DNA of 47,547 nucleotides from Candidatus Micrarchaeaceae archaeon (GTDB lineage Archaea; Micrarchaeota; Micrarchaeia; Micrarchaeales; Micrarchaeaceae): the NCBI GenBank assembly GCA_027310535.1, contig DAIDAQ010000007.1, forward strand, positions 1 through 47,547, read 5' to 3'. Made by a program: the position numbers and the translations under genes. Positions 1 through 47,547 of this stretch are shown here, piece after piece. Position 1 is the stretch's first letter; every line of letters starts with the position of its first letter. The notes beneath the pieces are model-generated. The model made no database searches. It saw only the letters and a program-made list of their open reading frames with translations, and had not been told where the DNA came from.

Positions 1-2
1 GG

Positions 3-332
3 ATAAAGTCGCGAATAGTTGGCTTGATGGCAGAGGATGTGGAAACGAGGAAAGATGCTGCAGGCCATGTCGTTGTGGAAGCCTACACGAAGACGTTCGG
101 CAAGTGGATGATGCTCGATGCAACGGCCAACACGGTTCCAACCAAGCATGGCAGGCCGCTTAATCTTATAGGGCTTAGGAAGGCGTTATCAACTAACGAC
201 AAGGGACTTAAATTCCTTAACATACCTAAAAAAGCCTGGAGATTAAGTACTCAACATGGCTGTTGCCATATCTGTTTTATCTCAGGGTGTGGTTCGGCAA
301 TAGGATCAACACTAAAGACAAAGGCGCGATGA
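3..332 (+). CDS. C-terminal fragment of a transglutaminase-like protein; the 5' end lies outside the window
   Basis: The frame is open from the window edge. GHVVVEAY...GKWMMLDAT resembles the His/Asp half of the transglutaminase core. Confidence 0.4.
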   Translation: MKSRIVGLMAEDVETRKDAAGHVVVEAYTKTFGKWMMLDATANTVPTKHGRPLNLIGLRKALSTNDKGLKFLNIPKKAWRLSTQHGCCHICFISGCGSAIGSTLKTKAR

Positions 333-460
333 GCATAATCCTTGGCCGTATCGGGTACAAAAAGCCCAGAGTATTCGAGAGGAAATTGCCGATAGATAAT
401 ACCATCTACACGACTTCAGTAACGGACTTCTATAAGGCACCCAAGAATTGATCGCGGCTG

Positions 461-1684
461 CTATTTTGAGTGCCTCTTGCAGAACCTGTTTATCCTGTTG
501 ATTGCCAGCTCCAGCTCCTTCTTAGGCGGCAGAGCAATCATGCGGAAGTGGCTCGGCGAGCCGAACCCGCTGCCCCGCACGACCTGCACGCATTCCTCCT
601 TTAGGAGCTTTGTCGTGAACCCCCTGTCGTCCTTGATTTTCAGGCCGTCCGTGCGGATTCTTGGGAAGATGTAGAAGGCCCCGTTCGGTTCGACTGTCTC
701 CAGGTGCCTGTTCTCCGCGAGAAGTTTCACCGCGTAGTTCACCCTGTCCTCTATGCCGTCGACCATCCTCTTGAGCTCTCTCTTGTGCTCTACCGCGTTG
801 GAGAGCGCCGCGGCGTACGCGTACTGCGCAGGGGTGCTGTTGCTTATCCTGACAGAGGCGAAGTTCGCGAATGCCTTCCTCAGTTCCATCGACCTCCTGT
901 CCGTCTCCGGTATGGCGGCAAACCCTATTCTGAACCCCGTTGCGTCGTAGTTCTTTGAGGCGCCGTTGAGGATCACATGCGGCATGCCCTTGGCCAGCCT
1001 CCCTATGCTGGTGAACGTCGCGTCGTTGTAAATTATCTCGTCGTAGATCTCGTCGCTCACGAGCAGTATGCCGTTCTCGTTCGCTATGTCCACGATCTCC
1101 TCGAGGATCGACCTCCTTAGGACAGTGCCCGTGGGGTTGTTCGGGTTCGTTACCAGCATGTACTTGACTTTCTTCAGCAGATTGCCCTGCTTCAGCCTCT
1201 TGATTGATTTCGTGACATGGTCGATCTCTATGTTCCACCTGTCGCTCTCGTTGTAGTTCTCGAATATTGGATAGCCGCCGGCCATCCTGAGCCACGGGAT
1301 GTAGACCGTGTAATAGGGCCTGAACAGTATCGCCCTGTCGCCCCTGCTTATCAGCGCCTCGTTGAGGGACCGCAACGCTCCCGAGACTCCTGCGGTGACT
1401 ATCACGCCCTCTGGATTGAGCGGCACTCCCTGCCGCCTATACTTCCTCATTATCGCCTCCCTGAGCTCGCCAACACCCGTGAACTCGGAATAGGAGGTCC
1501 TGCCCTGCCGAAGGGCCCTCACGTACGCGTCTATCATGTACTTGGGGGTCGGGAAATAGAGCGGAGGGTCGCCCTGGTTTAGCCTTATGACCCTCCTTCC
1601 TTTCCTCTCGAGCTGCTCTGCTATTCTGTTCTCCTCGTGCAGCGCGTTCTCCGCGTGCTTCGCCCTCTCTGCAAGGAATGCCAT
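461..1684 (-). CDS. PLP-dependent class I/II aminotransferase (aspartate/alanine aminotransferase type)
   Basis: 407-aa ORF with NPNNPTG, SDEIYDEIIY and the lysine motif SKNYDATGFRIGF typical of fold-type I aminotransferases. Confidence 0.9.
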   Translation of the reverse strand: MAFLAERAKHAENALHEENRIAEQLERKGRRVIRLNQGDPPLYFPTPKYMIDAYVRALRQGRTSYSEFTGVGELREAIMRKYRRQGVPLNPEGVIVTAGVSGALRSLNEALISRGDRAILFRPYYTVYIPWLRMAGGYPIFENYNESDRWNIEIDHVTKSIKRLKQGNLLKKVKYMLVTNPNNPTGTVLRRSILEEIVDIANENGILLVSDEIYDEIIYNDATFTSIGRLAKGMPHVILNGASKNYDATGFRIGFAAIPETDRRSMELRKAFANFASVRISNSTPAQYAYAAALSNAVEHKRELKRMVDGIEDRVNYAVKLLAENRHLETVEPNGAFYIFPRIRTDGLKIKDDRGFTTKLLKEECVQVVRGSGFGSPSHFRMIALPPKKELELAINRINRFCKRHSK

Positions 1685-1690
1685 GACTCC

Positions 1691-2068
1691 TCACTTCACA
1701 ATCTTGGCTCCGCTCGGCATTATCCTCTCGAAGTCCCTGTCGGAAGTAACGAGCGCCTCGCCGTTCGCCATTGCTATTGCCGCTATGAGTATGTCTGCGT
1801 CATCCGCAGTACCCTTCCTCTTCCTCAGCTTCTTGTACAGCTCCACCGCGATGGCGGTCGACTTCGCGTCCATGTAGTATATGTTGAAGCTGTCAAGCAG
1901 TACCCCGAGCAATTCCTCAGCCTTTCCCTCTGCCCCGCGATAGAGCTCATACTCGTTTATGCACGTTATGGAGAATCTCTCCTTGCCCATGTACGAGTTG
2001 ATCGCGTCCACTGACCTCTTCTCACCGTGTAGGTAGTTTATGATAACGCTGCTGTCCAGTATGACCAT
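1691..2068 (-). CDS. vapC: PIN-domain ribonuclease toxin VapC
   Basis: Starts MVILDSSVII. The acidic PIN residues are present (ILDSS, NEYEL, DADILIAA, TSDRDF). I chose the internal ATG at 2068, which leaves 7 nt after the antitoxin stop. Confidence 0.8.
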   Translation of the reverse strand: MVILDSSVIINYLHGEKRSVDAINSYMGKERFSITCINEYELYRGAEGKAEELLGVLLDSFNIYYMDAKSTAIAVELYKKLRKRKGTADDADILIAAIAMANGEALVTSDRDFERIMPSGAKIVK

Positions 2069-2075
2069 GGGATCA

Positions 2076-2303
2076 CTACAGTGTCGGCAGTTCCCTTCTG
2101 AAGCCGCTCTTCCTTCCATGTTCTATATCCTTGAGCCATGCACCCACGTCGCTGCCCTTAAGGGCGCCAGCGAAGACGCTTATGTCGCTCGATCTCCTGT
2201 ACGCGTCCAGCATCTCCGAGAGGAGCTTCGTGAACGACTCGCTGCCCTTGGCCTTGGATAGTTTCTCATAGAGGCTGTCGGATATCGCTATAACCTTCGC
2301 CAT
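2076..2303 (-). CDS. vapB: VapB-type antitoxin (archaeal putative-antitoxin / DUF217-like family)
   Basis: MAKVIAISDSLYEKLSKAKGSESFTKLLSEML matches the archaeal VapB antitoxin pattern. It lies directly upstream of the PIN gene. ATG at 2303 verified as the reverse complement of cat at 2301-2303. Confidence 0.75.
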   Translation of the reverse strand: MAKVIAISDSLYEKLSKAKGSESFTKLLSEMLDAYRRSSDISVFAGALKGSDVGAWLKDIEHGRKSGFRRELPTL

Positions 2304-2312
2304 CCTATCACT

Positions 2313-2342
2313 GTTTATATATAGTATAAATATATATAAAAA
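2313..2342 (-). promoter_or_regulatory. Archaeal TATA-box promoter of vapBC
   Basis: The minus strand reads TTTATATATATTTATACTATATATAAA about 10-40 nt upstream of the vapB ATG. Confidence 0.45.
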
Positions 2343-2389
2343 GCCTTCCATTACGGGACTGTGCCCAACAATTCCACTATTCAAAGTAA

Positions 2390-2414
2390 ACCCTAGGGCA
2401 TAAAGCCCTAGGGT
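2390..2414. repeat. Perfect 10-bp stem / 5-nt loop hairpin ACCCTAGGGC-ATAAA-GCCCTAGGGT
   Basis: Read directly from the sequence. Each arm also contains the palindrome CCCTAGGG. It ends 2 nt before the transposase-fragment ATG. Confidence 0.8.
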
Positions 2415-2416
2415 AC

Positions 2417-2750
2417 ATGATGAATTTAGCGATCACCACGTATGTAGACAAGAGGGATTGGAGAACTTATAACCGTATGTTAGTGGAGAGAGGTAGAACG
2501 TCTACGTATGTCAAGACTGCACTGGCTAACTATGAGGCAGACCTACCGCAGATGAATACGAGCAAAGTCGGAGCACCCTACTTGTATACAGACATGCTTG
2601 TAATTGCAGGCTACGCCGTCAAAATTATCTTCAAACTAGGTTACAGAGGTCCTGCAGGGAGACCTGTTCGTGAACTACACAGTTGGAGTGGGGGTGAACG
2701 CGACAAGATACCTGGTCCAGGTTACGACTGTCTGCGTGAAGGCCACGTGA
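2417..2750 (+). pseudogene. N-terminal fragment of an IS5-like DDE transposase (no catalytic domain)
   Basis: RDWRTYNRMLVERG ... GAPYLYTDMLVIAGYAVKIIFKLGYRG ... PGPGYDCLRE follows the conserved N-terminal pattern of archaeal IS5-type transposases. The ORF then runs antisense into the nth 3' end. Confidence 0.55.
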
Positions 2751-2751
2751 T

Positions 2752-3393
2752 TCACCTTGCGTCGCTCGAAGGGCAGATATCCTTCAGGACGCACTCCAGG
2801 CAGTACTTTCTCCTGGCGGTGCAGATGTCCCTCCCTAGCGCTATGAAGAGGTTGGAGACGTTCGCGTAGTCTTTCCGGTCGACCAGCTGCATGAGCCTCT
2901 GCTCTATGAACTTTGGGTCGTTCGTGTTCGCGATGCCGAGCCTGTTCGCCACGGTTATGCAGTGCGTGTCTATCGCTATGCCCTCGTGGATGCGGAACGC
3001 GTTGCCCAGGACCACGTTCGCGGTCTTGCGACCCACGCCAGGCAGCTTCACCATCTCCTCTATGGTCGTCGGGATCCTGCCGCCGTGCTCCCTGCTTATC
3101 AGCCTGGCGGTGGCGACTATGTTCTTCGCCTTTCTCTTGTACAGACCGAGCCTTCCGATGTACCTGTAGAGCTGGCTGGGCCTAAGCTTGACAAATTCTC
3201 TGGGTGTTCTGTAGGCCTTGAAGAGCAGCTTCGTTACCTTGTTGACCTGTGCATCTTGCGACTGAGCAGAAAGCATCGTTGCGACCAGCAACTCCCAAGA
3301 GCTGGTGTGTTCTAACGAAGTCTTCATTTCCCTTCTGTACCTGGCCTTGAGCCTCTTGATTACCACATCAACGAACACTCTTTTTTCCTCCAT
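2752..3393 (-). CDS. nth: Endonuclease III (HhH-GPD DNA glycosylase/AP lyase with a 4Fe-4S cluster)
   Basis: LPGVGRKTANVVL helix-hairpin-helix, IAIDTH motif and C-x6-C-x2-C-x5-C (CTARRKYCLECVLKDIC). ATG at 3393 is preferred over TTG at 3405. Confidence 0.9.
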   Translation of the reverse strand: MEEKRVFVDVVIKRLKARYRREMKTSLEHTSSWELLVATMLSAQSQDAQVNKVTKLLFKAYRTPREFVKLRPSQLYRYIGRLGLYKRKAKNIVATARLISREHGGRIPTTIEEMVKLPGVGRKTANVVLGNAFRIHEGIAIDTHCITVANRLGIANTNDPKFIEQRLMQLVDRKDYANVSNLFIALGRDICTARRKYCLECVLKDICPSSDAR

Positions 3394-3456
3394 GAGTTCA
3401 CCCAAGATGCCACTGCACGGTTTAAAGACTTTAAGGATTATAACTATTACTGTGGG

Positions 3457-4113
3457 GTGTGCGTGGCCAAACTTCTTTCAGAGAAGGAAGCAGAAGAGTT
3501 GATAAAGAGACTCGTGGAAATGTACAAGGACGCGAAGTACTACCTTAATTTCAAGACCCCTATAGACCTTGTAGCGGCAGCGATAATGTCGGTGCAGACT
3601 CTCGATGCGACTGTAAACAAGGCAACACCTATACTGTTTATGAAATACAAGACTGCAAATGACTACGCCAATGCAGACACCGAAGAATTGGCCTCTATTA
3701 TAGGAAGCGTCAGCTTCGCCGGCAACAAGGCGAAGAACATAATCAAGACGATGAAAGCCATACAGGAGGATTACAGTGGCAAGGTGCCAAACAGGATGGA
3801 TGAACTTGTCAAATTGCCGGGCATAGGGAGGAAGACAGCTAACACTATCTTGATCAATGCTTACGGAATCGTCGAAGGCATTCCAGTTGATACCTGGGTA
3901 ATAAGCCGCTCGTACAGATGGGGACTCAGCCTGAACAAAGATCCTGAAAAGGTAGAGCAGGATCTCATGAGAACGATCGACAGGAAACACTGGCACAACT
4001 GGGCGTATGTGGTCAAGACGCACGGTCGCACAATCTGCCAAACGGTCCCGATGTGCAGCAAGTGCCCCGTTAACAGGATATGCCCTAAGAACGGCGTTAA
4101 AAAGCAGTTCTGA
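3457..4113 (+). CDS. Second, divergent endonuclease III-family glycosylase
   Basis: LPGIGRKTANTIL, VDTW in place of DTH, and the cluster CQTVPMCSKCPVNRIC (C-x5-C-x2-C-x5-C). GTG start. Divergently transcribed from nth. Confidence 0.8.
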   Translation: MCVAKLLSEKEAEELIKRLVEMYKDAKYYLNFKTPIDLVAAAIMSVQTLDATVNKATPILFMKYKTANDYANADTEELASIIGSVSFAGNKAKNIIKTMKAIQEDYSGKVPNRMDELVKLPGIGRKTANTILINAYGIVEGIPVDTWVISRSYRWGLSLNKDPEKVEQDLMRTIDRKHWHNWAYVVKTHGRTICQTVPMCSKCPVNRICPKNGVKKQF

Positions 4114-4117
4114 TCGC

Positions 4118-5389
4118 ATGAAAGTAATAGCAGACCTGCAGATACACAGCAAGTACGCACGAGCGACCAGCAAGGACATAAGCCTCGAGAACCTCGAGCA
4201 CTATGCGAGGATAAAGGGGATCGATATGCTCGGCACTGCGGACTTCCAGCATCCTTTGTGGAATAGAGAACTGAAGAAAAAACTCAATGAGGACGATAGT
4301 GGGATACTGTGGAGCAAAACAGGTTTTCCTTTTATCTGGCAGACAGAGGTAAGTCTGATGTTCCAGCAGGGTGGTAAGAGCAGGGCTGTTCACTTGCTGC
4401 TCTATGCACCCAATACAGTTACGGCTGACAAAATAATCTCTTATCTCAGTAGCAAAGGCAGGTTGGATTACGATGGAAGGCCTATCTTTGGCATACCATG
4501 TAGAGATGTAGTCAAAGACCTGAAGGCTATAGACGACATGATAGAGATAATCTTTGCGCATTGCATGACACCGTATTTTGGGGTGTATGGAAGCAGATCT
4601 GGCTTTGATTCGATAGAAGAATGCTTAGGCGACCAGGTTGGAAAAGTCTATGCAGTTGAAAGCGGGATGAGTGCAGATCCGGGGATGCTGTGGAGATTTA
4701 AGGAAAAGGTCAACGTGGTCTCATTCAGCGATGCCCATTCCATGTGGCCGTGGAGAATAGGAAGGGAAGCTACAATATTCGAGGTTCCTAAGCCCACTTA
4801 TAGCAATGTAATTCACGCGATACGAACAGGCGAAGGGCTTTTGGGAACGATAGAGACACCGCCTGCCTATGGTAGGTACCATTGGGACGGCCATGCATCC
4901 TGTGAATTTTCCTGCCCGCCATCTGAGACCAAGAAGCTTGACGGGATATGCCCTAAGTGCAACAAAAGACTTACGATTGGCGTTGATTACAGAGTTGAGG
5001 AACTCGCAAAAGAACCAAGAGGTTACAAACCTAAGAATGCAAAGCCCTATTACCAACTGGTTCCTTTGCACGAGCTTATAGCCTTCCACTTGGGTACCAC
5101 GCTGCTGACCTCGAAGAAGGTTTGGGAGAAGTACAACAGGCTGATAGGCGCCTGCAAGACCGAGTTCAACGTCATGCTAGACGCCAGCGAGGAGGAGCTG
5201 AGGTGCGCTCTTCCGGATGACGAAGGGCTGGTCAAGCTCATTATACTCAACAGGGAGGGCAAGCTGCCTATACAACCTGGATATGATGGTGTTTATGGGA
5301 AGATAAACCTTCCAACCAGTGAACCTCGCCAGCCGGCCGCACCTCAAGGCAAGGAAAGCGGGCTATCACTCTTCATGCCAAAGGAGTGA
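4118..5389 (+). CDS. Endonuclease Q-like protein (PHP-domain nuclease with a Zn ribbon; COG1379 type)
   Basis: MKVIADLQIHSKYARATSKDISLENLEHYARIKGIDMLGTADFQHPLW (PHP N-terminus) and the C..C...CPKC zinc ribbon followed by LTIGVDYRVEEL. ATG at 4118, 4 nt after the preceding stop. Confidence 0.7.
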   Translation: MKVIADLQIHSKYARATSKDISLENLEHYARIKGIDMLGTADFQHPLWNRELKKKLNEDDSGILWSKTGFPFIWQTEVSLMFQQGGKSRAVHLLLYAPNTVTADKIISYLSSKGRLDYDGRPIFGIPCRDVVKDLKAIDDMIEIIFAHCMTPYFGVYGSRSGFDSIEECLGDQVGKVYAVESGMSADPGMLWRFKEKVNVVSFSDAHSMWPWRIGREATIFEVPKPTYSNVIHAIRTGEGLLGTIETPPAYGRYHWDGHASCEFSCPPSETKKLDGICPKCNKRLTIGVDYRVEELAKEPRGYKPKNAKPYYQLVPLHELIAFHLGTTLLTSKKVWEKYNRLIGACKTEFNVMLDASEEELRCALPDDEGLVKLIILNREGKLPIQPGYDGVYGKINLPTSEPRQPAAPQGKESGLSLFMPKE

Positions 5390-5461
5390 TTACCTTACGG
5401 CAGCAAATGCTACCTATTGCTATTAATTTTTATCCGTTTATACAAATAGGAGGGTGAAAAG

Positions 5462-6058
5462 ATGGAGAGCACGATAGACATCGGAGAGGCGGCGCCGGAG
5501 ATAGAGGCGCAGTGCTATTTCCCTGGCACGAAGGAAATCAAGCACTACAAGCTCAGCAAGGACAAGGGCAAGTGGGTTGTGTTGACCTTTTACCCAGGAG
5601 ATTTCACGTTCGTTTGTGCCACGGACGTTGAAGCGTTTACCGGACTATATAACGAGTTTAAAAAGAATAAGGCAGAGGTGTATGCGATCAGCACCGACAG
5701 CATCTTCTCCCACAAATCATGGGCAGAGACATCGCCAAGGGTGAAAGCGAGTAAGATACCGCTAATAGAGGACTTCACCAAAAGGACAACTGGGGAGTAT
5801 GGCTTCCTCAACAGGGCTACCGGCGCCGCCAGGCGGGGCACAGTGATAATCGACCCTGAAGGGAATGTCCAGTACATAGCTGTGCACAACGACGGACTTG
5901 GAAAGGATGCAGAGCACATCTTCACAGCATTCATGGGGTTGAAGACAGTGCATGACACACCCCCGGAAGCAGGCCATGTCTGCGCAATACCAGCAAATTG
6001 GAGGGTGGGCAAGAAAACCCTTGACATTGATGTGCAGAAAGATATCGGGAAGCTCTGA
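5462..6058 (+). CDS. Peroxiredoxin (AhpC/TSA family, 2-Cys type)
   Basis: FYPGDFTFVCATD peroxidatic-Cys motif and a C-terminal HVCAIPANW resolving-Cys motif. GGAGGGTGA Shine-Dalgarno-like sequence upstream. Confidence 0.9.
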   Translation: MESTIDIGEAAPEIEAQCYFPGTKEIKHYKLSKDKGKWVVLTFYPGDFTFVCATDVEAFTGLYNEFKKNKAEVYAISTDSIFSHKSWAETSPRVKASKIPLIEDFTKRTTGEYGFLNRATGAARRGTVIIDPEGNVQYIAVHNDGLGKDAEHIFTAFMGLKTVHDTPPEAGHVCAIPANWRVGKKTLDIDVQKDIGKL

Positions 6059-6275
6059 CTCAATTGCGTAATGCAACTCCCTGTGATCACCATTCGGGTC
6101 TCCCCCTGGGCACATACAGAGCCGCTTTTTACCTGCAAGTTCGCGGCATGAAAATATACGCAACCTGCATTTTGCTTGCAGACAGGTCCATAGGCTCTCC
6201 ATGCCTTCTGTGGATGCAAAGCACATGGCACAGAAAGGTATAGAAATGCTGTAATCTTAATATTGGTGGATCCTG

Positions 6276-7004
6276 ATGGACTCAACAATCGTGCTGCTAG
6301 CGCTCGCAACCTTTGCATCCACGCTCATAGGGGGCACAATAGCTATAAGGCTAAGAAAAGTGTTGCACTACTTCTTCGCCTTCTCAGCTGGGGCTCTCGT
6401 CGCAGTGGCGTTCCTCGATCTGCTTCCCGAGAGCATAAGCACAGCGCAGAACCTAAACTTTCCTATAAGATACGTGCTCATGGTAGCGGTGCTCTCGTTC
6501 TTCGTGTACAATATGATAGAGCGGGCCTTCGCGACCCACCATATTGACAAAGAAGAGAAGGACAAGGAGCACAGCCACATAATGGGTCCGATAGGGGCTG
6601 GGGGCCTGGTAATCCACAGCTTCCTTGACGGTGTCGCGATCGGCAGTGCCTTCTCCCTAAGCCCAGTCGCTGGGGTGATAGTCGCATTTGCAGTCATATC
6701 GCACGACTTTACTGACGGGATAAACACGATCGTAGTAATGCTGAAGAACAGTGGTACGACAAGGAGCGCAAAACTGTTTCTGGTGATGGACGCGGTAGCG
6801 CCTCTGCTTGGGGTGGCAATAATCTCGCAGTTCACCATAAGCCCCATTGTACTGTCAGTGATACTTGCAATATTCGTCGGCGAGTTCATTTACCTTGGAG
6901 CATCAAACATACTGCCCGAGACCAGAAGGCATACCCCATGGAAGATGATGCTGCTTATGGCTGTTGGCATTGCAACAGTGGCTATCCTGACGTCTTTCAT
7001 TTGA
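6276..7004 (+). CDS. ZIP-family divalent metal (Zn/Fe) transporter
   Basis: Multi-TM protein with HSFLDGVAIG, ISHDFTDG and GEFIYLGASNILPE motifs typical of ZupT/ZIP. Confidence 0.85.
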   Translation: MDSTIVLLALATFASTLIGGTIAIRLRKVLHYFFAFSAGALVAVAFLDLLPESISTAQNLNFPIRYVLMVAVLSFFVYNMIERAFATHHIDKEEKDKEHSHIMGPIGAGGLVIHSFLDGVAIGSAFSLSPVAGVIVAFAVISHDFTDGINTIVVMLKNSGTTRSAKLFLVMDAVAPLLGVAIISQFTISPIVLSVILAIFVGEFIYLGASNILPETRRHTPWKMMLLMAVGIATVAILTSFI

Positions 7005-7034
7005 CTGCCCGCCGGCCGTTTGCTTTATGGACGT

Positions 7035-7706
7035 TCAGGCAGAAGCCTTTATCTTCAGCGCCTCTACGTTCTTCATCCTATTTACGCTTGTTAGCGCACG
7101 ATAAGCGGCAAGGACGGTGTTATACTTCGATCTCGTCCTCCCCTTCGAGAAGCTCCAGACATCCCTCAACCCCACGAGCTCCAGCATCTTCTTGAGCGGC
7201 CCGCTCGCGACAATGCCCAGGCCTTTCGGCGCTGGCTTGAAAGTGACCTCCACGCTGCCGCACTTGCCTTTCACTGTTATCGGGAGGCTGTGCTCTGTGC
7301 CGCACTGGCACTGCCATGAGCCGCATCCAAAGACAACCGGCGCTATGTTCCTTTTGGCATTCGTTATTGCGGAGTCGATGGCGGCCTTTACTTCGACGTC
7401 CTTCCCTGAGCCGACCCCAACGTGCCCCTTTCCGTCGCCTACTACTGCAGTGACCCTGAACTTCGCCTTGCGGTTGTTCTTAGTCATCCTCTGAACGTTC
7501 ATTATCTCAATGACTTCGCTCTTGAGGCCCGGAAGCAGGGCCTCTGCAATCCCCTTCTCTTCTATCTTGTGCCCCTGGTGGAAGATCTGCTCGATGGACG
7601 TTATCTCGCGTGCCTTCACTTTCTTCCCAACCTCGGTTACGGGGTTCCAGTGCTCGATGTCAAACGGTGCCTCTTCCTCATATCTCCGCTCTCTTCTGTA
7701 TTCCAA
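7035..7706 (-). CDS. rps5: 30S ribosomal protein S5 (uS5)
   Basis: Sequence similarity and its position after L18 in the conserved operon order. Confidence 0.9.
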   Translation of the reverse strand: MEYRRERRYEEEAPFDIEHWNPVTEVGKKVKAREITSIEQIFHQGHKIEEKGIAEALLPGLKSEVIEIMNVQRMTKNNRKAKFRVTAVVGDGKGHVGVGSGKDVEVKAAIDSAITNAKRNIAPVVFGCGSWQCQCGTEHSLPITVKGKCGSVEVTFKPAPKGLGIVASGPLKKMLELVGLRDVWSFSKGRTRSKYNTVLAAYRALTSVNRMKNVEALKIKASA

Positions 7707-7710
7707 AGTA

Positions 7711-8196
7711 TCACCTACTTATCGCGCCGATCGCCTTCTCAAACAGCTCGATGATATCGCCATGTTTAGAGTGCACCGAAATGTGTGCACCCTTTATCCT
7801 TTTCTCGTCAAACTCTATGTTGTTTTTTATCTTGAGGCCGTTGTCAGCCGCGCCCTTTGCAGCGGCAAACAGGATAGAAGCTTTTGAAGGCTTCCTAAGC
7901 CCTATGTCAAGCACGCACTCCCCGAGGTTGAGCTTGCCAGCCTTCCTCGCAAGCAACTTCCCTGTAAGGTATGCAGTTGGAGTGTTCCTTTTTGCCGGCC
8001 AGTTGAACTCCTTCAGCTCTGACGAATGCGCTGAGGCGACCACCTTGTCTCCGTCCCTATCATATATTATTACCTGGGCTGTTATGCTCCTGTTCGAGCG
8101 CCTGACCACGACCCTCGGGAGCCTGCCCTGGAGGAGTGCAGCGCTCTTTATATAGTTCGTCCTTCCCTCCCTTCTCCTTCTTCTTATCGTGTGCAT
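7711..8196 (-). CDS. rpl18: 50S ribosomal protein L18 (uL18)
   Basis: N-terminus MHTIRRRRREGRTNY plus operon position. Confidence 0.9.
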   Translation of the reverse strand: MHTIRRRRREGRTNYIKSAALLQGRLPRVVVRRSNRSITAQVIIYDRDGDKVVASAHSSELKEFNWPAKRNTPTAYLTGKLLARKAGKLNLGECVLDIGLRKPSKASILFAAAKGAADNGLKIKNNIEFDEKRIKGAHISVHSKHGDIIELFEKAIGAISR

Positions 8197-8200
8197 ATTA

Positions 8201-8671
8201 TCACAGTTTCTTCAGCTCTGCAGCCCTCTCGTCGGCGATCTTCACGCCTCCGCGTATGTGGTTTATCATTGACATCTTTGTCTGGAATGTACCACCCTTA
8301 ACCAGTGCATAATACCTCTTGAACGTTGCGTTGTTTATCTCGCCGCTCTTTTTGAGCGCCTTGAGGACCCTTCTCTGCGCGCGCACCTTCTTCTTATAGC
8401 TGTAGCCCGTCCTTGCGTTGCTTGTCCCCTTCCTCCTGCCATGGCCACGTGACCTTCCCATACGCCTCTTCTCCCTAAGCTCTTTCCCGTGGAGGCTCGC
8501 ATTCTTCTTGGCAGGCAGGGCGTAGATCTTGCCCGCCTTCACAAGCTCCCTGACATCATCCTTTGTCAGTGCCTTCTTCGCATCCCCGAGCGAGCCTTCA
8601 GCTATCCTTACACTGCTGACTCCCCTCTTCAGCAGCGCGGCCGCCGCCCTCTTTGTAAGCTTAATGCTCAT
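8201..8671 (-). CDS. rpl19e: 50S ribosomal protein L19e
   Basis: MSIKLTKRAAAALLKRGVSSVRI..., a basic C-terminal half, and operon position. Confidence 0.9.
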   Translation of the reverse strand: MSIKLTKRAAAALLKRGVSSVRIAEGSLGDAKKALTKDDVRELVKAGKIYALPAKKNASLHGKELREKRRMGRSRGHGRRKGTSNARTGYSYKKKVRAQRRVLKALKKSGEINNATFKRYYALVKGGTFQTKMSMINHIRGGVKIADERAAELKKL

Positions 8672-9101
8672 TTCCTACACCTTTTGCTGCCATCCCCTTT
8701 TCAGCATCGCCTTTGTTGGCAGGCTCTTCTTTCTGCCTGCCGTGGTTTGCTATCCCTATCCCGTACTTCCTTGAGGCCTCTACTATCGACAGCCTTTTCC
8801 TCTTTGAGACAGAGTGTGCTATGATTGCATCGTGCGTCTTATCCATTCCACTGCTGCGGATGGCTTCGATGTCGGCCACGTTGTGCACAAGCGTCAGTCT
8901 CTTCCCGCTGAGCCTTACGTGCCTTACCTCCTCAGGGTTCCTGTAGCCTATTGTTGGCTCTGCACCCATAAACGCCTTCTTGACCCTCTTCTTGTTGTCG
9001 ATCCCCCTCTGCTTCCTCCATCTCTCCTTGACGCGCTTCCTGCTCTTCGTGCCATAGTTTGGTACGTTGAATTTCGGATGTGCTTTCTTCTTTGCTAGCA
9101 T
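8661..9101 (-). CDS. rpl32e: 50S ribosomal protein L32e
   Basis: KKKAHPKFNVPNYGTKSRKRVKERWRKQRGIDNKKR. ATG at 9101 is preferred over GTG at 9110. Confidence 0.88.
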   Translation of the reverse strand: MLAKKKAHPKFNVPNYGTKSRKRVKERWRKQRGIDNKKRVKKAFMGAEPTIGYRNPEEVRHVRLSGKRLTLVHNVADIEAIRSSGMDKTHDAIIAHSVSKRKRLSIVEASRKYGIGIANHGRQKEEPANKGDAEKGMAAKGVGNEH

Positions 9102-9106
9102 GAATA

Positions 9107-9628
9107 TCACTCCTTTATCGCATAGTAGATCCCGTCCTGGAATACCCGTATGTCCCTTTTCCTTATTTTTGTGGCGCTCCTTATGTTTGCTGCAGTTTGC
9201 GCGACATCATCAAGCGACGTCCCATAAATCCGCACGTTCTGGCCCTTGACCTCAACCTTGGTGTCGCCGACTATCCTCGCCTTCCTTACCGAGCGCTCGC
9301 CGAACATGTTCTTGATCAAGACCTCGCTGCCCTTCGCCTCCACTGTCATCGGGAAGTGTGCGAAGACGATACTCATCTGCTTCTCGAAATGCTTTGCAAC
9401 GCCGCTTACGTCATTCCTCAGCTCATTTGCAAATGCGTTGAGCGCCTTGGCTGCTTTTTTTGCAAGCGCCCCCTTGGCGATTGCAGTTACCTCTACGATA
9501 CCGTTATCCGTTTTGACTGCGAGGAGAACGCCGTTGAACTTCCTCGCGTTCTGGCCCAGGCTGCCGCTGACCTTTACCTCGCTGCCGTTCACCTCTGCCT
9601 TTACTCCCTGCGGAAGCTCGATCTTCAT
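9107..9628 (-). CDS. rpl6: 50S ribosomal protein L6 (uL6)
   Basis: MKIELPQGVKAEVNGSEVKVSG... and operon position. The internal ATG at 9628 is preferred; ATG at 9646 is also possible. Confidence 0.88.
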   Translation of the reverse strand: MKIELPQGVKAEVNGSEVKVSGSLGQNARKFNGVLLAVKTDNGIVEVTAIAKGALAKKAAKALNAFANELRNDVSGVAKHFEKQMSIVFAHFPMTVEAKGSEVLIKNMFGERSVRKARIVGDTKVEVKGQNVRIYGTSLDDVAQTAANIRSATKIRKRDIRVFQDGIYYAIKE

Positions 9629-9635
9629 AGCATCA

Positions 9636-10031
9636 TCAATACACATAGGCGAGCAGCTTGCCGCCTATCCTCCTTTCCTTTACCTCCCTGCTGGTCAGCA
9701 CGCCCTGCGATGTGGATATAACCAACATGCCGAAATCCTTGCTAGGTATGTAACGCGACTCGTATTTCTGTATGTCTGAGCTGCCTATGCTGAACCTCGG
9801 TTTTATGACCCCTATGTCATTTATCTTCTTCGCTAGCGAGACGTGCAGCATCTTAGCATGCCTGACCGCGAACTCCTTGTAACCCCTGATGTAACCCTCC
9901 TTTTGCATCACAGCGAACACGGCTTTGGTAAGCTTTGTCGAATGCACTGTGCACTCTTCCCTGCCTATGAGCTCGTGCACCTTTATGATGTTTATTGAAT
10001 CAGCAAGCCTGTCTGTCATCTTATCAACCAT
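9636..10031 (-). CDS. rps8: 30S ribosomal protein S8 (uS8)
   Basis: MTDRLADSINIIKV... GGKLLAYVY. The start is ambiguous (10019, 10031 or GTG 10046). Confidence 0.88.
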   Translation of the reverse strand: MVDKMTDRLADSINIIKVHELIGREECTVHSTKLTKAVFAVMQKEGYIRGYKEFAVRHAKMLHVSLAKKINDIGVIKPRFSIGSSDIQKYESRYIPSKDFGMLVISTSQGVLTSREVKERRIGGKLLAYVY

Positions 10032-10182
10032 ACTTCTTGAAACCACGTGAAGCAGCTACCTCGCGCAGGCACCTCCTGCAGATGTAGAGCTTGTGCGCCC
10101 GTATCAGGCCTCTGGGGGTCCCGCATATCCTGCATTTCCTGTGGCCCTTGCCCTTGAACTTGTCCTCTATTTTTACCTTCAT
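10024..10182 (-). CDS. rps14: 30S ribosomal protein S14 (uS14, zinc-binding type); absent from the ORF track because it is under 60 aa
   Basis: Hand translation: MKVKIEDKFKGKGHRKCRICGTPRGLIRAHKLYICRRCLREVAASRGFKKYG. It has CxxC...CxxC and sits between L5 and S8 as expected. Confidence 0.85.
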   Translation of the reverse strand: MKVKIEDKFKGKGHRKCRICGTPRGLIRAHKLYICRRCLREVAASRGFKKYG

Positions 10183-10188
10183 CAAATA

Positions 10189-10707
10189 TCACTCGACTAT
10201 CTCTGTCTTGAGCTCTCTCTGCATGAACTCCTTTATCTCTTTAGGGCTCACCACTGCATGGTGCTTTGCCACCTTTCCACCCCTTATCTTCCTCCGTTCG
10301 ATGCACATTCCTGGCCTCTTGAACGAGAGGTTCACGTTCATCCCGAGCATGCCTATCTTTGGGTCGTACTTGACACCAGAGATATCTATATACTCCCTTA
10401 TGCCGAAGCTGGCAGTGTTGTTGCTTATCGAGCTCTCCTTCAGCCTGTTGTCCAAGGCGTCGAGCAGCCGCTTTGCGAGCTCCTTTGTTTCTTCCCTTAC
10501 TGTGACGAATGCACCGATCTTTGTCCCAGGAGATATCTTGAAAGCAGGGATCCTCTTCTTCGAGCGCTCGTCCATAGGTTTCCTCCCTGTTATCAGTTCG
10601 AGCAGCCGCTTTGCGCTCGCCTGCTTTGGGTCGTCGCTGCCGGTGCCTATGTTTATGACTACCTTGTCAAGTGCTATTTTCCTCATAGGGCTGGATGCCG
10701 TTTCCAT
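10189..10707 (-). CDS. rpl5: 50S ribosomal protein L5 (uL5)
   Basis: SPMRKIALDKVVINIG... and operon position. Confidence 0.9.
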   Translation of the reverse strand: METASSPMRKIALDKVVINIGTGSDDPKQASAKRLLELITGRKPMDERSKKRIPAFKISPGTKIGAFVTVREETKELAKRLLDALDNRLKESSISNNTASFGIREYIDISGVKYDPKIGMLGMNVNLSFKRPGMCIERRKIRGGKVAKHHAVVSPKEIKEFMQRELKTEIVE

Positions 10708-10711
10708 AAGC

Positions 10712-11383
10712 TCACTGTTCTGTCACCATGACATTTCTTATGATGGTCTCGAAGCTTCCACCCTGCGATTCCACTATGACGCTCTTGCTTGTGCGTGCCG
10801 TCCCATCTTTTACTTCTCTTATTGCCCCCTCTGCGCCAACGTTTACCCCTGCAATTACAAGGGCCCTGGCACCCTTTTCAAGCTTTATGACCTTCTTTAT
10901 TTTCCTGTCAGTGCCGAGCAAGACTGAATCATTAACCTTTCCGTCGCTGTTGCCCTCAACCGCGCTGCCGTCGTGGAGGCAGAACATAATCTTCCCCCCC
11001 CTGCTTTTGTATTTCCTGACGATGCTGTATACAAGGTCCGGATTTTCAATCTTTGTGAAAGTTGCCTTTGCGTTTTTGTTTATCCCTACCAGATAGCTTG
11101 AAGGACCGACGCCTATGATATCGCTGAGGCCGATGGGGTGCTTGTGGTCCCTGATCATCTTCCCGTTTACCTTTATCCTGCCGCTGTTGAGCACCTTCTT
11201 TGCGTCAGAAGTTGTCTGTACAAAATTCTCCTTTTTGAGGAAGAGTGCTATAGGCAGGCTTTTATCCATCGTGTGCCTGCCCGGCCTTGTTTTCATTACG
11301 TATTTGTTGGCCTTCCTGCCAGTGCCGAAGTAAATCGGCATCTCCAGCGACTTCATGTGCCTGTCATTGCCTTTTGACGCCAT
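10712..11383 (-). CDS. rps4e: 30S ribosomal protein S4e
   Basis: 223-aa archaeal/eukaryotic-type S4e (GRHTMDKSLPIALFLK...) in the expected operon position. Confidence 0.9.
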   Translation of the reverse strand: MASKGNDRHMKSLEMPIYFGTGRKANKYVMKTRPGRHTMDKSLPIALFLKKENFVQTTSDAKKVLNSGRIKVNGKMIRDHKHPIGLSDIIGVGPSSYLVGINKNAKATFTKIENPDLVYSIVRKYKSRGGKIMFCLHDGSAVEGNSDGKVNDSVLLGTDRKIKKVIKLEKGARALVIAGVNVGAEGAIREVKDGTARTSKSVIVESQGGSFETIIRNVMVTEQ

Positions 11384-11390
11384 AGTATCA

Positions 11391-11780
11391 CTATTTTGCC
11401 TTGGGTTCGCCGGTGCCCTTCACCTTCAGCCTGGCCGCCCTTGCCTTGTCGGTGAAGTTGAGGTCCGTGATGTACACGTTGCTGCAGCTCAGCGGCACGC
11501 CGTATTCCTTGCCCCTTGCATTCTTCTTCTTGATGCTGTCTACATAAATCCTCCCAAGCCTCATGTTCACTGCCGTGACCTTGCCCACCTTTCCCCTATG
11601 TGCGCCCGCCATCACCTTGACGGAATCGCCCTCTGATATCTGGACAGCCCTCCTGTTTATCCCCAGCTTCTGTCTGAGCTGCCTGTCCATGTGCGCATGC
11701 ACGAAGTGCTGCCTGAGGTGCATCGGCGCGTTGAACCTAAAGAATCTCTGCCTTCTAGGTTTGCTGCTCTTTATCATCAT
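11391..11780 (-). CDS. rpl24: 50S ribosomal protein L24 (uL24)
   Basis: KOW motif GDSVKVMAGAHRGKVGKVTAV. Its start overlaps the L14 stop by 4 nt. Confidence 0.9.
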   Translation of the reverse strand: MMIKSSKPRRQRFFRFNAPMHLRQHFVHAHMDRQLRQKLGINRRAVQISEGDSVKVMAGAHRGKVGKVTAVNMRLGRIYVDSIKKKNARGKEYGVPLSCSNVYITDLNFTDKARAARLKVKGTGEPKAK

Positions 11781-12175
11781 ACCACCCTTGAGGCTACGTT
11801 CGCTATCTTTGCGTACCTCGCGATTACCTCCCTGGCTATCGGTCCCTTCACAGAAGTCCCTATCGGCAGGTTCGTGTCATTGATCAGTATCGCCGCATTG
11901 TCCTCAAACTTGATGCGCATCCCGTCGGCCCTCCTAACTGGGACCTTCTGCCTTATAACCACGGCCCGCACCACCTTCTTAAGGTACTGTGGTGTTCCAC
12001 TCTTGACACTTGCGCTCACTATGTCACCAATCCCAGATTTTGAGTACCTTCCCTTGCTGCCCTGCTTCCCTATCTTGTTGATTATCATCAGCTTGTAGGC
12101 TCCGCTGTTGTCGGCGCATTCTAGCACGGTGCTCGGCACCAGTGTTTTTGGTATCTTTGTTGCTACCCCCTTCAT
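11777..12175 (-). CDS. rpl14: 50S ribosomal protein L14 (uL14)
   Basis: LECADNSGAYKLMII... and operon position. Confidence 0.92.
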   Translation of the reverse strand: MKGVATKIPKTLVPSTVLECADNSGAYKLMIINKIGKQGSKGRYSKSGIGDIVSASVKSGTPQYLKKVVRAVVIRQKVPVRRADGMRIKFEDNAAILINDTNLPIGTSVKGPIAREVIARYAKIANVASRVV

Positions 12176-12468
12176 TGCCCCACACCCTTCAGCACCCTCG
12201 TGATGACGAACGATTTTGTCTTGCTAATCCTCCTTGTATTTGCGATCGTCACGAAGTCGCCCTGCTTTGCCTTTATGCAATCCGGATTGTGTGCAGGTAT
12301 CCTAGAAGTTTTCCTCAGCGAGCGCTCGTATTTCTGCAGGAATGTTGTGTACTCCCTCTCCACGATTGCGGTCTTCGCGGCTCTGTCGCTGACCACGACG
12401 CCGTTGAATTCATAGCCGTGCGTCTTCAGCTTCCCGTGAACCGGGCATTTGATGTCATTACACTCCAA
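12172..12468 (-). CDS. rps17: 30S ribosomal protein S17 (uS17)
   Basis: CNDIKCPVHGKLKTHG...VVSDRAAKTAIVEREY. Its stop overlaps the L14 start by 4 nt. Confidence 0.88.
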   Translation of the reverse strand: MECNDIKCPVHGKLKTHGYEFNGVVVSDRAAKTAIVEREYTTFLQKYERSLRKTSRIPAHNPDCIKAKQGDFVTIANTRRISKTKSFVITRVLKGVGQ

Positions 12469-12502
12469 TTTACCACTTCAGATTGCGGCCAGGAACAGCC
12501 TG

Positions 12503-12793
12503 TCAGAGATGCCTCCTCCTATAATACTTCATACCCTTCTCTATCCTTTCGAAGGGGCGAAAAGCTATTTCATTGCCTGGAACTGTAAATACCTTTTTGT
12601 CAGCAATAAATTTAAATGTTGAGATTCGCTTCCCGATGCGCCTTGTCCCGCCATTTGTCATAACGACAAGCGTATTCTTGGTCTCGTCTATGACGGTTCC
12701 GCTAATCCCCCTCTGCGCCTTGTCCCTGCTGCCTGCTACCTTTACCTTGAGCCCAATAAGCTCGTGAAGCACTATGTTCTTGTTGTCGTACAC
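12503..12793 (-). CDS. rnp1: RNase P protein component 1 (Rpp29/Pop4 homologue)
   Basis: LHELIGLKVKVAGSRDKAQRGISGTVIDETKNTLVV matches the Sm-like Rpp29 fold pattern. It holds the canonical position upstream of S17. GTG start. Confidence 0.7.
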   Translation of the reverse strand: MYDNKNIVLHELIGLKVKVAGSRDKAQRGISGTVIDETKNTLVVMTNGGTRRIGKRISTFKFIADKKVFTVPGNEIAFRPFERIEKGMKYYRRRHL

Positions 12794-12810
12794 ATTAGAG
12801 CTTTCACGAA

Positions 12811-12824
12811 TAGATATTTATAGG
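12811..12824 (-). promoter_or_regulatory. TATA box (CCTATAAATATC on the minus strand) about 26 nt upstream of the rnp1 GTG; implies a leaderless operon mRNA
   Basis: Read directly. The spacing fits archaeal TATA-to-transcription-start distance. Confidence 0.5.
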
Positions 12825-12835
12825 CGGGGTGGCCG

Positions 12836-14056
12836 CTATTTCACGGTTATCCTGTCTGCTATATTCGTTATCCTGTCGATGTCGTAGTTGATGATGGTGC
12901 CGTAGTTGGTCTTTATCGCGATTATGCCGTTGCCAGGCAGAACCCTGACTATCTTCCCTATGTATGCCCCTATGTCGCTAATCACCACCTTGCCCTTCAT
13001 CCTTGAGCGCTTTATGGCAGACTTCCTTAGGTGCACGCTGAAAAGCGAGATGCCGTATCCTGCAACTATCGTTATTACGCTGTACAGGAAGAGCTCCCAA
13101 AGGTAGATCTGGCCTATGAACCACGCTGCAGTAAGATATAGCAGCACTATTCCCATTACCCCATAGCCGATATACGACCCCTCCCTTATAGCCCTGAATC
13201 TCAGCTTTCTGCTCTCAAGATCTACGATCCTGCCCGCTACATAGAGCGCGAGGCTGATCGGAAGTATGAGTATGAAGCCCTCGACGGCATACGAAGCTAT
13301 GCTGACAGGATCATTGGTTGTCTTCGACCCGTATGCGTACCCTCCATAGCCCACGACGATTGCTATGATAAAGAAGAGTATACTGCCTACATAGAAGATG
13401 AAGCTGAGCCGCTCGATGCTGAAGCCGAAGCCCCTGAAGCTGTAGCTTATCCTGTCCTCGAATCCCACCCCCTTCACGATCAGGTACAATCCTATCAGCG
13501 CGACAGGTGGCTGCCATCCGAGGTTTAAGTAATAGCTTGCCGCAAAGAGCAGCATTATCAGCGCAGGGACGCCGAACACGATCCTAGCGTAGTGCGGTTC
13601 CTTGAGCTTTTCCAGTATGGCAAAGTACGTGTTTTCGAGCTGTTCCGCCTGCTTCATCCGCACTATGTCCACGCTATTCACTTTTATCCTGTTCTTGAGC
13701 AGCGGCAGAACCCTTGAATCGCTCGCACCGTCTGTGACCAGGACGCACGCATCAACCTTGAATCTGTCTATTGTTATCTCAATCTGCCGTGCAAGCTCAG
13801 CGTCAGCGACATAGCCCTCTCTCTCCGCCCCCGTGAGGGTTGCAATCCGCACCCCATACCCTATTTTCTTAAGCTCATCGTATTTCCTGACCGCCTCGAA
13901 CATCGCGTTTGCGTCGGTATCCTGCGGGTCTCTTAGTGCAAGCGCCGAAGCGGCCTCCAAATTCTCCTCCCTTCCAAAAACAGGCCCTGTTATCTTGGCC
14001 TTGCGGTAGAGGTCATTGTCTATGTCCACCGCCAGAACCAAGATGCGCTCCTGCAT
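12836..14056 (-). CDS. DUF373-family archaeal integral membrane protein
   Basis: N-terminal soluble domain ILVLAVDIDNDLYRKAKITGPVFGREENLEAASALALRDPQDTDANAMF, followed by several TM helices. ATG at 14056 chosen (MQERILVL). Confidence 0.6.
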   Translation of the reverse strand: MQERILVLAVDIDNDLYRKAKITGPVFGREENLEAASALALRDPQDTDANAMFEAVRKYDELKKIGYGVRIATLTGAEREGYVADAELARQIEITIDRFKVDACVLVTDGASDSRVLPLLKNRIKVNSVDIVRMKQAEQLENTYFAILEKLKEPHYARIVFGVPALIMLLFAASYYLNLGWQPPVALIGLYLIVKGVGFEDRISYSFRGFGFSIERLSFIFYVGSILFFIIAIVVGYGGYAYGSKTTNDPVSIASYAVEGFILILPISLALYVAGRIVDLESRKLRFRAIREGSYIGYGVMGIVLLYLTAAWFIGQIYLWELFLYSVITIVAGYGISLFSVHLRKSAIKRSRMKGKVVISDIGAYIGKIVRVLPGNGIIAIKTNYGTIINYDIDRITNIADRITVK

Positions 14057-14175
14057 CAGACCACAGGAATAGTGCTCTGAGCAATAATAAAAGACTATCG
14101 ACATATCACGATGAAGCCAGTGCCATTTTGGAGTGCCGCCGAAAGCACTTTATATCTGAAAAGAAAATACCTCCT

Positions 14176-14847
14176 ATGAAGTCAAACATAGATGGTTGCA
14201 TGTCTAATAAGAGTTTACTACTTGATGCGGATTTTTATGTCACCCGTTCCGGCGAGCTGCTAAACCCGTTCAACATTGTCAAGACTCCGGGCCAGCTTAC
14301 GGTAAAATCAGAAAGCAAGATCTACAACCTCGGAGATTTTGCTACCATGACGGAAGCTGCGGCAGACCGCAAGTTCGTAAAGGAGATGTTTGATAACCAT
14401 TATGCGGTGCTGGTAGCACCTGAAAAAGGTCTGATATGGCCTGCTGGCCTGTACGAGATCGACTCAAACAGCAGCGGCGTCACATTCAGGGCGGTTGACC
14501 AATACGGGTTTAACACCCTATTCTTCCTCCAAAGGGCCGTTGTCACCCGCGACGGTGAAAAATTTGCAGCAAGCGGCAATCTGTTGCTGATGTACATCGG
14601 TGCGCCAAAGGACACCATCGCGACAAACACCTATTCAGTAATATTCTCAGGGATCGATCTGGGCATGATCTCAGGCGCCAAGGAGTCAAAGATACCAATA
14701 TATGCCGCGCTCCGAAATCCTTACACGCGCTCCGAGATTCCACCAATAAACAGGAGGGAATACATCGAGCTCGAGTTTCCAAGTGGGGAAAAGACTACAC
14801 TGGATGCGCCGAAAGGCACGGTTGTGAAAATCCTCAGGCGCATCTGA
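14176..14847 (+). CDS. Hypothetical protein (223 aa); no recognisable family
   Basis: Long ORF with normal composition. ATG at 14176 verified. The track's longer N-terminal extension overlaps the DUF373 gene antisense. Confidence 0.5.
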   Translation: MKSNIDGCMSNKSLLLDADFYVTRSGELLNPFNIVKTPGQLTVKSESKIYNLGDFATMTEAAADRKFVKEMFDNHYAVLVAPEKGLIWPAGLYEIDSNSSGVTFRAVDQYGFNTLFFLQRAVVTRDGEKFAASGNLLLMYIGAPKDTIATNTYSVIFSGIDLGMISGAKESKIPIYAALRNPYTRSEIPPINRREYIELEFPSGEKTTLDAPKGTVVKILRRI

Positions 14848-14867
14848 TCACTCCTTGTAAGTTTCGC

Positions 14868-15128
14868 TCAGCCGCTGTGTTCCCCCTCTCTCCTTATATC
14901 GGGTAACGGCACCTTGTGCTCGCGGTTGTACTTTATCCATTCATCAATCACGTTAACGATTCTGCCGATGTGTTTTGCCTCCTCCTTGGTGATCGGATCA
15001 CCGTTCCTGTTGTCGATTATGAAGCCAACAGTGGCAATGCGATCCGCAAGCGCCTTCATATCCCTCTTGTTTCCCCATCCTACTCCCTGCTGTTCAGGCC
15101 TCTTTCCATAAGAATTTTTGCTTTGCAT
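14868..15128 (-). CDS. Hypothetical small protein (86 aa)
   Basis: ORF with balanced composition, convergent with the previous gene. No motif recognised. Confidence 0.35.
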   Translation of the reverse strand: MQSKNSYGKRPEQQGVGWGNKRDMKALADRIATVGFIIDNRNGDPITKEEAKHIGRIVNVIDEWIKYNREHKVPLPDIRREGEHSG

Positions 15129-15307
15129 AAATCTTCACCGTTTTGCTTTTGGTTTCTTCTCTTTATTCAACCACATATATAGAGTTTTTGTCCAGTAGTT
15201 TGTATCTGCATCAGCAACTGACTTACTGTTTTATCTCGTAATTCCACTACTGCAATGAAGCGGAATGCTTAAAAGGATTTATAATGTTAGCTTAAACCAG
15301 CGATAGA

Positions 15308-15964
15308 GTGAAGAACCAAAAGACCAATATGGTCAATCCAGTCGTTGAAGCCTGCCTAAAGATGTGCTATAACCAGCCCGAGGGATGTCTTTTCGTCGTT
15401 GAGCTTGCAGGCACAAGGGGCTACTACATGCAGTCAAACATCCAGATCTTCAAGAAAAGCGGCAGGCGCCTCTCGGTACTTAACAAGGGCGATGCGGTCC
15501 TGATAAGGCGCCTCGCTGGGCTTGACGGTGCGATAATAGTTAGCAATAGGGGGGAGCTTATGCAGGTCGGCGCCACGCTCGTGCACTCTAAGAATTTTCT
15601 CAGCCATGGGAAGAGGCACGCGTTCGCCCTCGGCACGAGCGCCTACTCCCCAAACCTCGTCTGCCTTCTTGCAAGCGAGGAGGACAAGCACATTCGCACT
15701 TTCAGGGAAGGGTTCCTCGTAGCAAACATAAACTCAGAAACAAAGGTGCCTGTGACAACTAGAAGCAAGGTTGTTGAGCTGCTTACGTCGAGGATTACAA
15801 GCCTGGTGGTCGCCAGTGGGATAGCTGCTAGCCTTCTCACCGTTAACCCAATCCCTGCGATAGTTACGATAAGCGGCACACAAGTGATAACGTTTGAGGG
15901 ATTTGAAAGAGTAAGAGAGTTCTTCTTCGGACGTGCATCGCGTGCGCATAGTGCGCATGTGTAA
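15308..15964 (+). CDS. Divergent DisA_N / diadenylate-cyclase (DAC)-like domain protein with a C-terminal TM segment
   Basis: GCLFVVE, LDGAIIVSNRGELMQVGATL, GKRHAFALGTS and LLASEEDKHIRTFREG are collinear with DAC motifs (GALIVIE, HDGAVII, GTRHRAALG, VSEETG). The hydrophobic stretch SLVVASGIAASLLTVNPIPAIVTI lies near the C-terminus. Confidence 0.45.
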   Translation: MKNQKTNMVNPVVEACLKMCYNQPEGCLFVVELAGTRGYYMQSNIQIFKKSGRRLSVLNKGDAVLIRRLAGLDGAIIVSNRGELMQVGATLVHSKNFLSHGKRHAFALGTSAYSPNLVCLLASEEDKHIRTFREGFLVANINSETKVPVTTRSKVVELLTSRITSLVVASGIAASLLTVNPIPAIVTISGTQVITFEGFERVREFFFGRASRAHSAHV

Positions 15965-15970
15965 TTGTGC

Positions 15971-17233
15971 TCAGTACCAGCCCCTCACTTTCATCGCGCC
16001 TGCCACTCTCCTAAGTGCAATGATGTAGGCAGCCATCCTGAGGTTTACCTTTCTTCCGAGTCCTTTGTATGCCTTCTGTGCTGCAAGCACATCGCTGAAT
16101 GACCTTGTTATTATGGTATCAAGCTTCTTGTATACTTCCTCTTTTGTCCAGTAATACCCAGAGATGTTCTGCGCCCACTCAAAGTACGAGACGATCACTC
16201 CTCCAGAGTTTACGAGGAAATCAGGGAGATCAAGCACACCTCTTTCATGCAGTATCCTGTCTGCCTCTGGGGTCACCGGCCCGTTCGCGAGTTCGAGCAG
16301 CACTTTCGTGTTAATCTTGTCTGCATTCCTCTTTGTTATCTGGTTTTCTATAGCTGCAGGTATAAGCACGTCGACATCCAGCTCCAGTAGCTCGTCGTTT
16401 GTTATCCTCCTCGCGTCTTTGTAATACATCACACTACCGTGCTGCTTCGCTTCCTCAAGCTTCTTGTAGTCTAGGCCTTTCTCACTGTAGACACCTCCCT
16501 GCGAGTCGCTTATAGCCACGACCTTCGCCTTGAACATTTTTGTCACAAGGTCAAAGGCGAAGTTGCCTGCGTTGCCGAAGCCCTGTATAGCAACCTTTGC
16601 GTTTCTCAGGTTCAGCTTCTTCAGTTTCGCTGCTTCCCTCAACACGTACATTCCTCCAACCGCAGTGGAGTCGAACCTTCCCTGCGAGCCCCATAACTCA
16701 AGTGGTTTGCCAGTTATCATTCCAAACTCGTCGCGCCCGTGCATCTTACTATACTCATCAGCCATCCACGCCATCACCTGTGGGTTTGTGTAGACGTCTG
16801 GTGCAGGCACGTCGGTGAACGGGCCGACGAACTTTTCTATCGAGCGGATGTACTGGCGGGACAACCCCTCAAGCTCCTGCTCTGACAGCTTTTTTGTGTC
16901 CACAACAACACCACCCTTTGCGCCCCCAAAAGGTATATCAGCCAGTGCGCACTTCCATGTCATCCATGCAGACAGCGCCTTTACAGTGTCCACGCTCTCC
17001 TGCGGGTGAAACCTAATCCCGCCCTTGCCAGGCCCCCTTGCGTTGTTGTAGAGTATCCTGAACCCGGTGTAGGTGTTTGTGGAGCCATCCCTCATCCTGA
17101 CGGGGAAGTTAACCGTAACTGTCTGCATCGGCTCTCTGAGAATGGAATGTGCTTGCTTATCCAGTTTCATAATAGATGCAGCCTCATCGAGCTGCGCCTG
17201 TGCAATCTTAAACGGATTTAGCTCCTCTGTCAT
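15971..17233 (-). CDS. gdhA: Glutamate dehydrogenase
   Basis: GPGKGGIRFHP, FGGAKGGV and the Rossmann motif IQGFGNAGN. ATG at 17233 (MTEELNPF) verified. Confidence 0.92.
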   Translation of the reverse strand: MTEELNPFKIAQAQLDEAASIMKLDKQAHSILREPMQTVTVNFPVRMRDGSTNTYTGFRILYNNARGPGKGGIRFHPQESVDTVKALSAWMTWKCALADIPFGGAKGGVVVDTKKLSEQELEGLSRQYIRSIEKFVGPFTDVPAPDVYTNPQVMAWMADEYSKMHGRDEFGMITGKPLELWGSQGRFDSTAVGGMYVLREAAKLKKLNLRNAKVAIQGFGNAGNFAFDLVTKMFKAKVVAISDSQGGVYSEKGLDYKKLEEAKQHGSVMYYKDARRITNDELLELDVDVLIPAAIENQITKRNADKINTKVLLELANGPVTPEADRILHERGVLDLPDFLVNSGGVIVSYFEWAQNISGYYWTKEEVYKKLDTIITRSFSDVLAAQKAYKGLGRKVNLRMAAYIIALRRVAGAMKVRGWY

Positions 17234-17300
17234 GTCACCACGACATGCACTCACTACTCAAGTATTTAAAACATTCATGAAGTTATAAAGTGGTGATATT

Positions 17301-17777
17301 ATGCGGATTTCCCTTCTTATGGTGATATCAGTCCTCTCCACGGTTGCCGTATTATATCTACTGTACTATCTACTAAATGTTGTGCGAGCTCCGCTCCCGA
17401 GATCGTTCACTGTTTCGGGCCGGACATTCAATTTCACTGCCTATGCAACCACGGAGCAGCAGCGCGAGCATGGACTTATGAACCAGTCAATCCAGAACGG
17501 CACATTCATGCTGTTCGTCTTCCCGAGCAAAGCAGTTTACAGCTTCTGGATGTACGATACCTACAACAGCCTCGATATCATTTGGTTGGACGGAAGCCTG
17601 CACGGCGACGCTACAGTGGTATACATTGCAAAAAACGCACTACCGTGTTCCTCGGCGCAGCAGCAGGATTGCACTGTTTACACTCCTAATGCAACTGCCA
17701 ACTATGTAATAGAAACTAGGGCAGGATTTGTTGCGCGATATGGATTAGTTACAGGAACGCCAATAAAATTTGGATGA
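17301..17777 (+). CDS. DUF192-domain protein with an N-terminal TM/signal anchor
   Basis: ATTEQQREHGLM...FMLFVFP...SFWMYDTYNSLDIIWLD...ANYVIETRAGF follows the DUF192 pattern. Confidence 0.65.
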   Translation: MRISLLMVISVLSTVAVLYLLYYLLNVVRAPLPRSFTVSGRTFNFTAYATTEQQREHGLMNQSIQNGTFMLFVFPSKAVYSFWMYDTYNSLDIIWLDGSLHGDATVVYIAKNALPCSSAQQQDCTVYTPNATANYVIETRAGFVARYGLVTGTPIKFG

Positions 17778-17779
17778 AC

Positions 17780-18139
17780 CTACCTAAGGCTGACGGGTTG
17801 CGCCTTTGTTTCCTCCTTTCCTGCTAACACTGCTGTATTATATGCCACAACCTCGGTCATGCTGTTCCCCAAATCTGAAGAGTCAAAACACATCGAAACC
17901 ACTGCGTTGACACACATCGACTTTGCATGCTCAATCAGCTGCTTATCGCATGTTCTCTTGCCTGGCTGAGCATCCTTGTATATACTCCCATCTCACCTCC
18001 GGCAAGGCTCTTGAGCCCAGCAACTATGTTGCTTCCAAGTCCCCCCTGCTTCTAACCACGACGCCGAAGCTTGGTCCAACGATCCTCTTTACCCTCATGC
18101 CTGGTATGTAATCAGTCGTTGCCACTATGATGTTTCCTT
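17780..18139 (-). pseudogene. YbjQ/UPF0145 (DUF74) family gene, frameshifted at least twice and abutted at its 5' end by an IS
   Basis: Hand translation in three frames gives KGNIIVATTDYIPGMRVKRIVGPSFGVVVRSRG / GLGSNIVAGLKSLAGGEMGVYTRMLSQAREHAISS / LIEHAKSMCVNAVVSMCFDSSDLGNSMTEVVAYNTAVL. One shift lies in a G6 run. Confidence 0.6.
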
Positions 18140-18790
18140 TTACCTGCTCTGTAGAAATCCTATAATCAATAAGTAATTGATGTACCTGTGTATGTTATAA
18201 ACAATATCAATGACTTTCATTTCCTTTCTCTGCATCCTTAATAGTTTACTTCTAAGTTCATCACCGAATTTTCTTTTCTGAACAGAATTTATTGTCTCAA
18301 TTTTGCTTCTCTGATGATAGTCCGAAGCAGGAAAGTTTCTACGCATTTTCCTTCGATAGGATCCCTTTGTCCTTGACAATGGTGCCATATCCCTGGGCGG
18401 TATTATCGATTTTGCACCTAATTTATGTGCAAATTTATGATTGTCTTCTGACTCAAATCCTTTATCTGCAGTAATATTGATGAGGTCACTACCTCTCTGG
18501 TCTTTTCAATAACAGGTTTGAATGTTTTATTTTCGTTGATATAAGGCCTTCTGTCTTCTGAAATAATTATTGTTTGTTTGTCTGTATCGACCGAAAGAAT
18601 ATGTTTCATAAACCGTTTTCTTCTCCTCGGAACCCTTATTCTGTTCTCATAATGTTGTGATGTATGATGCAATTTGTAGCCTGTCGAATCTATCGCAATG
18701 TTTGCGATAGTTGTCAAGAATAATTGATATGTTTTTGTCAACAAGAATTCCCAAATGTAAGGGGGTATCCTATCAAAGGGTGCTGAAAGG
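18140..18790 (-). mobile_element. 5'-truncated, frameshifted IS5-like DDE transposase (C-terminal two thirds); visibly AT-rich
   Basis: Two ORFs (18418-18744 and 18140-18388) carry IDSTGYK, then ITADKGFESEDNHKF after a frame change, then YHQRSKIETINSVQKRKFG (the D, D, E regions). No start codon or N-terminal domain is present. Confidence 0.7.
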
Positions 18791-18965
18791 AGTCACAAAG
18801 GAAGAGGCGAAGAAGGAAAGCAAGGAAAAGATTCCACTCCCTCTGCCCTCCGTGCTCTGATCCTAGAATGCCGGTTTATTCCGCTTTTTTGGAAAATCAG
18901 GAAGATATTTAATTCTTTTCTGCACATTAGATAGAAATTGCCGCCCTTTCTCTTCAGGTGAAGCA

Positions 18966-19190
18966 TTGGTATCCAGCTACGACCTCGTGCCTAAACATGA
19001 GCTGCTTAGCGAGAGCGAAGCGAAAAAGGTAGCGAAGAAGTTCAACGTCCCTATAGATAAATTCCCAAGAATGCTTGCAACAGACCCACAGTCTGTGAAG
19101 CTGGGTGCAAAGCCGGGGCAGCTTATAGAAATAACGAGGAACGACGGCAACGGCAACTACAAATATTACCGGTATGTAACGAAAGGCTGA
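18966..19190 (+). CDS. rpoH: RNA polymerase subunit H (Rpb5 homologue)
   Basis: DLVPKHELLSESEAKKVAKKFNVPIDKFPRMLATDPQSVKLGAKPGQLIEITR. TTG start per the ORF track. Confidence 0.85.
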   Translation: MVSSYDLVPKHELLSESEAKKVAKKFNVPIDKFPRMLATDPQSVKLGAKPGQLIEITRNDGNGNYKYYRYVTKG

Positions 19191-19229
19191 CTTATAAATC
19201 TGCGCAACCGCGCATGGCTTAGTGATAAT

Positions 19230-20717
19230 GTGAAAAACCACGAAGTGCTAGAGTCCTATCTCTCGACAGTCTCAATGGTGCAGCAGCAGATCGAAAGCTG
19301 CAACAGGTTCATACACACAGGGATAAACAGGATAGTTGAGAGCCAGAACATAATTGAGCCTGATGTCTCTGACTTCGCAATCAGGCTGAACAGCATAAGG
19401 CTTGAGCAGCCGAAGATCATAGAGTCAGACAGCTCAGTGAGAAGCTTCCTTCCACACGAGGCGCTCATGCGCAACCTCACATATGCCGCGCCTATGTACA
19501 TAACATACACGCCTGTCATCAGCGGCGTCGAAAAGACGATAAATATGGCAGAGGCCTATGTCGGGGAGATGCCAGTGATGGTGAAGAGCGACCTCTGCTA
19601 CACCAAGAACATGTCTTATGAACAGTTGCTCAGCAGCGGCGAGGACCCTGACGACCCTGGCGGTTACTTCATAATCAAGGGGACAGAGAGGGTGCTCGTG
19701 GGCATCGAGGATCTCGCCCCAAACAAGATAATCTGCACGAAGGAGAGCAGCGGAGACGTCACGGCAAAGGTCTTCTCTTCAACGCAGCTCAACTTTAGAG
19801 GAAGGTGCTCTGTGACGAGGGACGAGTATGGGGTATACACGCTGATGTTTCCCACACTGGCAAAGAGCCTTGACCTCGTGCTGGTGATGAGGGCCCTCGG
19901 GCTAACGTCAAACAAGATGCTCGAAGCCTTTACCGACAAAGACGGGAGGAACGACATGCTACTCAACATCGAGACCAGCAAGGCGAAGGATATATCGGTG
20001 CAGGACGCGATCGGAGAGCTTGGCAGGATGTCCGCGCCGAACCAGGCGAAGGTATACCAGGAGAAGAGGGCGGAGTTCCAGCTTGATTCGTATATACTGC
20101 CGCATCTAGGCATGAAGCCCGAGGACAGGCTTGAGAAGGCGCAGTACCTCGCAAGGATGGCTGAGCACGCATCGCTTGTTGCCTACAGAAAGGTAAAGCC
20201 GGACGACCGCGACAACTACGCAAACAAGCGCATAAACCTTGCAGGCGACCTGATGGAGGTGCTATTCAGCAGCGCGTTCAAGTTCTTCATCCGTGACGTC
20301 AAGTACCACATAGAGAGGACAACTGCCAGGGGGAGGAAGCTTACCGTCAGGACAAACATAAACCCGGACACCCTTACGGAGAAGATCCTGTACTCGATGG
20401 GAACCGGAGCGTGGCCTGCCGGGCAAACCGGTGTTTCGCAGGTCCTCGACAGGACAAACCTCTTCAGCTCCCTCTCCCACCTCAGGAGGGTAAAATCGCC
20501 GCTTACGAAAAAGCACTCGCACCTCAAGGCAAGGGATGTACATGGTAGCCATATCGGGAAGATATGCCCCTCTGAAACCCCTGAAGGACCTGAGGTGGGG
20601 CTTACGCGGTACCTTTCACTCATGGCGAAGGTCACCGTAGGTGCTGATGAGACCATGGCTGCTAAGAAGCTGAAGGAGATGATGCAGGAGGGCGGCGGGA
20701 AGCCGGTAAAAGGATGA
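19230..20717 (+). CDS. rpoB2: RNA polymerase subunit B'' (N-terminal half of split RpoB)
   Basis: GGYFIIKGTERVLV and SHLRRVKSPL...ARDVHGSHIGKICPSETPEGPEVGL motifs. GTG start. Confidence 0.92.
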   Translation: MKNHEVLESYLSTVSMVQQQIESCNRFIHTGINRIVESQNIIEPDVSDFAIRLNSIRLEQPKIIESDSSVRSFLPHEALMRNLTYAAPMYITYTPVISGVEKTINMAEAYVGEMPVMVKSDLCYTKNMSYEQLLSSGEDPDDPGGYFIIKGTERVLVGIEDLAPNKIICTKESSGDVTAKVFSSTQLNFRGRCSVTRDEYGVYTLMFPTLAKSLDLVLVMRALGLTSNKMLEAFTDKDGRNDMLLNIETSKAKDISVQDAIGELGRMSAPNQAKVYQEKRAEFQLDSYILPHLGMKPEDRLEKAQYLARMAEHASLVAYRKVKPDDRDNYANKRINLAGDLMEVLFSSAFKFFIRDVKYHIERTTARGRKLTVRTNINPDTLTEKILYSMGTGAWPAGQTGVSQVLDRTNLFSSLSHLRRVKSPLTKKHSHLKARDVHGSHIGKICPSETPEGPEVGLTRYLSLMAKVTVGADETMAAKKLKEMMQEGGGKPVKG

Positions 20718-20721
20718 CGGT

Positions 20722-22551
20722 GTGTTCATGGGAAATGAGATGTGCAATGTGTTCATAAACGGGAAGATGCTAGGCAGCGTGAGCAATGGCCCTGCCTTCG
20801 TCGCAGAGGTTAAGAAGGGCAGAAGGTCCGGCATCGTCTCCGGGGAGGTCAACATAGCATATATGAAGAAGCTGAACGAGGTGTACGTCTTTACAGACAG
20901 CGGTAGGGTCAGGAAGCCGTACATAATCGTTGAAAACGGGAAGAGCAAGCTGACCGGCGAGCTAAAGCAGAAGCTCGCCAGCAAGGAGATAGATTTCAAC
21001 TATCTTGTCAGGAGAGGCATCATCGAATACCTCGATGCTGAGGAGGAGGAAAATATCCTTTCTGCTGTTGACGAAGCCCAGGTAACAGGGAAGACCACAC
21101 ATCTGGAGATAGACCCTGCGTCGAACCTCAGCCTGATAATGAATTTGAACATCTTCCCTGAGTACAACAGCATAGGTAAGCACTCGTTGATGTCAAACTT
21201 CGTCAAGCAGGCCCAGGGTCTCTATGCGCTTAACTTCAGGAATAGATATGATGCAAGGGCATTCCTGCTCTTTTATCCCCAAGTCCCGCTGGTGAACAGC
21301 ATAACATACAGGCAGCTCAAGCTCGGGCGCCACGCCTCAGGCCAGAATTTCGTCGTCGCCCTTACGACATATTACGGGTACAACATGAAGGACGCGGTCG
21401 TGCTCAACAAGGCAGCAGTAGACAGGGGTCTGGGGCGCAGCCTATTCTACAGGTCGTATGCCGACGAGGAAAGGAGGTACCCGGGAGGGCAGCAGGACCA
21501 CTTTAGGATCCCGTCACCGACAGCAGACGGTTACAAGGGTGAGCACGCGTACGTGAAGCTCTCTGACGATGGGATCATCGAACCTGAGATGGAGATAGGG
21601 GAGGGCAACGTTCTTATAGGGAAAGTATCGCCACCGAGGTTCCTTGAGGAGCAGACGACCTTCGGCATAGCAGAGGAGAAGACAAGAGACAACTCGGTCA
21701 TTCTAAGGTCTGGCGAGGAAGGGATCGTAGACAGCGTCGCGATCAGCGAGACTACGGGTGCAACAAAGATCGTCAAGGTCCGCGTGCGCAGCATCAAGAT
21801 ACCGGAGAACGGGGACAAGTTTGCGAGCAGGCAGGCGCAAAAAGGTGTAGTAGGCCTAATTCTAAGGAACGAGGATATGCCGTTTTCTGGCGGGGGTATA
21901 GTTCCTGACCTGCTCCTAAACCCGCACAGCCTTCCTGGGAGGATGACGCTCGGGCACATGCTTGAGATGCTTACCGGCAAGGCAGTCTCGCTCGACGGTA
22001 GGATGGTAGACGGCACTCCTTTCTCCACAAACGGCACCGAGCTTATAGACGAATACGGTGCGGTGCTCGAGAAGAACGGGTTCGATAGGTTCGGGGACGA
22101 ATGGTTTTATGATGGGAGGACCGGCAAGAGGTTTGCTGCAAAGATCTTCACAGGTGTCGTTTATTACAACAAGCTTCATCAGATGGTTAGCCTGAAGCTC
22201 CAGGTCAGGGGGAGGGGGCCGATGCAGATCCTCACCCACCAGCCGACGGAGGGCAAGCCGAGGAAAGGAGGCCTCAAGTTCGGTGAGATGGAAAGGGACG
22301 CGCTCGTAGGCCACGGTGCCAGCCTGCTTTTGAAGGAGCGCATGCTTGACCAGAGCGACAAGACCACGATACTCGTCTGCAAGGACTGCGGCGACATCGG
22401 CTATCATGACAATATAAAGAATGCTAATGTATGCCTCACATGCGGGTCAAGCAGCTTGAAGGAGGTTGAGATAAGCTATGGGTTCAAGGTGCTGCTCGAC
22501 GAGATAAAGTCGCTGCACATACTCCCGAGAATAAGGCTGAAGAACGAGTGA
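20722..22551 (+). CDS. rpoB1: RNA polymerase subunit B' (C-terminal half of split RpoB)
   Basis: GDKFASRQAQKGVVG, LNPHSLPGRMTLGH and the C-terminal Zn ribbon CKDCG...CLTCG. The start could be GTG 20722 or ATG 20728. Confidence 0.92.
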   Translation: MFMGNEMCNVFINGKMLGSVSNGPAFVAEVKKGRRSGIVSGEVNIAYMKKLNEVYVFTDSGRVRKPYIIVENGKSKLTGELKQKLASKEIDFNYLVRRGIIEYLDAEEEENILSAVDEAQVTGKTTHLEIDPASNLSLIMNLNIFPEYNSIGKHSLMSNFVKQAQGLYALNFRNRYDARAFLLFYPQVPLVNSITYRQLKLGRHASGQNFVVALTTYYGYNMKDAVVLNKAAVDRGLGRSLFYRSYADEERRYPGGQQDHFRIPSPTADGYKGEHAYVKLSDDGIIEPEMEIGEGNVLIGKVSPPRFLEEQTTFGIAEEKTRDNSVILRSGEEGIVDSVAISETTGATKIVKVRVRSIKIPENGDKFASRQAQKGVVGLILRNEDMPFSGGGIVPDLLLNPHSLPGRMTLGHMLEMLTGKAVSLDGRMVDGTPFSTNGTELIDEYGAVLEKNGFDRFGDEWFYDGRTGKRFAAKIFTGVVYYNKLHQMVSLKLQVRGRGPMQILTHQPTEGKPRKGGLKFGEMERDALVGHGASLLLKERMLDQSDKTTILVCKDCGDIGYHDNIKNANVCLTCGSSSLKEVEISYGFKVLLDEIKSLHILPRIRLKNE

Positions 22552-25500
22552 GTGATGAGATGCAGGCCGAGATGATAGACCACATAAGGTTCACGGCGAT
22601 ATCGCCCGAGACCATAAAGAAGATGAGCGTCGCGAAGATCGTCGTCGCCGACACGTGCAACGACGATGGCTACCCTATAGACGGCGCACTGCTCGACCAG
22701 CGGATGGGCGTGATAGACCCCGGGCTGAAATGTAAGACCTGCGGCGGAAGGCCGAAGACCTGCCCAGGCCACTTCGGGCATATCGAGCTCGTCAGGCCCG
22801 TGATGCACCCTGAGTTTGCAAAGGGAGTATACCTATTGCTCAGCGCTACGTGCGAGAGCTGCCACCGCATCCTTCTCAACGAGAAGCAGATAGAGGAGCT
22901 CAAGCCCGATATAGAGCGCATAGTCTCTGAGGAGGAATCAGAGACTACAACCGAAGCGCAGGGCAAGAGCCTCAACACGATCAAGAGGTTGAAGACGGTG
23001 AAGAAGTGCCCGCACTGCAATGCAGTGCAGCACAAGCTGAAGTTCGAGCGCCCAACCTTCTTCTATATGGAGGGCAACAAGATGAAGCCGGACGAGATAC
23101 GCGACTGGATGTCCAAGATATCAAACGAAGACTTGGCGCTCCTGAGAATCGACGGTACTGCAACGAGGCCGGAGTGGTTCGTCGTCACGACCCTGCTGGT
23201 GCCCCCGGTGAACATTCGCCCGTCAATAACCCTGGAGTCCGGGGAGCGAAGTGAGGACGACCTCACGCACAAGCTTCTTGACATAATAAGGACGAACCAG
23301 AGGCTCGAGCAGGACATAGACGCAGGCGCGCCGCAGATAATCATCGACGACCTTTGGGAGCTGCTGCAGTATCAAGTAACTACATACTTCAACAACGAGA
23401 CACCGGGTGTGCCTGTCGCAAGGCACAGGTCCACGAGGCCGCTCAAGACCCTCGCACAGAGGCTGAAAGGCAAGGAAGGGAGGGTGAGGTACAACCTCTC
23501 AGGGAAGAGGGTCAACTTCTCGGCGAGGACGGTCATAACGCCTGACAACAACATAGACCTGAACGAGATCGGGGTGCCGAGAAGGATAGCGGAGAACCTT
23601 TCAGTGCCGTTCTATGTAACAAAATGGAACTTCGAGCCCGCAAAGCAGTTCCTGGCAAATACCTCGTATCCCCTTGTTACTAATCATATAAGCAAGGGTG
23701 GGATAAGGAAAAGGGTCACCGAGACGAACCGCGCGGAGCTGCTCGCTGCGCTGCAGCCAGGTGACATCCTCGAACGCCAGCTTGTCGACGGGGACATAGT
23801 TCTCTTCAACAGGCAGCCCACGCTGCATAGGGTCTCGATGATGGCGCACAGGGTGAGAGTGCTCGACGGCAAGACGTTCAGGATGCACCTCAGCGCATGC
23901 ATACCGTACAATGCAGACTTCGACGGGGACGAGATGAATCTTCACGTGCCGCAGACGATAGAAGCGCAGGCAGAGGCTGCATACCTGATGTCCGTGCAGA
24001 AGCTCCTTATATCCGCAAGGGACGGGATGCCGATCATGTTCTGCGAGGAGGACACGATTTCAGGACTCTACATGCTCACGAAGGACGGTGCATTCTTCAC
24101 AAAGGACGAGGCCGCGAGGATGCTCGCGTCTGTCGGAATTTTCGAGCTGCCGAAACCTACGAGGAGCGGTTATCTAGGCAGGGCGATATTCTCCATGATA
24201 CTGCCTGATGGCCTGAACCTTGAGGCAATGGTAAAGGGCAACAAGGTCGTCATAAAGAACGGCCAGCTCACTGAGGGGTACATAGGCTCCGGGTTTGTAG
24301 ACGGCAGGGGGCTGCTGCTGCTTGAGATATTCGACAAGTATGGATATGACGCAGCGCAGAGGTTCATCAACAACGCGACAAAGCTCTCGATGCGCTCCGT
24401 CTATATGTCAGGGGTGACGATCAGCCTGAAGGATTACTACAATACAGACGAGATGAAGAAGAGCAAGGAGAGAGTGATAGCAGAGGTCAAGGCGAACGTT
24501 GGCGCCATACTGAAGCGCTACAGGGGCAAGGCCATCGAGCCTCTGCCCGGTTACACGAGGAAGCAGACCTACGAGCTCGAAACGTTCACAACCCTCAATG
24601 TCGCAAGGGATATGGTTGACAAGGCACTGCGCGGCCAGCTGAGTATGCAGAACAACGCGATGCTTATGACTGCGATAAAATCACGAGGGACATCGCTTAA
24701 CCTCGTGCAGACGAGCATGTTCCTGGGCCAGCAGTCGGTTAGGGGAGAAAGGCCGTCGAGGGGCTACACAAGGAGAGTGCTCCCGTACTTCAGGAAGAAC
24801 GACCCTGACCCGCAGGCTCACGGGTTTGTTAAGTCGAGCTTCCTCAACGGGCTCGATTTCCTCGACTACTACATGCACGCAATGGGGGCAAGGGATTCCG
24901 CGGTAGGAAAGCCGCTCATGACCGCAGACAGCGGCTACCTGCAGCGCAGGCTCATCAACGCGATGCAGGATTTCTATGTCGAAAAGGACCTCTCAGTGAG
25001 GGACGCTAGCGGCGCGGTAGTGCAGACAATCTACGGGGGTGACGGGATTGACCCGATAAACGACTCCTTCGCAAACGGGAGGCGCGGTGATGAGCACCTC
25101 GTCGTGCCAGGAGAGGCCGTCGGAACGGTCGCGGCCCAGAGCCTCGGCGAACCGAGCACCCAGATGCTGCTTAAGACCTTCCACCAGGCTGGGGTCATAT
25201 CCACGATGACAGTGAGGGGGTTGCCAAGGATAAAGGAGCTCGTCGACGCCAGAAAAGTGCCCAAGATGCCGCTCATAGAGATACAGCTTGAAAAGGGTGC
25301 ATCGAAGAGCATAGAGAAGGCAAGTGCCATAAAGAAAAAGCTCGAAGAAGTAAAGGTGAGAAGGATGCTCTCCTCGTTTGATGAGGATTTCAAGAGTGAG
25401 ACGATGAAGCTCACGCTGAGCAGGGAGAGGCTTTCGCTCTACGAGCTTACAGAGCACGACGTGCTTAACAAACTGTCAAAGCACGAGGGGGTAAAGGTAA

Positions 25501-26132
25501 GCCTCTCGGACCACGTGATAAAGATAGAGCTCAGGAAGTCAAAGGAGGGTGCGAGGAGCGTAAAGGATGTGCGCATCAGGTTCGTCCACATAAGGAATCT
25601 TGCCATAAAGGGCGTGAAGGGCATCAGCAAGGTGAACATCGAGCAGGACAGCGACGGCGCATTCTACCTCATGGCACTGGGCAGCAACATCGAAGGCATA
25701 TTGGAGGTGCCCGGGGTAGACAGGGAGCGCGTTTACAGCAACAACCCGTTCGAGGTTGCGAGGGTCTTCGGCATAGAGGCCGCGAGGACGCTGGTGATGC
25801 GCGAGTTGCATGCCACGATCCGTGATGCCGACATCACGGTGAGCATGCGTCATATAGGTCTGATCGCCGACGCGATGACTTTCACGGGCGCGATCAAGAG
25901 CATCGGAAGGCACGGGATCGTAGGTGGCAAGAACTCGGTCTTTGCCCGCGCCGCCTACGAGGAGACCGTAAAGCACTTCACCAACGCATGCATATTCGCG
26001 GAGAAGGATGCACTCTCAGGCGTTGCGGAAAACATACTGATAGGCAAGCAGATAAATGTGGGGACTGGTTCTGTAAGGCTCGGGATAAAGAAGGAGTCGC
26101 TGAAGCTGTTGCAGCATGCGGATAGTGAGTAA
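22548..26132 (+). CDS. rpoA: RNA polymerase subunit A, unsplit (A' and A'' equivalents in one 1,194-aa ORF)
   Basis: One ORF holds the N-terminal Zn motif CKTCGGRPKTCPGHFGH, the catalytic NADFDGDEMNLH, the bridge helix DSGYLQRRLINAMQD and the A''-type trigger-loop region PGEAVGTVAAQSLGEPSTQMLLKTFHQAGV. The GTG start overlaps the rpoB1 stop (GTGA). Confidence 0.9.
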   Translation: MSDEMQAEMIDHIRFTAISPETIKKMSVAKIVVADTCNDDGYPIDGALLDQRMGVIDPGLKCKTCGGRPKTCPGHFGHIELVRPVMHPEFAKGVYLLLSATCESCHRILLNEKQIEELKPDIERIVSEEESETTTEAQGKSLNTIKRLKTVKKCPHCNAVQHKLKFERPTFFYMEGNKMKPDEIRDWMSKISNEDLALLRIDGTATRPEWFVVTTLLVPPVNIRPSITLESGERSEDDLTHKLLDIIRTNQRLEQDIDAGAPQIIIDDLWELLQYQVTTYFNNETPGVPVARHRSTRPLKTLAQRLKGKEGRVRYNLSGKRVNFSARTVITPDNNIDLNEIGVPRRIAENLSVPFYVTKWNFEPAKQFLANTSYPLVTNHISKGGIRKRVTETNRAELLAALQPGDILERQLVDGDIVLFNRQPTLHRVSMMAHRVRVLDGKTFRMHLSACIPYNADFDGDEMNLHVPQTIEAQAEAAYLMSVQKLLISARDGMPIMFCEEDTISGLYMLTKDGAFFTKDEAARMLASVGIFELPKPTRSGYLGRAIFSMILPDGLNLEAMVKGNKVVIKNGQLTEGYIGSGFVDGRGLLLLEIFDKYGYDAAQRFINNATKLSMRSVYMSGVTISLKDYYNTDEMKKSKERVIAEVKANVGAILKRYRGKAIEPLPGYTRKQTYELETFTTLNVARDMVDKALRGQLSMQNNAMLMTAIKSRGTSLNLVQTSMFLGQQSVRGERPSRGYTRRVLPYFRKNDPDPQAHGFVKSSFLNGLDFLDYYMHAMGARDSAVGKPLMTADSGYLQRRLINAMQDFYVEKDLSVRDASGAVVQTIYGGDGIDPINDSFANGRRGDEHLVVPGEAVGTVAAQSLGEPSTQMLLKTFHQAGVISTMTVRGLPRIKELVDARKVPKMPLIEIQLEKGASKSIEKASAIKKKLEEVKVRRMLSSFDEDFKSETMKLTLSRERLSLYELTEHDVLNKLSKHEGVKVSLSDHVIKIELRKSKEGARSVKDVRIRFVHIRNLAIKGVKGISKVNIEQDSDGAFYLMALGSNIEGILEVPGVDRERVYSNNPFEVARVFGIEAARTLVMRELHATIRDADITVSMRHIGLIADAMTFTGAIKSIGRHGIVGGKNSVFARAAYEETVKHFTNACIFAEKDALSGVAENILIGKQINVGTGSVRLGIKKESLKLLQHADSE

Positions 26133-26185
26133 AGCCTTATAAAGCATCACAGCCAAAATAGAGTGTCTGAATATCAGGTGCAGGA

Positions 26186-26413
26186 ATGTCGAACAACGAG
26201 CGTCCATTTGACCTTCTAAACAAGGCGGTCGGGCAGAAGGTGCTTGTCAGGCTGAAGAGCAACATGAACATACGGGGAAGGATGGCTTCCTTTGACGCGC
26301 ACATGAACATCGTGCTCGAGGAGGCAGAAGAGCTGGACGGGGGGGATACAAAGGCAAAGCTCGGCACGATCCTTTTAAGGGGTGGCAACATAATCTTCAT
26401 CTCGCCGGCCTGA
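26186..26413 (+). CDS. Sm-like archaeal protein (LSm/SmAP)
   Basis: Sm1/Sm2 pattern: VLVRLKSNMNIRGRMASFDAHMNIVLEEAEE ... ILLRGGNIIFISP. CCTTATAAAG TATA box upstream. Confidence 0.85.
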   Translation: MSNNERPFDLLNKAVGQKVLVRLKSNMNIRGRMASFDAHMNIVLEEAEELDGGDTKAKLGTILLRGGNIIFISPA

Positions 26414-26416
26414 GCG

Positions 26417-27096
26417 CATGGGCGCCCAAACAAGAGTTGTAGCTTCACTTCTGGCTGTTGCCGTAATAATGGTCATTACAATTACATTTTTGGTAGTCAA
26501 TCAGGCGCAACCACAAACCCAAATAACCTTGAATACATGGGATATGCCTACACAGTTAATAATTTGATCTTTGAACGTACAAATCTCAGCAATGGAGTAA
26601 GGCAAGTAACCTCCTAATCCGCTTATGCCAGTAGTTCAGGGCCATACGCTATTGGCGATTATACCTTCTACGCGCGGTATATATGTGCATGCTGCACAAC
26701 CGTAGTGACGAAGGCAACGGCATCTGACCCTCTCAACTATTCTGCAAGCCCAGGCGGCTCAGCAGTTCTCAATGGATCGCCTATATCGTTGACCTCCAAT
26801 TCAGGCAGCCTTCTGAAAGTTTCGCCGCTGGCGGTATCAAGCGATGGGAAGCATGCATATCTCGCTGCCGCCAATGGCGTCACTGTGATCGACACTTCGT
26901 CAATGTCCATCTTAGTTAGGGTAAACACTTTTTATTCGTTCCCATATGGCATAGGCTTATCACCTGCTGGACTATCTGTATTATACTGGCGGCTATTATA
27001 GAGGTTAAGGGCAATAGCCCGTGCCAACAGTACAGCAATAATCGCCACCATAAATGATACTGTGGTTTCGGTGCTCAATGTTTCTCCCTGCGGATA
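26417..27096 (+). pseudogene. Decayed gene for a secreted/anchored beta-propeller (YVTN-like) repeat protein
   Basis: A 49-aa ORF with an N-terminal TM helix (MGAQTRVVASLLAVAVIMVITITFLVV) stops prematurely. Later frames carry SSDGKHAYLAAANGVTVIDTSSMSILV and NSTAIIATINDTVVSVLNVS repeat-like pieces separated by stops and frameshifts. Confidence 0.4.
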
Positions 27097-27131
27097 GCGG
27101 CGCTAAAGCCCCAATGCAAAGTGTGTTAAAG

Positions 27132-27139
27132 TTTTATTT
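27132..27139 (+). promoter_or_regulatory. TATA-like box TTTTATTT upstream of tRNA-Ala
   Basis: Centred about 27 nt upstream of the tRNA 5' end. Confidence 0.45.
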
Positions 27140-27163
27140 GCAAACCACTACTTATCATTTGTT

Positions 27164-27235
27164 GGGCTTGTAGCGTAACGGTAGCGCGCCTGCATGGCAT
27201 GCAGGAGGTTGCGGGTTCAAATCCCGCCAAGTCCA
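27164..27235 (+). tRNA. tRNA-Ala (anticodon GGC); no encoded CCA, no intron
   Basis: Hand-folded cloverleaf. Acceptor GGGCTTG/CAAGTCC with G3:U70 (the Ala identity pair), D arm GCGT/GCGC, anticodon stem CCTGC/GCAGG with loop ATGGCAT, T arm GCGGG-TTCAAAT-CCCGC, discriminator A. Confidence 0.85.
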
Positions 27236-27237
27236 AA

Positions 27238-27242
27238 TTTTT
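27238..27242 (+). terminator. Oligo-T tract directly after the tRNA
   Basis: TTTTT starts 3 nt after the discriminator base. Archaeal terminators are oligo-T tracts. Confidence 0.35.
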
Positions 27243-27378
27243 CCAAGCAGAATATCTGCGGCAAGACCGTAAGCGGGTCTGGGTGCGATTACGGGAGGGA
27301 GCCGCAAGCTTCAAAACAGTTTGCGTGCGAATACGGCACGAAAACCGCATACAAAGAGTTAAAAGCAGAGTTAGATAG

Positions 27379-27570
27379 AACGCTGCCTCTTTTGCCGAAA
27401 CATTACTTGGTCGAAATCCGCATATCAGTAATATGCAGCAGTTCAGAAAGCGATTCCAGCGCAGCCGTATTCCAAAGTACGGCAGCTTGGACAAGGGCTT
27501 TACTGAACAAGAAATGGCCAAGTTCTTCAAGGTCATAGAGAATGAGAAGTTCAGGCTGTTATCCTCATAG
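27379..27570 (+). pseudogene. Short N-terminal fragment of a tyrosine-recombinase/integrase-like gene next to the tRNA
   Basis: Hand translation from ATG 27433: MQQFRKRFQRSRIPKYGSLDKGFTEQEMAKFFKVIENEKFRLLSS. The L..GFTEQEM.KFF..I.N.K.RLL pattern resembles the start of the integrase core-binding/catalytic junction. No catalytic domain follows. Confidence 0.35.
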
Positions 27571-27641
27571 GCCCAATAGCTGGCGCAGCACTAAAGGCTT
27601 TTGCTACCACAGAGACGATTGTTATCCTATTCTGGGCTGCC

Positions 27642-28100
27642 TTGTTCGTATTCATGCTAATCTTCTACCTGCCTCTCGCTCTGCTTTCGTGGATTCTCAC
27701 TATAAGGAGGCACGGAAGCGACGAGGACGGAGTCGAGCTAGGCATGTCGTACGCCCACTACATCCAGCTCAGGCATGAGGTCGAGATGGAGGAATTGATG
27801 CTGAGAGGCGGTCGCGGCAGCGAGGCCGTATTGGTGGGCGAGAATCAAGACTACGCTCTTGACTACGCCAACGAGCCTAACCACATACTCTTATCGTGGG
27901 CGGCTCAGGTCCAGGCAAGACGGTAACGACAAAAGCCTTCATGACTAGGGCCGCGCTGAAGTACGGCCTGAAGCTTTTGATAATAGACTGGAACGGCGAA
28001 TACGAGAGCCCCGCCGATTCCATAGGCGCGACCACTTGGCACGTGCCTAAGGAGCTAAAGACCAATCCGTTCGCGCTGAGTGGCTCAGATGGCAATTTCT
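27642..28100 (+). pseudogene. Frameshifted and 3'-truncated HerA/VirB4-like (DUF87) P-loop ATPase with an N-terminal TM segment
   Basis: Two frames join as ...YANEPNH/TLIVGGSGPGKTVTTKAF...LKLLIIDWNGEYE (Walker A plus the IIDxxGEY Walker B region). Frameshift near 27884-27888. The ORF is lost near 28100, where an IS fragment begins on the opposite strand. Confidence 0.55.
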
Positions 28101-28264
28101 GCGAAGTCCTTCTTCAGCCTGCGCAATGCAGAACTGAACGCCGCACTGCATGAGTTCCTGATCACAATGCCAGCTCGCGTGCAGCGTTCCAGCAGAAGCG
28201 AGCACTCGCCGCCTTGCCTTTTCACAGTGACGGCCACGCCCAGCTCGCGGGTCAGCCTTGCGCT

Positions 28265-28492
28265 CCTCCACTGCAGCGTCCTGAAGTCCGGCAGCTTGGT
28301 GTAGCCGGAGTCAGCGAACATACTGCAGGTCTCCCTGTAACCCTTGCCTGTCATTTCCTTGACGCCCATCATCGCGAGGATCAGGCATGTTGAATGGTTG
28401 ATCGGTCTGCCCCTGCTCTTTGGCTTCATGGAACTCTCGGCTGCACGCATCAGCTTCCCCGAGACAAAAACGCGGATTTGCTGGTCCTGCAT
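28265..28492 (-). mobile_element. Fragment of a transposase N-terminal region
   Basis: KPKSRGRPINHSTCLILAMMGVKEMTGKGYRETCSMF...LPDFRTLQWR follows the same GRP...Y...YR...(D/P)(Y/F)xTL pattern as the fragment at 2417. The rest of that ORF is antisense to the ATPase pseudogene. Confidence 0.4.
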
Positions 28493-28520
28493 GTATATGC
28501 CAATGGGAATTTACTATCCA

Positions 28521-28539
28521 CAATTATTGGACGGGCTGC
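28521..28539 (+). promoter_or_regulatory. Copy 1 of a 19-nt element CAATTATTGGACGGGCTGC abutting a TATA box (CTATATATAG), about 58 nt upstream of the ATG at 28579
   Basis: Perfect identity with 30675-30693. Contains the small palindrome CAAT-T-ATTG. Confidence 0.5.
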
Positions 28540-28578
28540 CTATATATAGTGAATGCAGGCATCTTGTACTGTGATTAG

Positions 28579-28857
28579 ATGAAAGATGGATGGACCATGT
28601 TTGCAGTCCTACTCTCCGTGGCTGCGTTGACTTCCGTCGTGACGCTGGCTCTTGCCGGCACGTTCGGCAATGGGGGATACGCAGGAGGGTACGGGGGCAT
28701 GATGAGCAGCTATGGGTACATGGGGTACGGGGGCATGATGGGCTACGGCGGCCAGGCTGCTCAGGTGGCTGGGAATTCCACGTACTACAGTGGAATGTTG
28801 GCATACTGCGGCCGCATGATGAGCGCACTCGCAGGAACATACAACTTGAGCCAGTAA
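28579..28857 (+). CDS. Small secreted/anchored Gly-Tyr-Met-rich protein (92 aa)
   Basis: Signal-like MFAVLLSVAALTSVVTLALA, then GGYAGGYGGMMSSYGYMGYGGMMGYGG. Follows promoter copy 1. Confidence 0.5.
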   Translation: MKDGWTMFAVLLSVAALTSVVTLALAGTFGNGGYAGGYGGMMSSYGYMGYGGMMGYGGQAAQVAGNSTYYSGMLAYCGRMMSALAGTYNLSQ

Positions 28858-28881
28858 GGAGGACTGGAAATCCTTGCATGA

Positions 28882-29064
28882 ATGATTGTTGATGACGGGT
28901 GGATGGTGGGTGACAACCAGGCAATAGCCGCCGTCAATCTTGTCGCCGCTCCGGTCGTAATGGCCTTTGTCACCTTTGCATCTGGGCAGTACAACCCGAA
29001 CGCTCAGCAGTTCCACGCCATCATGCAGCGTGGTCTTGCCGGCACCGGACAAAGTAATTTATAA
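28882..29064 (+). CDS. Hypothetical small protein (60 aa)
   Basis: ORF preceded by GGAGGA about 20 nt upstream. One hydrophobic segment. No motif recognised. Confidence 0.3.
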   Translation: MIVDDGWMVGDNQAIAAVNLVAAPVVMAFVTFASGQYNPNAQQFHAIMQRGLAGTGQSNL

Positions 29065-29086
29065 TAGTAATAAAAAAGGTAGCAAT

Positions 29087-29242
29087 ATGAAGGCCTCAAG
29101 GGCGATATGCATGGTATGCGACATGTTCGTAAGCCAAAAGACGCATTTCAAGGCAAGGTTCAAGAGTAAGACCTATTACTTCTGCTGCGACGAGTGCAAG
29201 CATGCGTTTACCAGCAACCCTTACAGGTACACCATAAGTTGA
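29087..29242 (+). CDS. TRASH/YHS-type metal-binding domain protein (51 aa)
   Basis: CMVC-x21-CCDEC fits the TRASH C-x2-C-x19-22-C-x3-C signature and ends NPYRY. AT-rich TTTATAATAG upstream. Confidence 0.7.
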   Translation: MKASRAICMVCDMFVSQKTHFKARFKSKTYYFCCDECKHAFTSNPYRYTIS

Positions 29243-29246
29243 TAAC

Positions 29247-29507
29247 ATGAAAGGCAATGAGTTTTCAAGGATAAGCCCGAAAGCCGCGGCGATAACAGGG
29301 GCAGCAATAGGGTTCCTGGCTTCGCTGACCATGGTTGTGTGGTACGGCATGATGGGCTTTTGGACAGGATACGGAGCAATGGGCTACACGATGGGCTTTG
29401 CGCCCTTGCTGGTCGCGCTGTTTGCCATTATAGTTGCAGTCCTGTTCGGTGCTGCCGCTGGCGGCCTGCTTGCCCTCATATACAACTGGGCGCTGATACT
29501 CAAATAG
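29247..29507 (+). CDS. Small membrane protein (86 aa; Gly/Met/Tyr-rich TM helices)
   Basis: Two or three hydrophobic helices (AAITGAAIGFLASLTMVVWYGMMGFW, LLVALFAIIVAVLFGAAAGGLLALIY). Confidence 0.5.
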   Translation: MKGNEFSRISPKAAAITGAAIGFLASLTMVVWYGMMGFWTGYGAMGYTMGFAPLLVALFAIIVAVLFGAAAGGLLALIYNWALILK

Positions 29508-29515
29508 GTGTTTTG

Positions 29516-29653
29516 ATGAACGACCCAGTATGCAAGATGCCAGTGAACGACAAGTCGGCATTCAGGAGCGAGTACAAAGGTAAGTCCTACCTCTTTTGCT
29601 CCAAGCAATGTAAGGAGAAGTTTGACAAGAGCCCCGAAGCCTACGCAAGGTGA
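29516..29653 (+). CDS. YHS-domain metal-binding protein (45 aa)
   Basis: MNDPVCKMPV...GKSYLFCSKQCKEKFDKSPEAY matches the YHS pattern DPVCGM.V...G..Y.FCS..C...F...P..Y. Confidence 0.7.
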   Translation: MNDPVCKMPVNDKSAFRSEYKGKSYLFCSKQCKEKFDKSPEAYAR

Positions 29654-29659
29654 CGGAAG

Positions 29660-29968
29660 GTGTGGATTTATCAACGTAAGGTGTGCAAGCTGTTCGGCAT
29701 GGGCTGCGAGCTCGCCAGGCAGGGCGCCGCCGCAGCGGTGGAAAAAAGCAGGAAGGCAGTCGGCGAGATAAAGCAGAGATTATTTTGTGCATTTGCATAC
29801 AGCGTTGTACCTGTCCCTGCGGCAGCCTGTACGTCCAGTATGCTTGCTGGCATGCCTCCTGATCCTATTTATTCCGCTGTGGCCATGATGGTCAACCAGC
29901 CCGGAGGTGCGCTGGACTTCTGTGCTGCCTGGAAGATGCAAGCCAGTGCCTGCGGCAAGCATAGTTGA
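29660..29968 (+). CDS. Hypothetical Cys-containing protein (start uncertain: GTG 29660 or ATG 29700)
   Basis: ORF only. No motif recognised. Confidence 0.25.
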   Translation: MWIYQRKVCKLFGMGCELARQGAAAAVEKSRKAVGEIKQRLFCAFAYSVVPVPAAACTSSMLAGMPPDPIYSAVAMMVNQPGGALDFCAAWKMQASACGKHS

Positions 29969-29980
29969 CCTGGGAACAAA

Positions 29981-30430
29981 GTGGTACTAATGCCAAGCAA
30001 GAGAGCAAGGGAAAAAAAGAAGGGAGGGATCGTAGGCGCATTCGGTGGCATATCCGGCGCCGGCAGCGTGATATCCGCGCACAACATCTGCCATTCCGTG
30101 TGCCTGTTGGTGGTTGCGGTTCTATCTCTCTTTGGGGTGCTCGTTTCAAGCAGTGCGCTGATGTTCCTCGAGAACTATAACTTCTTGTTCTGGAGCATTG
30201 GGCTCGTCTTTTTGGCGGTTGCCATCTCCCTCTATGCAAGCAGGCCGCACTGCACATCAAAGAAGCTCATAATGGCTAATTCAGGGCTCCTTTTGGTGGG
30301 GATCCCGTCCCAGCTTGTCGGTTATTACAATCCGCTGTTCTGGATAGCTGGCGGGTTGTTGCTTACCGGCAGCATCGCATGGTACATTAAAGGCAGATTA
30401 GGTGTTAGAGATGTCAAGAAGAAAAAATGA
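29981..30430 (+). CDS. Membrane protein with a CHSVC (C-x3-C) motif at the start of the first TM helix
   Basis: Four predicted hydrophobic helices. Preceded by GGISGAGSVISAHNICHSVC. Located in the metal-associated gene string. Confidence 0.45.
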   Translation: MVLMPSKRAREKKKGGIVGAFGGISGAGSVISAHNICHSVCLLVVAVLSLFGVLVSSSALMFLENYNFLFWSIGLVFLAVAISLYASRPHCTSKKLIMANSGLLLVGIPSQLVGYYNPLFWIAGGLLLTGSIAWYIKGRLGVRDVKKKK

Positions 30431-30668
30431 GAGAAAACTTGCACTGTACCTGCTTCTCGCGGGTATTCTGGCGGTAGCCGCAGTTGCGGCCTACTATTGG
30501 TATGCATCCCGCTTCGGCAGCGCCTACGCGGCGGCCATCGCATCGCAGAATGCGAGCAACGTATGTACACCACCGCAAGGTTATACGCAGGAGCAGTGGC
30601 AGCAGCACATAAGCCACCACCCAGATCAGTATGCGAAGTGCTTCAACCAATCCAACCAAACCACGTAG
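30411..30668 (+). CDS. Membrane-anchored small protein (85 aa)
   Basis: MSRRKNERK plus the TM helix LALYLLLAGILAVAAVAAYYWY, then a soluble tail with two Cys and an HHP motif. Confidence 0.4.
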   Translation: MSRRKNERKLALYLLLAGILAVAAVAAYYWYASRFGSAYAAAIASQNASNVCTPPQGYTQEQWQQHISHHPDQYAKCFNQSNQTT

Positions 30669-30674
30669 CAATGG

Positions 30675-30693
30675 CAATTATTGGACGGGCTGC
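30675..30693 (+). promoter_or_regulatory. Copy 2 of the 19-nt element CAATTATTGGACGGGCTGC abutting a TATA box (ATATAATAT), about 60 nt upstream of the ATG at 30735
   Basis: Perfect identity with 28521-28539. Same spacing to the TATA box and the start codon. Confidence 0.5.
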
Positions 30694-30734
30694 ATATAAT
30701 ATCTGTGTCTACGCATACTGTTGCAGTTGATTGC

Positions 30735-30884
30735 ATGGTAAAGATATTGGAGAGGATTCTCAAGAGGAAGGACAAGGGGCAGGCAGCCACCTCCGAAGCC
30801 CAGCGGGATGATGGGCACTGTGGCAGCCATAAAGGCGCTGATAAGAAGCAGGCGGCCGGCAAGCACGGCAGCGGATGCTGTTGA
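30735..30884 (+). CDS. Small (49 aa) Lys/His/Cys-rich protein ending HGSGCC
   Basis: Hand translation: MVKILERILKRKDKGQAATSEAQRDDGHCGSHKGADKKQAAGKHGSGCC. Follows promoter copy 2. GHCGSH and the terminal CC suggest metal ligands. Confidence 0.35.
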   Translation: MVKILERILKRKDKGQAATSEAQRDDGHCGSHKGADKKQAAGKHGSGCC

Positions 30885-31040
30885 TGACGTGGCGGAGCCC
30901 AGGCAGGTAATTCCGGCAGATAATAAGGTCGAGCGCCGCCAAGGCGCGGCCGTTTCCTTAATACTGCAAGACTATTATAGCTAGATGGTTAGATACCCTA
31001 ATACAGTGTATCTGCGAGCGCAGGCCCTGAAGGTTAAAGC

Positions 31041-31892
31041 ATGCACACTTTGGAACTGGAAAACGTCGACTCGGGCTACGGTGGCAAGGCCGTCCTCCAT
31101 AACATCAGCTTCAAGGCAGGGGAGCCGTCGGTGTATGTGGTGCTCGGGCCGAACGGCGCCGGCAAGACCACGCTGTTCAGGACCATTGCTGGCATACTTG
31201 AGCCGATGGGTGGGAGGGTCCTGCTAGACGGCAGAGAGCTGCAGTCGTCGGGGGAGCTCAAGGGCAGCATAAACTACCTATCGCACTACAACGCGCTACC
31301 GGAGGAGATGACAGCATACAATGCTCTGAAGTTCTACTCGAAGATGGAAGGGGGCGACCCGGACAAGGTAATTGGCATGCTGGGTCTAGAAAACATCAGG
31401 GACAAGAGGATATCTGACCTATCTCAGGGGCAGAAGAAGAGAGTCTCCATCGCAAAGGTGTTCCTCAAGGAGCGCGACCTTTATCTGCTTGACGAGCCCA
31501 CTGCCAGCCTCGACCCAGGCCTGTCGAAGGAGATACGGGACATAATCCTCAGGCTGAGCAAGGACAAGCTCGTTCTCTACTCATCGCACAACCTCTACGA
31601 GGCGACTGACATCGGCATGAACCTCATATTGGTAAAGGAAGGCAGGCTTGCTATGTTCAGCAAGATAGCCAACGTGCGGTCAAAGAGCTACAGGGTGGGC
31701 ATAAGGGCGTCAAAGGACATAACGAAGGTCGTCGCCGCAGAGAAAGACAAGAGCGGTTACTACGTGCTTACGGTATCTAGGCCGGAGGAGGCAGGCAGGG
31801 CCCTCAAGAAGATAGTAGAGAGCGGAATCCTGGTGACTGAGATGCGCGAGCTAGACAATCCGTTGCAGGGGCTGTTCGGTAAGGAGCGGTGA
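31041..31892 (+). CDS. ABC transporter ATP-binding protein
   Basis: Walker A GPNGAGKTT, signature LSQGQKKRVSIA, Walker B LYLLDEPT, and an H-loop. Confidence 0.9.
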   Translation: MHTLELENVDSGYGGKAVLHNISFKAGEPSVYVVLGPNGAGKTTLFRTIAGILEPMGGRVLLDGRELQSSGELKGSINYLSHYNALPEEMTAYNALKFYSKMEGGDPDKVIGMLGLENIRDKRISDLSQGQKKRVSIAKVFLKERDLYLLDEPTASLDPGLSKEIRDIILRLSKDKLVLYSSHNLYEATDIGMNLILVKEGRLAMFSKIANVRSKSYRVGIRASKDITKVVAAEKDKSGYYVLTVSRPEEAGRALKKIVESGILVTEMRELDNPLQGLFGKER

Positions 31893-32692
31893 TTGGCAAG
31901 ATGCACGGCAAGAAACAAGGATTCGCAAGCAGGCCGAGCATTGTAACGGCTGGGAGGGCGATGGGCATCAGTAAGACGTATACCGCAATGGCGGTGTTCT
32001 TCATCATACTCGCGATTGTGGCATGGAACCCCGCTTACTACACGAAGGCTGCAGGGGCCAACAGCACTGCGTCAAATTCCACGCTTGTGGGCAATGCCAT
32101 ATCAAAGGTTGTGGCTTCTGGCAATGGCGCAGGAGCGCCAGGAGGGATTGCCTTCCTTGCGGTCCCGCTGGACATCACCCCTGGCATAATTGTGTCCATG
32201 GCCGTGCTGATACTCTTCGTTTACGACAAGAACGCGGGGGTCCTTGAGTATATGCTCTCGCTTGGAATGTCCCCCCGCGACATATACATGAGATACCTGA
32301 AGGCCGCGCTGCTTCTGGCCTCCCCGGTGATGCTGGTATTTGCTGCCGGCGATCTCCTTTACATAAGCGTGCTCTTCGGTGCAGGGACTGCAGCTACACT
32401 GCTTCCCGTGCAGTTGATAACCCTGCCGCTGTCCCTGGCTGTGGTTGCGTTCACGGTCATGGCGATGATGGCGTTTAGCTCCCTACAGAAGACGAGGGCT
32501 GGCAGCAACCAGCCGGTCGCGCTGATCGTGGGGTATGCGACTACCATACCAGCATACCTTTCTGCCATCTTCCTGCCGTTCACAAAGGCGATGTATGCCG
32601 ATGCCGCACTGGTTGCCGCGCTGGCCGTCGTGTCGCTCGCCTTCCTAAGATATTCAGGGAAGCTTATAAAGCGCGAAAAGTTGCTCCCGTGA
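31889..32692 (+). CDS. ABC-2-type transporter permease-like membrane protein
   Basis: Its start overlaps the ATPase stop by 4 nt. Multiple TM helices. The exact start is uncertain. Confidence 0.55.
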   Translation: MIGKMHGKKQGFASRPSIVTAGRAMGISKTYTAMAVFFIILAIVAWNPAYYTKAAGANSTASNSTLVGNAISKVVASGNGAGAPGGIAFLAVPLDITPGIIVSMAVLILFVYDKNAGVLEYMLSLGMSPRDIYMRYLKAALLLASPVMLVFAAGDLLYISVLFGAGTAATLLPVQLITLPLSLAVVAFTVMAMMAFSSLQKTRAGSNQPVALIVGYATTIPAYLSAIFLPFTKAMYADAALVAALAVVSLAFLRYSGKLIKREKLLP

Positions 32693-32734
32693 GCATTGGG
32701 CCCGCCCAGGCAAGGCTATTATACTATTGGTCCG

Positions 32735-33004
32735 ATGTTCCATTGTGATAGCTTGCCGATATACGAAGACCCGAAGGACGTGAAACCAAAGAGCCTGGAC
32801 CTGGAGAGGGCGAGGCAGTCGTTGATCGAGGAGCTGCAGGCGATAGACTGGTACCAGGAGAGGATAGACGCGACGAAGAGTGCATCTCTGAAGAGAATAC
32901 TCGAGCACAACCGTGACGAGGAGAAGGAGCACGCCGCGATGCTTCTGGAATGGGTCAAGGCAAACGATCCCGTGCAGGCAAAGAAGTTCGTCGAGCACGA
33001 CTGA
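32735..33004 (+). CDS. EncFtn-type (encapsulated-ferritin family) ferritin-like protein, stand-alone
   Basis: LIEELQAIDWYQERIDA...LEHNRDEEKEHAAMLLEW matches the EncFtn signature (LIEELEAVDWYQQR...HN..EE.EHA.M.LEW). ATG at 32735 verified. Confidence 0.7.
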   Translation: MFHCDSLPIYEDPKDVKPKSLDLERARQSLIEELQAIDWYQERIDATKSASLKRILEHNRDEEKEHAAMLLEWVKANDPVQAKKFVEHD

Positions 33005-33069
33005 TTGCAGTTAATGGAGGCTGTTCCGGCCCCGGCTCGCGGGGTCGAGGTACAATTGTACAGGAGAGC

Positions 33070-33624
33070 CTAAAGGATGAATACCGCGGCAGCTACTGCA
33101 CACGTCCACATTCCGTCCTTGCCCACTACGGCAGATTGGGTTACATCTGACGTCTTCACTATCTTGTTGCTCATCTTGAAGACCTGCTCCTTCTCGTCCC
33201 ATTCAGAGTTTGCGTCAAACTCTATTCCCAGAGTAGACGCGAGCATTGTTGCTGCAAGGTCCTCAGCCTTCCCGCCTGCTATCTGGTCGTTTTCACCGTG
33301 TGCTTCATATTCACTGAGGTAGCCGTACTGCTGTGCGTCTTTTGGCAATGCTACACCGATGCTCGCCGCCATAAGCCTGTTCGGCTCGTTAGATTCTATC
33401 CTGCTTAGCACCAAAAACGTCACGCCGCCGGGTTTTAGCTCCTGCAGCCCGGCCTCTTTTGTCACCACGCTGACGTTCGGAGGGACGATGCTCGAAACCC
33501 TGACTAGGTTGAACTTCTCTATCCCAGCATCGCGCAGCGCAGCCTCGAATGCAGCAAGCTTTGCCTTTGCTTTTCCTACCCCTTTTGTGAAGAACATCTT
33601 TTTGGGTACTAAGTTTCCTTCCAT
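33070..33624 (-). CDS. pdaD: Pyruvoyl-dependent arginine decarboxylase
   Basis: VPKKMFFTKGVGKAKAKLAAFEAALRDAGIEKFNLVRVSSIVPP, including the self-processing Ser-Ser site. Confidence 0.88.
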   Translation of the reverse strand: MEGNLVPKKMFFTKGVGKAKAKLAAFEAALRDAGIEKFNLVRVSSIVPPNVSVVTKEAGLQELKPGGVTFLVLSRIESNEPNRLMAASIGVALPKDAQQYGYLSEYEAHGENDQIAGGKAEDLAATMLASTLGIEFDANSEWDEKEQVFKMSNKIVKTSDVTQSAVVGKDGMWTCAVAAAVFIL

Positions 33625-33675
33625 CTTGATTTCTTCCCTGCCGTTGTTGATTAGCAGAGCATATTTGATTGAAAT

Positions 33676-33686
33676 CCTTATAAAAC
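33676..33686 (+). promoter_or_regulatory. TATA box (CCTTATAAAAC) about 30 nt upstream of the giant ORF's ATG
   Basis: Read directly. The spacing suggests a leaderless or very short-leader mRNA. Confidence 0.45.
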
Positions 33687-33711
33687 TTTACATCAAAGCT
33701 TCAGTGATGCA

Positions 33712-36700
33712 ATGAAGCAGATTAACGCCGGTGCCTTGGTTGTTGCAACTTTGCTCCTGACAATAATGCTAGGTGCAACTGCTTCGCAATCGCCCCCAAT
33801 CTTGGACAAGAGCGGCAGCGGCCTGAACAGCAACGGCAATTCTGCGCGGGCTACAGCGTGCGTTTCTGTCAACCTGTCGTTCCTCAAAAATATCCCAGGC
33901 TGGGTGACAAGCCTCATCAAGGGCCTGTCGCTAGACCCAAGCGCGTTATTCAAAAAGCTTAGTGATGAGGTAAGCAAGCTGACATCTGATGTATGGGGCG
34001 ACATTACTAAGGTGGCAAATAAGATAGCCAGCGGCGCAGCTGATGTCATAAAAGTAATAAATGATCTGATAAGCGGCAACATCTCGGACGAAATGAGCAC
34101 GATCATCGATGACTTGGTGGGCTATCTCTCTGATGCAGTGCAAGCGGCATTCAGCAAGCTTATCTCGAGCCTCCCTGGCTTGCTCAACAAACTTGCAGAC
34201 AGCATTTTCTCTCTGATTGACAATGCCATCCAGAGCATGGCAAATCTCGTCAATGAATTGTCGGTGCCTTCTATCCCATCTTCGCTCTTTTCAAGCATAC
34301 AGAGCTCGTTCCTCAGCGCTCTGCAAGACCTTGGCAGTTTCTTCGATACAATAATCAGTGATATCTCAAGCTTCATATCCAACATCGACATCAGCATACC
34401 GGGCCTGTTCGGCTCGTCAAACACGGTCGCTGCCTCGTCCAACGGCATCGCAGTGGCTGCCAATTTGATCCTTGATGGGATAAAGAAATCATGCAAGACA
34501 ATCCCGCCTGCCATATTCAACCAGTTCATAAAGGACACAAATAACCTTGCAAATGATGGCAGCGCAACTTACAGATACGCGAACGACATAGTCGTCAGAA
34601 TCTCTAATATAAGGAAAGACTCTGCCGCAATAGTAAATATGGTGGACAATGTCGGGAACGTGATAGGGCCTGGTAATGTCATAGGGGAAGAGACACTCGG
34701 CATAAGCAAGTCAGGCTTCAACGAGAATGCCTATGTGGGTTACGCCAACAAGGGCAGCGGAATACTCAATGGTATATATCTTTCAGCAAAGCAGTCGCAG
34801 ACCGGCAGTCTCTGCGTGGGGTTAGGCATAACCTCAAGCTACATTGATGCTATCGCGGCCAAAGTCAACGACATAAACGCGCAGGTAGGCGCGATAGATG
34901 CGGACGTGCAGGCGCTTATCGGCGCCAATGGCATGGGGTATAAGTTCGATGCAGACATTCAGGCATATTCAAAGGACCTCGCGCTAGCCCCGATAAAAAG
35001 CTGCGCTGTGATAAAAAACCCCACGGCGGACTTGGTGGCGGCCGTCGCCGCGGTAACATATCTAGGCACCAGGGAGCCGCAGGTAAAGGATGCGCTCAAT
35101 TCCATGGGTAAATTTAACGACAAGCTTAAAGCTGACTACAATAAAATGTCCAAGGACATCTCTAAGGTAACCAAGATAGCGGCAAACCCGCTCTCCCTCG
35201 TCAAACAGCTAAATAACCTCAACCCTCTCGGCGGTGTAACTGTCAACCCACAGGACATAAACGCGATAAAATCAGGATACGAGCTGGCAATGAGGCCCAC
35301 GAACGACCTGATTAACATAGCACTTGGCAATCTGACAAAGGTAGACAACATAATGGCAAACGTGGTCAAATTTAACGGCCGCGTGCAGGCCGCCTCCGCC
35401 AACGTGATCAAGGTGCTTGGCAAGATAGACAAGAATGTGATTTCGGAGATAGGTTCAACCGCGTCGCCGACCTTCTGCAGCGCCGTCTCCAATGCAGCGG
35501 ACAAGGGGGAGGCTTACTGCAATGCGATCCGCAGCGCCGCCTATATCACCGGAAACATAGATACTGAACTGGCTTTCATAACGCAGAATGTTGCCGATAT
35601 ACCAAATTCCGTAGCCATGTTGAGGTACAGCGTCTACGCCCTCCAGGGGAGCCTCTTGTCGACCCGCGCAAACATAATAAGGGTGGATTCAGACCTTAGT
35701 AATATAGCCTCTGTGCTGAGCCAGAACGGCGGGAAGCTAACGTGCAGTGTCCAGGCAAAGATAGGGGGTAACCTGGCTGACATTGGCACAGGCCTGCAGA
35801 GCGTGGTGCAGGATGCGGAGAATGTGTATACTGCGACAGAGGGCACGATTGCCCTGATAGAGCTGTCAGCTGAGAGCATAAAGACCGACATCGTCATGAT
35901 AATAGAGACGATCAAAATCATAATAGCCGACATTAAGGCAATAGCCCTTGTATTCTACTACGCCTCGCAGGGCGTCGGGTCTTCTGCAACCCCTCTGCCG
36001 AAGTTCGGCGCCTGCATTGGCGTGGGTGCAACCGTGGTCACTACGAACTATCCGAATGCGGGCAACGGGTGTGTAATAAGCCTATCGGCAGTTTACGATG
36101 CCCAGACAAACCAGGTTGCGATACAGGCCGACCTGATCGTGGTCCTCCAAAGACTCTTTGATCCAAGCCAGATATCCTCGCAGCTAAAGACAAACGTACA
36201 GGACGCAGTTGCAGCGGATCTTACAAGCGCGATAAAGGTGCAGGCAACAGTAGACATCGGCAAAAACGTGCAGGTGGGTGTTGGCGCAGCGCTGCAGGGC
36301 GCCTTCACCGAGAGCGCATGGAGCGGCATGTGGAGCAACATCTATTCTGCGTCGAAGGCCGGGGTAAACTCTGCCTTAAACGCAGGGATAAACCAGCAGA
36401 CGTGGACTGCCTATGCGAGCGGCACTGACACAGGGGCGGAAGCGATAGTACAGGGTGCAATACTCTCAGCTATCCAGGCTGGCGTGCAAGCAAGCATCGA
36501 CGCACAGGTAAGCGGCTCTTTAAGCGGCGGCATAGTAGCAGGGATCAAAAGCCAGATAGCCCCGGGAATACAGAACGCATACAGCACCGGAGAGTCAGCG
36601 AGCATAAAAGAGAGTGTCAAGGCAGGCATTTGGGGGGCAATACAAGAGGACGTGAAGGCCGCAGTAAAAAGCGCCCTGGACTCAGGGTTCGGCACGCAGG

Positions 36701-39700
36701 TCGTACAGACAGAGCTCGCGCAGAACGTATACAACAACATATACTCTTCGCTCCAGAACGATATCAGGAACGGCATACAAGACACGATACAGGTAAGGAT
36801 CCAGGCGCAGATACAGACTGACATAGTCGAAAGCACGTGGGAGAGCATAAGGACGCAGGTGATGACGGCCGTGCAGAGCGCGCTTTCGCAAGGCCTTCCT
36901 GCCACCCTCTGGAACAGCATCTGGACCAACATAGGGGCAAGCATACCGGGAGATGTCAACGCGATATACGCGAGCGTCTGGCAGAACGTGATCTACGGCA
37001 CCGGCGATGTGGAGGACCGGATAGGCTTCGGAGTCCTCTCCGCGCTTCAGACTACGGTCAGGCAGAACTTCTACAGCTCTATAGAGGCAGGGATAGTCGC
37101 GTCCTCCGAGTCCGCCCTCTCGCAGAGCATCGACTCTGCGATCTACGCTATCATAAAGAATGGCGTGCAGGGCGGCATACAGGCGCAGCTTACAGTGAGC
37201 TTTAGCAACAACCTGTGGGCAGGCCTCAAGGGCAGTGTGGCAGAAGCGGTGCGGACAACAATCGAGAAGGATTTTGCAACAAACTTTGCAACCGCAATAA
37301 AGAAGGTCGCAAAGAACTGCCTGCTCAGCACTGGTATCAGCGTGCTATCAGGCAAACTGGCCGGCGCTCCCTCAACAACTACCCGGCCCTATCCATTGCT
37401 GACTCTGCCACCAAAGCCAGCCCCAGACAACTATACGATAAGCTCTTCTCTCCCAAGGAAGATTAACGCAACCTCCCCCGCTTTCGCCCCGTTAAGGCTG
37501 GCGAGCATCGGAGGGCTCGTAGGGCAGTATGGCGGTGCGGCCCTCTCTGCCATAAAGAACATGGTCGCAACCGCGACGCCGCCCATCTCAGTCATACAGC
37601 AGTACAATCAGCAAAACTCAGGCACTTTGCTGACATGCCCGAATAAGCCCTCGGCCAATCCCTTTGACTATTTCCAGAGCTCGCCCAATTCAAAGATTGC
37701 AGGAGATGCCTGTCTGGCAACATCACAGCAGTTGAGGACCATTGTCGGGATAACCGTCACGTCAACGTTTGGCACCGGGCTCAGGATAGGCGGGCAGGAG
37801 ACCTTCCTCTCTGATTTGGCCCAGCTCGTCAAGGAGGGCCTTACGGCAGATGTCACGCTCGCGCGTACCACCCCGGCTACCATATCCAGCGTGCGTTTCA
37901 CAATAGGCCTTGACCTGTCATCGCTGGGTGTTTTAGTGGGCAAGCTGAAGATAAACATACCACAGGGCGCCATCCAGAATATAGAGAATACACTGATGGC
38001 AGGGCCCGCTGCCATTGTGTCAATACAAAACCTCGGCTACTCTGGGATGGTGCAGATAGGCAGCACTGGCGATTACGAGATCTCAAGTTCGTACAATACA
38101 AACACGCTCATCTTCCAGACACCTCCGCCGGCAGTGCAGCGCGGCCTGTGGACATGGACGGCACAATACGCTGATTTGAGCCAAGTGAAGCCGAACCAGA
38201 TCACAGCAGCGACTTCAGGCCCTCAGCGTGCAAGCCTGATAGAGCTAAAAGGGGCGACGAACCTGGTCAAAGACGCGCTATCGATAGTGACAGGCGGGGC
38301 TGTCCCGCCTAGCTATGGCCTTTACTTCTGCTCGTACGATTACGACTATTCATGGAAGGTTTCAGTCGACTCAATCGACGCTGGCAACATACCGATACCG
38401 ACCTCGATAAGCTGGCAGAACGGGGGCAACCTGGACATAGCAAGGGACTTTAACGATGCTTATGCCGTCCAGTACAGGCAGCCGCAGATAACCGGATGGG
38501 CGGCTGCGCCGGTCTTCCCGTATCTTTTGTACAATGTGACGCTTCCTGCCTCATACAGCAACCTCAACAGCCAGATAAACTACCTCAATGAGTCATATGA
38601 TATTTACAGCCCGCACAACTTTCTGGAGCCTAACGCGTTCCTTGAGCCAGTCCCGATAACAGCGGGCTCTGCATTCCTCGCCAATATAGGAGGGGTACTC
38701 GAGGAGTTCCCATACAACTCTGTCTCGCTCTCTGCGACCAGCACAAACACGTTCAATAGCGTGGTGCCGCTGCAGATGTTCATCGCCTCCGCGTACGGCA
38801 AGACAGCCGCAGAGGCCATGCAGAACTACCCTGCTATAACTGGTGGCAGCATTGCGCAGCCAAGCGGAGGTGCCGACTGCATCAACAACGGGGCTGCATT
38901 TGGGCCCTACTACTACAAAGACCTATTTAACCCACGTGTGGTGAACTGCCGCACGAAGGTTGACCCGGTCAGCTTAACCGCCCAAACCAGCGGCGGAAGC
39001 CCGGGAGCCGAGTGCTATTTTTATGAATATACGGGCGGCTTCTTTAAATTTAACTTTGGGCGCCCTTATGTGTATTACTGCAAGTTTCCGCTGCCATACT
39101 CAAATAATTTGGGCGGCGGGACAGGTTCCGGCCCTGGCGGGATCTGTACATATGCTGATGTAGTCACAGGTGCTTGCACCAGGGGTGCGGTACAGACAGG
39201 GAATCTTATAAGCGTGCCAATAACAAATCCGGTTTACGTTTACGCTGCGCCCAACGGCTATGTCTATGTATTGAATTACAGCTACAGCGGCGGCACCCTT
39301 GGCTTCAACCCAACGACGAAGGCAAACTTGTATGTTTTGAAGTTTGCCCCATTCGGGTCATTCAACATCCCCGGGCGCCTTCCCCAGGCCATAATTGCCG
39401 GTACGAAGCCTATAACCGACCTTACTATATCAGGCAGAAAACAGCTTGATTTCAACCAGATCGGTACAACGTTTAATGCACGGTGGAGCGGCGGGACAGC
39501 CCCGTTTGAGATAAAGTGGTATACTGGAACTAACCCGGATTGTACGAGCCCTACAGGCCAGAAGACGCTCGTCCAGGATGATACCGGCATCGGCATCAAC
39601 GAGGACTTATTAAAGGTCTTCGTGCCTAACACGCAATGGACCTCTGTGGGCACATATTATTACTGCGTAGCTGTGGCAGACTCTTTTGGCTCAACCCTCC

Positions 39701-42700
39701 AGGCGGTTGGGGTGGAAATAACAGTAAATCCGTCGCTTACCGCAGTTGCAGCCTATATGCCGAACCGGCAGCAGATCGACGCAAACACACAGCCAGATAT
39801 AACGAGCCAGATGGGGGCAGGTAATGCAGTGATAATAGGCAACGACCAGTCCCCGAGCGTCAGGGTTACATGGTCCGGCGGCACCCCCCCGTACACCGGA
39901 ACAGTGTATGTTCTACCGATGGGCCTGGAGGGGAACAGCGATCTGAGCGTCCTATTAACCCGCCGTGCATTGCGCACAGTTCCGTTCAACCTCCGTGGGA
40001 ATTGCAACAACTACCAGAGTCCAAATTACGGTTGGTATTCCACATCATCGACAGGCTTTGAGGGCGATCTGAATTCAGGTCGCATCCCAGCGGTGCAACG
40101 CATGTTTGGCGAGCCTTCAGGCGATATTGCTTTCCTGTGCTTTGTCGTATCAGACAGCGCAGGCTGGTCTAACGCCTCAGTGCTTAAGGACAGCTCTTCA
40201 GGTTTCTGGGAACCGTATCTTGTGCTTGACATTATAGGCAAGAAAAAACCCAATGAAGAAATTCCTGAAGCCCCGGTATTCGAGGCCATCTGCCCGAAGC
40301 AAAGCCCGGGAGCATGCACGGCATACCCCTCCACCACAATTACCTCCTATAACCTTCTGGCGTCTCTGCAAAGCGGAAACAGTGTTCTGTTGAGCGTAAA
40401 GAATGCCGCCGGTCCCTCTGTGAAATATGGATGGTACAAGACTGGCAGCCCAATAAACGACTGCAGCGGTTACAAGTCGTTTGCGCAGCTCGCTGTCAGC
40501 GACCCGGCAACCACACAATCGACCACGGATGCGCCTAGCGCTACTGCCTACTACTGTGCAGTTTCCACGAATTCGATTTCAGGAGCTATAGGGGTGTCGC
40601 TTCCGGGTGAGGTCTATGTTAATGGGGTGATAAGCGATGTAAGGCTCAGCAATGCACCTGCATGGGGAACGACCCAGACCTACGACCAGCTAATCAACAA
40701 CCCAGAAGCCTACTTTAAGGTTGATTGGCTCGGCGCGAGCGTCGCCGACGGTGCAGAGATAATCGCGTATAACAGCGTCTCGCAGGGGCAGACGTGCACC
40801 GGAACTGTCGTCCCAGTGGTCAATGAAAAGGAGAACCCAACGGAAGGCAGCCAATCCGCGCAATCCTTCGGCCTGCCTTCCGGACTGCCAAATCTGGGTG
40901 CGTCATCCGAACTTATAGAGCTGCCCGGCGCAGGCTTGCAGAACCTGTGCGTCACTGTAACAGATCCAAAAGGCAGCTCGGCCTCATCGCCTTATCTCAG
41001 CGTCGCATCCAGCCTTGGCGGCCTTCAAATCTCTGTGCCGCCAGGCCAATCGGTCTCGAGCGAAGGTAACATAGACGTGCAGCTGTCATGGACCGGCGGA
41101 ACGCAGCCATTTTCATACAAGGTATACTCAACTTACAATGGCATCTCCCCTGAAGTATGCGATACAAACTCCGACAACGCCGAGCAGATAACGATACAGT
41201 CGCAAGGGGCCCTGAGCTCCTCAGGCGGTGGCTACACCGAAACGCTTTCGATACCTTATGTTGACAGCCAGCCTGTTTGCGCAGAAGTCGATGGCACTGG
41301 TGCCGGTATAGTATCACAGTATACGGCTTTGCCGGCAGGGCTCTCTGTCTCTCAAACGACAACCTCCACCACTACCTCCTCTACAGTTACCACTGTTCCA
41401 ACAGTGAGGCCGAGGGGACTGCCGATACCCCCAGGCATCGCAGCCGGGCAGGCCCAGCAGGAGGCGTCTGCCTCCAGTGCAAGGAATGCAACTCTGGCGC
41501 CACTCCAGTTTGCTGCGAGCCAAGCGCAACAGCAGGTGATAGACCAGTGGAACAGCAACTGGAAGCAATACTGGAGCGACAAGCTTGCAGAGCAGTCTGG
41601 CGACCTCTATCTCGTTGGGGACATAACGCTCGCCCAGCAGTCAAGCAGCTTCTTTGGGCTTTTCTCGAACTTCAAGCAGGGAATGTTCAACTTCCTTCCA
41701 ACCTCCCTGACCACTGACCTGTCCGGGGACCTATTTATCCTGGGGAAGGCGCAGTCAGGTGCCATAGTCTCCGGCATACTGTACTCAAATGGAGTGGCAA
41801 CGACATTGCCAATCCAGGTGCCGAACACGCGGATCATAGCACCGAGCAGCGAGTTTGCCGTCTCGCCAGGCGGGCAGATCGGCTATATGGCAGACCCTGT
41901 CGTCCCGGGCAATGTGATGATGTTCAACATGCAGAATGGCAGGTTCACCGGCAATATTAGCCTCTCCTACTCCAACGAGAACTACAACCTGGATATTGCG
42001 CGGTACCTTTCAAATGGCGGTCCATACGGAATAAATGATGTTTCAGCCGCGTATTCAGGGGCGGCCACGGCAAACGATGTCAATGCGAACCACGAGCCGC
42101 TATATATAACCGAATACGGCGGCGTCCTGTATGTTGTAGACCGCTGGTCGTTCGATGCCGGCAAAGGCCCCTCGGCGATGTTGCTGCTGCGTGCATTCTA
42201 CGGGAACGGCACAGAGGTGCAGATAGACCCTGCCTCGTCCAATGACATAGCGTTTGCGCCCTCGGCTGGCCCCGCTGCCCCCCTAGCTGCGCCATCGGGC
42301 AGGCTTGCGTACCCGCCATACGGGTGGCCGCTGGCATTCAACATATCGTTGGGCAACGGTCAGTACAATACGGGCTGCATAGCTGGATGCGACGAGACCC
42401 CGGTGGTATTAAAAGGCGGCATATACACAAACACAAACTATAAGCCTCTGGGCCCATGGATACAGGCTAGCTATGCATGCAACCTCTTAGGGAGTATTGG
42501 CACTTTCCTGGAGTCCGCGTTGGACACCGTGCTCGGCATCTATGCGGGCAATGCATGTGGCTATAATAATGTGAATACCGCGATGAGTTTCTCGTCGGCA
42601 TTTGACGGGACGGGATACATAACGGCAAATGTCGTCTCGCACCAGCTCAGCGGGCAGGTTGACGGCTCGTACAACGAGCTGCTGTCGTTCAAGCTCAGTG

Positions 42701-45540
42701 TGCTGAACTACACAAACCCTTCCGGGCTGGCAGATGCGGGCTTTGCCTGCTATCTGGCCCCGCGCAGTACTGGCACAGACATAGACAGCTTCTACAGCAA
42801 GCTTCAACAATTAAACGGCCCATGCACGATTGCCAGGCCATTGAGCCCTGCATGGCAGGCCATCACCGCAATGGAAAGCCCGGTGCTAGGCGTGCCTGAT
42901 GCCATAGGGTACGTGGAGAGCCAGGGCTCGCCGCAGCTCGACCTTACCCTGCCTAGCGCTGGCTCGTCTGTGGCCATCGCCGCCAACCAGAACTTCCAGC
43001 AGAACACCCAGAGCGCGGAAAACCTCCTGAGCCAGGGTTCACTGCCCGAATCTGCCCCTGCCGCACAAGCGCCGTCGGTGCCGCAGGAATACATAGAGAG
43101 CAAGGTTGGAGGATCTGTGCTTGTGCCTTACGTAATCACATACACAGAAACGCAGACAGCGATCGTAACCAACAGAGGGTTTACCAAGACCCCGATCTGG
43201 TCCAGCGACCTCGATTCGGTGGTGGACCTAAGCTCATGCAAGGCTACGTCCTACATATCGCAGGCCACCTGCGACAACGGTTGCACCTTCACTCAATACG
43301 CTTATTCGACCGCTGCCGCCTCGCCGAGCACGTTCAATGCAGTCATCGAGGGAGGGCCAACCTACCTTGTCTACAACAACACCAACTTCAACCAGTTCTA
43401 CCAGCCCGACATATCTGACTCGCGTGCAATACTGCCCCCCTCCATTGACTACAAGGTGCTGACGAACAGGCTCTTCGGCGAGATATATGTAAACCAAAGC
43501 ATAATGCCAAACCCGCTCGCAAAGCTCGACTCTGCCAAGATAACCGATGTGCAGGACCTGGTGAGCAAGCTTTCATCCCTTGTTTCCCCCGGTATACAGC
43601 TTCCAATAATGCTTTCGCTCAACCAGACCCACCTGTATGACTACCTGCCCGTGTTCTATTACCAGGTCTATCCGAACGGCGGCGCGAGCAGCTCCTATGG
43701 CCTTGCCGTGCCGGCCTACGTATCAGTGATTGCCATCCTACGTCAGTACACCGGCTTCTCGTCAGGCTTTGTGCAGTCTGTAGCGCAGAAAGGGGCCCAG
43801 CAGGCCGTAACGGATCTGGCAACCAGCTACCAGGGCCCGGCCTCATTCCTGAAGGCCGCAGCAGAGGCGGCGCCGTTCTACTACAGTCTGGCTTACATCG
43901 TCGGCGACGCGTCGCTCTCCGGCGCTTATCCTGGCGCTTCGTCAAACGCAGCCATGGTTGCAGGCTACACGCTGCTTGGGCTGCTGCCGCAGACCCTGTG
44001 GTGCAAAGGCAGCCAGCCTGGCGGTATGGCAGCAGCCCTTGTTAAGCTGGGCAGCGGCGACTTGTACACGCTTCTTTCAAAGCTTTCAGGCACAGACCCG
44101 TTTGCCATCTGCAACAACCAGCTTTCGTACTACGATAACACAATTCCAGGCACCCCTTCTTTGCTGCAGCTCTATGATACATACAGGCAGGAGAGCCGCA
44201 ACTATGCGCTCAGGCTGGGCTGGCGCAACAGCAACGCCGCCCTGGGCTATAACAGGCTGCTCTACACTTTTGTTGACATATTCAACAACACGATAACAGC
44301 CCCGCTGGATGTCGACCTCGCGAACCAGACAATAATATCGCTCACCACAAATACAGACGTTTTGGAGAACAACCCAAACGAGACGACAGTTACGGTAAGC
44401 GGCGTCGCAGGCTATTACCAGGACAGCATCGGCGGGGCGTTCATGCCGCTCCCCTCAGGCTCTCCGATATACCTCTACTATGACCAGAACCTGAATTACT
44501 ACACAAGCAACACCGAGATGAGCCCGATCGCGCTGATGGGTGTTAGCGGCATAACCTCCTTGCAGGACTCGCCGTACGGCAAATACATAGACTACGTCCA
44601 GCTCTGCGCCTTCGGCAAAGGCAGCGACTGCAGGCTCGCCAACCCGGTCAACGGCACCCAGGCCGTCCAAACCCTCCAAAAAGGCATAGCAGGCCCGCTC
44701 AACACGTACGCCTCCATACCAACATATCAGTCTCCCGCGGCAGTGAATGGCTGCCCGGCACCATCGCAAGGATTGCTCAACACCAACTCAATAAACGCGC
44801 TTTATGAGTGCAACATCTATGGCTCGTATGGCCTTCCTGCCACCTGCGCCCAAGTGCTGAAATTAGGCGCGCCTCCGCTGAGCGAGCTCCAGAAATGTGC
44901 GCAGACCGCGGCAACAGACGTCCTGCACCGCCAGACCCCGCAGTGCGCGCTTGCGAATGATTACTCGATATGCTTCAACGCTTACACCAACCCACAGAAC
45001 ATCGGGTCGCTCGGCCAGTTGCCATACTGCGTGCCTGTCTTCGCAAACGGCACAGGCACATTCACGCCGCAGATCGGGCTCCTGCCAAGCTCTGACAAGG
45101 GAGCCTCCATACAGACCATAGGGGACCTGATCACAAAGGGCGGCACCGCCCTGACTGACAGCAACGGCAACTTCAACTACCAGTTCAGCGTCTGCGGAAC
45201 CGGGACCGGGAAGATTACAGCATCCTACTACGGGGCCCCGTTCCCGCAGCCGGCAAACGTGCTGCAGTCATCTCTTCCCCTATCAAACATACCGAACGCA
45301 GGGCTGCAGAGCTCGCAGCAGCAGAACTACGGCGAGTACTGGTTTTCGTATTCGCCGGCAAATGCAACTACGTCATTCGTGGTCGGGAGCTATGCGCTAA
45401 GCTTCGGTGCGACAGACGCGCTGCTAGTGCTTGCCGCAATCGGCGCTACCGCAGCTGTCCTCGTGCTCCGCAGAGGCTCTAAGAGGGTGGGCAAGAGGAA
45501 GCCTGCGGTAAGGAGGCGTAGTACGGTTCTGCATAGATAG
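33712..45540 (+). CDS. Giant (3,942 aa) secreted, C-terminally membrane-anchored surface protein of unknown family
   Basis: Uninterrupted 11.8-kb ORF. Signal-like N-terminus MKQINAGALVVATLLLTIMLGATASQ and a C-terminal TM helix LLVLAAIGATAAVLVL with basic tail RRGSKRVGKRKPAVRRRSTVLHR. Internal repeat modules, a Thr-rich linker and many N-x-S/T sequons. Confidence 0.85.
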   Translation: MKQINAGALVVATLLLTIMLGATASQSPPILDKSGSGLNSNGNSARATACVSVNLSFLKNIPGWVTSLIKGLSLDPSALFKKLSDEVSKLTSDVWGDITKVANKIASGAADVIKVINDLISGNISDEMSTIIDDLVGYLSDAVQAAFSKLISSLPGLLNKLADSIFSLIDNAIQSMANLVNELSVPSIPSSLFSSIQSSFLSALQDLGSFFDTIISDISSFISNIDISIPGLFGSSNTVAASSNGIAVAANLILDGIKKSCKTIPPAIFNQFIKDTNNLANDGSATYRYANDIVVRISNIRKDSAAIVNMVDNVGNVIGPGNVIGEETLGISKSGFNENAYVGYANKGSGILNGIYLSAKQSQTGSLCVGLGITSSYIDAIAAKVNDINAQVGAIDADVQALIGANGMGYKFDADIQAYSKDLALAPIKSCAVIKNPTADLVAAVAAVTYLGTREPQVKDALNSMGKFNDKLKADYNKMSKDISKVTKIAANPLSLVKQLNNLNPLGGVTVNPQDINAIKSGYELAMRPTNDLINIALGNLTKVDNIMANVVKFNGRVQAASANVIKVLGKIDKNVISEIGSTASPTFCSAVSNAADKGEAYCNAIRSAAYITGNIDTELAFITQNVADIPNSVAMLRYSVYALQGSLLSTRANIIRVDSDLSNIASVLSQNGGKLTCSVQAKIGGNLADIGTGLQSVVQDAENVYTATEGTIALIELSAESIKTDIVMIIETIKIIIADIKAIALVFYYASQGVGSSATPLPKFGACIGVGATVVTTNYPNAGNGCVISLSAVYDAQTNQVAIQADLIVVLQRLFDPSQISSQLKTNVQDAVAADLTSAIKVQATVDIGKNVQVGVGAALQGAFTESAWSGMWSNIYSASKAGVNSALNAGINQQTWTAYASGTDTGAEAIVQGAILSAIQAGVQASIDAQVSGSLSGGIVAGIKSQIAPGIQNAYSTGESASIKESVKAGIWGAIQEDVKAAVKSALDSGFGTQVVQTELAQNVYNNIYSSLQNDIRNGIQDTIQVRIQAQIQTDIVESTWESIRTQVMTAVQSALSQGLPATLWNSIWTNIGASIPGDVNAIYASVWQNVIYGTGDVEDRIGFGVLSALQTTVRQNFYSSIEAGIVASSESALSQSIDSAIYAIIKNGVQGGIQAQLTVSFSNNLWAGLKGSVAEAVRTTIEKDFATNFATAIKKVAKNCLLSTGISVLSGKLAGAPSTTTRPYPLLTLPPKPAPDNYTISSSLPRKINATSPAFAPLRLASIGGLVGQYGGAALSAIKNMVATATPPISVIQQYNQQNSGTLLTCPNKPSANPFDYFQSSPNSKIAGDACLATSQQLRTIVGITVTSTFGTGLRIGGQETFLSDLAQLVKEGLTADVTLARTTPATISSVRFTIGLDLSSLGVLVGKLKINIPQGAIQNIENTLMAGPAAIVSIQNLGYSGMVQIGSTGDYEISSSYNTNTLIFQTPPPAVQRGLWTWTAQYADLSQVKPNQITAATSGPQRASLIELKGATNLVKDALSIVTGGAVPPSYGLYFCSYDYDYSWKVSVDSIDAGNIPIPTSISWQNGGNLDIARDFNDAYAVQYRQPQITGWAAAPVFPYLLYNVTLPASYSNLNSQINYLNESYDIYSPHNFLEPNAFLEPVPITAGSAFLANIGGVLEEFPYNSVSLSATSTNTFNSVVPLQMFIASAYGKTAAEAMQNYPAITGGSIAQPSGGADCINNGAAFGPYYYKDLFNPRVVNCRTKVDPVSLTAQTSGGSPGAECYFYEYTGGFFKFNFGRPYVYYCKFPLPYSNNLGGGTGSGPGGICTYADVVTGACTRGAVQTGNLISVPITNPVYVYAAPNGYVYVLNYSYSGGTLGFNPTTKANLYVLKFAPFGSFNIPGRLPQAIIAGTKPITDLTISGRKQLDFNQIGTTFNARWSGGTAPFEIKWYTGTNPDCTSPTGQKTLVQDDTGIGINEDLLKVFVPNTQWTSVGTYYYCVAVADSFGSTLQAVGVEITVNPSLTAVAAYMPNRQQIDANTQPDITSQMGAGNAVIIGNDQSPSVRVTWSGGTPPYTGTVYVLPMGLEGNSDLSVLLTRRALRTVPFNLRGNCNNYQSPNYGWYSTSSTGFEGDLNSGRIPAVQRMFGEPSGDIAFLCFVVSDSAGWSNASVLKDSSSGFWEPYLVLDIIGKKKPNEEIPEAPVFEAICPKQSPGACTAYPSTTITSYNLLASLQSGNSVLLSVKNAAGPSVKYGWYKTGSPINDCSGYKSFAQLAVSDPATTQSTTDAPSATAYYCAVSTNSISGAIGVSLPGEVYVNGVISDVRLSNAPAWGTTQTYDQLINNPEAYFKVDWLGASVADGAEIIAYNSVSQGQTCTGTVVPVVNEKENPTEGSQSAQSFGLPSGLPNLGASSELIELPGAGLQNLCVTVTDPKGSSASSPYLSVASSLGGLQISVPPGQSVSSEGNIDVQLSWTGGTQPFSYKVYSTYNGISPEVCDTNSDNAEQITIQSQGALSSSGGGYTETLSIPYVDSQPVCAEVDGTGAGIVSQYTALPAGLSVSQTTTSTTTSSTVTTVPTVRPRGLPIPPGIAAGQAQQEASASSARNATLAPLQFAASQAQQQVIDQWNSNWKQYWSDKLAEQSGDLYLVGDITLAQQSSSFFGLFSNFKQGMFNFLPTSLTTDLSGDLFILGKAQSGAIVSGILYSNGVATTLPIQVPNTRIIAPSSEFAVSPGGQIGYMADPVVPGNVMMFNMQNGRFTGNISLSYSNENYNLDIARYLSNGGPYGINDVSAAYSGAATANDVNANHEPLYITEYGGVLYVVDRWSFDAGKGPSAMLLLRAFYGNGTEVQIDPASSNDIAFAPSAGPAAPLAAPSGRLAYPPYGWPLAFNISLGNGQYNTGCIAGCDETPVVLKGGIYTNTNYKPLGPWIQASYACNLLGSIGTFLESALDTVLGIYAGNACGYNNVNTAMSFSSAFDGTGYITANVVSHQLSGQVDGSYNELLSFKLSVLNYTNPSGLADAGFACYLAPRSTGTDIDSFYSKLQQLNGPCTIARPLSPAWQAITAMESPVLGVPDAIGYVESQGSPQLDLTLPSAGSSVAIAANQNFQQNTQSAENLLSQGSLPESAPAAQAPSVPQEYIESKVGGSVLVPYVITYTETQTAIVTNRGFTKTPIWSSDLDSVVDLSSCKATSYISQATCDNGCTFTQYAYSTAAASPSTFNAVIEGGPTYLVYNNTNFNQFYQPDISDSRAILPPSIDYKVLTNRLFGEIYVNQSIMPNPLAKLDSAKITDVQDLVSKLSSLVSPGIQLPIMLSLNQTHLYDYLPVFYYQVYPNGGASSSYGLAVPAYVSVIAILRQYTGFSSGFVQSVAQKGAQQAVTDLATSYQGPASFLKAAAEAAPFYYSLAYIVGDASLSGAYPGASSNAAMVAGYTLLGLLPQTLWCKGSQPGGMAAALVKLGSGDLYTLLSKLSGTDPFAICNNQLSYYDNTIPGTPSLLQLYDTYRQESRNYALRLGWRNSNAALGYNRLLYTFVDIFNNTITAPLDVDLANQTIISLTTNTDVLENNPNETTVTVSGVAGYYQDSIGGAFMPLPSGSPIYLYYDQNLNYYTSNTEMSPIALMGVSGITSLQDSPYGKYIDYVQLCAFGKGSDCRLANPVNGTQAVQTLQKGIAGPLNTYASIPTYQSPAAVNGCPAPSQGLLNTNSINALYECNIYGSYGLPATCAQVLKLGAPPLSELQKCAQTAATDVLHRQTPQCALANDYSICFNAYTNPQNIGSLGQLPYCVPVFANGTGTFTPQIGLLPSSDKGASIQTIGDLITKGGTALTDSNGNFNYQFSVCGTGTGKITASYYGAPFPQPANVLQSSLPLSNIPNAGLQSSQQQNYGEYWFSYSPANATTSFVVGSYALSFGATDALLVLAAIGATAAVLVLRRGSKRVGKRKPAVRRRSTVLHR

Positions 45541-45586
45541 AGCTTTATAGGTTAAAACAGATTAACCATTGGATACAGTGTTTGGA

Positions 45587-45727
45587 ATGCTGTTGCTTTT
45601 CGTGCTGCTGAGCTTCAATGCAATCTACACTCTGATACCCATCATCGTCATCGTGATCCTCATAGCAGCTGCGGCAGGGCTGATGCGCGGCATGAACGTT
45701 TTAGCTTCTTCGGGTTCGGGACCGTGA
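45587..45727 (+). CDS. Small hydrophobic ORF (46 aa); possibly the frameshifted N-terminus of the next gene
   Basis: Hand translation: MLLLFVLLSFNAIYTLIPIIVIVILIAAAAGLMRGMNVLASSGSGP. Its TGA overlaps the GTG of the next ORF (GTGA). The next ORF's frame is open upstream back through FSFFGFGT. Confidence 0.35.
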   Translation: MLLLFVLLSFNAIYTLIPIIVIVILIAAAAGLMRGMNVLASSGSGP

Positions 45728-47241
45728 TCGGCCTCGCAAGGGGAACTACATCGGGTAAGGCGAAAGGCCTATCTGGCGGAGCCCATGTCGGCAAGACCGC
45801 AGGTGCAAGGTTCCAGAGGCAGACATTGCGAAGGGGTAAGGAGCTGTTCAAGGGCCGGAAGAGCGGACTTAAGGCAATATTCAGCGTCGTAGGCATCGGT
45901 GCCACAGGGGCGCTCGGTTCAGCAATTGCGCATTCGGGCGCCGCTACCGCGGCTACAGGCCTGTTCGGCGCAACGGCCACAAAAAACGCAGTGCCGCTCG
46001 AATCTTCGCTCTCTGCTAAGGAACGCGAGCGAAAGTTCGGCAGGATGAGGCAGATCCAAAGGAGGCTGGGCGAGCTTGAGGAAGCGGAAAAGAGCCAAAA
46101 GGACGTGGCAAAACTGGAAAAGATGGGGGTAAGGGGCTACAAGGCAAGCCAGCCAGTATCCGGGGTAGGCAGCATTGTCAAATTTTCCTTTTCGAATATG
46201 GCATTCTACCGCCGCGACAAGAGCGGAATATATAGGTTCATGCCCATCCTTGGTCCAATACCATTTATCGGCAAGTACTTCAAAGCAGGGAGGGAGGCCG
46301 TGCTTTCTGAGAAGGACAAGCTTCTAAAAGAGCGCGATAAGCTGCGCAATGAGCTCAACAAGGCCAGCGGTGCGGCGCAGAACAGGACAATTTACCTCAA
46401 AGCTGTTGCCGAGAAGGCAGGTATAAAGAGGAAAGACTTCGCCAAGGAGATCAAAAAGCCAGGAATGGAGAAGGCGCTAGAAGCCTATGATAAGTACGGA
46501 AGCGCCGCTGCCGCTTTCAGATATCTACCATCGGCACTAAAAGAAGGCCTGAGCGCGGCAAGGAATGAGTACCTGGAGGAGCGCGCCAGGCGCGAAGCAA
46601 GGAGGGCAGCAGCCATTCCCCCCGTGCGGCATCCCGTGCCGCTGCCCCTGCAGTATCCCGTGCCGCATCCCGTGCGGCATCCCATGCCGCATACCAGGCA
46701 GCATCCCGTGCCGCATCCCGTGCAGCATCCCATGCCGCATACCAGGCAGCATCCCATGCCGCATACCAGGCAGCATCCCATGCCGCATACCAGGCAGCAT
46801 CCCGTGCGGCATCCCGTGCCGCTGCCCCTGCAGCATCCCATGCCGCATCCCGTGCCGCTGTCCTCCGAGGAACAATCTAGCACACTCACAGAGAAAGAGG
46901 GCAGGCTGCTGAAGGGGGTCATGGACGCCTACCTAGCGAAGCAGGGTGCGGAAGCTAACTATGCCGAGCGCAAGGCAGAGCCGCGGCATTTTATACGGAT
47001 GTGGGAGGCCCACTACAGCGTAAAGGCCGCGCGGGCAGGGTACAAGGAGCAGTTCAAGTATGCAAACAGTGTTTTGAAGTACTCCCACGATCCAGAGCTG
47101 AGAGGCACGGTCGTCGATTTTGAGACAGGCCCGAAACTCCTGCACAAGCGCCAGGAGAGACCTGGTGGCAGGTTCAGCCGCATGGTCGACGGGATAAGGC
47201 TTAATTTCATAGAACAGGCTCACAAGAAGAAGAAAGGGTGA
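45724..47241 (+). CDS. Uncharacterised 505-aa protein: Gly/Ala-rich hydrophobic N-terminal part, Lys/Glu/Arg-rich probable coiled-coil middle, His/Pro tandem repeats, basic C-terminal domain
   Basis: Long ORF directly downstream of the giant gene on the same strand. No family recognised. Confidence 0.6.
   Translation: MIGLARGTTSGKAKGLSGGAHVGKTAGARFQRQTLRRGKELFKGRKSGLKAIFSVVGIGATGALGSAIAHSGAATAATGLFGATATKNAVPLESSLSAKERERKFGRMRQIQRRLGELEEAEKSQKDVAKLEKMGVRGYKASQPVSGVGSIVKFSFSNMAFYRRDKSGIYRFMPILGPIPFIGKYFKAGREAVLSEKDKLLKERDKLRNELNKASGAAQNRTIYLKAVAEKAGIKRKDFAKEIKKPGMEKALEAYDKYGSAAAAFRYLPSALKEGLSAARNEYLEERARREARRAAAIPPVRHPVPLPLQYPVPHPVRHPMPHTRQHPVPHPVQHPMPHTRQHPMPHTRQHPMPHTRQHPVRHPVPLPLQHPMPHPVPLSSEEQSSTLTEKEGRLLKGVMDAYLAKQGAEANYAERKAEPRHFIRMWEAHYSVKAARAGYKEQFKYANSVLKYSHDPELRGTVVDFETGPKLLHKRQERPGGRFSRMVDGIRLNFIEQAHKKKKG
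46621..46860 (+). repeat. In-frame 12/24-nt minisatellite encoding H-P-[VM]-[PR] / HPMPHTRQ repeats
   Basis: The 24-nt unit CATCCCATGCCGCATACCAGGCAG occurs at 46678-46701 and three times in perfect tandem at 46726-46797. Identical 33-nt flanks CCCGTGCGGCATCCCGTGCCGCTGCCCCTGCAG lie at 46621-46653 and 46801-46833. Confidence 0.9.
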
Positions 47242-47245
47242 TCCT

Positions 47246-47547
47246 ATGAGTATAGACGAGATGGTGGATGCCCATTTCGGGATGATAAGCAAGTCCCAGG
47301 CGGCAGGCGCCATTTTGCCAGTGGCTGCCCCACAAATGGGAGAGGCAGGGCGGGGTGGTGCTAGCGTGCATGCCCTACTCGAGTTCATCGACGCAAGCAA
47401 AGAAGGGAGAGCGCAGCAATACACAATAAATGTCGAGGACCGCGTCTACAGGGTATTTAATCCCTTAAGGGAGAGCGGGAAAGCCCTGTATAGGACACTT
47501 GTGCTCGGCAGTGAGGGAGGCACAGTGCAGGTGAGGTTATACAGAGG
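47246..47547 (+). CDS. 5' part of an ORF running off the window; possible OB-fold (RPA-like) nucleic-acid-binding protein
   Basis: ATG at 47246 is 5 nt after the previous stop. INVEDRVYRVFNPLRESGKALYRTLVLGSEGGTVQVRLY resembles the OB-fold strand pattern of archaeal RPA/OB proteins. Open to the window end. Confidence 0.35.
   Translation, partial: MSIDEMVDAHFGMISKSQAAGAILPVAAPQMGEAGRGGASVHALLEFIDASKEGRAQQYTINVEDRVYRVFNPLRESGKALYRTLVLGSEGGTVQVRLYR

Follow-up and report, generated by a model that had tools for sequence, protein, structure and literature searches.

A 3,942-residue member of an undescribed Micrarchaeota family of predicted surface proteins and its putative downstream partner

Some surface proteins reach a very large size, with distal parts that evolve fast and Ig-like modules in repeated copies; the giant SprB-type and RTX-type adhesins of bacteria are examples, as are the Nanohaloarchaeota SPEARE proteins, and in DPANN archaea such giant surface proteins have been proposed to mediate interaction with the host. 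Stalk proteins, such as SlaB of Sulfolobales and tetrabrachion of Staphylothermus, are built from coiled coil and a C-terminal membrane anchor. For Micrarchaeota, which are nano-archaea, we know of no host-contact molecules. Cultivated members of this phylum depend on hosts (PMC8975820, PMC8784108, PMC5498576) and attach to them (PMC8975820, PMC5498576). The most abundant protein of one of them, A_DKE (Ca. Micrarchaeum harzensis), is the 101-kDa SLP_Mh (Micr_00292, PF05123) (bioRxiv 10.1101/2021.04.28.441871). The gene analyzed here encodes a much larger predicted surface protein and suggests that a surface module of two genes, so far without annotation, exists throughout the phylum.

The gene and its family

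The whole stretch of DNA that was analyzed (the window, 47,547 nt) contains a single stop-free ORF of 3,942 codons, which fills 24.9% of it, in line with the original prediction of about a quarter. The gene and its candidate promoter element, which had also been predicted, are as follows:

33712..45540, + strand: surface-protein gene, 3,942 aa, 414 kDa, predicted ectodomain pI 4.7
33678-33685, + strand: TATA-like box TTATAAAA, about 30 nt 5' of the ATG, putative promoter

The 3,942-aa ORF is also found in two other assemblies (runs SRR5161805 and SRR5161795) with 4-5 amino acid changes, and a DNA-level comparison with one of them gives 8 nt differences over 11,829 nt. No DNA tandem repeats were found within 33712..45540. 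The agreement of two independent assemblies on this ORF makes a chimera or a collapsed assembly, named in the original prediction as the outcome to be excluded, very unlikely, and 33712-45540 is a real gene. The TATA-like box sits inside an 87-nt divergent spacer shared with a PvlArgDC gene, and this divergent neighbor is syntenic in two related genomes, which bears out the earlier view that the gene is native.

Neither Pfam nor NCBIfam assigns the giant protein to a family. The earlier statement that it has no recognizable family thus holds for these databases, but two thirds of the chain belong to a well-populated unnamed family, defined here from alignments A1, A6, and A7. The part from aa ~1290 to 3942 aligns end to end with proteins of 1,300-4,050 aa, contrary to the claim that no zone could be mapped to a family. 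With eight homologues, which are 1,600-2,200 aa long, the alignment covers everything from aa ~1290 to the C-terminus at 28-36% identity, and all core motifs are present and aligned, in the order WL(I/L)TCP..GDxCLA, YLNxSYDxYSPHN, PNDY(I/V)YV, SPGGQ, HxP..LYVxDxW, PPYGWPL, NYT, GYNRLxYTxVDxFNNTI..DVDxAN, NGTGxxTxQxGL, CGTG, and YYGxPxPxP. The protein also has the family's signal-like segment, large ectodomain, invariant L-x-x-G, TM helix, and basic tail. Altogether, these alignments make the giant an enlarged member of a family that spans the phylum and has so far not been described.

GTDB species-representative genomes hold 98 relatives. The loci kept number 79; nearly all of them bear the label Micrarchaeota, among them those of the two cultivated strains:

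~NZ_CP060530.1:400579-406608: family ORF of A_DKE
AP024486.1 complement 17483-23374: family ORF of ARM-1

All close relatives lie in genomes of this DPANN phylum, whose cultivated members are host-dependent, as the guess of an episymbiont had anticipated. The length of complete family ORFs (n = 63) lies between 728 and 4,050 aa, with a median of 2,004 aa, the window's protein being the second largest, about twice the median. When the giant and 23 family members were scanned with Pfam and NCBIfam, no shared family emerged, only sporadic accessory modules in single members (SLT_3, Spherulin4, Flg_new_2, or SBBP), the SBBP repeat being found in one member at 1e-4 in the family-wide Pfam scan. Large 'surface layer' proteins have been noted in Mia14 (PMC5498576), and some of these may belong to the family as well.

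The recommended survey for orthologues and their synteny yielded two loci, both syntenic with the PvlArgDC gene: L005, which encodes a 4,050-aa orthologue, and L006, in which the gene is split in two. Compared with L005, the N-terminal extension is 24-36% identical, the core 41%, and the C-terminal domain 52%; the neighboring genes are far more conserved (RpoA 78% and PvlArgDC 85% to L005). The surface protein diverges much faster than the genes beside it, at 25-41% identity against 78-86%. Fast divergence is expected for any virus-exposed surface protein and is not specific to adhesion.

Calculated from its ATG, the ARM-1 homologue has a mass of 210.68 kDa. The part of the ARM-1/AS-7 proteome table that was covered (PMC11329633; ARM-1/AS-7 data set PXD045678) contains a 210.68-kDa row with 9 peptides, 8.8% coverage, and LFQ values of ~29.3 in four M samples versus 23-25 in four S samples. 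Its iBAQ of ~6e8 is of middle abundance in that part of the table, in which the most abundant protein is an M-elevated one of 106 kDa (iBAQ ~1.4e11), giving a ratio of ~1:230. Because the table carries no protein identifiers, expression rests on the exact mass match, by which the ARM-1 homologue is expressed in co-culture.

Domain organization of the giant protein

The four zones proposed originally are all present. From the N- to the C-terminus, the following features were delimited:

33712..33783, + strand: signal-peptide-like N-terminus, aa 1-24 (...GATA, then SQ), from hydropathy
33784..37581, + strand: lineage-specific N-terminal extension, aa 25-1290, predicted almost wholly alpha-helical
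36232..37281, + strand: tetrad-repeat zone within the extension, aa ~841-1190, a large hydrophobic residue at every fourth position
37582..39351, + strand: family core part 1, aa 1291-1880 (alignments A1 and A8)
39352..41529, + strand: Ig-like insertion, aa ~1881-2606 (gap pattern in A1)
41530..44238, + strand: family core part 2, aa 2607-3509, remaining putative beta-propeller blades and middle domains (A1)
44239..45408, + strand: Cys-rich membrane-proximal domain, aa 3510-3899, the most conserved part (A7)
45409..45537, + strand: C-terminal TM helix, aa 3900-3919, and basic tail

Only three stretches pass the hydropathy cut-off (Kyte-Doolittle, 19-aa, 1.8): the N-terminus, aa 727-748, which is amphipathic and charge-bearing, and the C-terminal helix at ~aa 3899-3922. 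The L005 orthologue (P0010) has a similar N-terminus, followed, as in the giant, by a D(K/R)SGS motif. A C-terminal TM helix with a basic tail is found in 71 of the 76 family members with a complete 3' end; the tail of the giant counts 23 aa, not 24 as first reported, with 11 K/R. The PGF motif of the PGF-CTERM/archaeosortase signal is absent before the TM helix, where LSFG stands instead, its L and G being invariant. The signal-like N-terminus and the C-terminal helix agree with the expectation of a membrane-anchored, mostly extracellular chain, and by its predicted topology the protein is a type-I surface protein, Sec-exported and C-terminally anchored.

The N-terminal extension has homologues only in P0010 of L005 and in a separate upstream ORF of L006; a word-indexed protein search gave no match, and an exhaustive phmmer search returned, apart from the protein itself and its L005 orthologue, only matches that the repeats of the tetrad zone had produced. 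Hydrophobic periodicity (FFT) is 3.5-3.75 in aa 31-800, and an AF2 model of the extension consists entirely of helices, albeit at a mean pLDDT of 35. In the tetrad zone, runs of at least 18 tetrads occur (IQAG VQAS IDAQ VSGS ...), with an FFT power of 15-25 at period 4.0. This zone is conserved in L005 and missing from the upstream ORF of L006 (L006a), and its matches in unrelated proteins are of repeat type only. The first zone had been described as almost free of Cys; it contains 9 Cys in its 1,200 aa, five of which are conserved in the orthologue.

Three elements make up core part 1: the conserved N-terminal core domain, with LLTCP...GDACLA and YLNESYDIYSPHNF; a local insert rich in Cys; and a first propeller-like blade (aa 1839-1857). 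The Ig-like insertion follows this blade, in a loop as judged from the shorter homologues; L005 also has it, L006 has part of it, and no other relative does. It consists of five weak Ig-like modules, in each of which a pair of Cys occurs, followed by a linker rich in Thr (aa 2548-2564) and another rich in Ala, Gln, and Pro. That there are five modules agrees with the original prediction, but their relatedness is weak (24-37% identity, nothing at E<=1 in self-BLAST). Single modules match SprB (3e-6) and Ig_3 (1e-3) in Pfam, the whole protein scores 19.2 bits against the SprB repeat, below the cut-off of 28, and in the PDB a phage decoration protein is matched weakly through its Ig domain. Core part 2 carries the putative propeller-blade motifs SPGGQ, HEPLYI..LYVVDRW, and PPYGWPLAFNISL. 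The membrane-proximal domain carries GYNRLLYTFVDIFNNTI..PLDVDLAN, NGTGTFTPQIGL, CGTG, and YYGAPFPQP and ends in the invariant L-x-x-G (LSFG); it is 50-52% identical to L005 and L006, and 34 columns are invariant among 22 sequences (A7).

The family profile matches propeller proteins weakly (E 0.2-0.4). No PDB relative was found for the N-terminal core domain in a profile search or for the membrane-proximal C-terminal domain in a sequence search, and the PDB sequence searches as a whole, with the family profile, the C-terminal and N-terminal core domains, the Ig modules, and the N-terminal extension, gave nothing below E ~0.03. For P0004, AF2 modelled the homologous part at a mean pLDDT of 38, reaching 50-72 only over the putative propeller, and with this low-confidence model Foldseek returned beta-propellers at E 1e-4 to 3e-3 and TM-scores of at most 0.39, 1l0q among them (E 3e-3). 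In the two models, both of low confidence (mean pLDDT 38 and 35), the putative propeller is the only recognizable fold.

N-x-S/T sequons had been described as numerous. There are 23 of them, as against 44.1 +/- 6.0 in shuffled sequences, and none of 2,000 shuffles had so few, so that the protein is depleted in sequons, not enriched; the depletion lies mainly in the lineage-specific parts. The density, 5.8 per 1,000 aa, is among the lowest in the family, most members of which have 10-40. Glycosylation is plausible for the core, where 11 of 16 sequons fall in columns at which a sequon is likewise present in 5 or more of 8 homologues. The conserved core is probably N-glycosylated.

A conserved downstream gene

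Immediately downstream of the giant gene lies a second gene on the same strand:

45587..47241, + strand: conserved downstream partner gene, N-terminal TM motif (LLSFNAIYTLIPIIVIVILIAAAAGLMRG.N.FSFFGFG), then a coiled-coil-like region of basic character

Its motif, LSFNAIYxLIPII..AAAGLxRGxDxFxxFG, starts at 45587 in the window (HMM E 2.5e-18). Relative to two other assemblies, the window's copy lacks one base, a C after 45702, and therefore reads as a 45-aa stub followed by an ORF at 45724..47241; the gene is unbroken in L084 and L085. A first BLAST comparison, of the 505-aa ORF with the neighbor of a homologue, had looked negative; this is explained by the position of the conserved N-terminal motif upstream of the 1-nt frameshift. 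Of 87 sequences searched, 63 have a match to the motif HMM that shares the strand of the family gene, and a match was scored immediately downstream for 45 of 65 complete family ORFs. It was not found at the ARM-1 locus or at 13 other loci with a complete family ORF. In A_DKE, the partner lies at ~406641-408011. Natural fusions of family protein and partner occur in L019 and L051. Searched against Pfam and NCBIfam, the partner gene has no match. It is probable that the large protein works together with the small membrane protein encoded downstream.

When the C-terminal anchor of the family was compared with the N-terminal TM segment of the partner, the 32 best HMM scores were all from real sequences, ahead of every shuffle; none of these scores exceeds 13 bits, however, and TM segments are poorly controlled for by shuffling, so that the similarity of the two segments is only suggestive.

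Proposed role and comparison with known systems

Family members have in common a conserved base next to the membrane, made up of the Cys-rich C-terminal domain, the middle domains, and the putative beta-propeller, and a likewise conserved N-terminal core domain; their membrane-distal parts differ widely from lineage to lineage. It is reasonable to suggest that the giant is an enlarged type-I Micrarchaeota surface protein that forms a long spike contacting the host cell or the biofilm matrix and probably acts together with its partner. We favor this reading somewhat over all others combined, and a role in cell-surface contact is inferred as probable. The spike would project from the envelope, presumably beyond the S-layer, and touch the host cell or the surrounding biofilm matrix, and its distal parts would diversify quickly. 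Its length would have come from a helical secreted protein of ~1,290 aa fused onto the distal end, for which a separate upstream gene persists in L006, and from ~700 aa of Ig-like modules inserted into a propeller loop, which would make a second distal extension. The giant appears to illustrate two routes of growth, gene fusion and domain insertion in a propeller loop.

A bolder version, in which the giant and its partner are a Micrarchaeota-specific apparatus for host contact, seems to us unlikely as a whole. Here, the conserved base and the partner would form a trans-membrane link, the fast-evolving distal end would set host specificity, and the fused, low-charge amphipathic helical tip of 1,200 aa, including the unprecedented zone with a 4-residue period, would interact with the exposed membrane of a host of the Thermoplasmatales type, which lacks a wall.

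To a similar degree doubtful is that the protein is a structural part of the envelope and no contact organ, that is, the membrane anchor or stalk of an S-layer lattice of the SLP_Mh type, comparable to SlaB under SlaA. The family is near-universal in the phylum, has a conserved C-terminal TM anchor, and is most conserved in its membrane-proximal domain, all of which would suit a stalk; moreover, the A_DKE S-layer protein is a different one (101 kDa, PF05123; bioRxiv 10.1101/2021.04.28.441871), whose anchoring is stated as unknown (PMC8975820, Fig. 2 legend). Against this, the ratio of ~1:230 in the part of the ARM-1 table that was covered is far from a lattice stoichiometry, though glycosylation may depress the signal, protein length varies threefold, with distal parts wholly different between lineages, unlike a lattice-matched stalk, and enzyme or adhesion accessory modules come and go among members.

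It is improbable that the protein is a displayed ligand-binding or enzymatic protein (a propeller lectin, a lactonase-like or a polymer-processing protein) serving nutrient capture in the biofilm and not cell-cell contact. In favor of this reading, a putative beta-propeller is the sole recognizable fold; lactonases, strictosidine synthase, GH43 enzymes, and hydrazine synthase beta are among the nearest matches in sequence and fold; and lysozyme-like (SLT_3) or Spherulin4 modules occur in some members. Against it, every match is weak (E >= 0.2 in sequence searches, TM-scores <= 0.39 in Foldseek with a low-confidence model), no catalytic motif was identified, and the giant has no enzyme module in Pfam. 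Finally, that the ORF is an assembly artefact, a two-gene chimera, or a decaying pseudogene, to which the separate N-terminal and core ORFs of L006 and the frameshifted partner in the window's assembly might point, is highly improbable and already largely refuted by the ORF's presence in three assemblies, a syntenic fused ORF of 4,050 aa in a relative of a different genus, the absence of repeats that could collapse, and 11.8 kb without a stop, which is beyond chance.

The gene would occupy >1% of a ~1-Mb genome, a size estimated from the genomes of A_DKE (0.99 Mb) and ARM-1 (0.81 Mb), and the presence of the family in both of these cultivated co-cultures makes its role directly testable. Even if the contact role is wrong, the protein is an unusually large envelope component that annotation pipelines leave blank.

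Among described systems, SLP_Mh shares with the giant the phylum and the predicted character of a secreted, probably glycosylated envelope protein. That the giant might be this published Micrarchaeota S-layer protein was considered and rejected, since SLP_Mh is a different protein of an unrelated sequence family (101 kDa, PF05123) and lacks a C-terminal TM anchor, which the giant has; S_layer_N/S_layer_C (PF05123/TIGR01564) gave no Pfam or NCBIfam match in the giant at E<=1. The surface-layer protein of Methanosarcina mazei (1L0Q) is likewise an archaeal surface protein with beta-propeller and Ig-like modules, the propeller of the giant being a putative one, modelled at low confidence. Unlike 1L0Q, with its tandem YVTN propeller and PKD, the giant is far larger, has another domain order and a C-terminal TM anchor, and has no Pfam/NCBIfam match to YVTN or PKD domains. 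SprB/RTX adhesins and SPEARE are not homologous to the giant, which has only five weak Ig-like modules, placed in a loop of the putative propeller, is C-terminally TM-anchored, and carries no protease or nuclease domains. SlaB and tetrabrachion resemble the giant in being anchored by a C-terminal TM helix and in having long helical segments and a Thr-rich linker, but they show no sequence similarity to it; the giant's predicted helices are distal (aa 31-1200), whereas its anchor-proximal domain is Cys-rich and non-helical. The closest likeness is to the Micrarchaeota family itself, with which the giant shares motifs, Cys positions, sequons, topology, and the downstream partner, while the helical extension of ~1,290 aa and the Ig-like insertion of ~700 aa are shared only with L005 and, in part, with the split gene of L006.

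Integrity and membrane anchoring of the giant protein

The giant surface protein was originally predicted to be encoded by one uninterrupted ORF with its own TATA box, and both features are borne out: 3,942 codons run without a stop, and a TTATAAAA box is located approximately 30 nt 5' of the ATG.

33712..45540, + strand: giant ORF, 3,942 codons, stop-free

That this ORF is an artefact of chimeric or collapsed assembly, a possibility raised at the time, is very unlikely, because same-length versions are found in the Logan assemblies of SRR5161805 and SRR5161795 (with the window contig, the three 3,942-aa versions in the protein database), these versions differ by 4–5 residues, one Logan version differs from the window at 8 of 11,829 nt, and no DNA tandem repeats occur inside the ORF. 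Three stretches alone stand out by hydropathy: the N-terminus, one that is internal and amphipathic, and a C-terminal helix (aa 3900–3919), the last being followed by a 23-aa tail containing 11 K/R. Directly before this transmembrane (TM) helix is an L-x-x-G motif (LSFG; window 45391–45417, aa 3894–3902), which is invariant in all 22 aligned members of the family; the layout of LSFG plus TM helix resembles a sortase-type tripartite sorting signal and is not a PGF motif.

A Micrarchaeota family with a conserved base

The giant had been described as having no recognizable family. This holds for Pfam and NCBIfam, in which no match is found, but not overall, as a clear unnamed family extends from aa ~1290 to the C-terminus. 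A search with aa 2501–3942 retrieves eight proteins of 1,600–2,200 aa, all of which align with the giant over this region; with each species represented by a single genome, a scan yields 98 relatives. Micrarchaeota is the label of nearly all 79 loci kept, whose sources include the complete genomes of Ca. Micrarchaeum sp. A_DKE and ARM-1. The members have a median length of 2,004 aa (range 728–4,050 aa; 63 complete ORFs), with the giant being the second largest, and a C-terminal TM helix plus basic tail is present in 71 of 76. Some members (L011, L015, L024, L035, L070, L017, and L080) are on contigs labelled Marsarchaeota, Methanothrix, or 'bacterium', which likely reflects mis-binning or mislabelling; the termini of some of these are near-identical to Micrarchaeota entries, for example, L015 and L021. 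Among 23 diverse members, no Pfam family is common to all, and SLT_3, Spherulin4, Flg_new_2, or SBBP modules are found in single members. Distal add-ons differ among P0008/L082, P0003/L018, P0006, and others, comprising a lysozyme-like SLT_3 segment, Gly-rich beta-helix-like N-termini, Spherulin4, and InlB B-repeats. A wide range of passenger modules seems to fit onto the family scaffold.

The window also carries a split rpoB, a 1,194-aa rpoA, and the gene for a pyruvoyl arginine decarboxylase (PvlArgDC). At 19230–26132, rpoB is present as two ORFs (495 + 609 aa) and rpoA as one ORF that includes Rpb1 domain 5, a form also seen at the related locus L005 (1,193 aa). In archaea, RpoA usually comes as two parts, A' and A''. 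A small gene just upstream of that for PvlArgDC (32753–33004) is annotated as EncFtn-like (PF22277) in the matching Logan contig. Given that RpoA (78% identity), PvlArgDC (85–86%), and the giant all have their nearest relatives in Micrarchaeota MAGs, and that cultivated Micrarchaeota are host-dependent (PMC8975820, PMC8784108, PMC5498576), the organism fits the episymbiont in which, according to the original prediction, the protein would matter most. Between the window and L005, identity is 78% for RpoA and 85% for PvlArgDC, against 24–36% for the N-terminal extension of the giant, 41% for its core, and 52% for its C-terminal domain, a pattern in which the base is conserved and the distal parts change quickly.

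Two additions to the core and their predicted structure

The first ~1,290 aa of the giant represent a module that is fused here or was split off at L006, because at this related locus the N-terminal part forms a secreted protein in its own right (1,478 aa), whose gene lies 48 nt 5' of that for a 2,530-aa core protein.

L006, 5315–9751: gene for the N-terminal extension, with its own hydrophobic N-terminus
L006, 9800–17392: gene for the core, with its own hydrophobic N-terminus

This arrangement points to a fusion or fission of genes within the lineage. The 4,050-aa orthologue at L005, which adjoins the same divergent PvlArgDC gene, has both additions of the giant. Among 1.84 billion representative proteins, no homologues of the extension are found beyond the L005/L006 relatives, save repeat-driven matches. 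The AF2 model of the extension is almost all helix, though at a low pLDDT of 35, and its hydrophobic periodicity is 3.5–3.75 in aa 31–800 and exactly 4.0 in aa ~841–1190 (window 36232–37281), the latter conserved in L005. This tetrad zone of ~350 aa has a large hydrophobic residue at each fourth position and matches unrelated proteins with the same 4-residue period, namely SVWDSVRASV-type proteins, an FtsX-like permease, and a eukaryotic Ig protein with IQTEIRPG repeats.

The second addition (aa ~1881–2606) comprises linkers rich in Thr and in Ala/Gln together with five weak Ig-like modules, every one of which has a Cys pair; it is inserted where, in shorter homologues, the first propeller-like blade is followed by a short loop. 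The family profile gives weak matches to propeller proteins in the PDB, in which no relatives by sequence are found for the N-terminal core domain or for the highly conserved Cys-rich C-terminal domain. For the C-terminal 1,200 aa of the homologue P0004, the AF2 model is poor overall (mean pLDDT 38; 50–72 over the blades), and the Foldseek hits obtained with this low-confidence model are all beta-propellers, among them the YVTN propeller from a surface-layer protein of an archaeon.

The count does not bear out the emphasis once placed on numerous N-x-S/T sequons: 23 are observed against 44 ± 6 expected from shuffling, with none of 2,000 shuffles as low. Of the 16 core sequons, 11 fall at columns where at least five of eight homologues also have one, and three columns are occupied in 8/8. 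Since core sequons are positionally conserved and the N-extension and Ig insert are sequon-poor (3.9 and 2.8 per 1,000 aa), N-glycosylation is plausible for the conserved core, whereas the sequons do not point to heavy glycosylation along the entire chain.

Partner gene, expression, and probable role

The ORFs downstream of 42 family loci form one BLAST cluster, from whose N-terminal ~60 aa a partner HMM was built. It matches 63 of 87 sequences searched, always on the strand of the family gene, and scores immediately downstream of 45 of 65 complete family ORFs.

45587–47241, + strand: partner gene, motif start at 45587, frameshift after 45702

The motif, LSFNAIYaLIPII..AAAGLtRGtDiFalFGiG, precedes a basic, poorly conserved region, and Pfam and NCBIfam scans of the partner return no match. 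At L019 (3932–9601) and L051 (1–2718), the family ectodomain continues into the partner TM motif and basic region as one polypeptide; these natural fusions link the two proteins and put the basic region in the cytoplasm. The family anchor (LSFG + TM + RRG) loosely resembles the partner N-terminus (LSFN + TM + RG). Relative to both Logan assemblies, the window partner lacks one C after GTTTT (45698–45702) and is thereby split, while the frame is intact in the equivalent loci L084 and L085 of these two independent assemblies; either a mistake in assembly or a rare variant accounts for the missing C. Inside the gene, a tandem repeat (46621–46858; periods 12, 24, and 48 nt) encodes His/Pro-rich HP(M/V)PH-type repeats.

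The ARM-1 homologue, with a calculated mass of 210.68 kDa from the first ATG, was assigned by mass match to the one row of exactly this mass among those listed from the ARM-1/AS-7 proteome table (PMC11329633, Supplementary Data 1). This row has 9 peptides, 8.8% coverage, and LFQ values of ~29.3 in four M samples versus 23–25 in four S samples. Its iBAQ is ~1/230 of that of a 106-kDa protein, the most abundant among the table rows listed, which argues against a stoichiometric lattice role. Rival readings of the giant are an S-layer stalk, a surface enzyme or lectin, and the artefact discussed above. The giant is an envelope protein anchored in the membrane, where it has a partner; its base is conserved, and its hypervariable distal end is greatly lengthened here. 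As its architecture, distribution, evolutionary rate, and phylum lifestyle suggest, its most likely role would be that of a contact spike meeting host or matrix.

No earlier description was found of the family or its partner, of the history of fusion and insertion, or of the helical extension with its tetrad repeat. Archaea are known to have large surface proteins of the beta-propeller/Ig type, which have been remarked on in Mia14 (PMC5498576). The published S-layer protein of A_DKE, considered as a possible counterpart and rejected, is a different protein of 101 kDa that carries PF05123.
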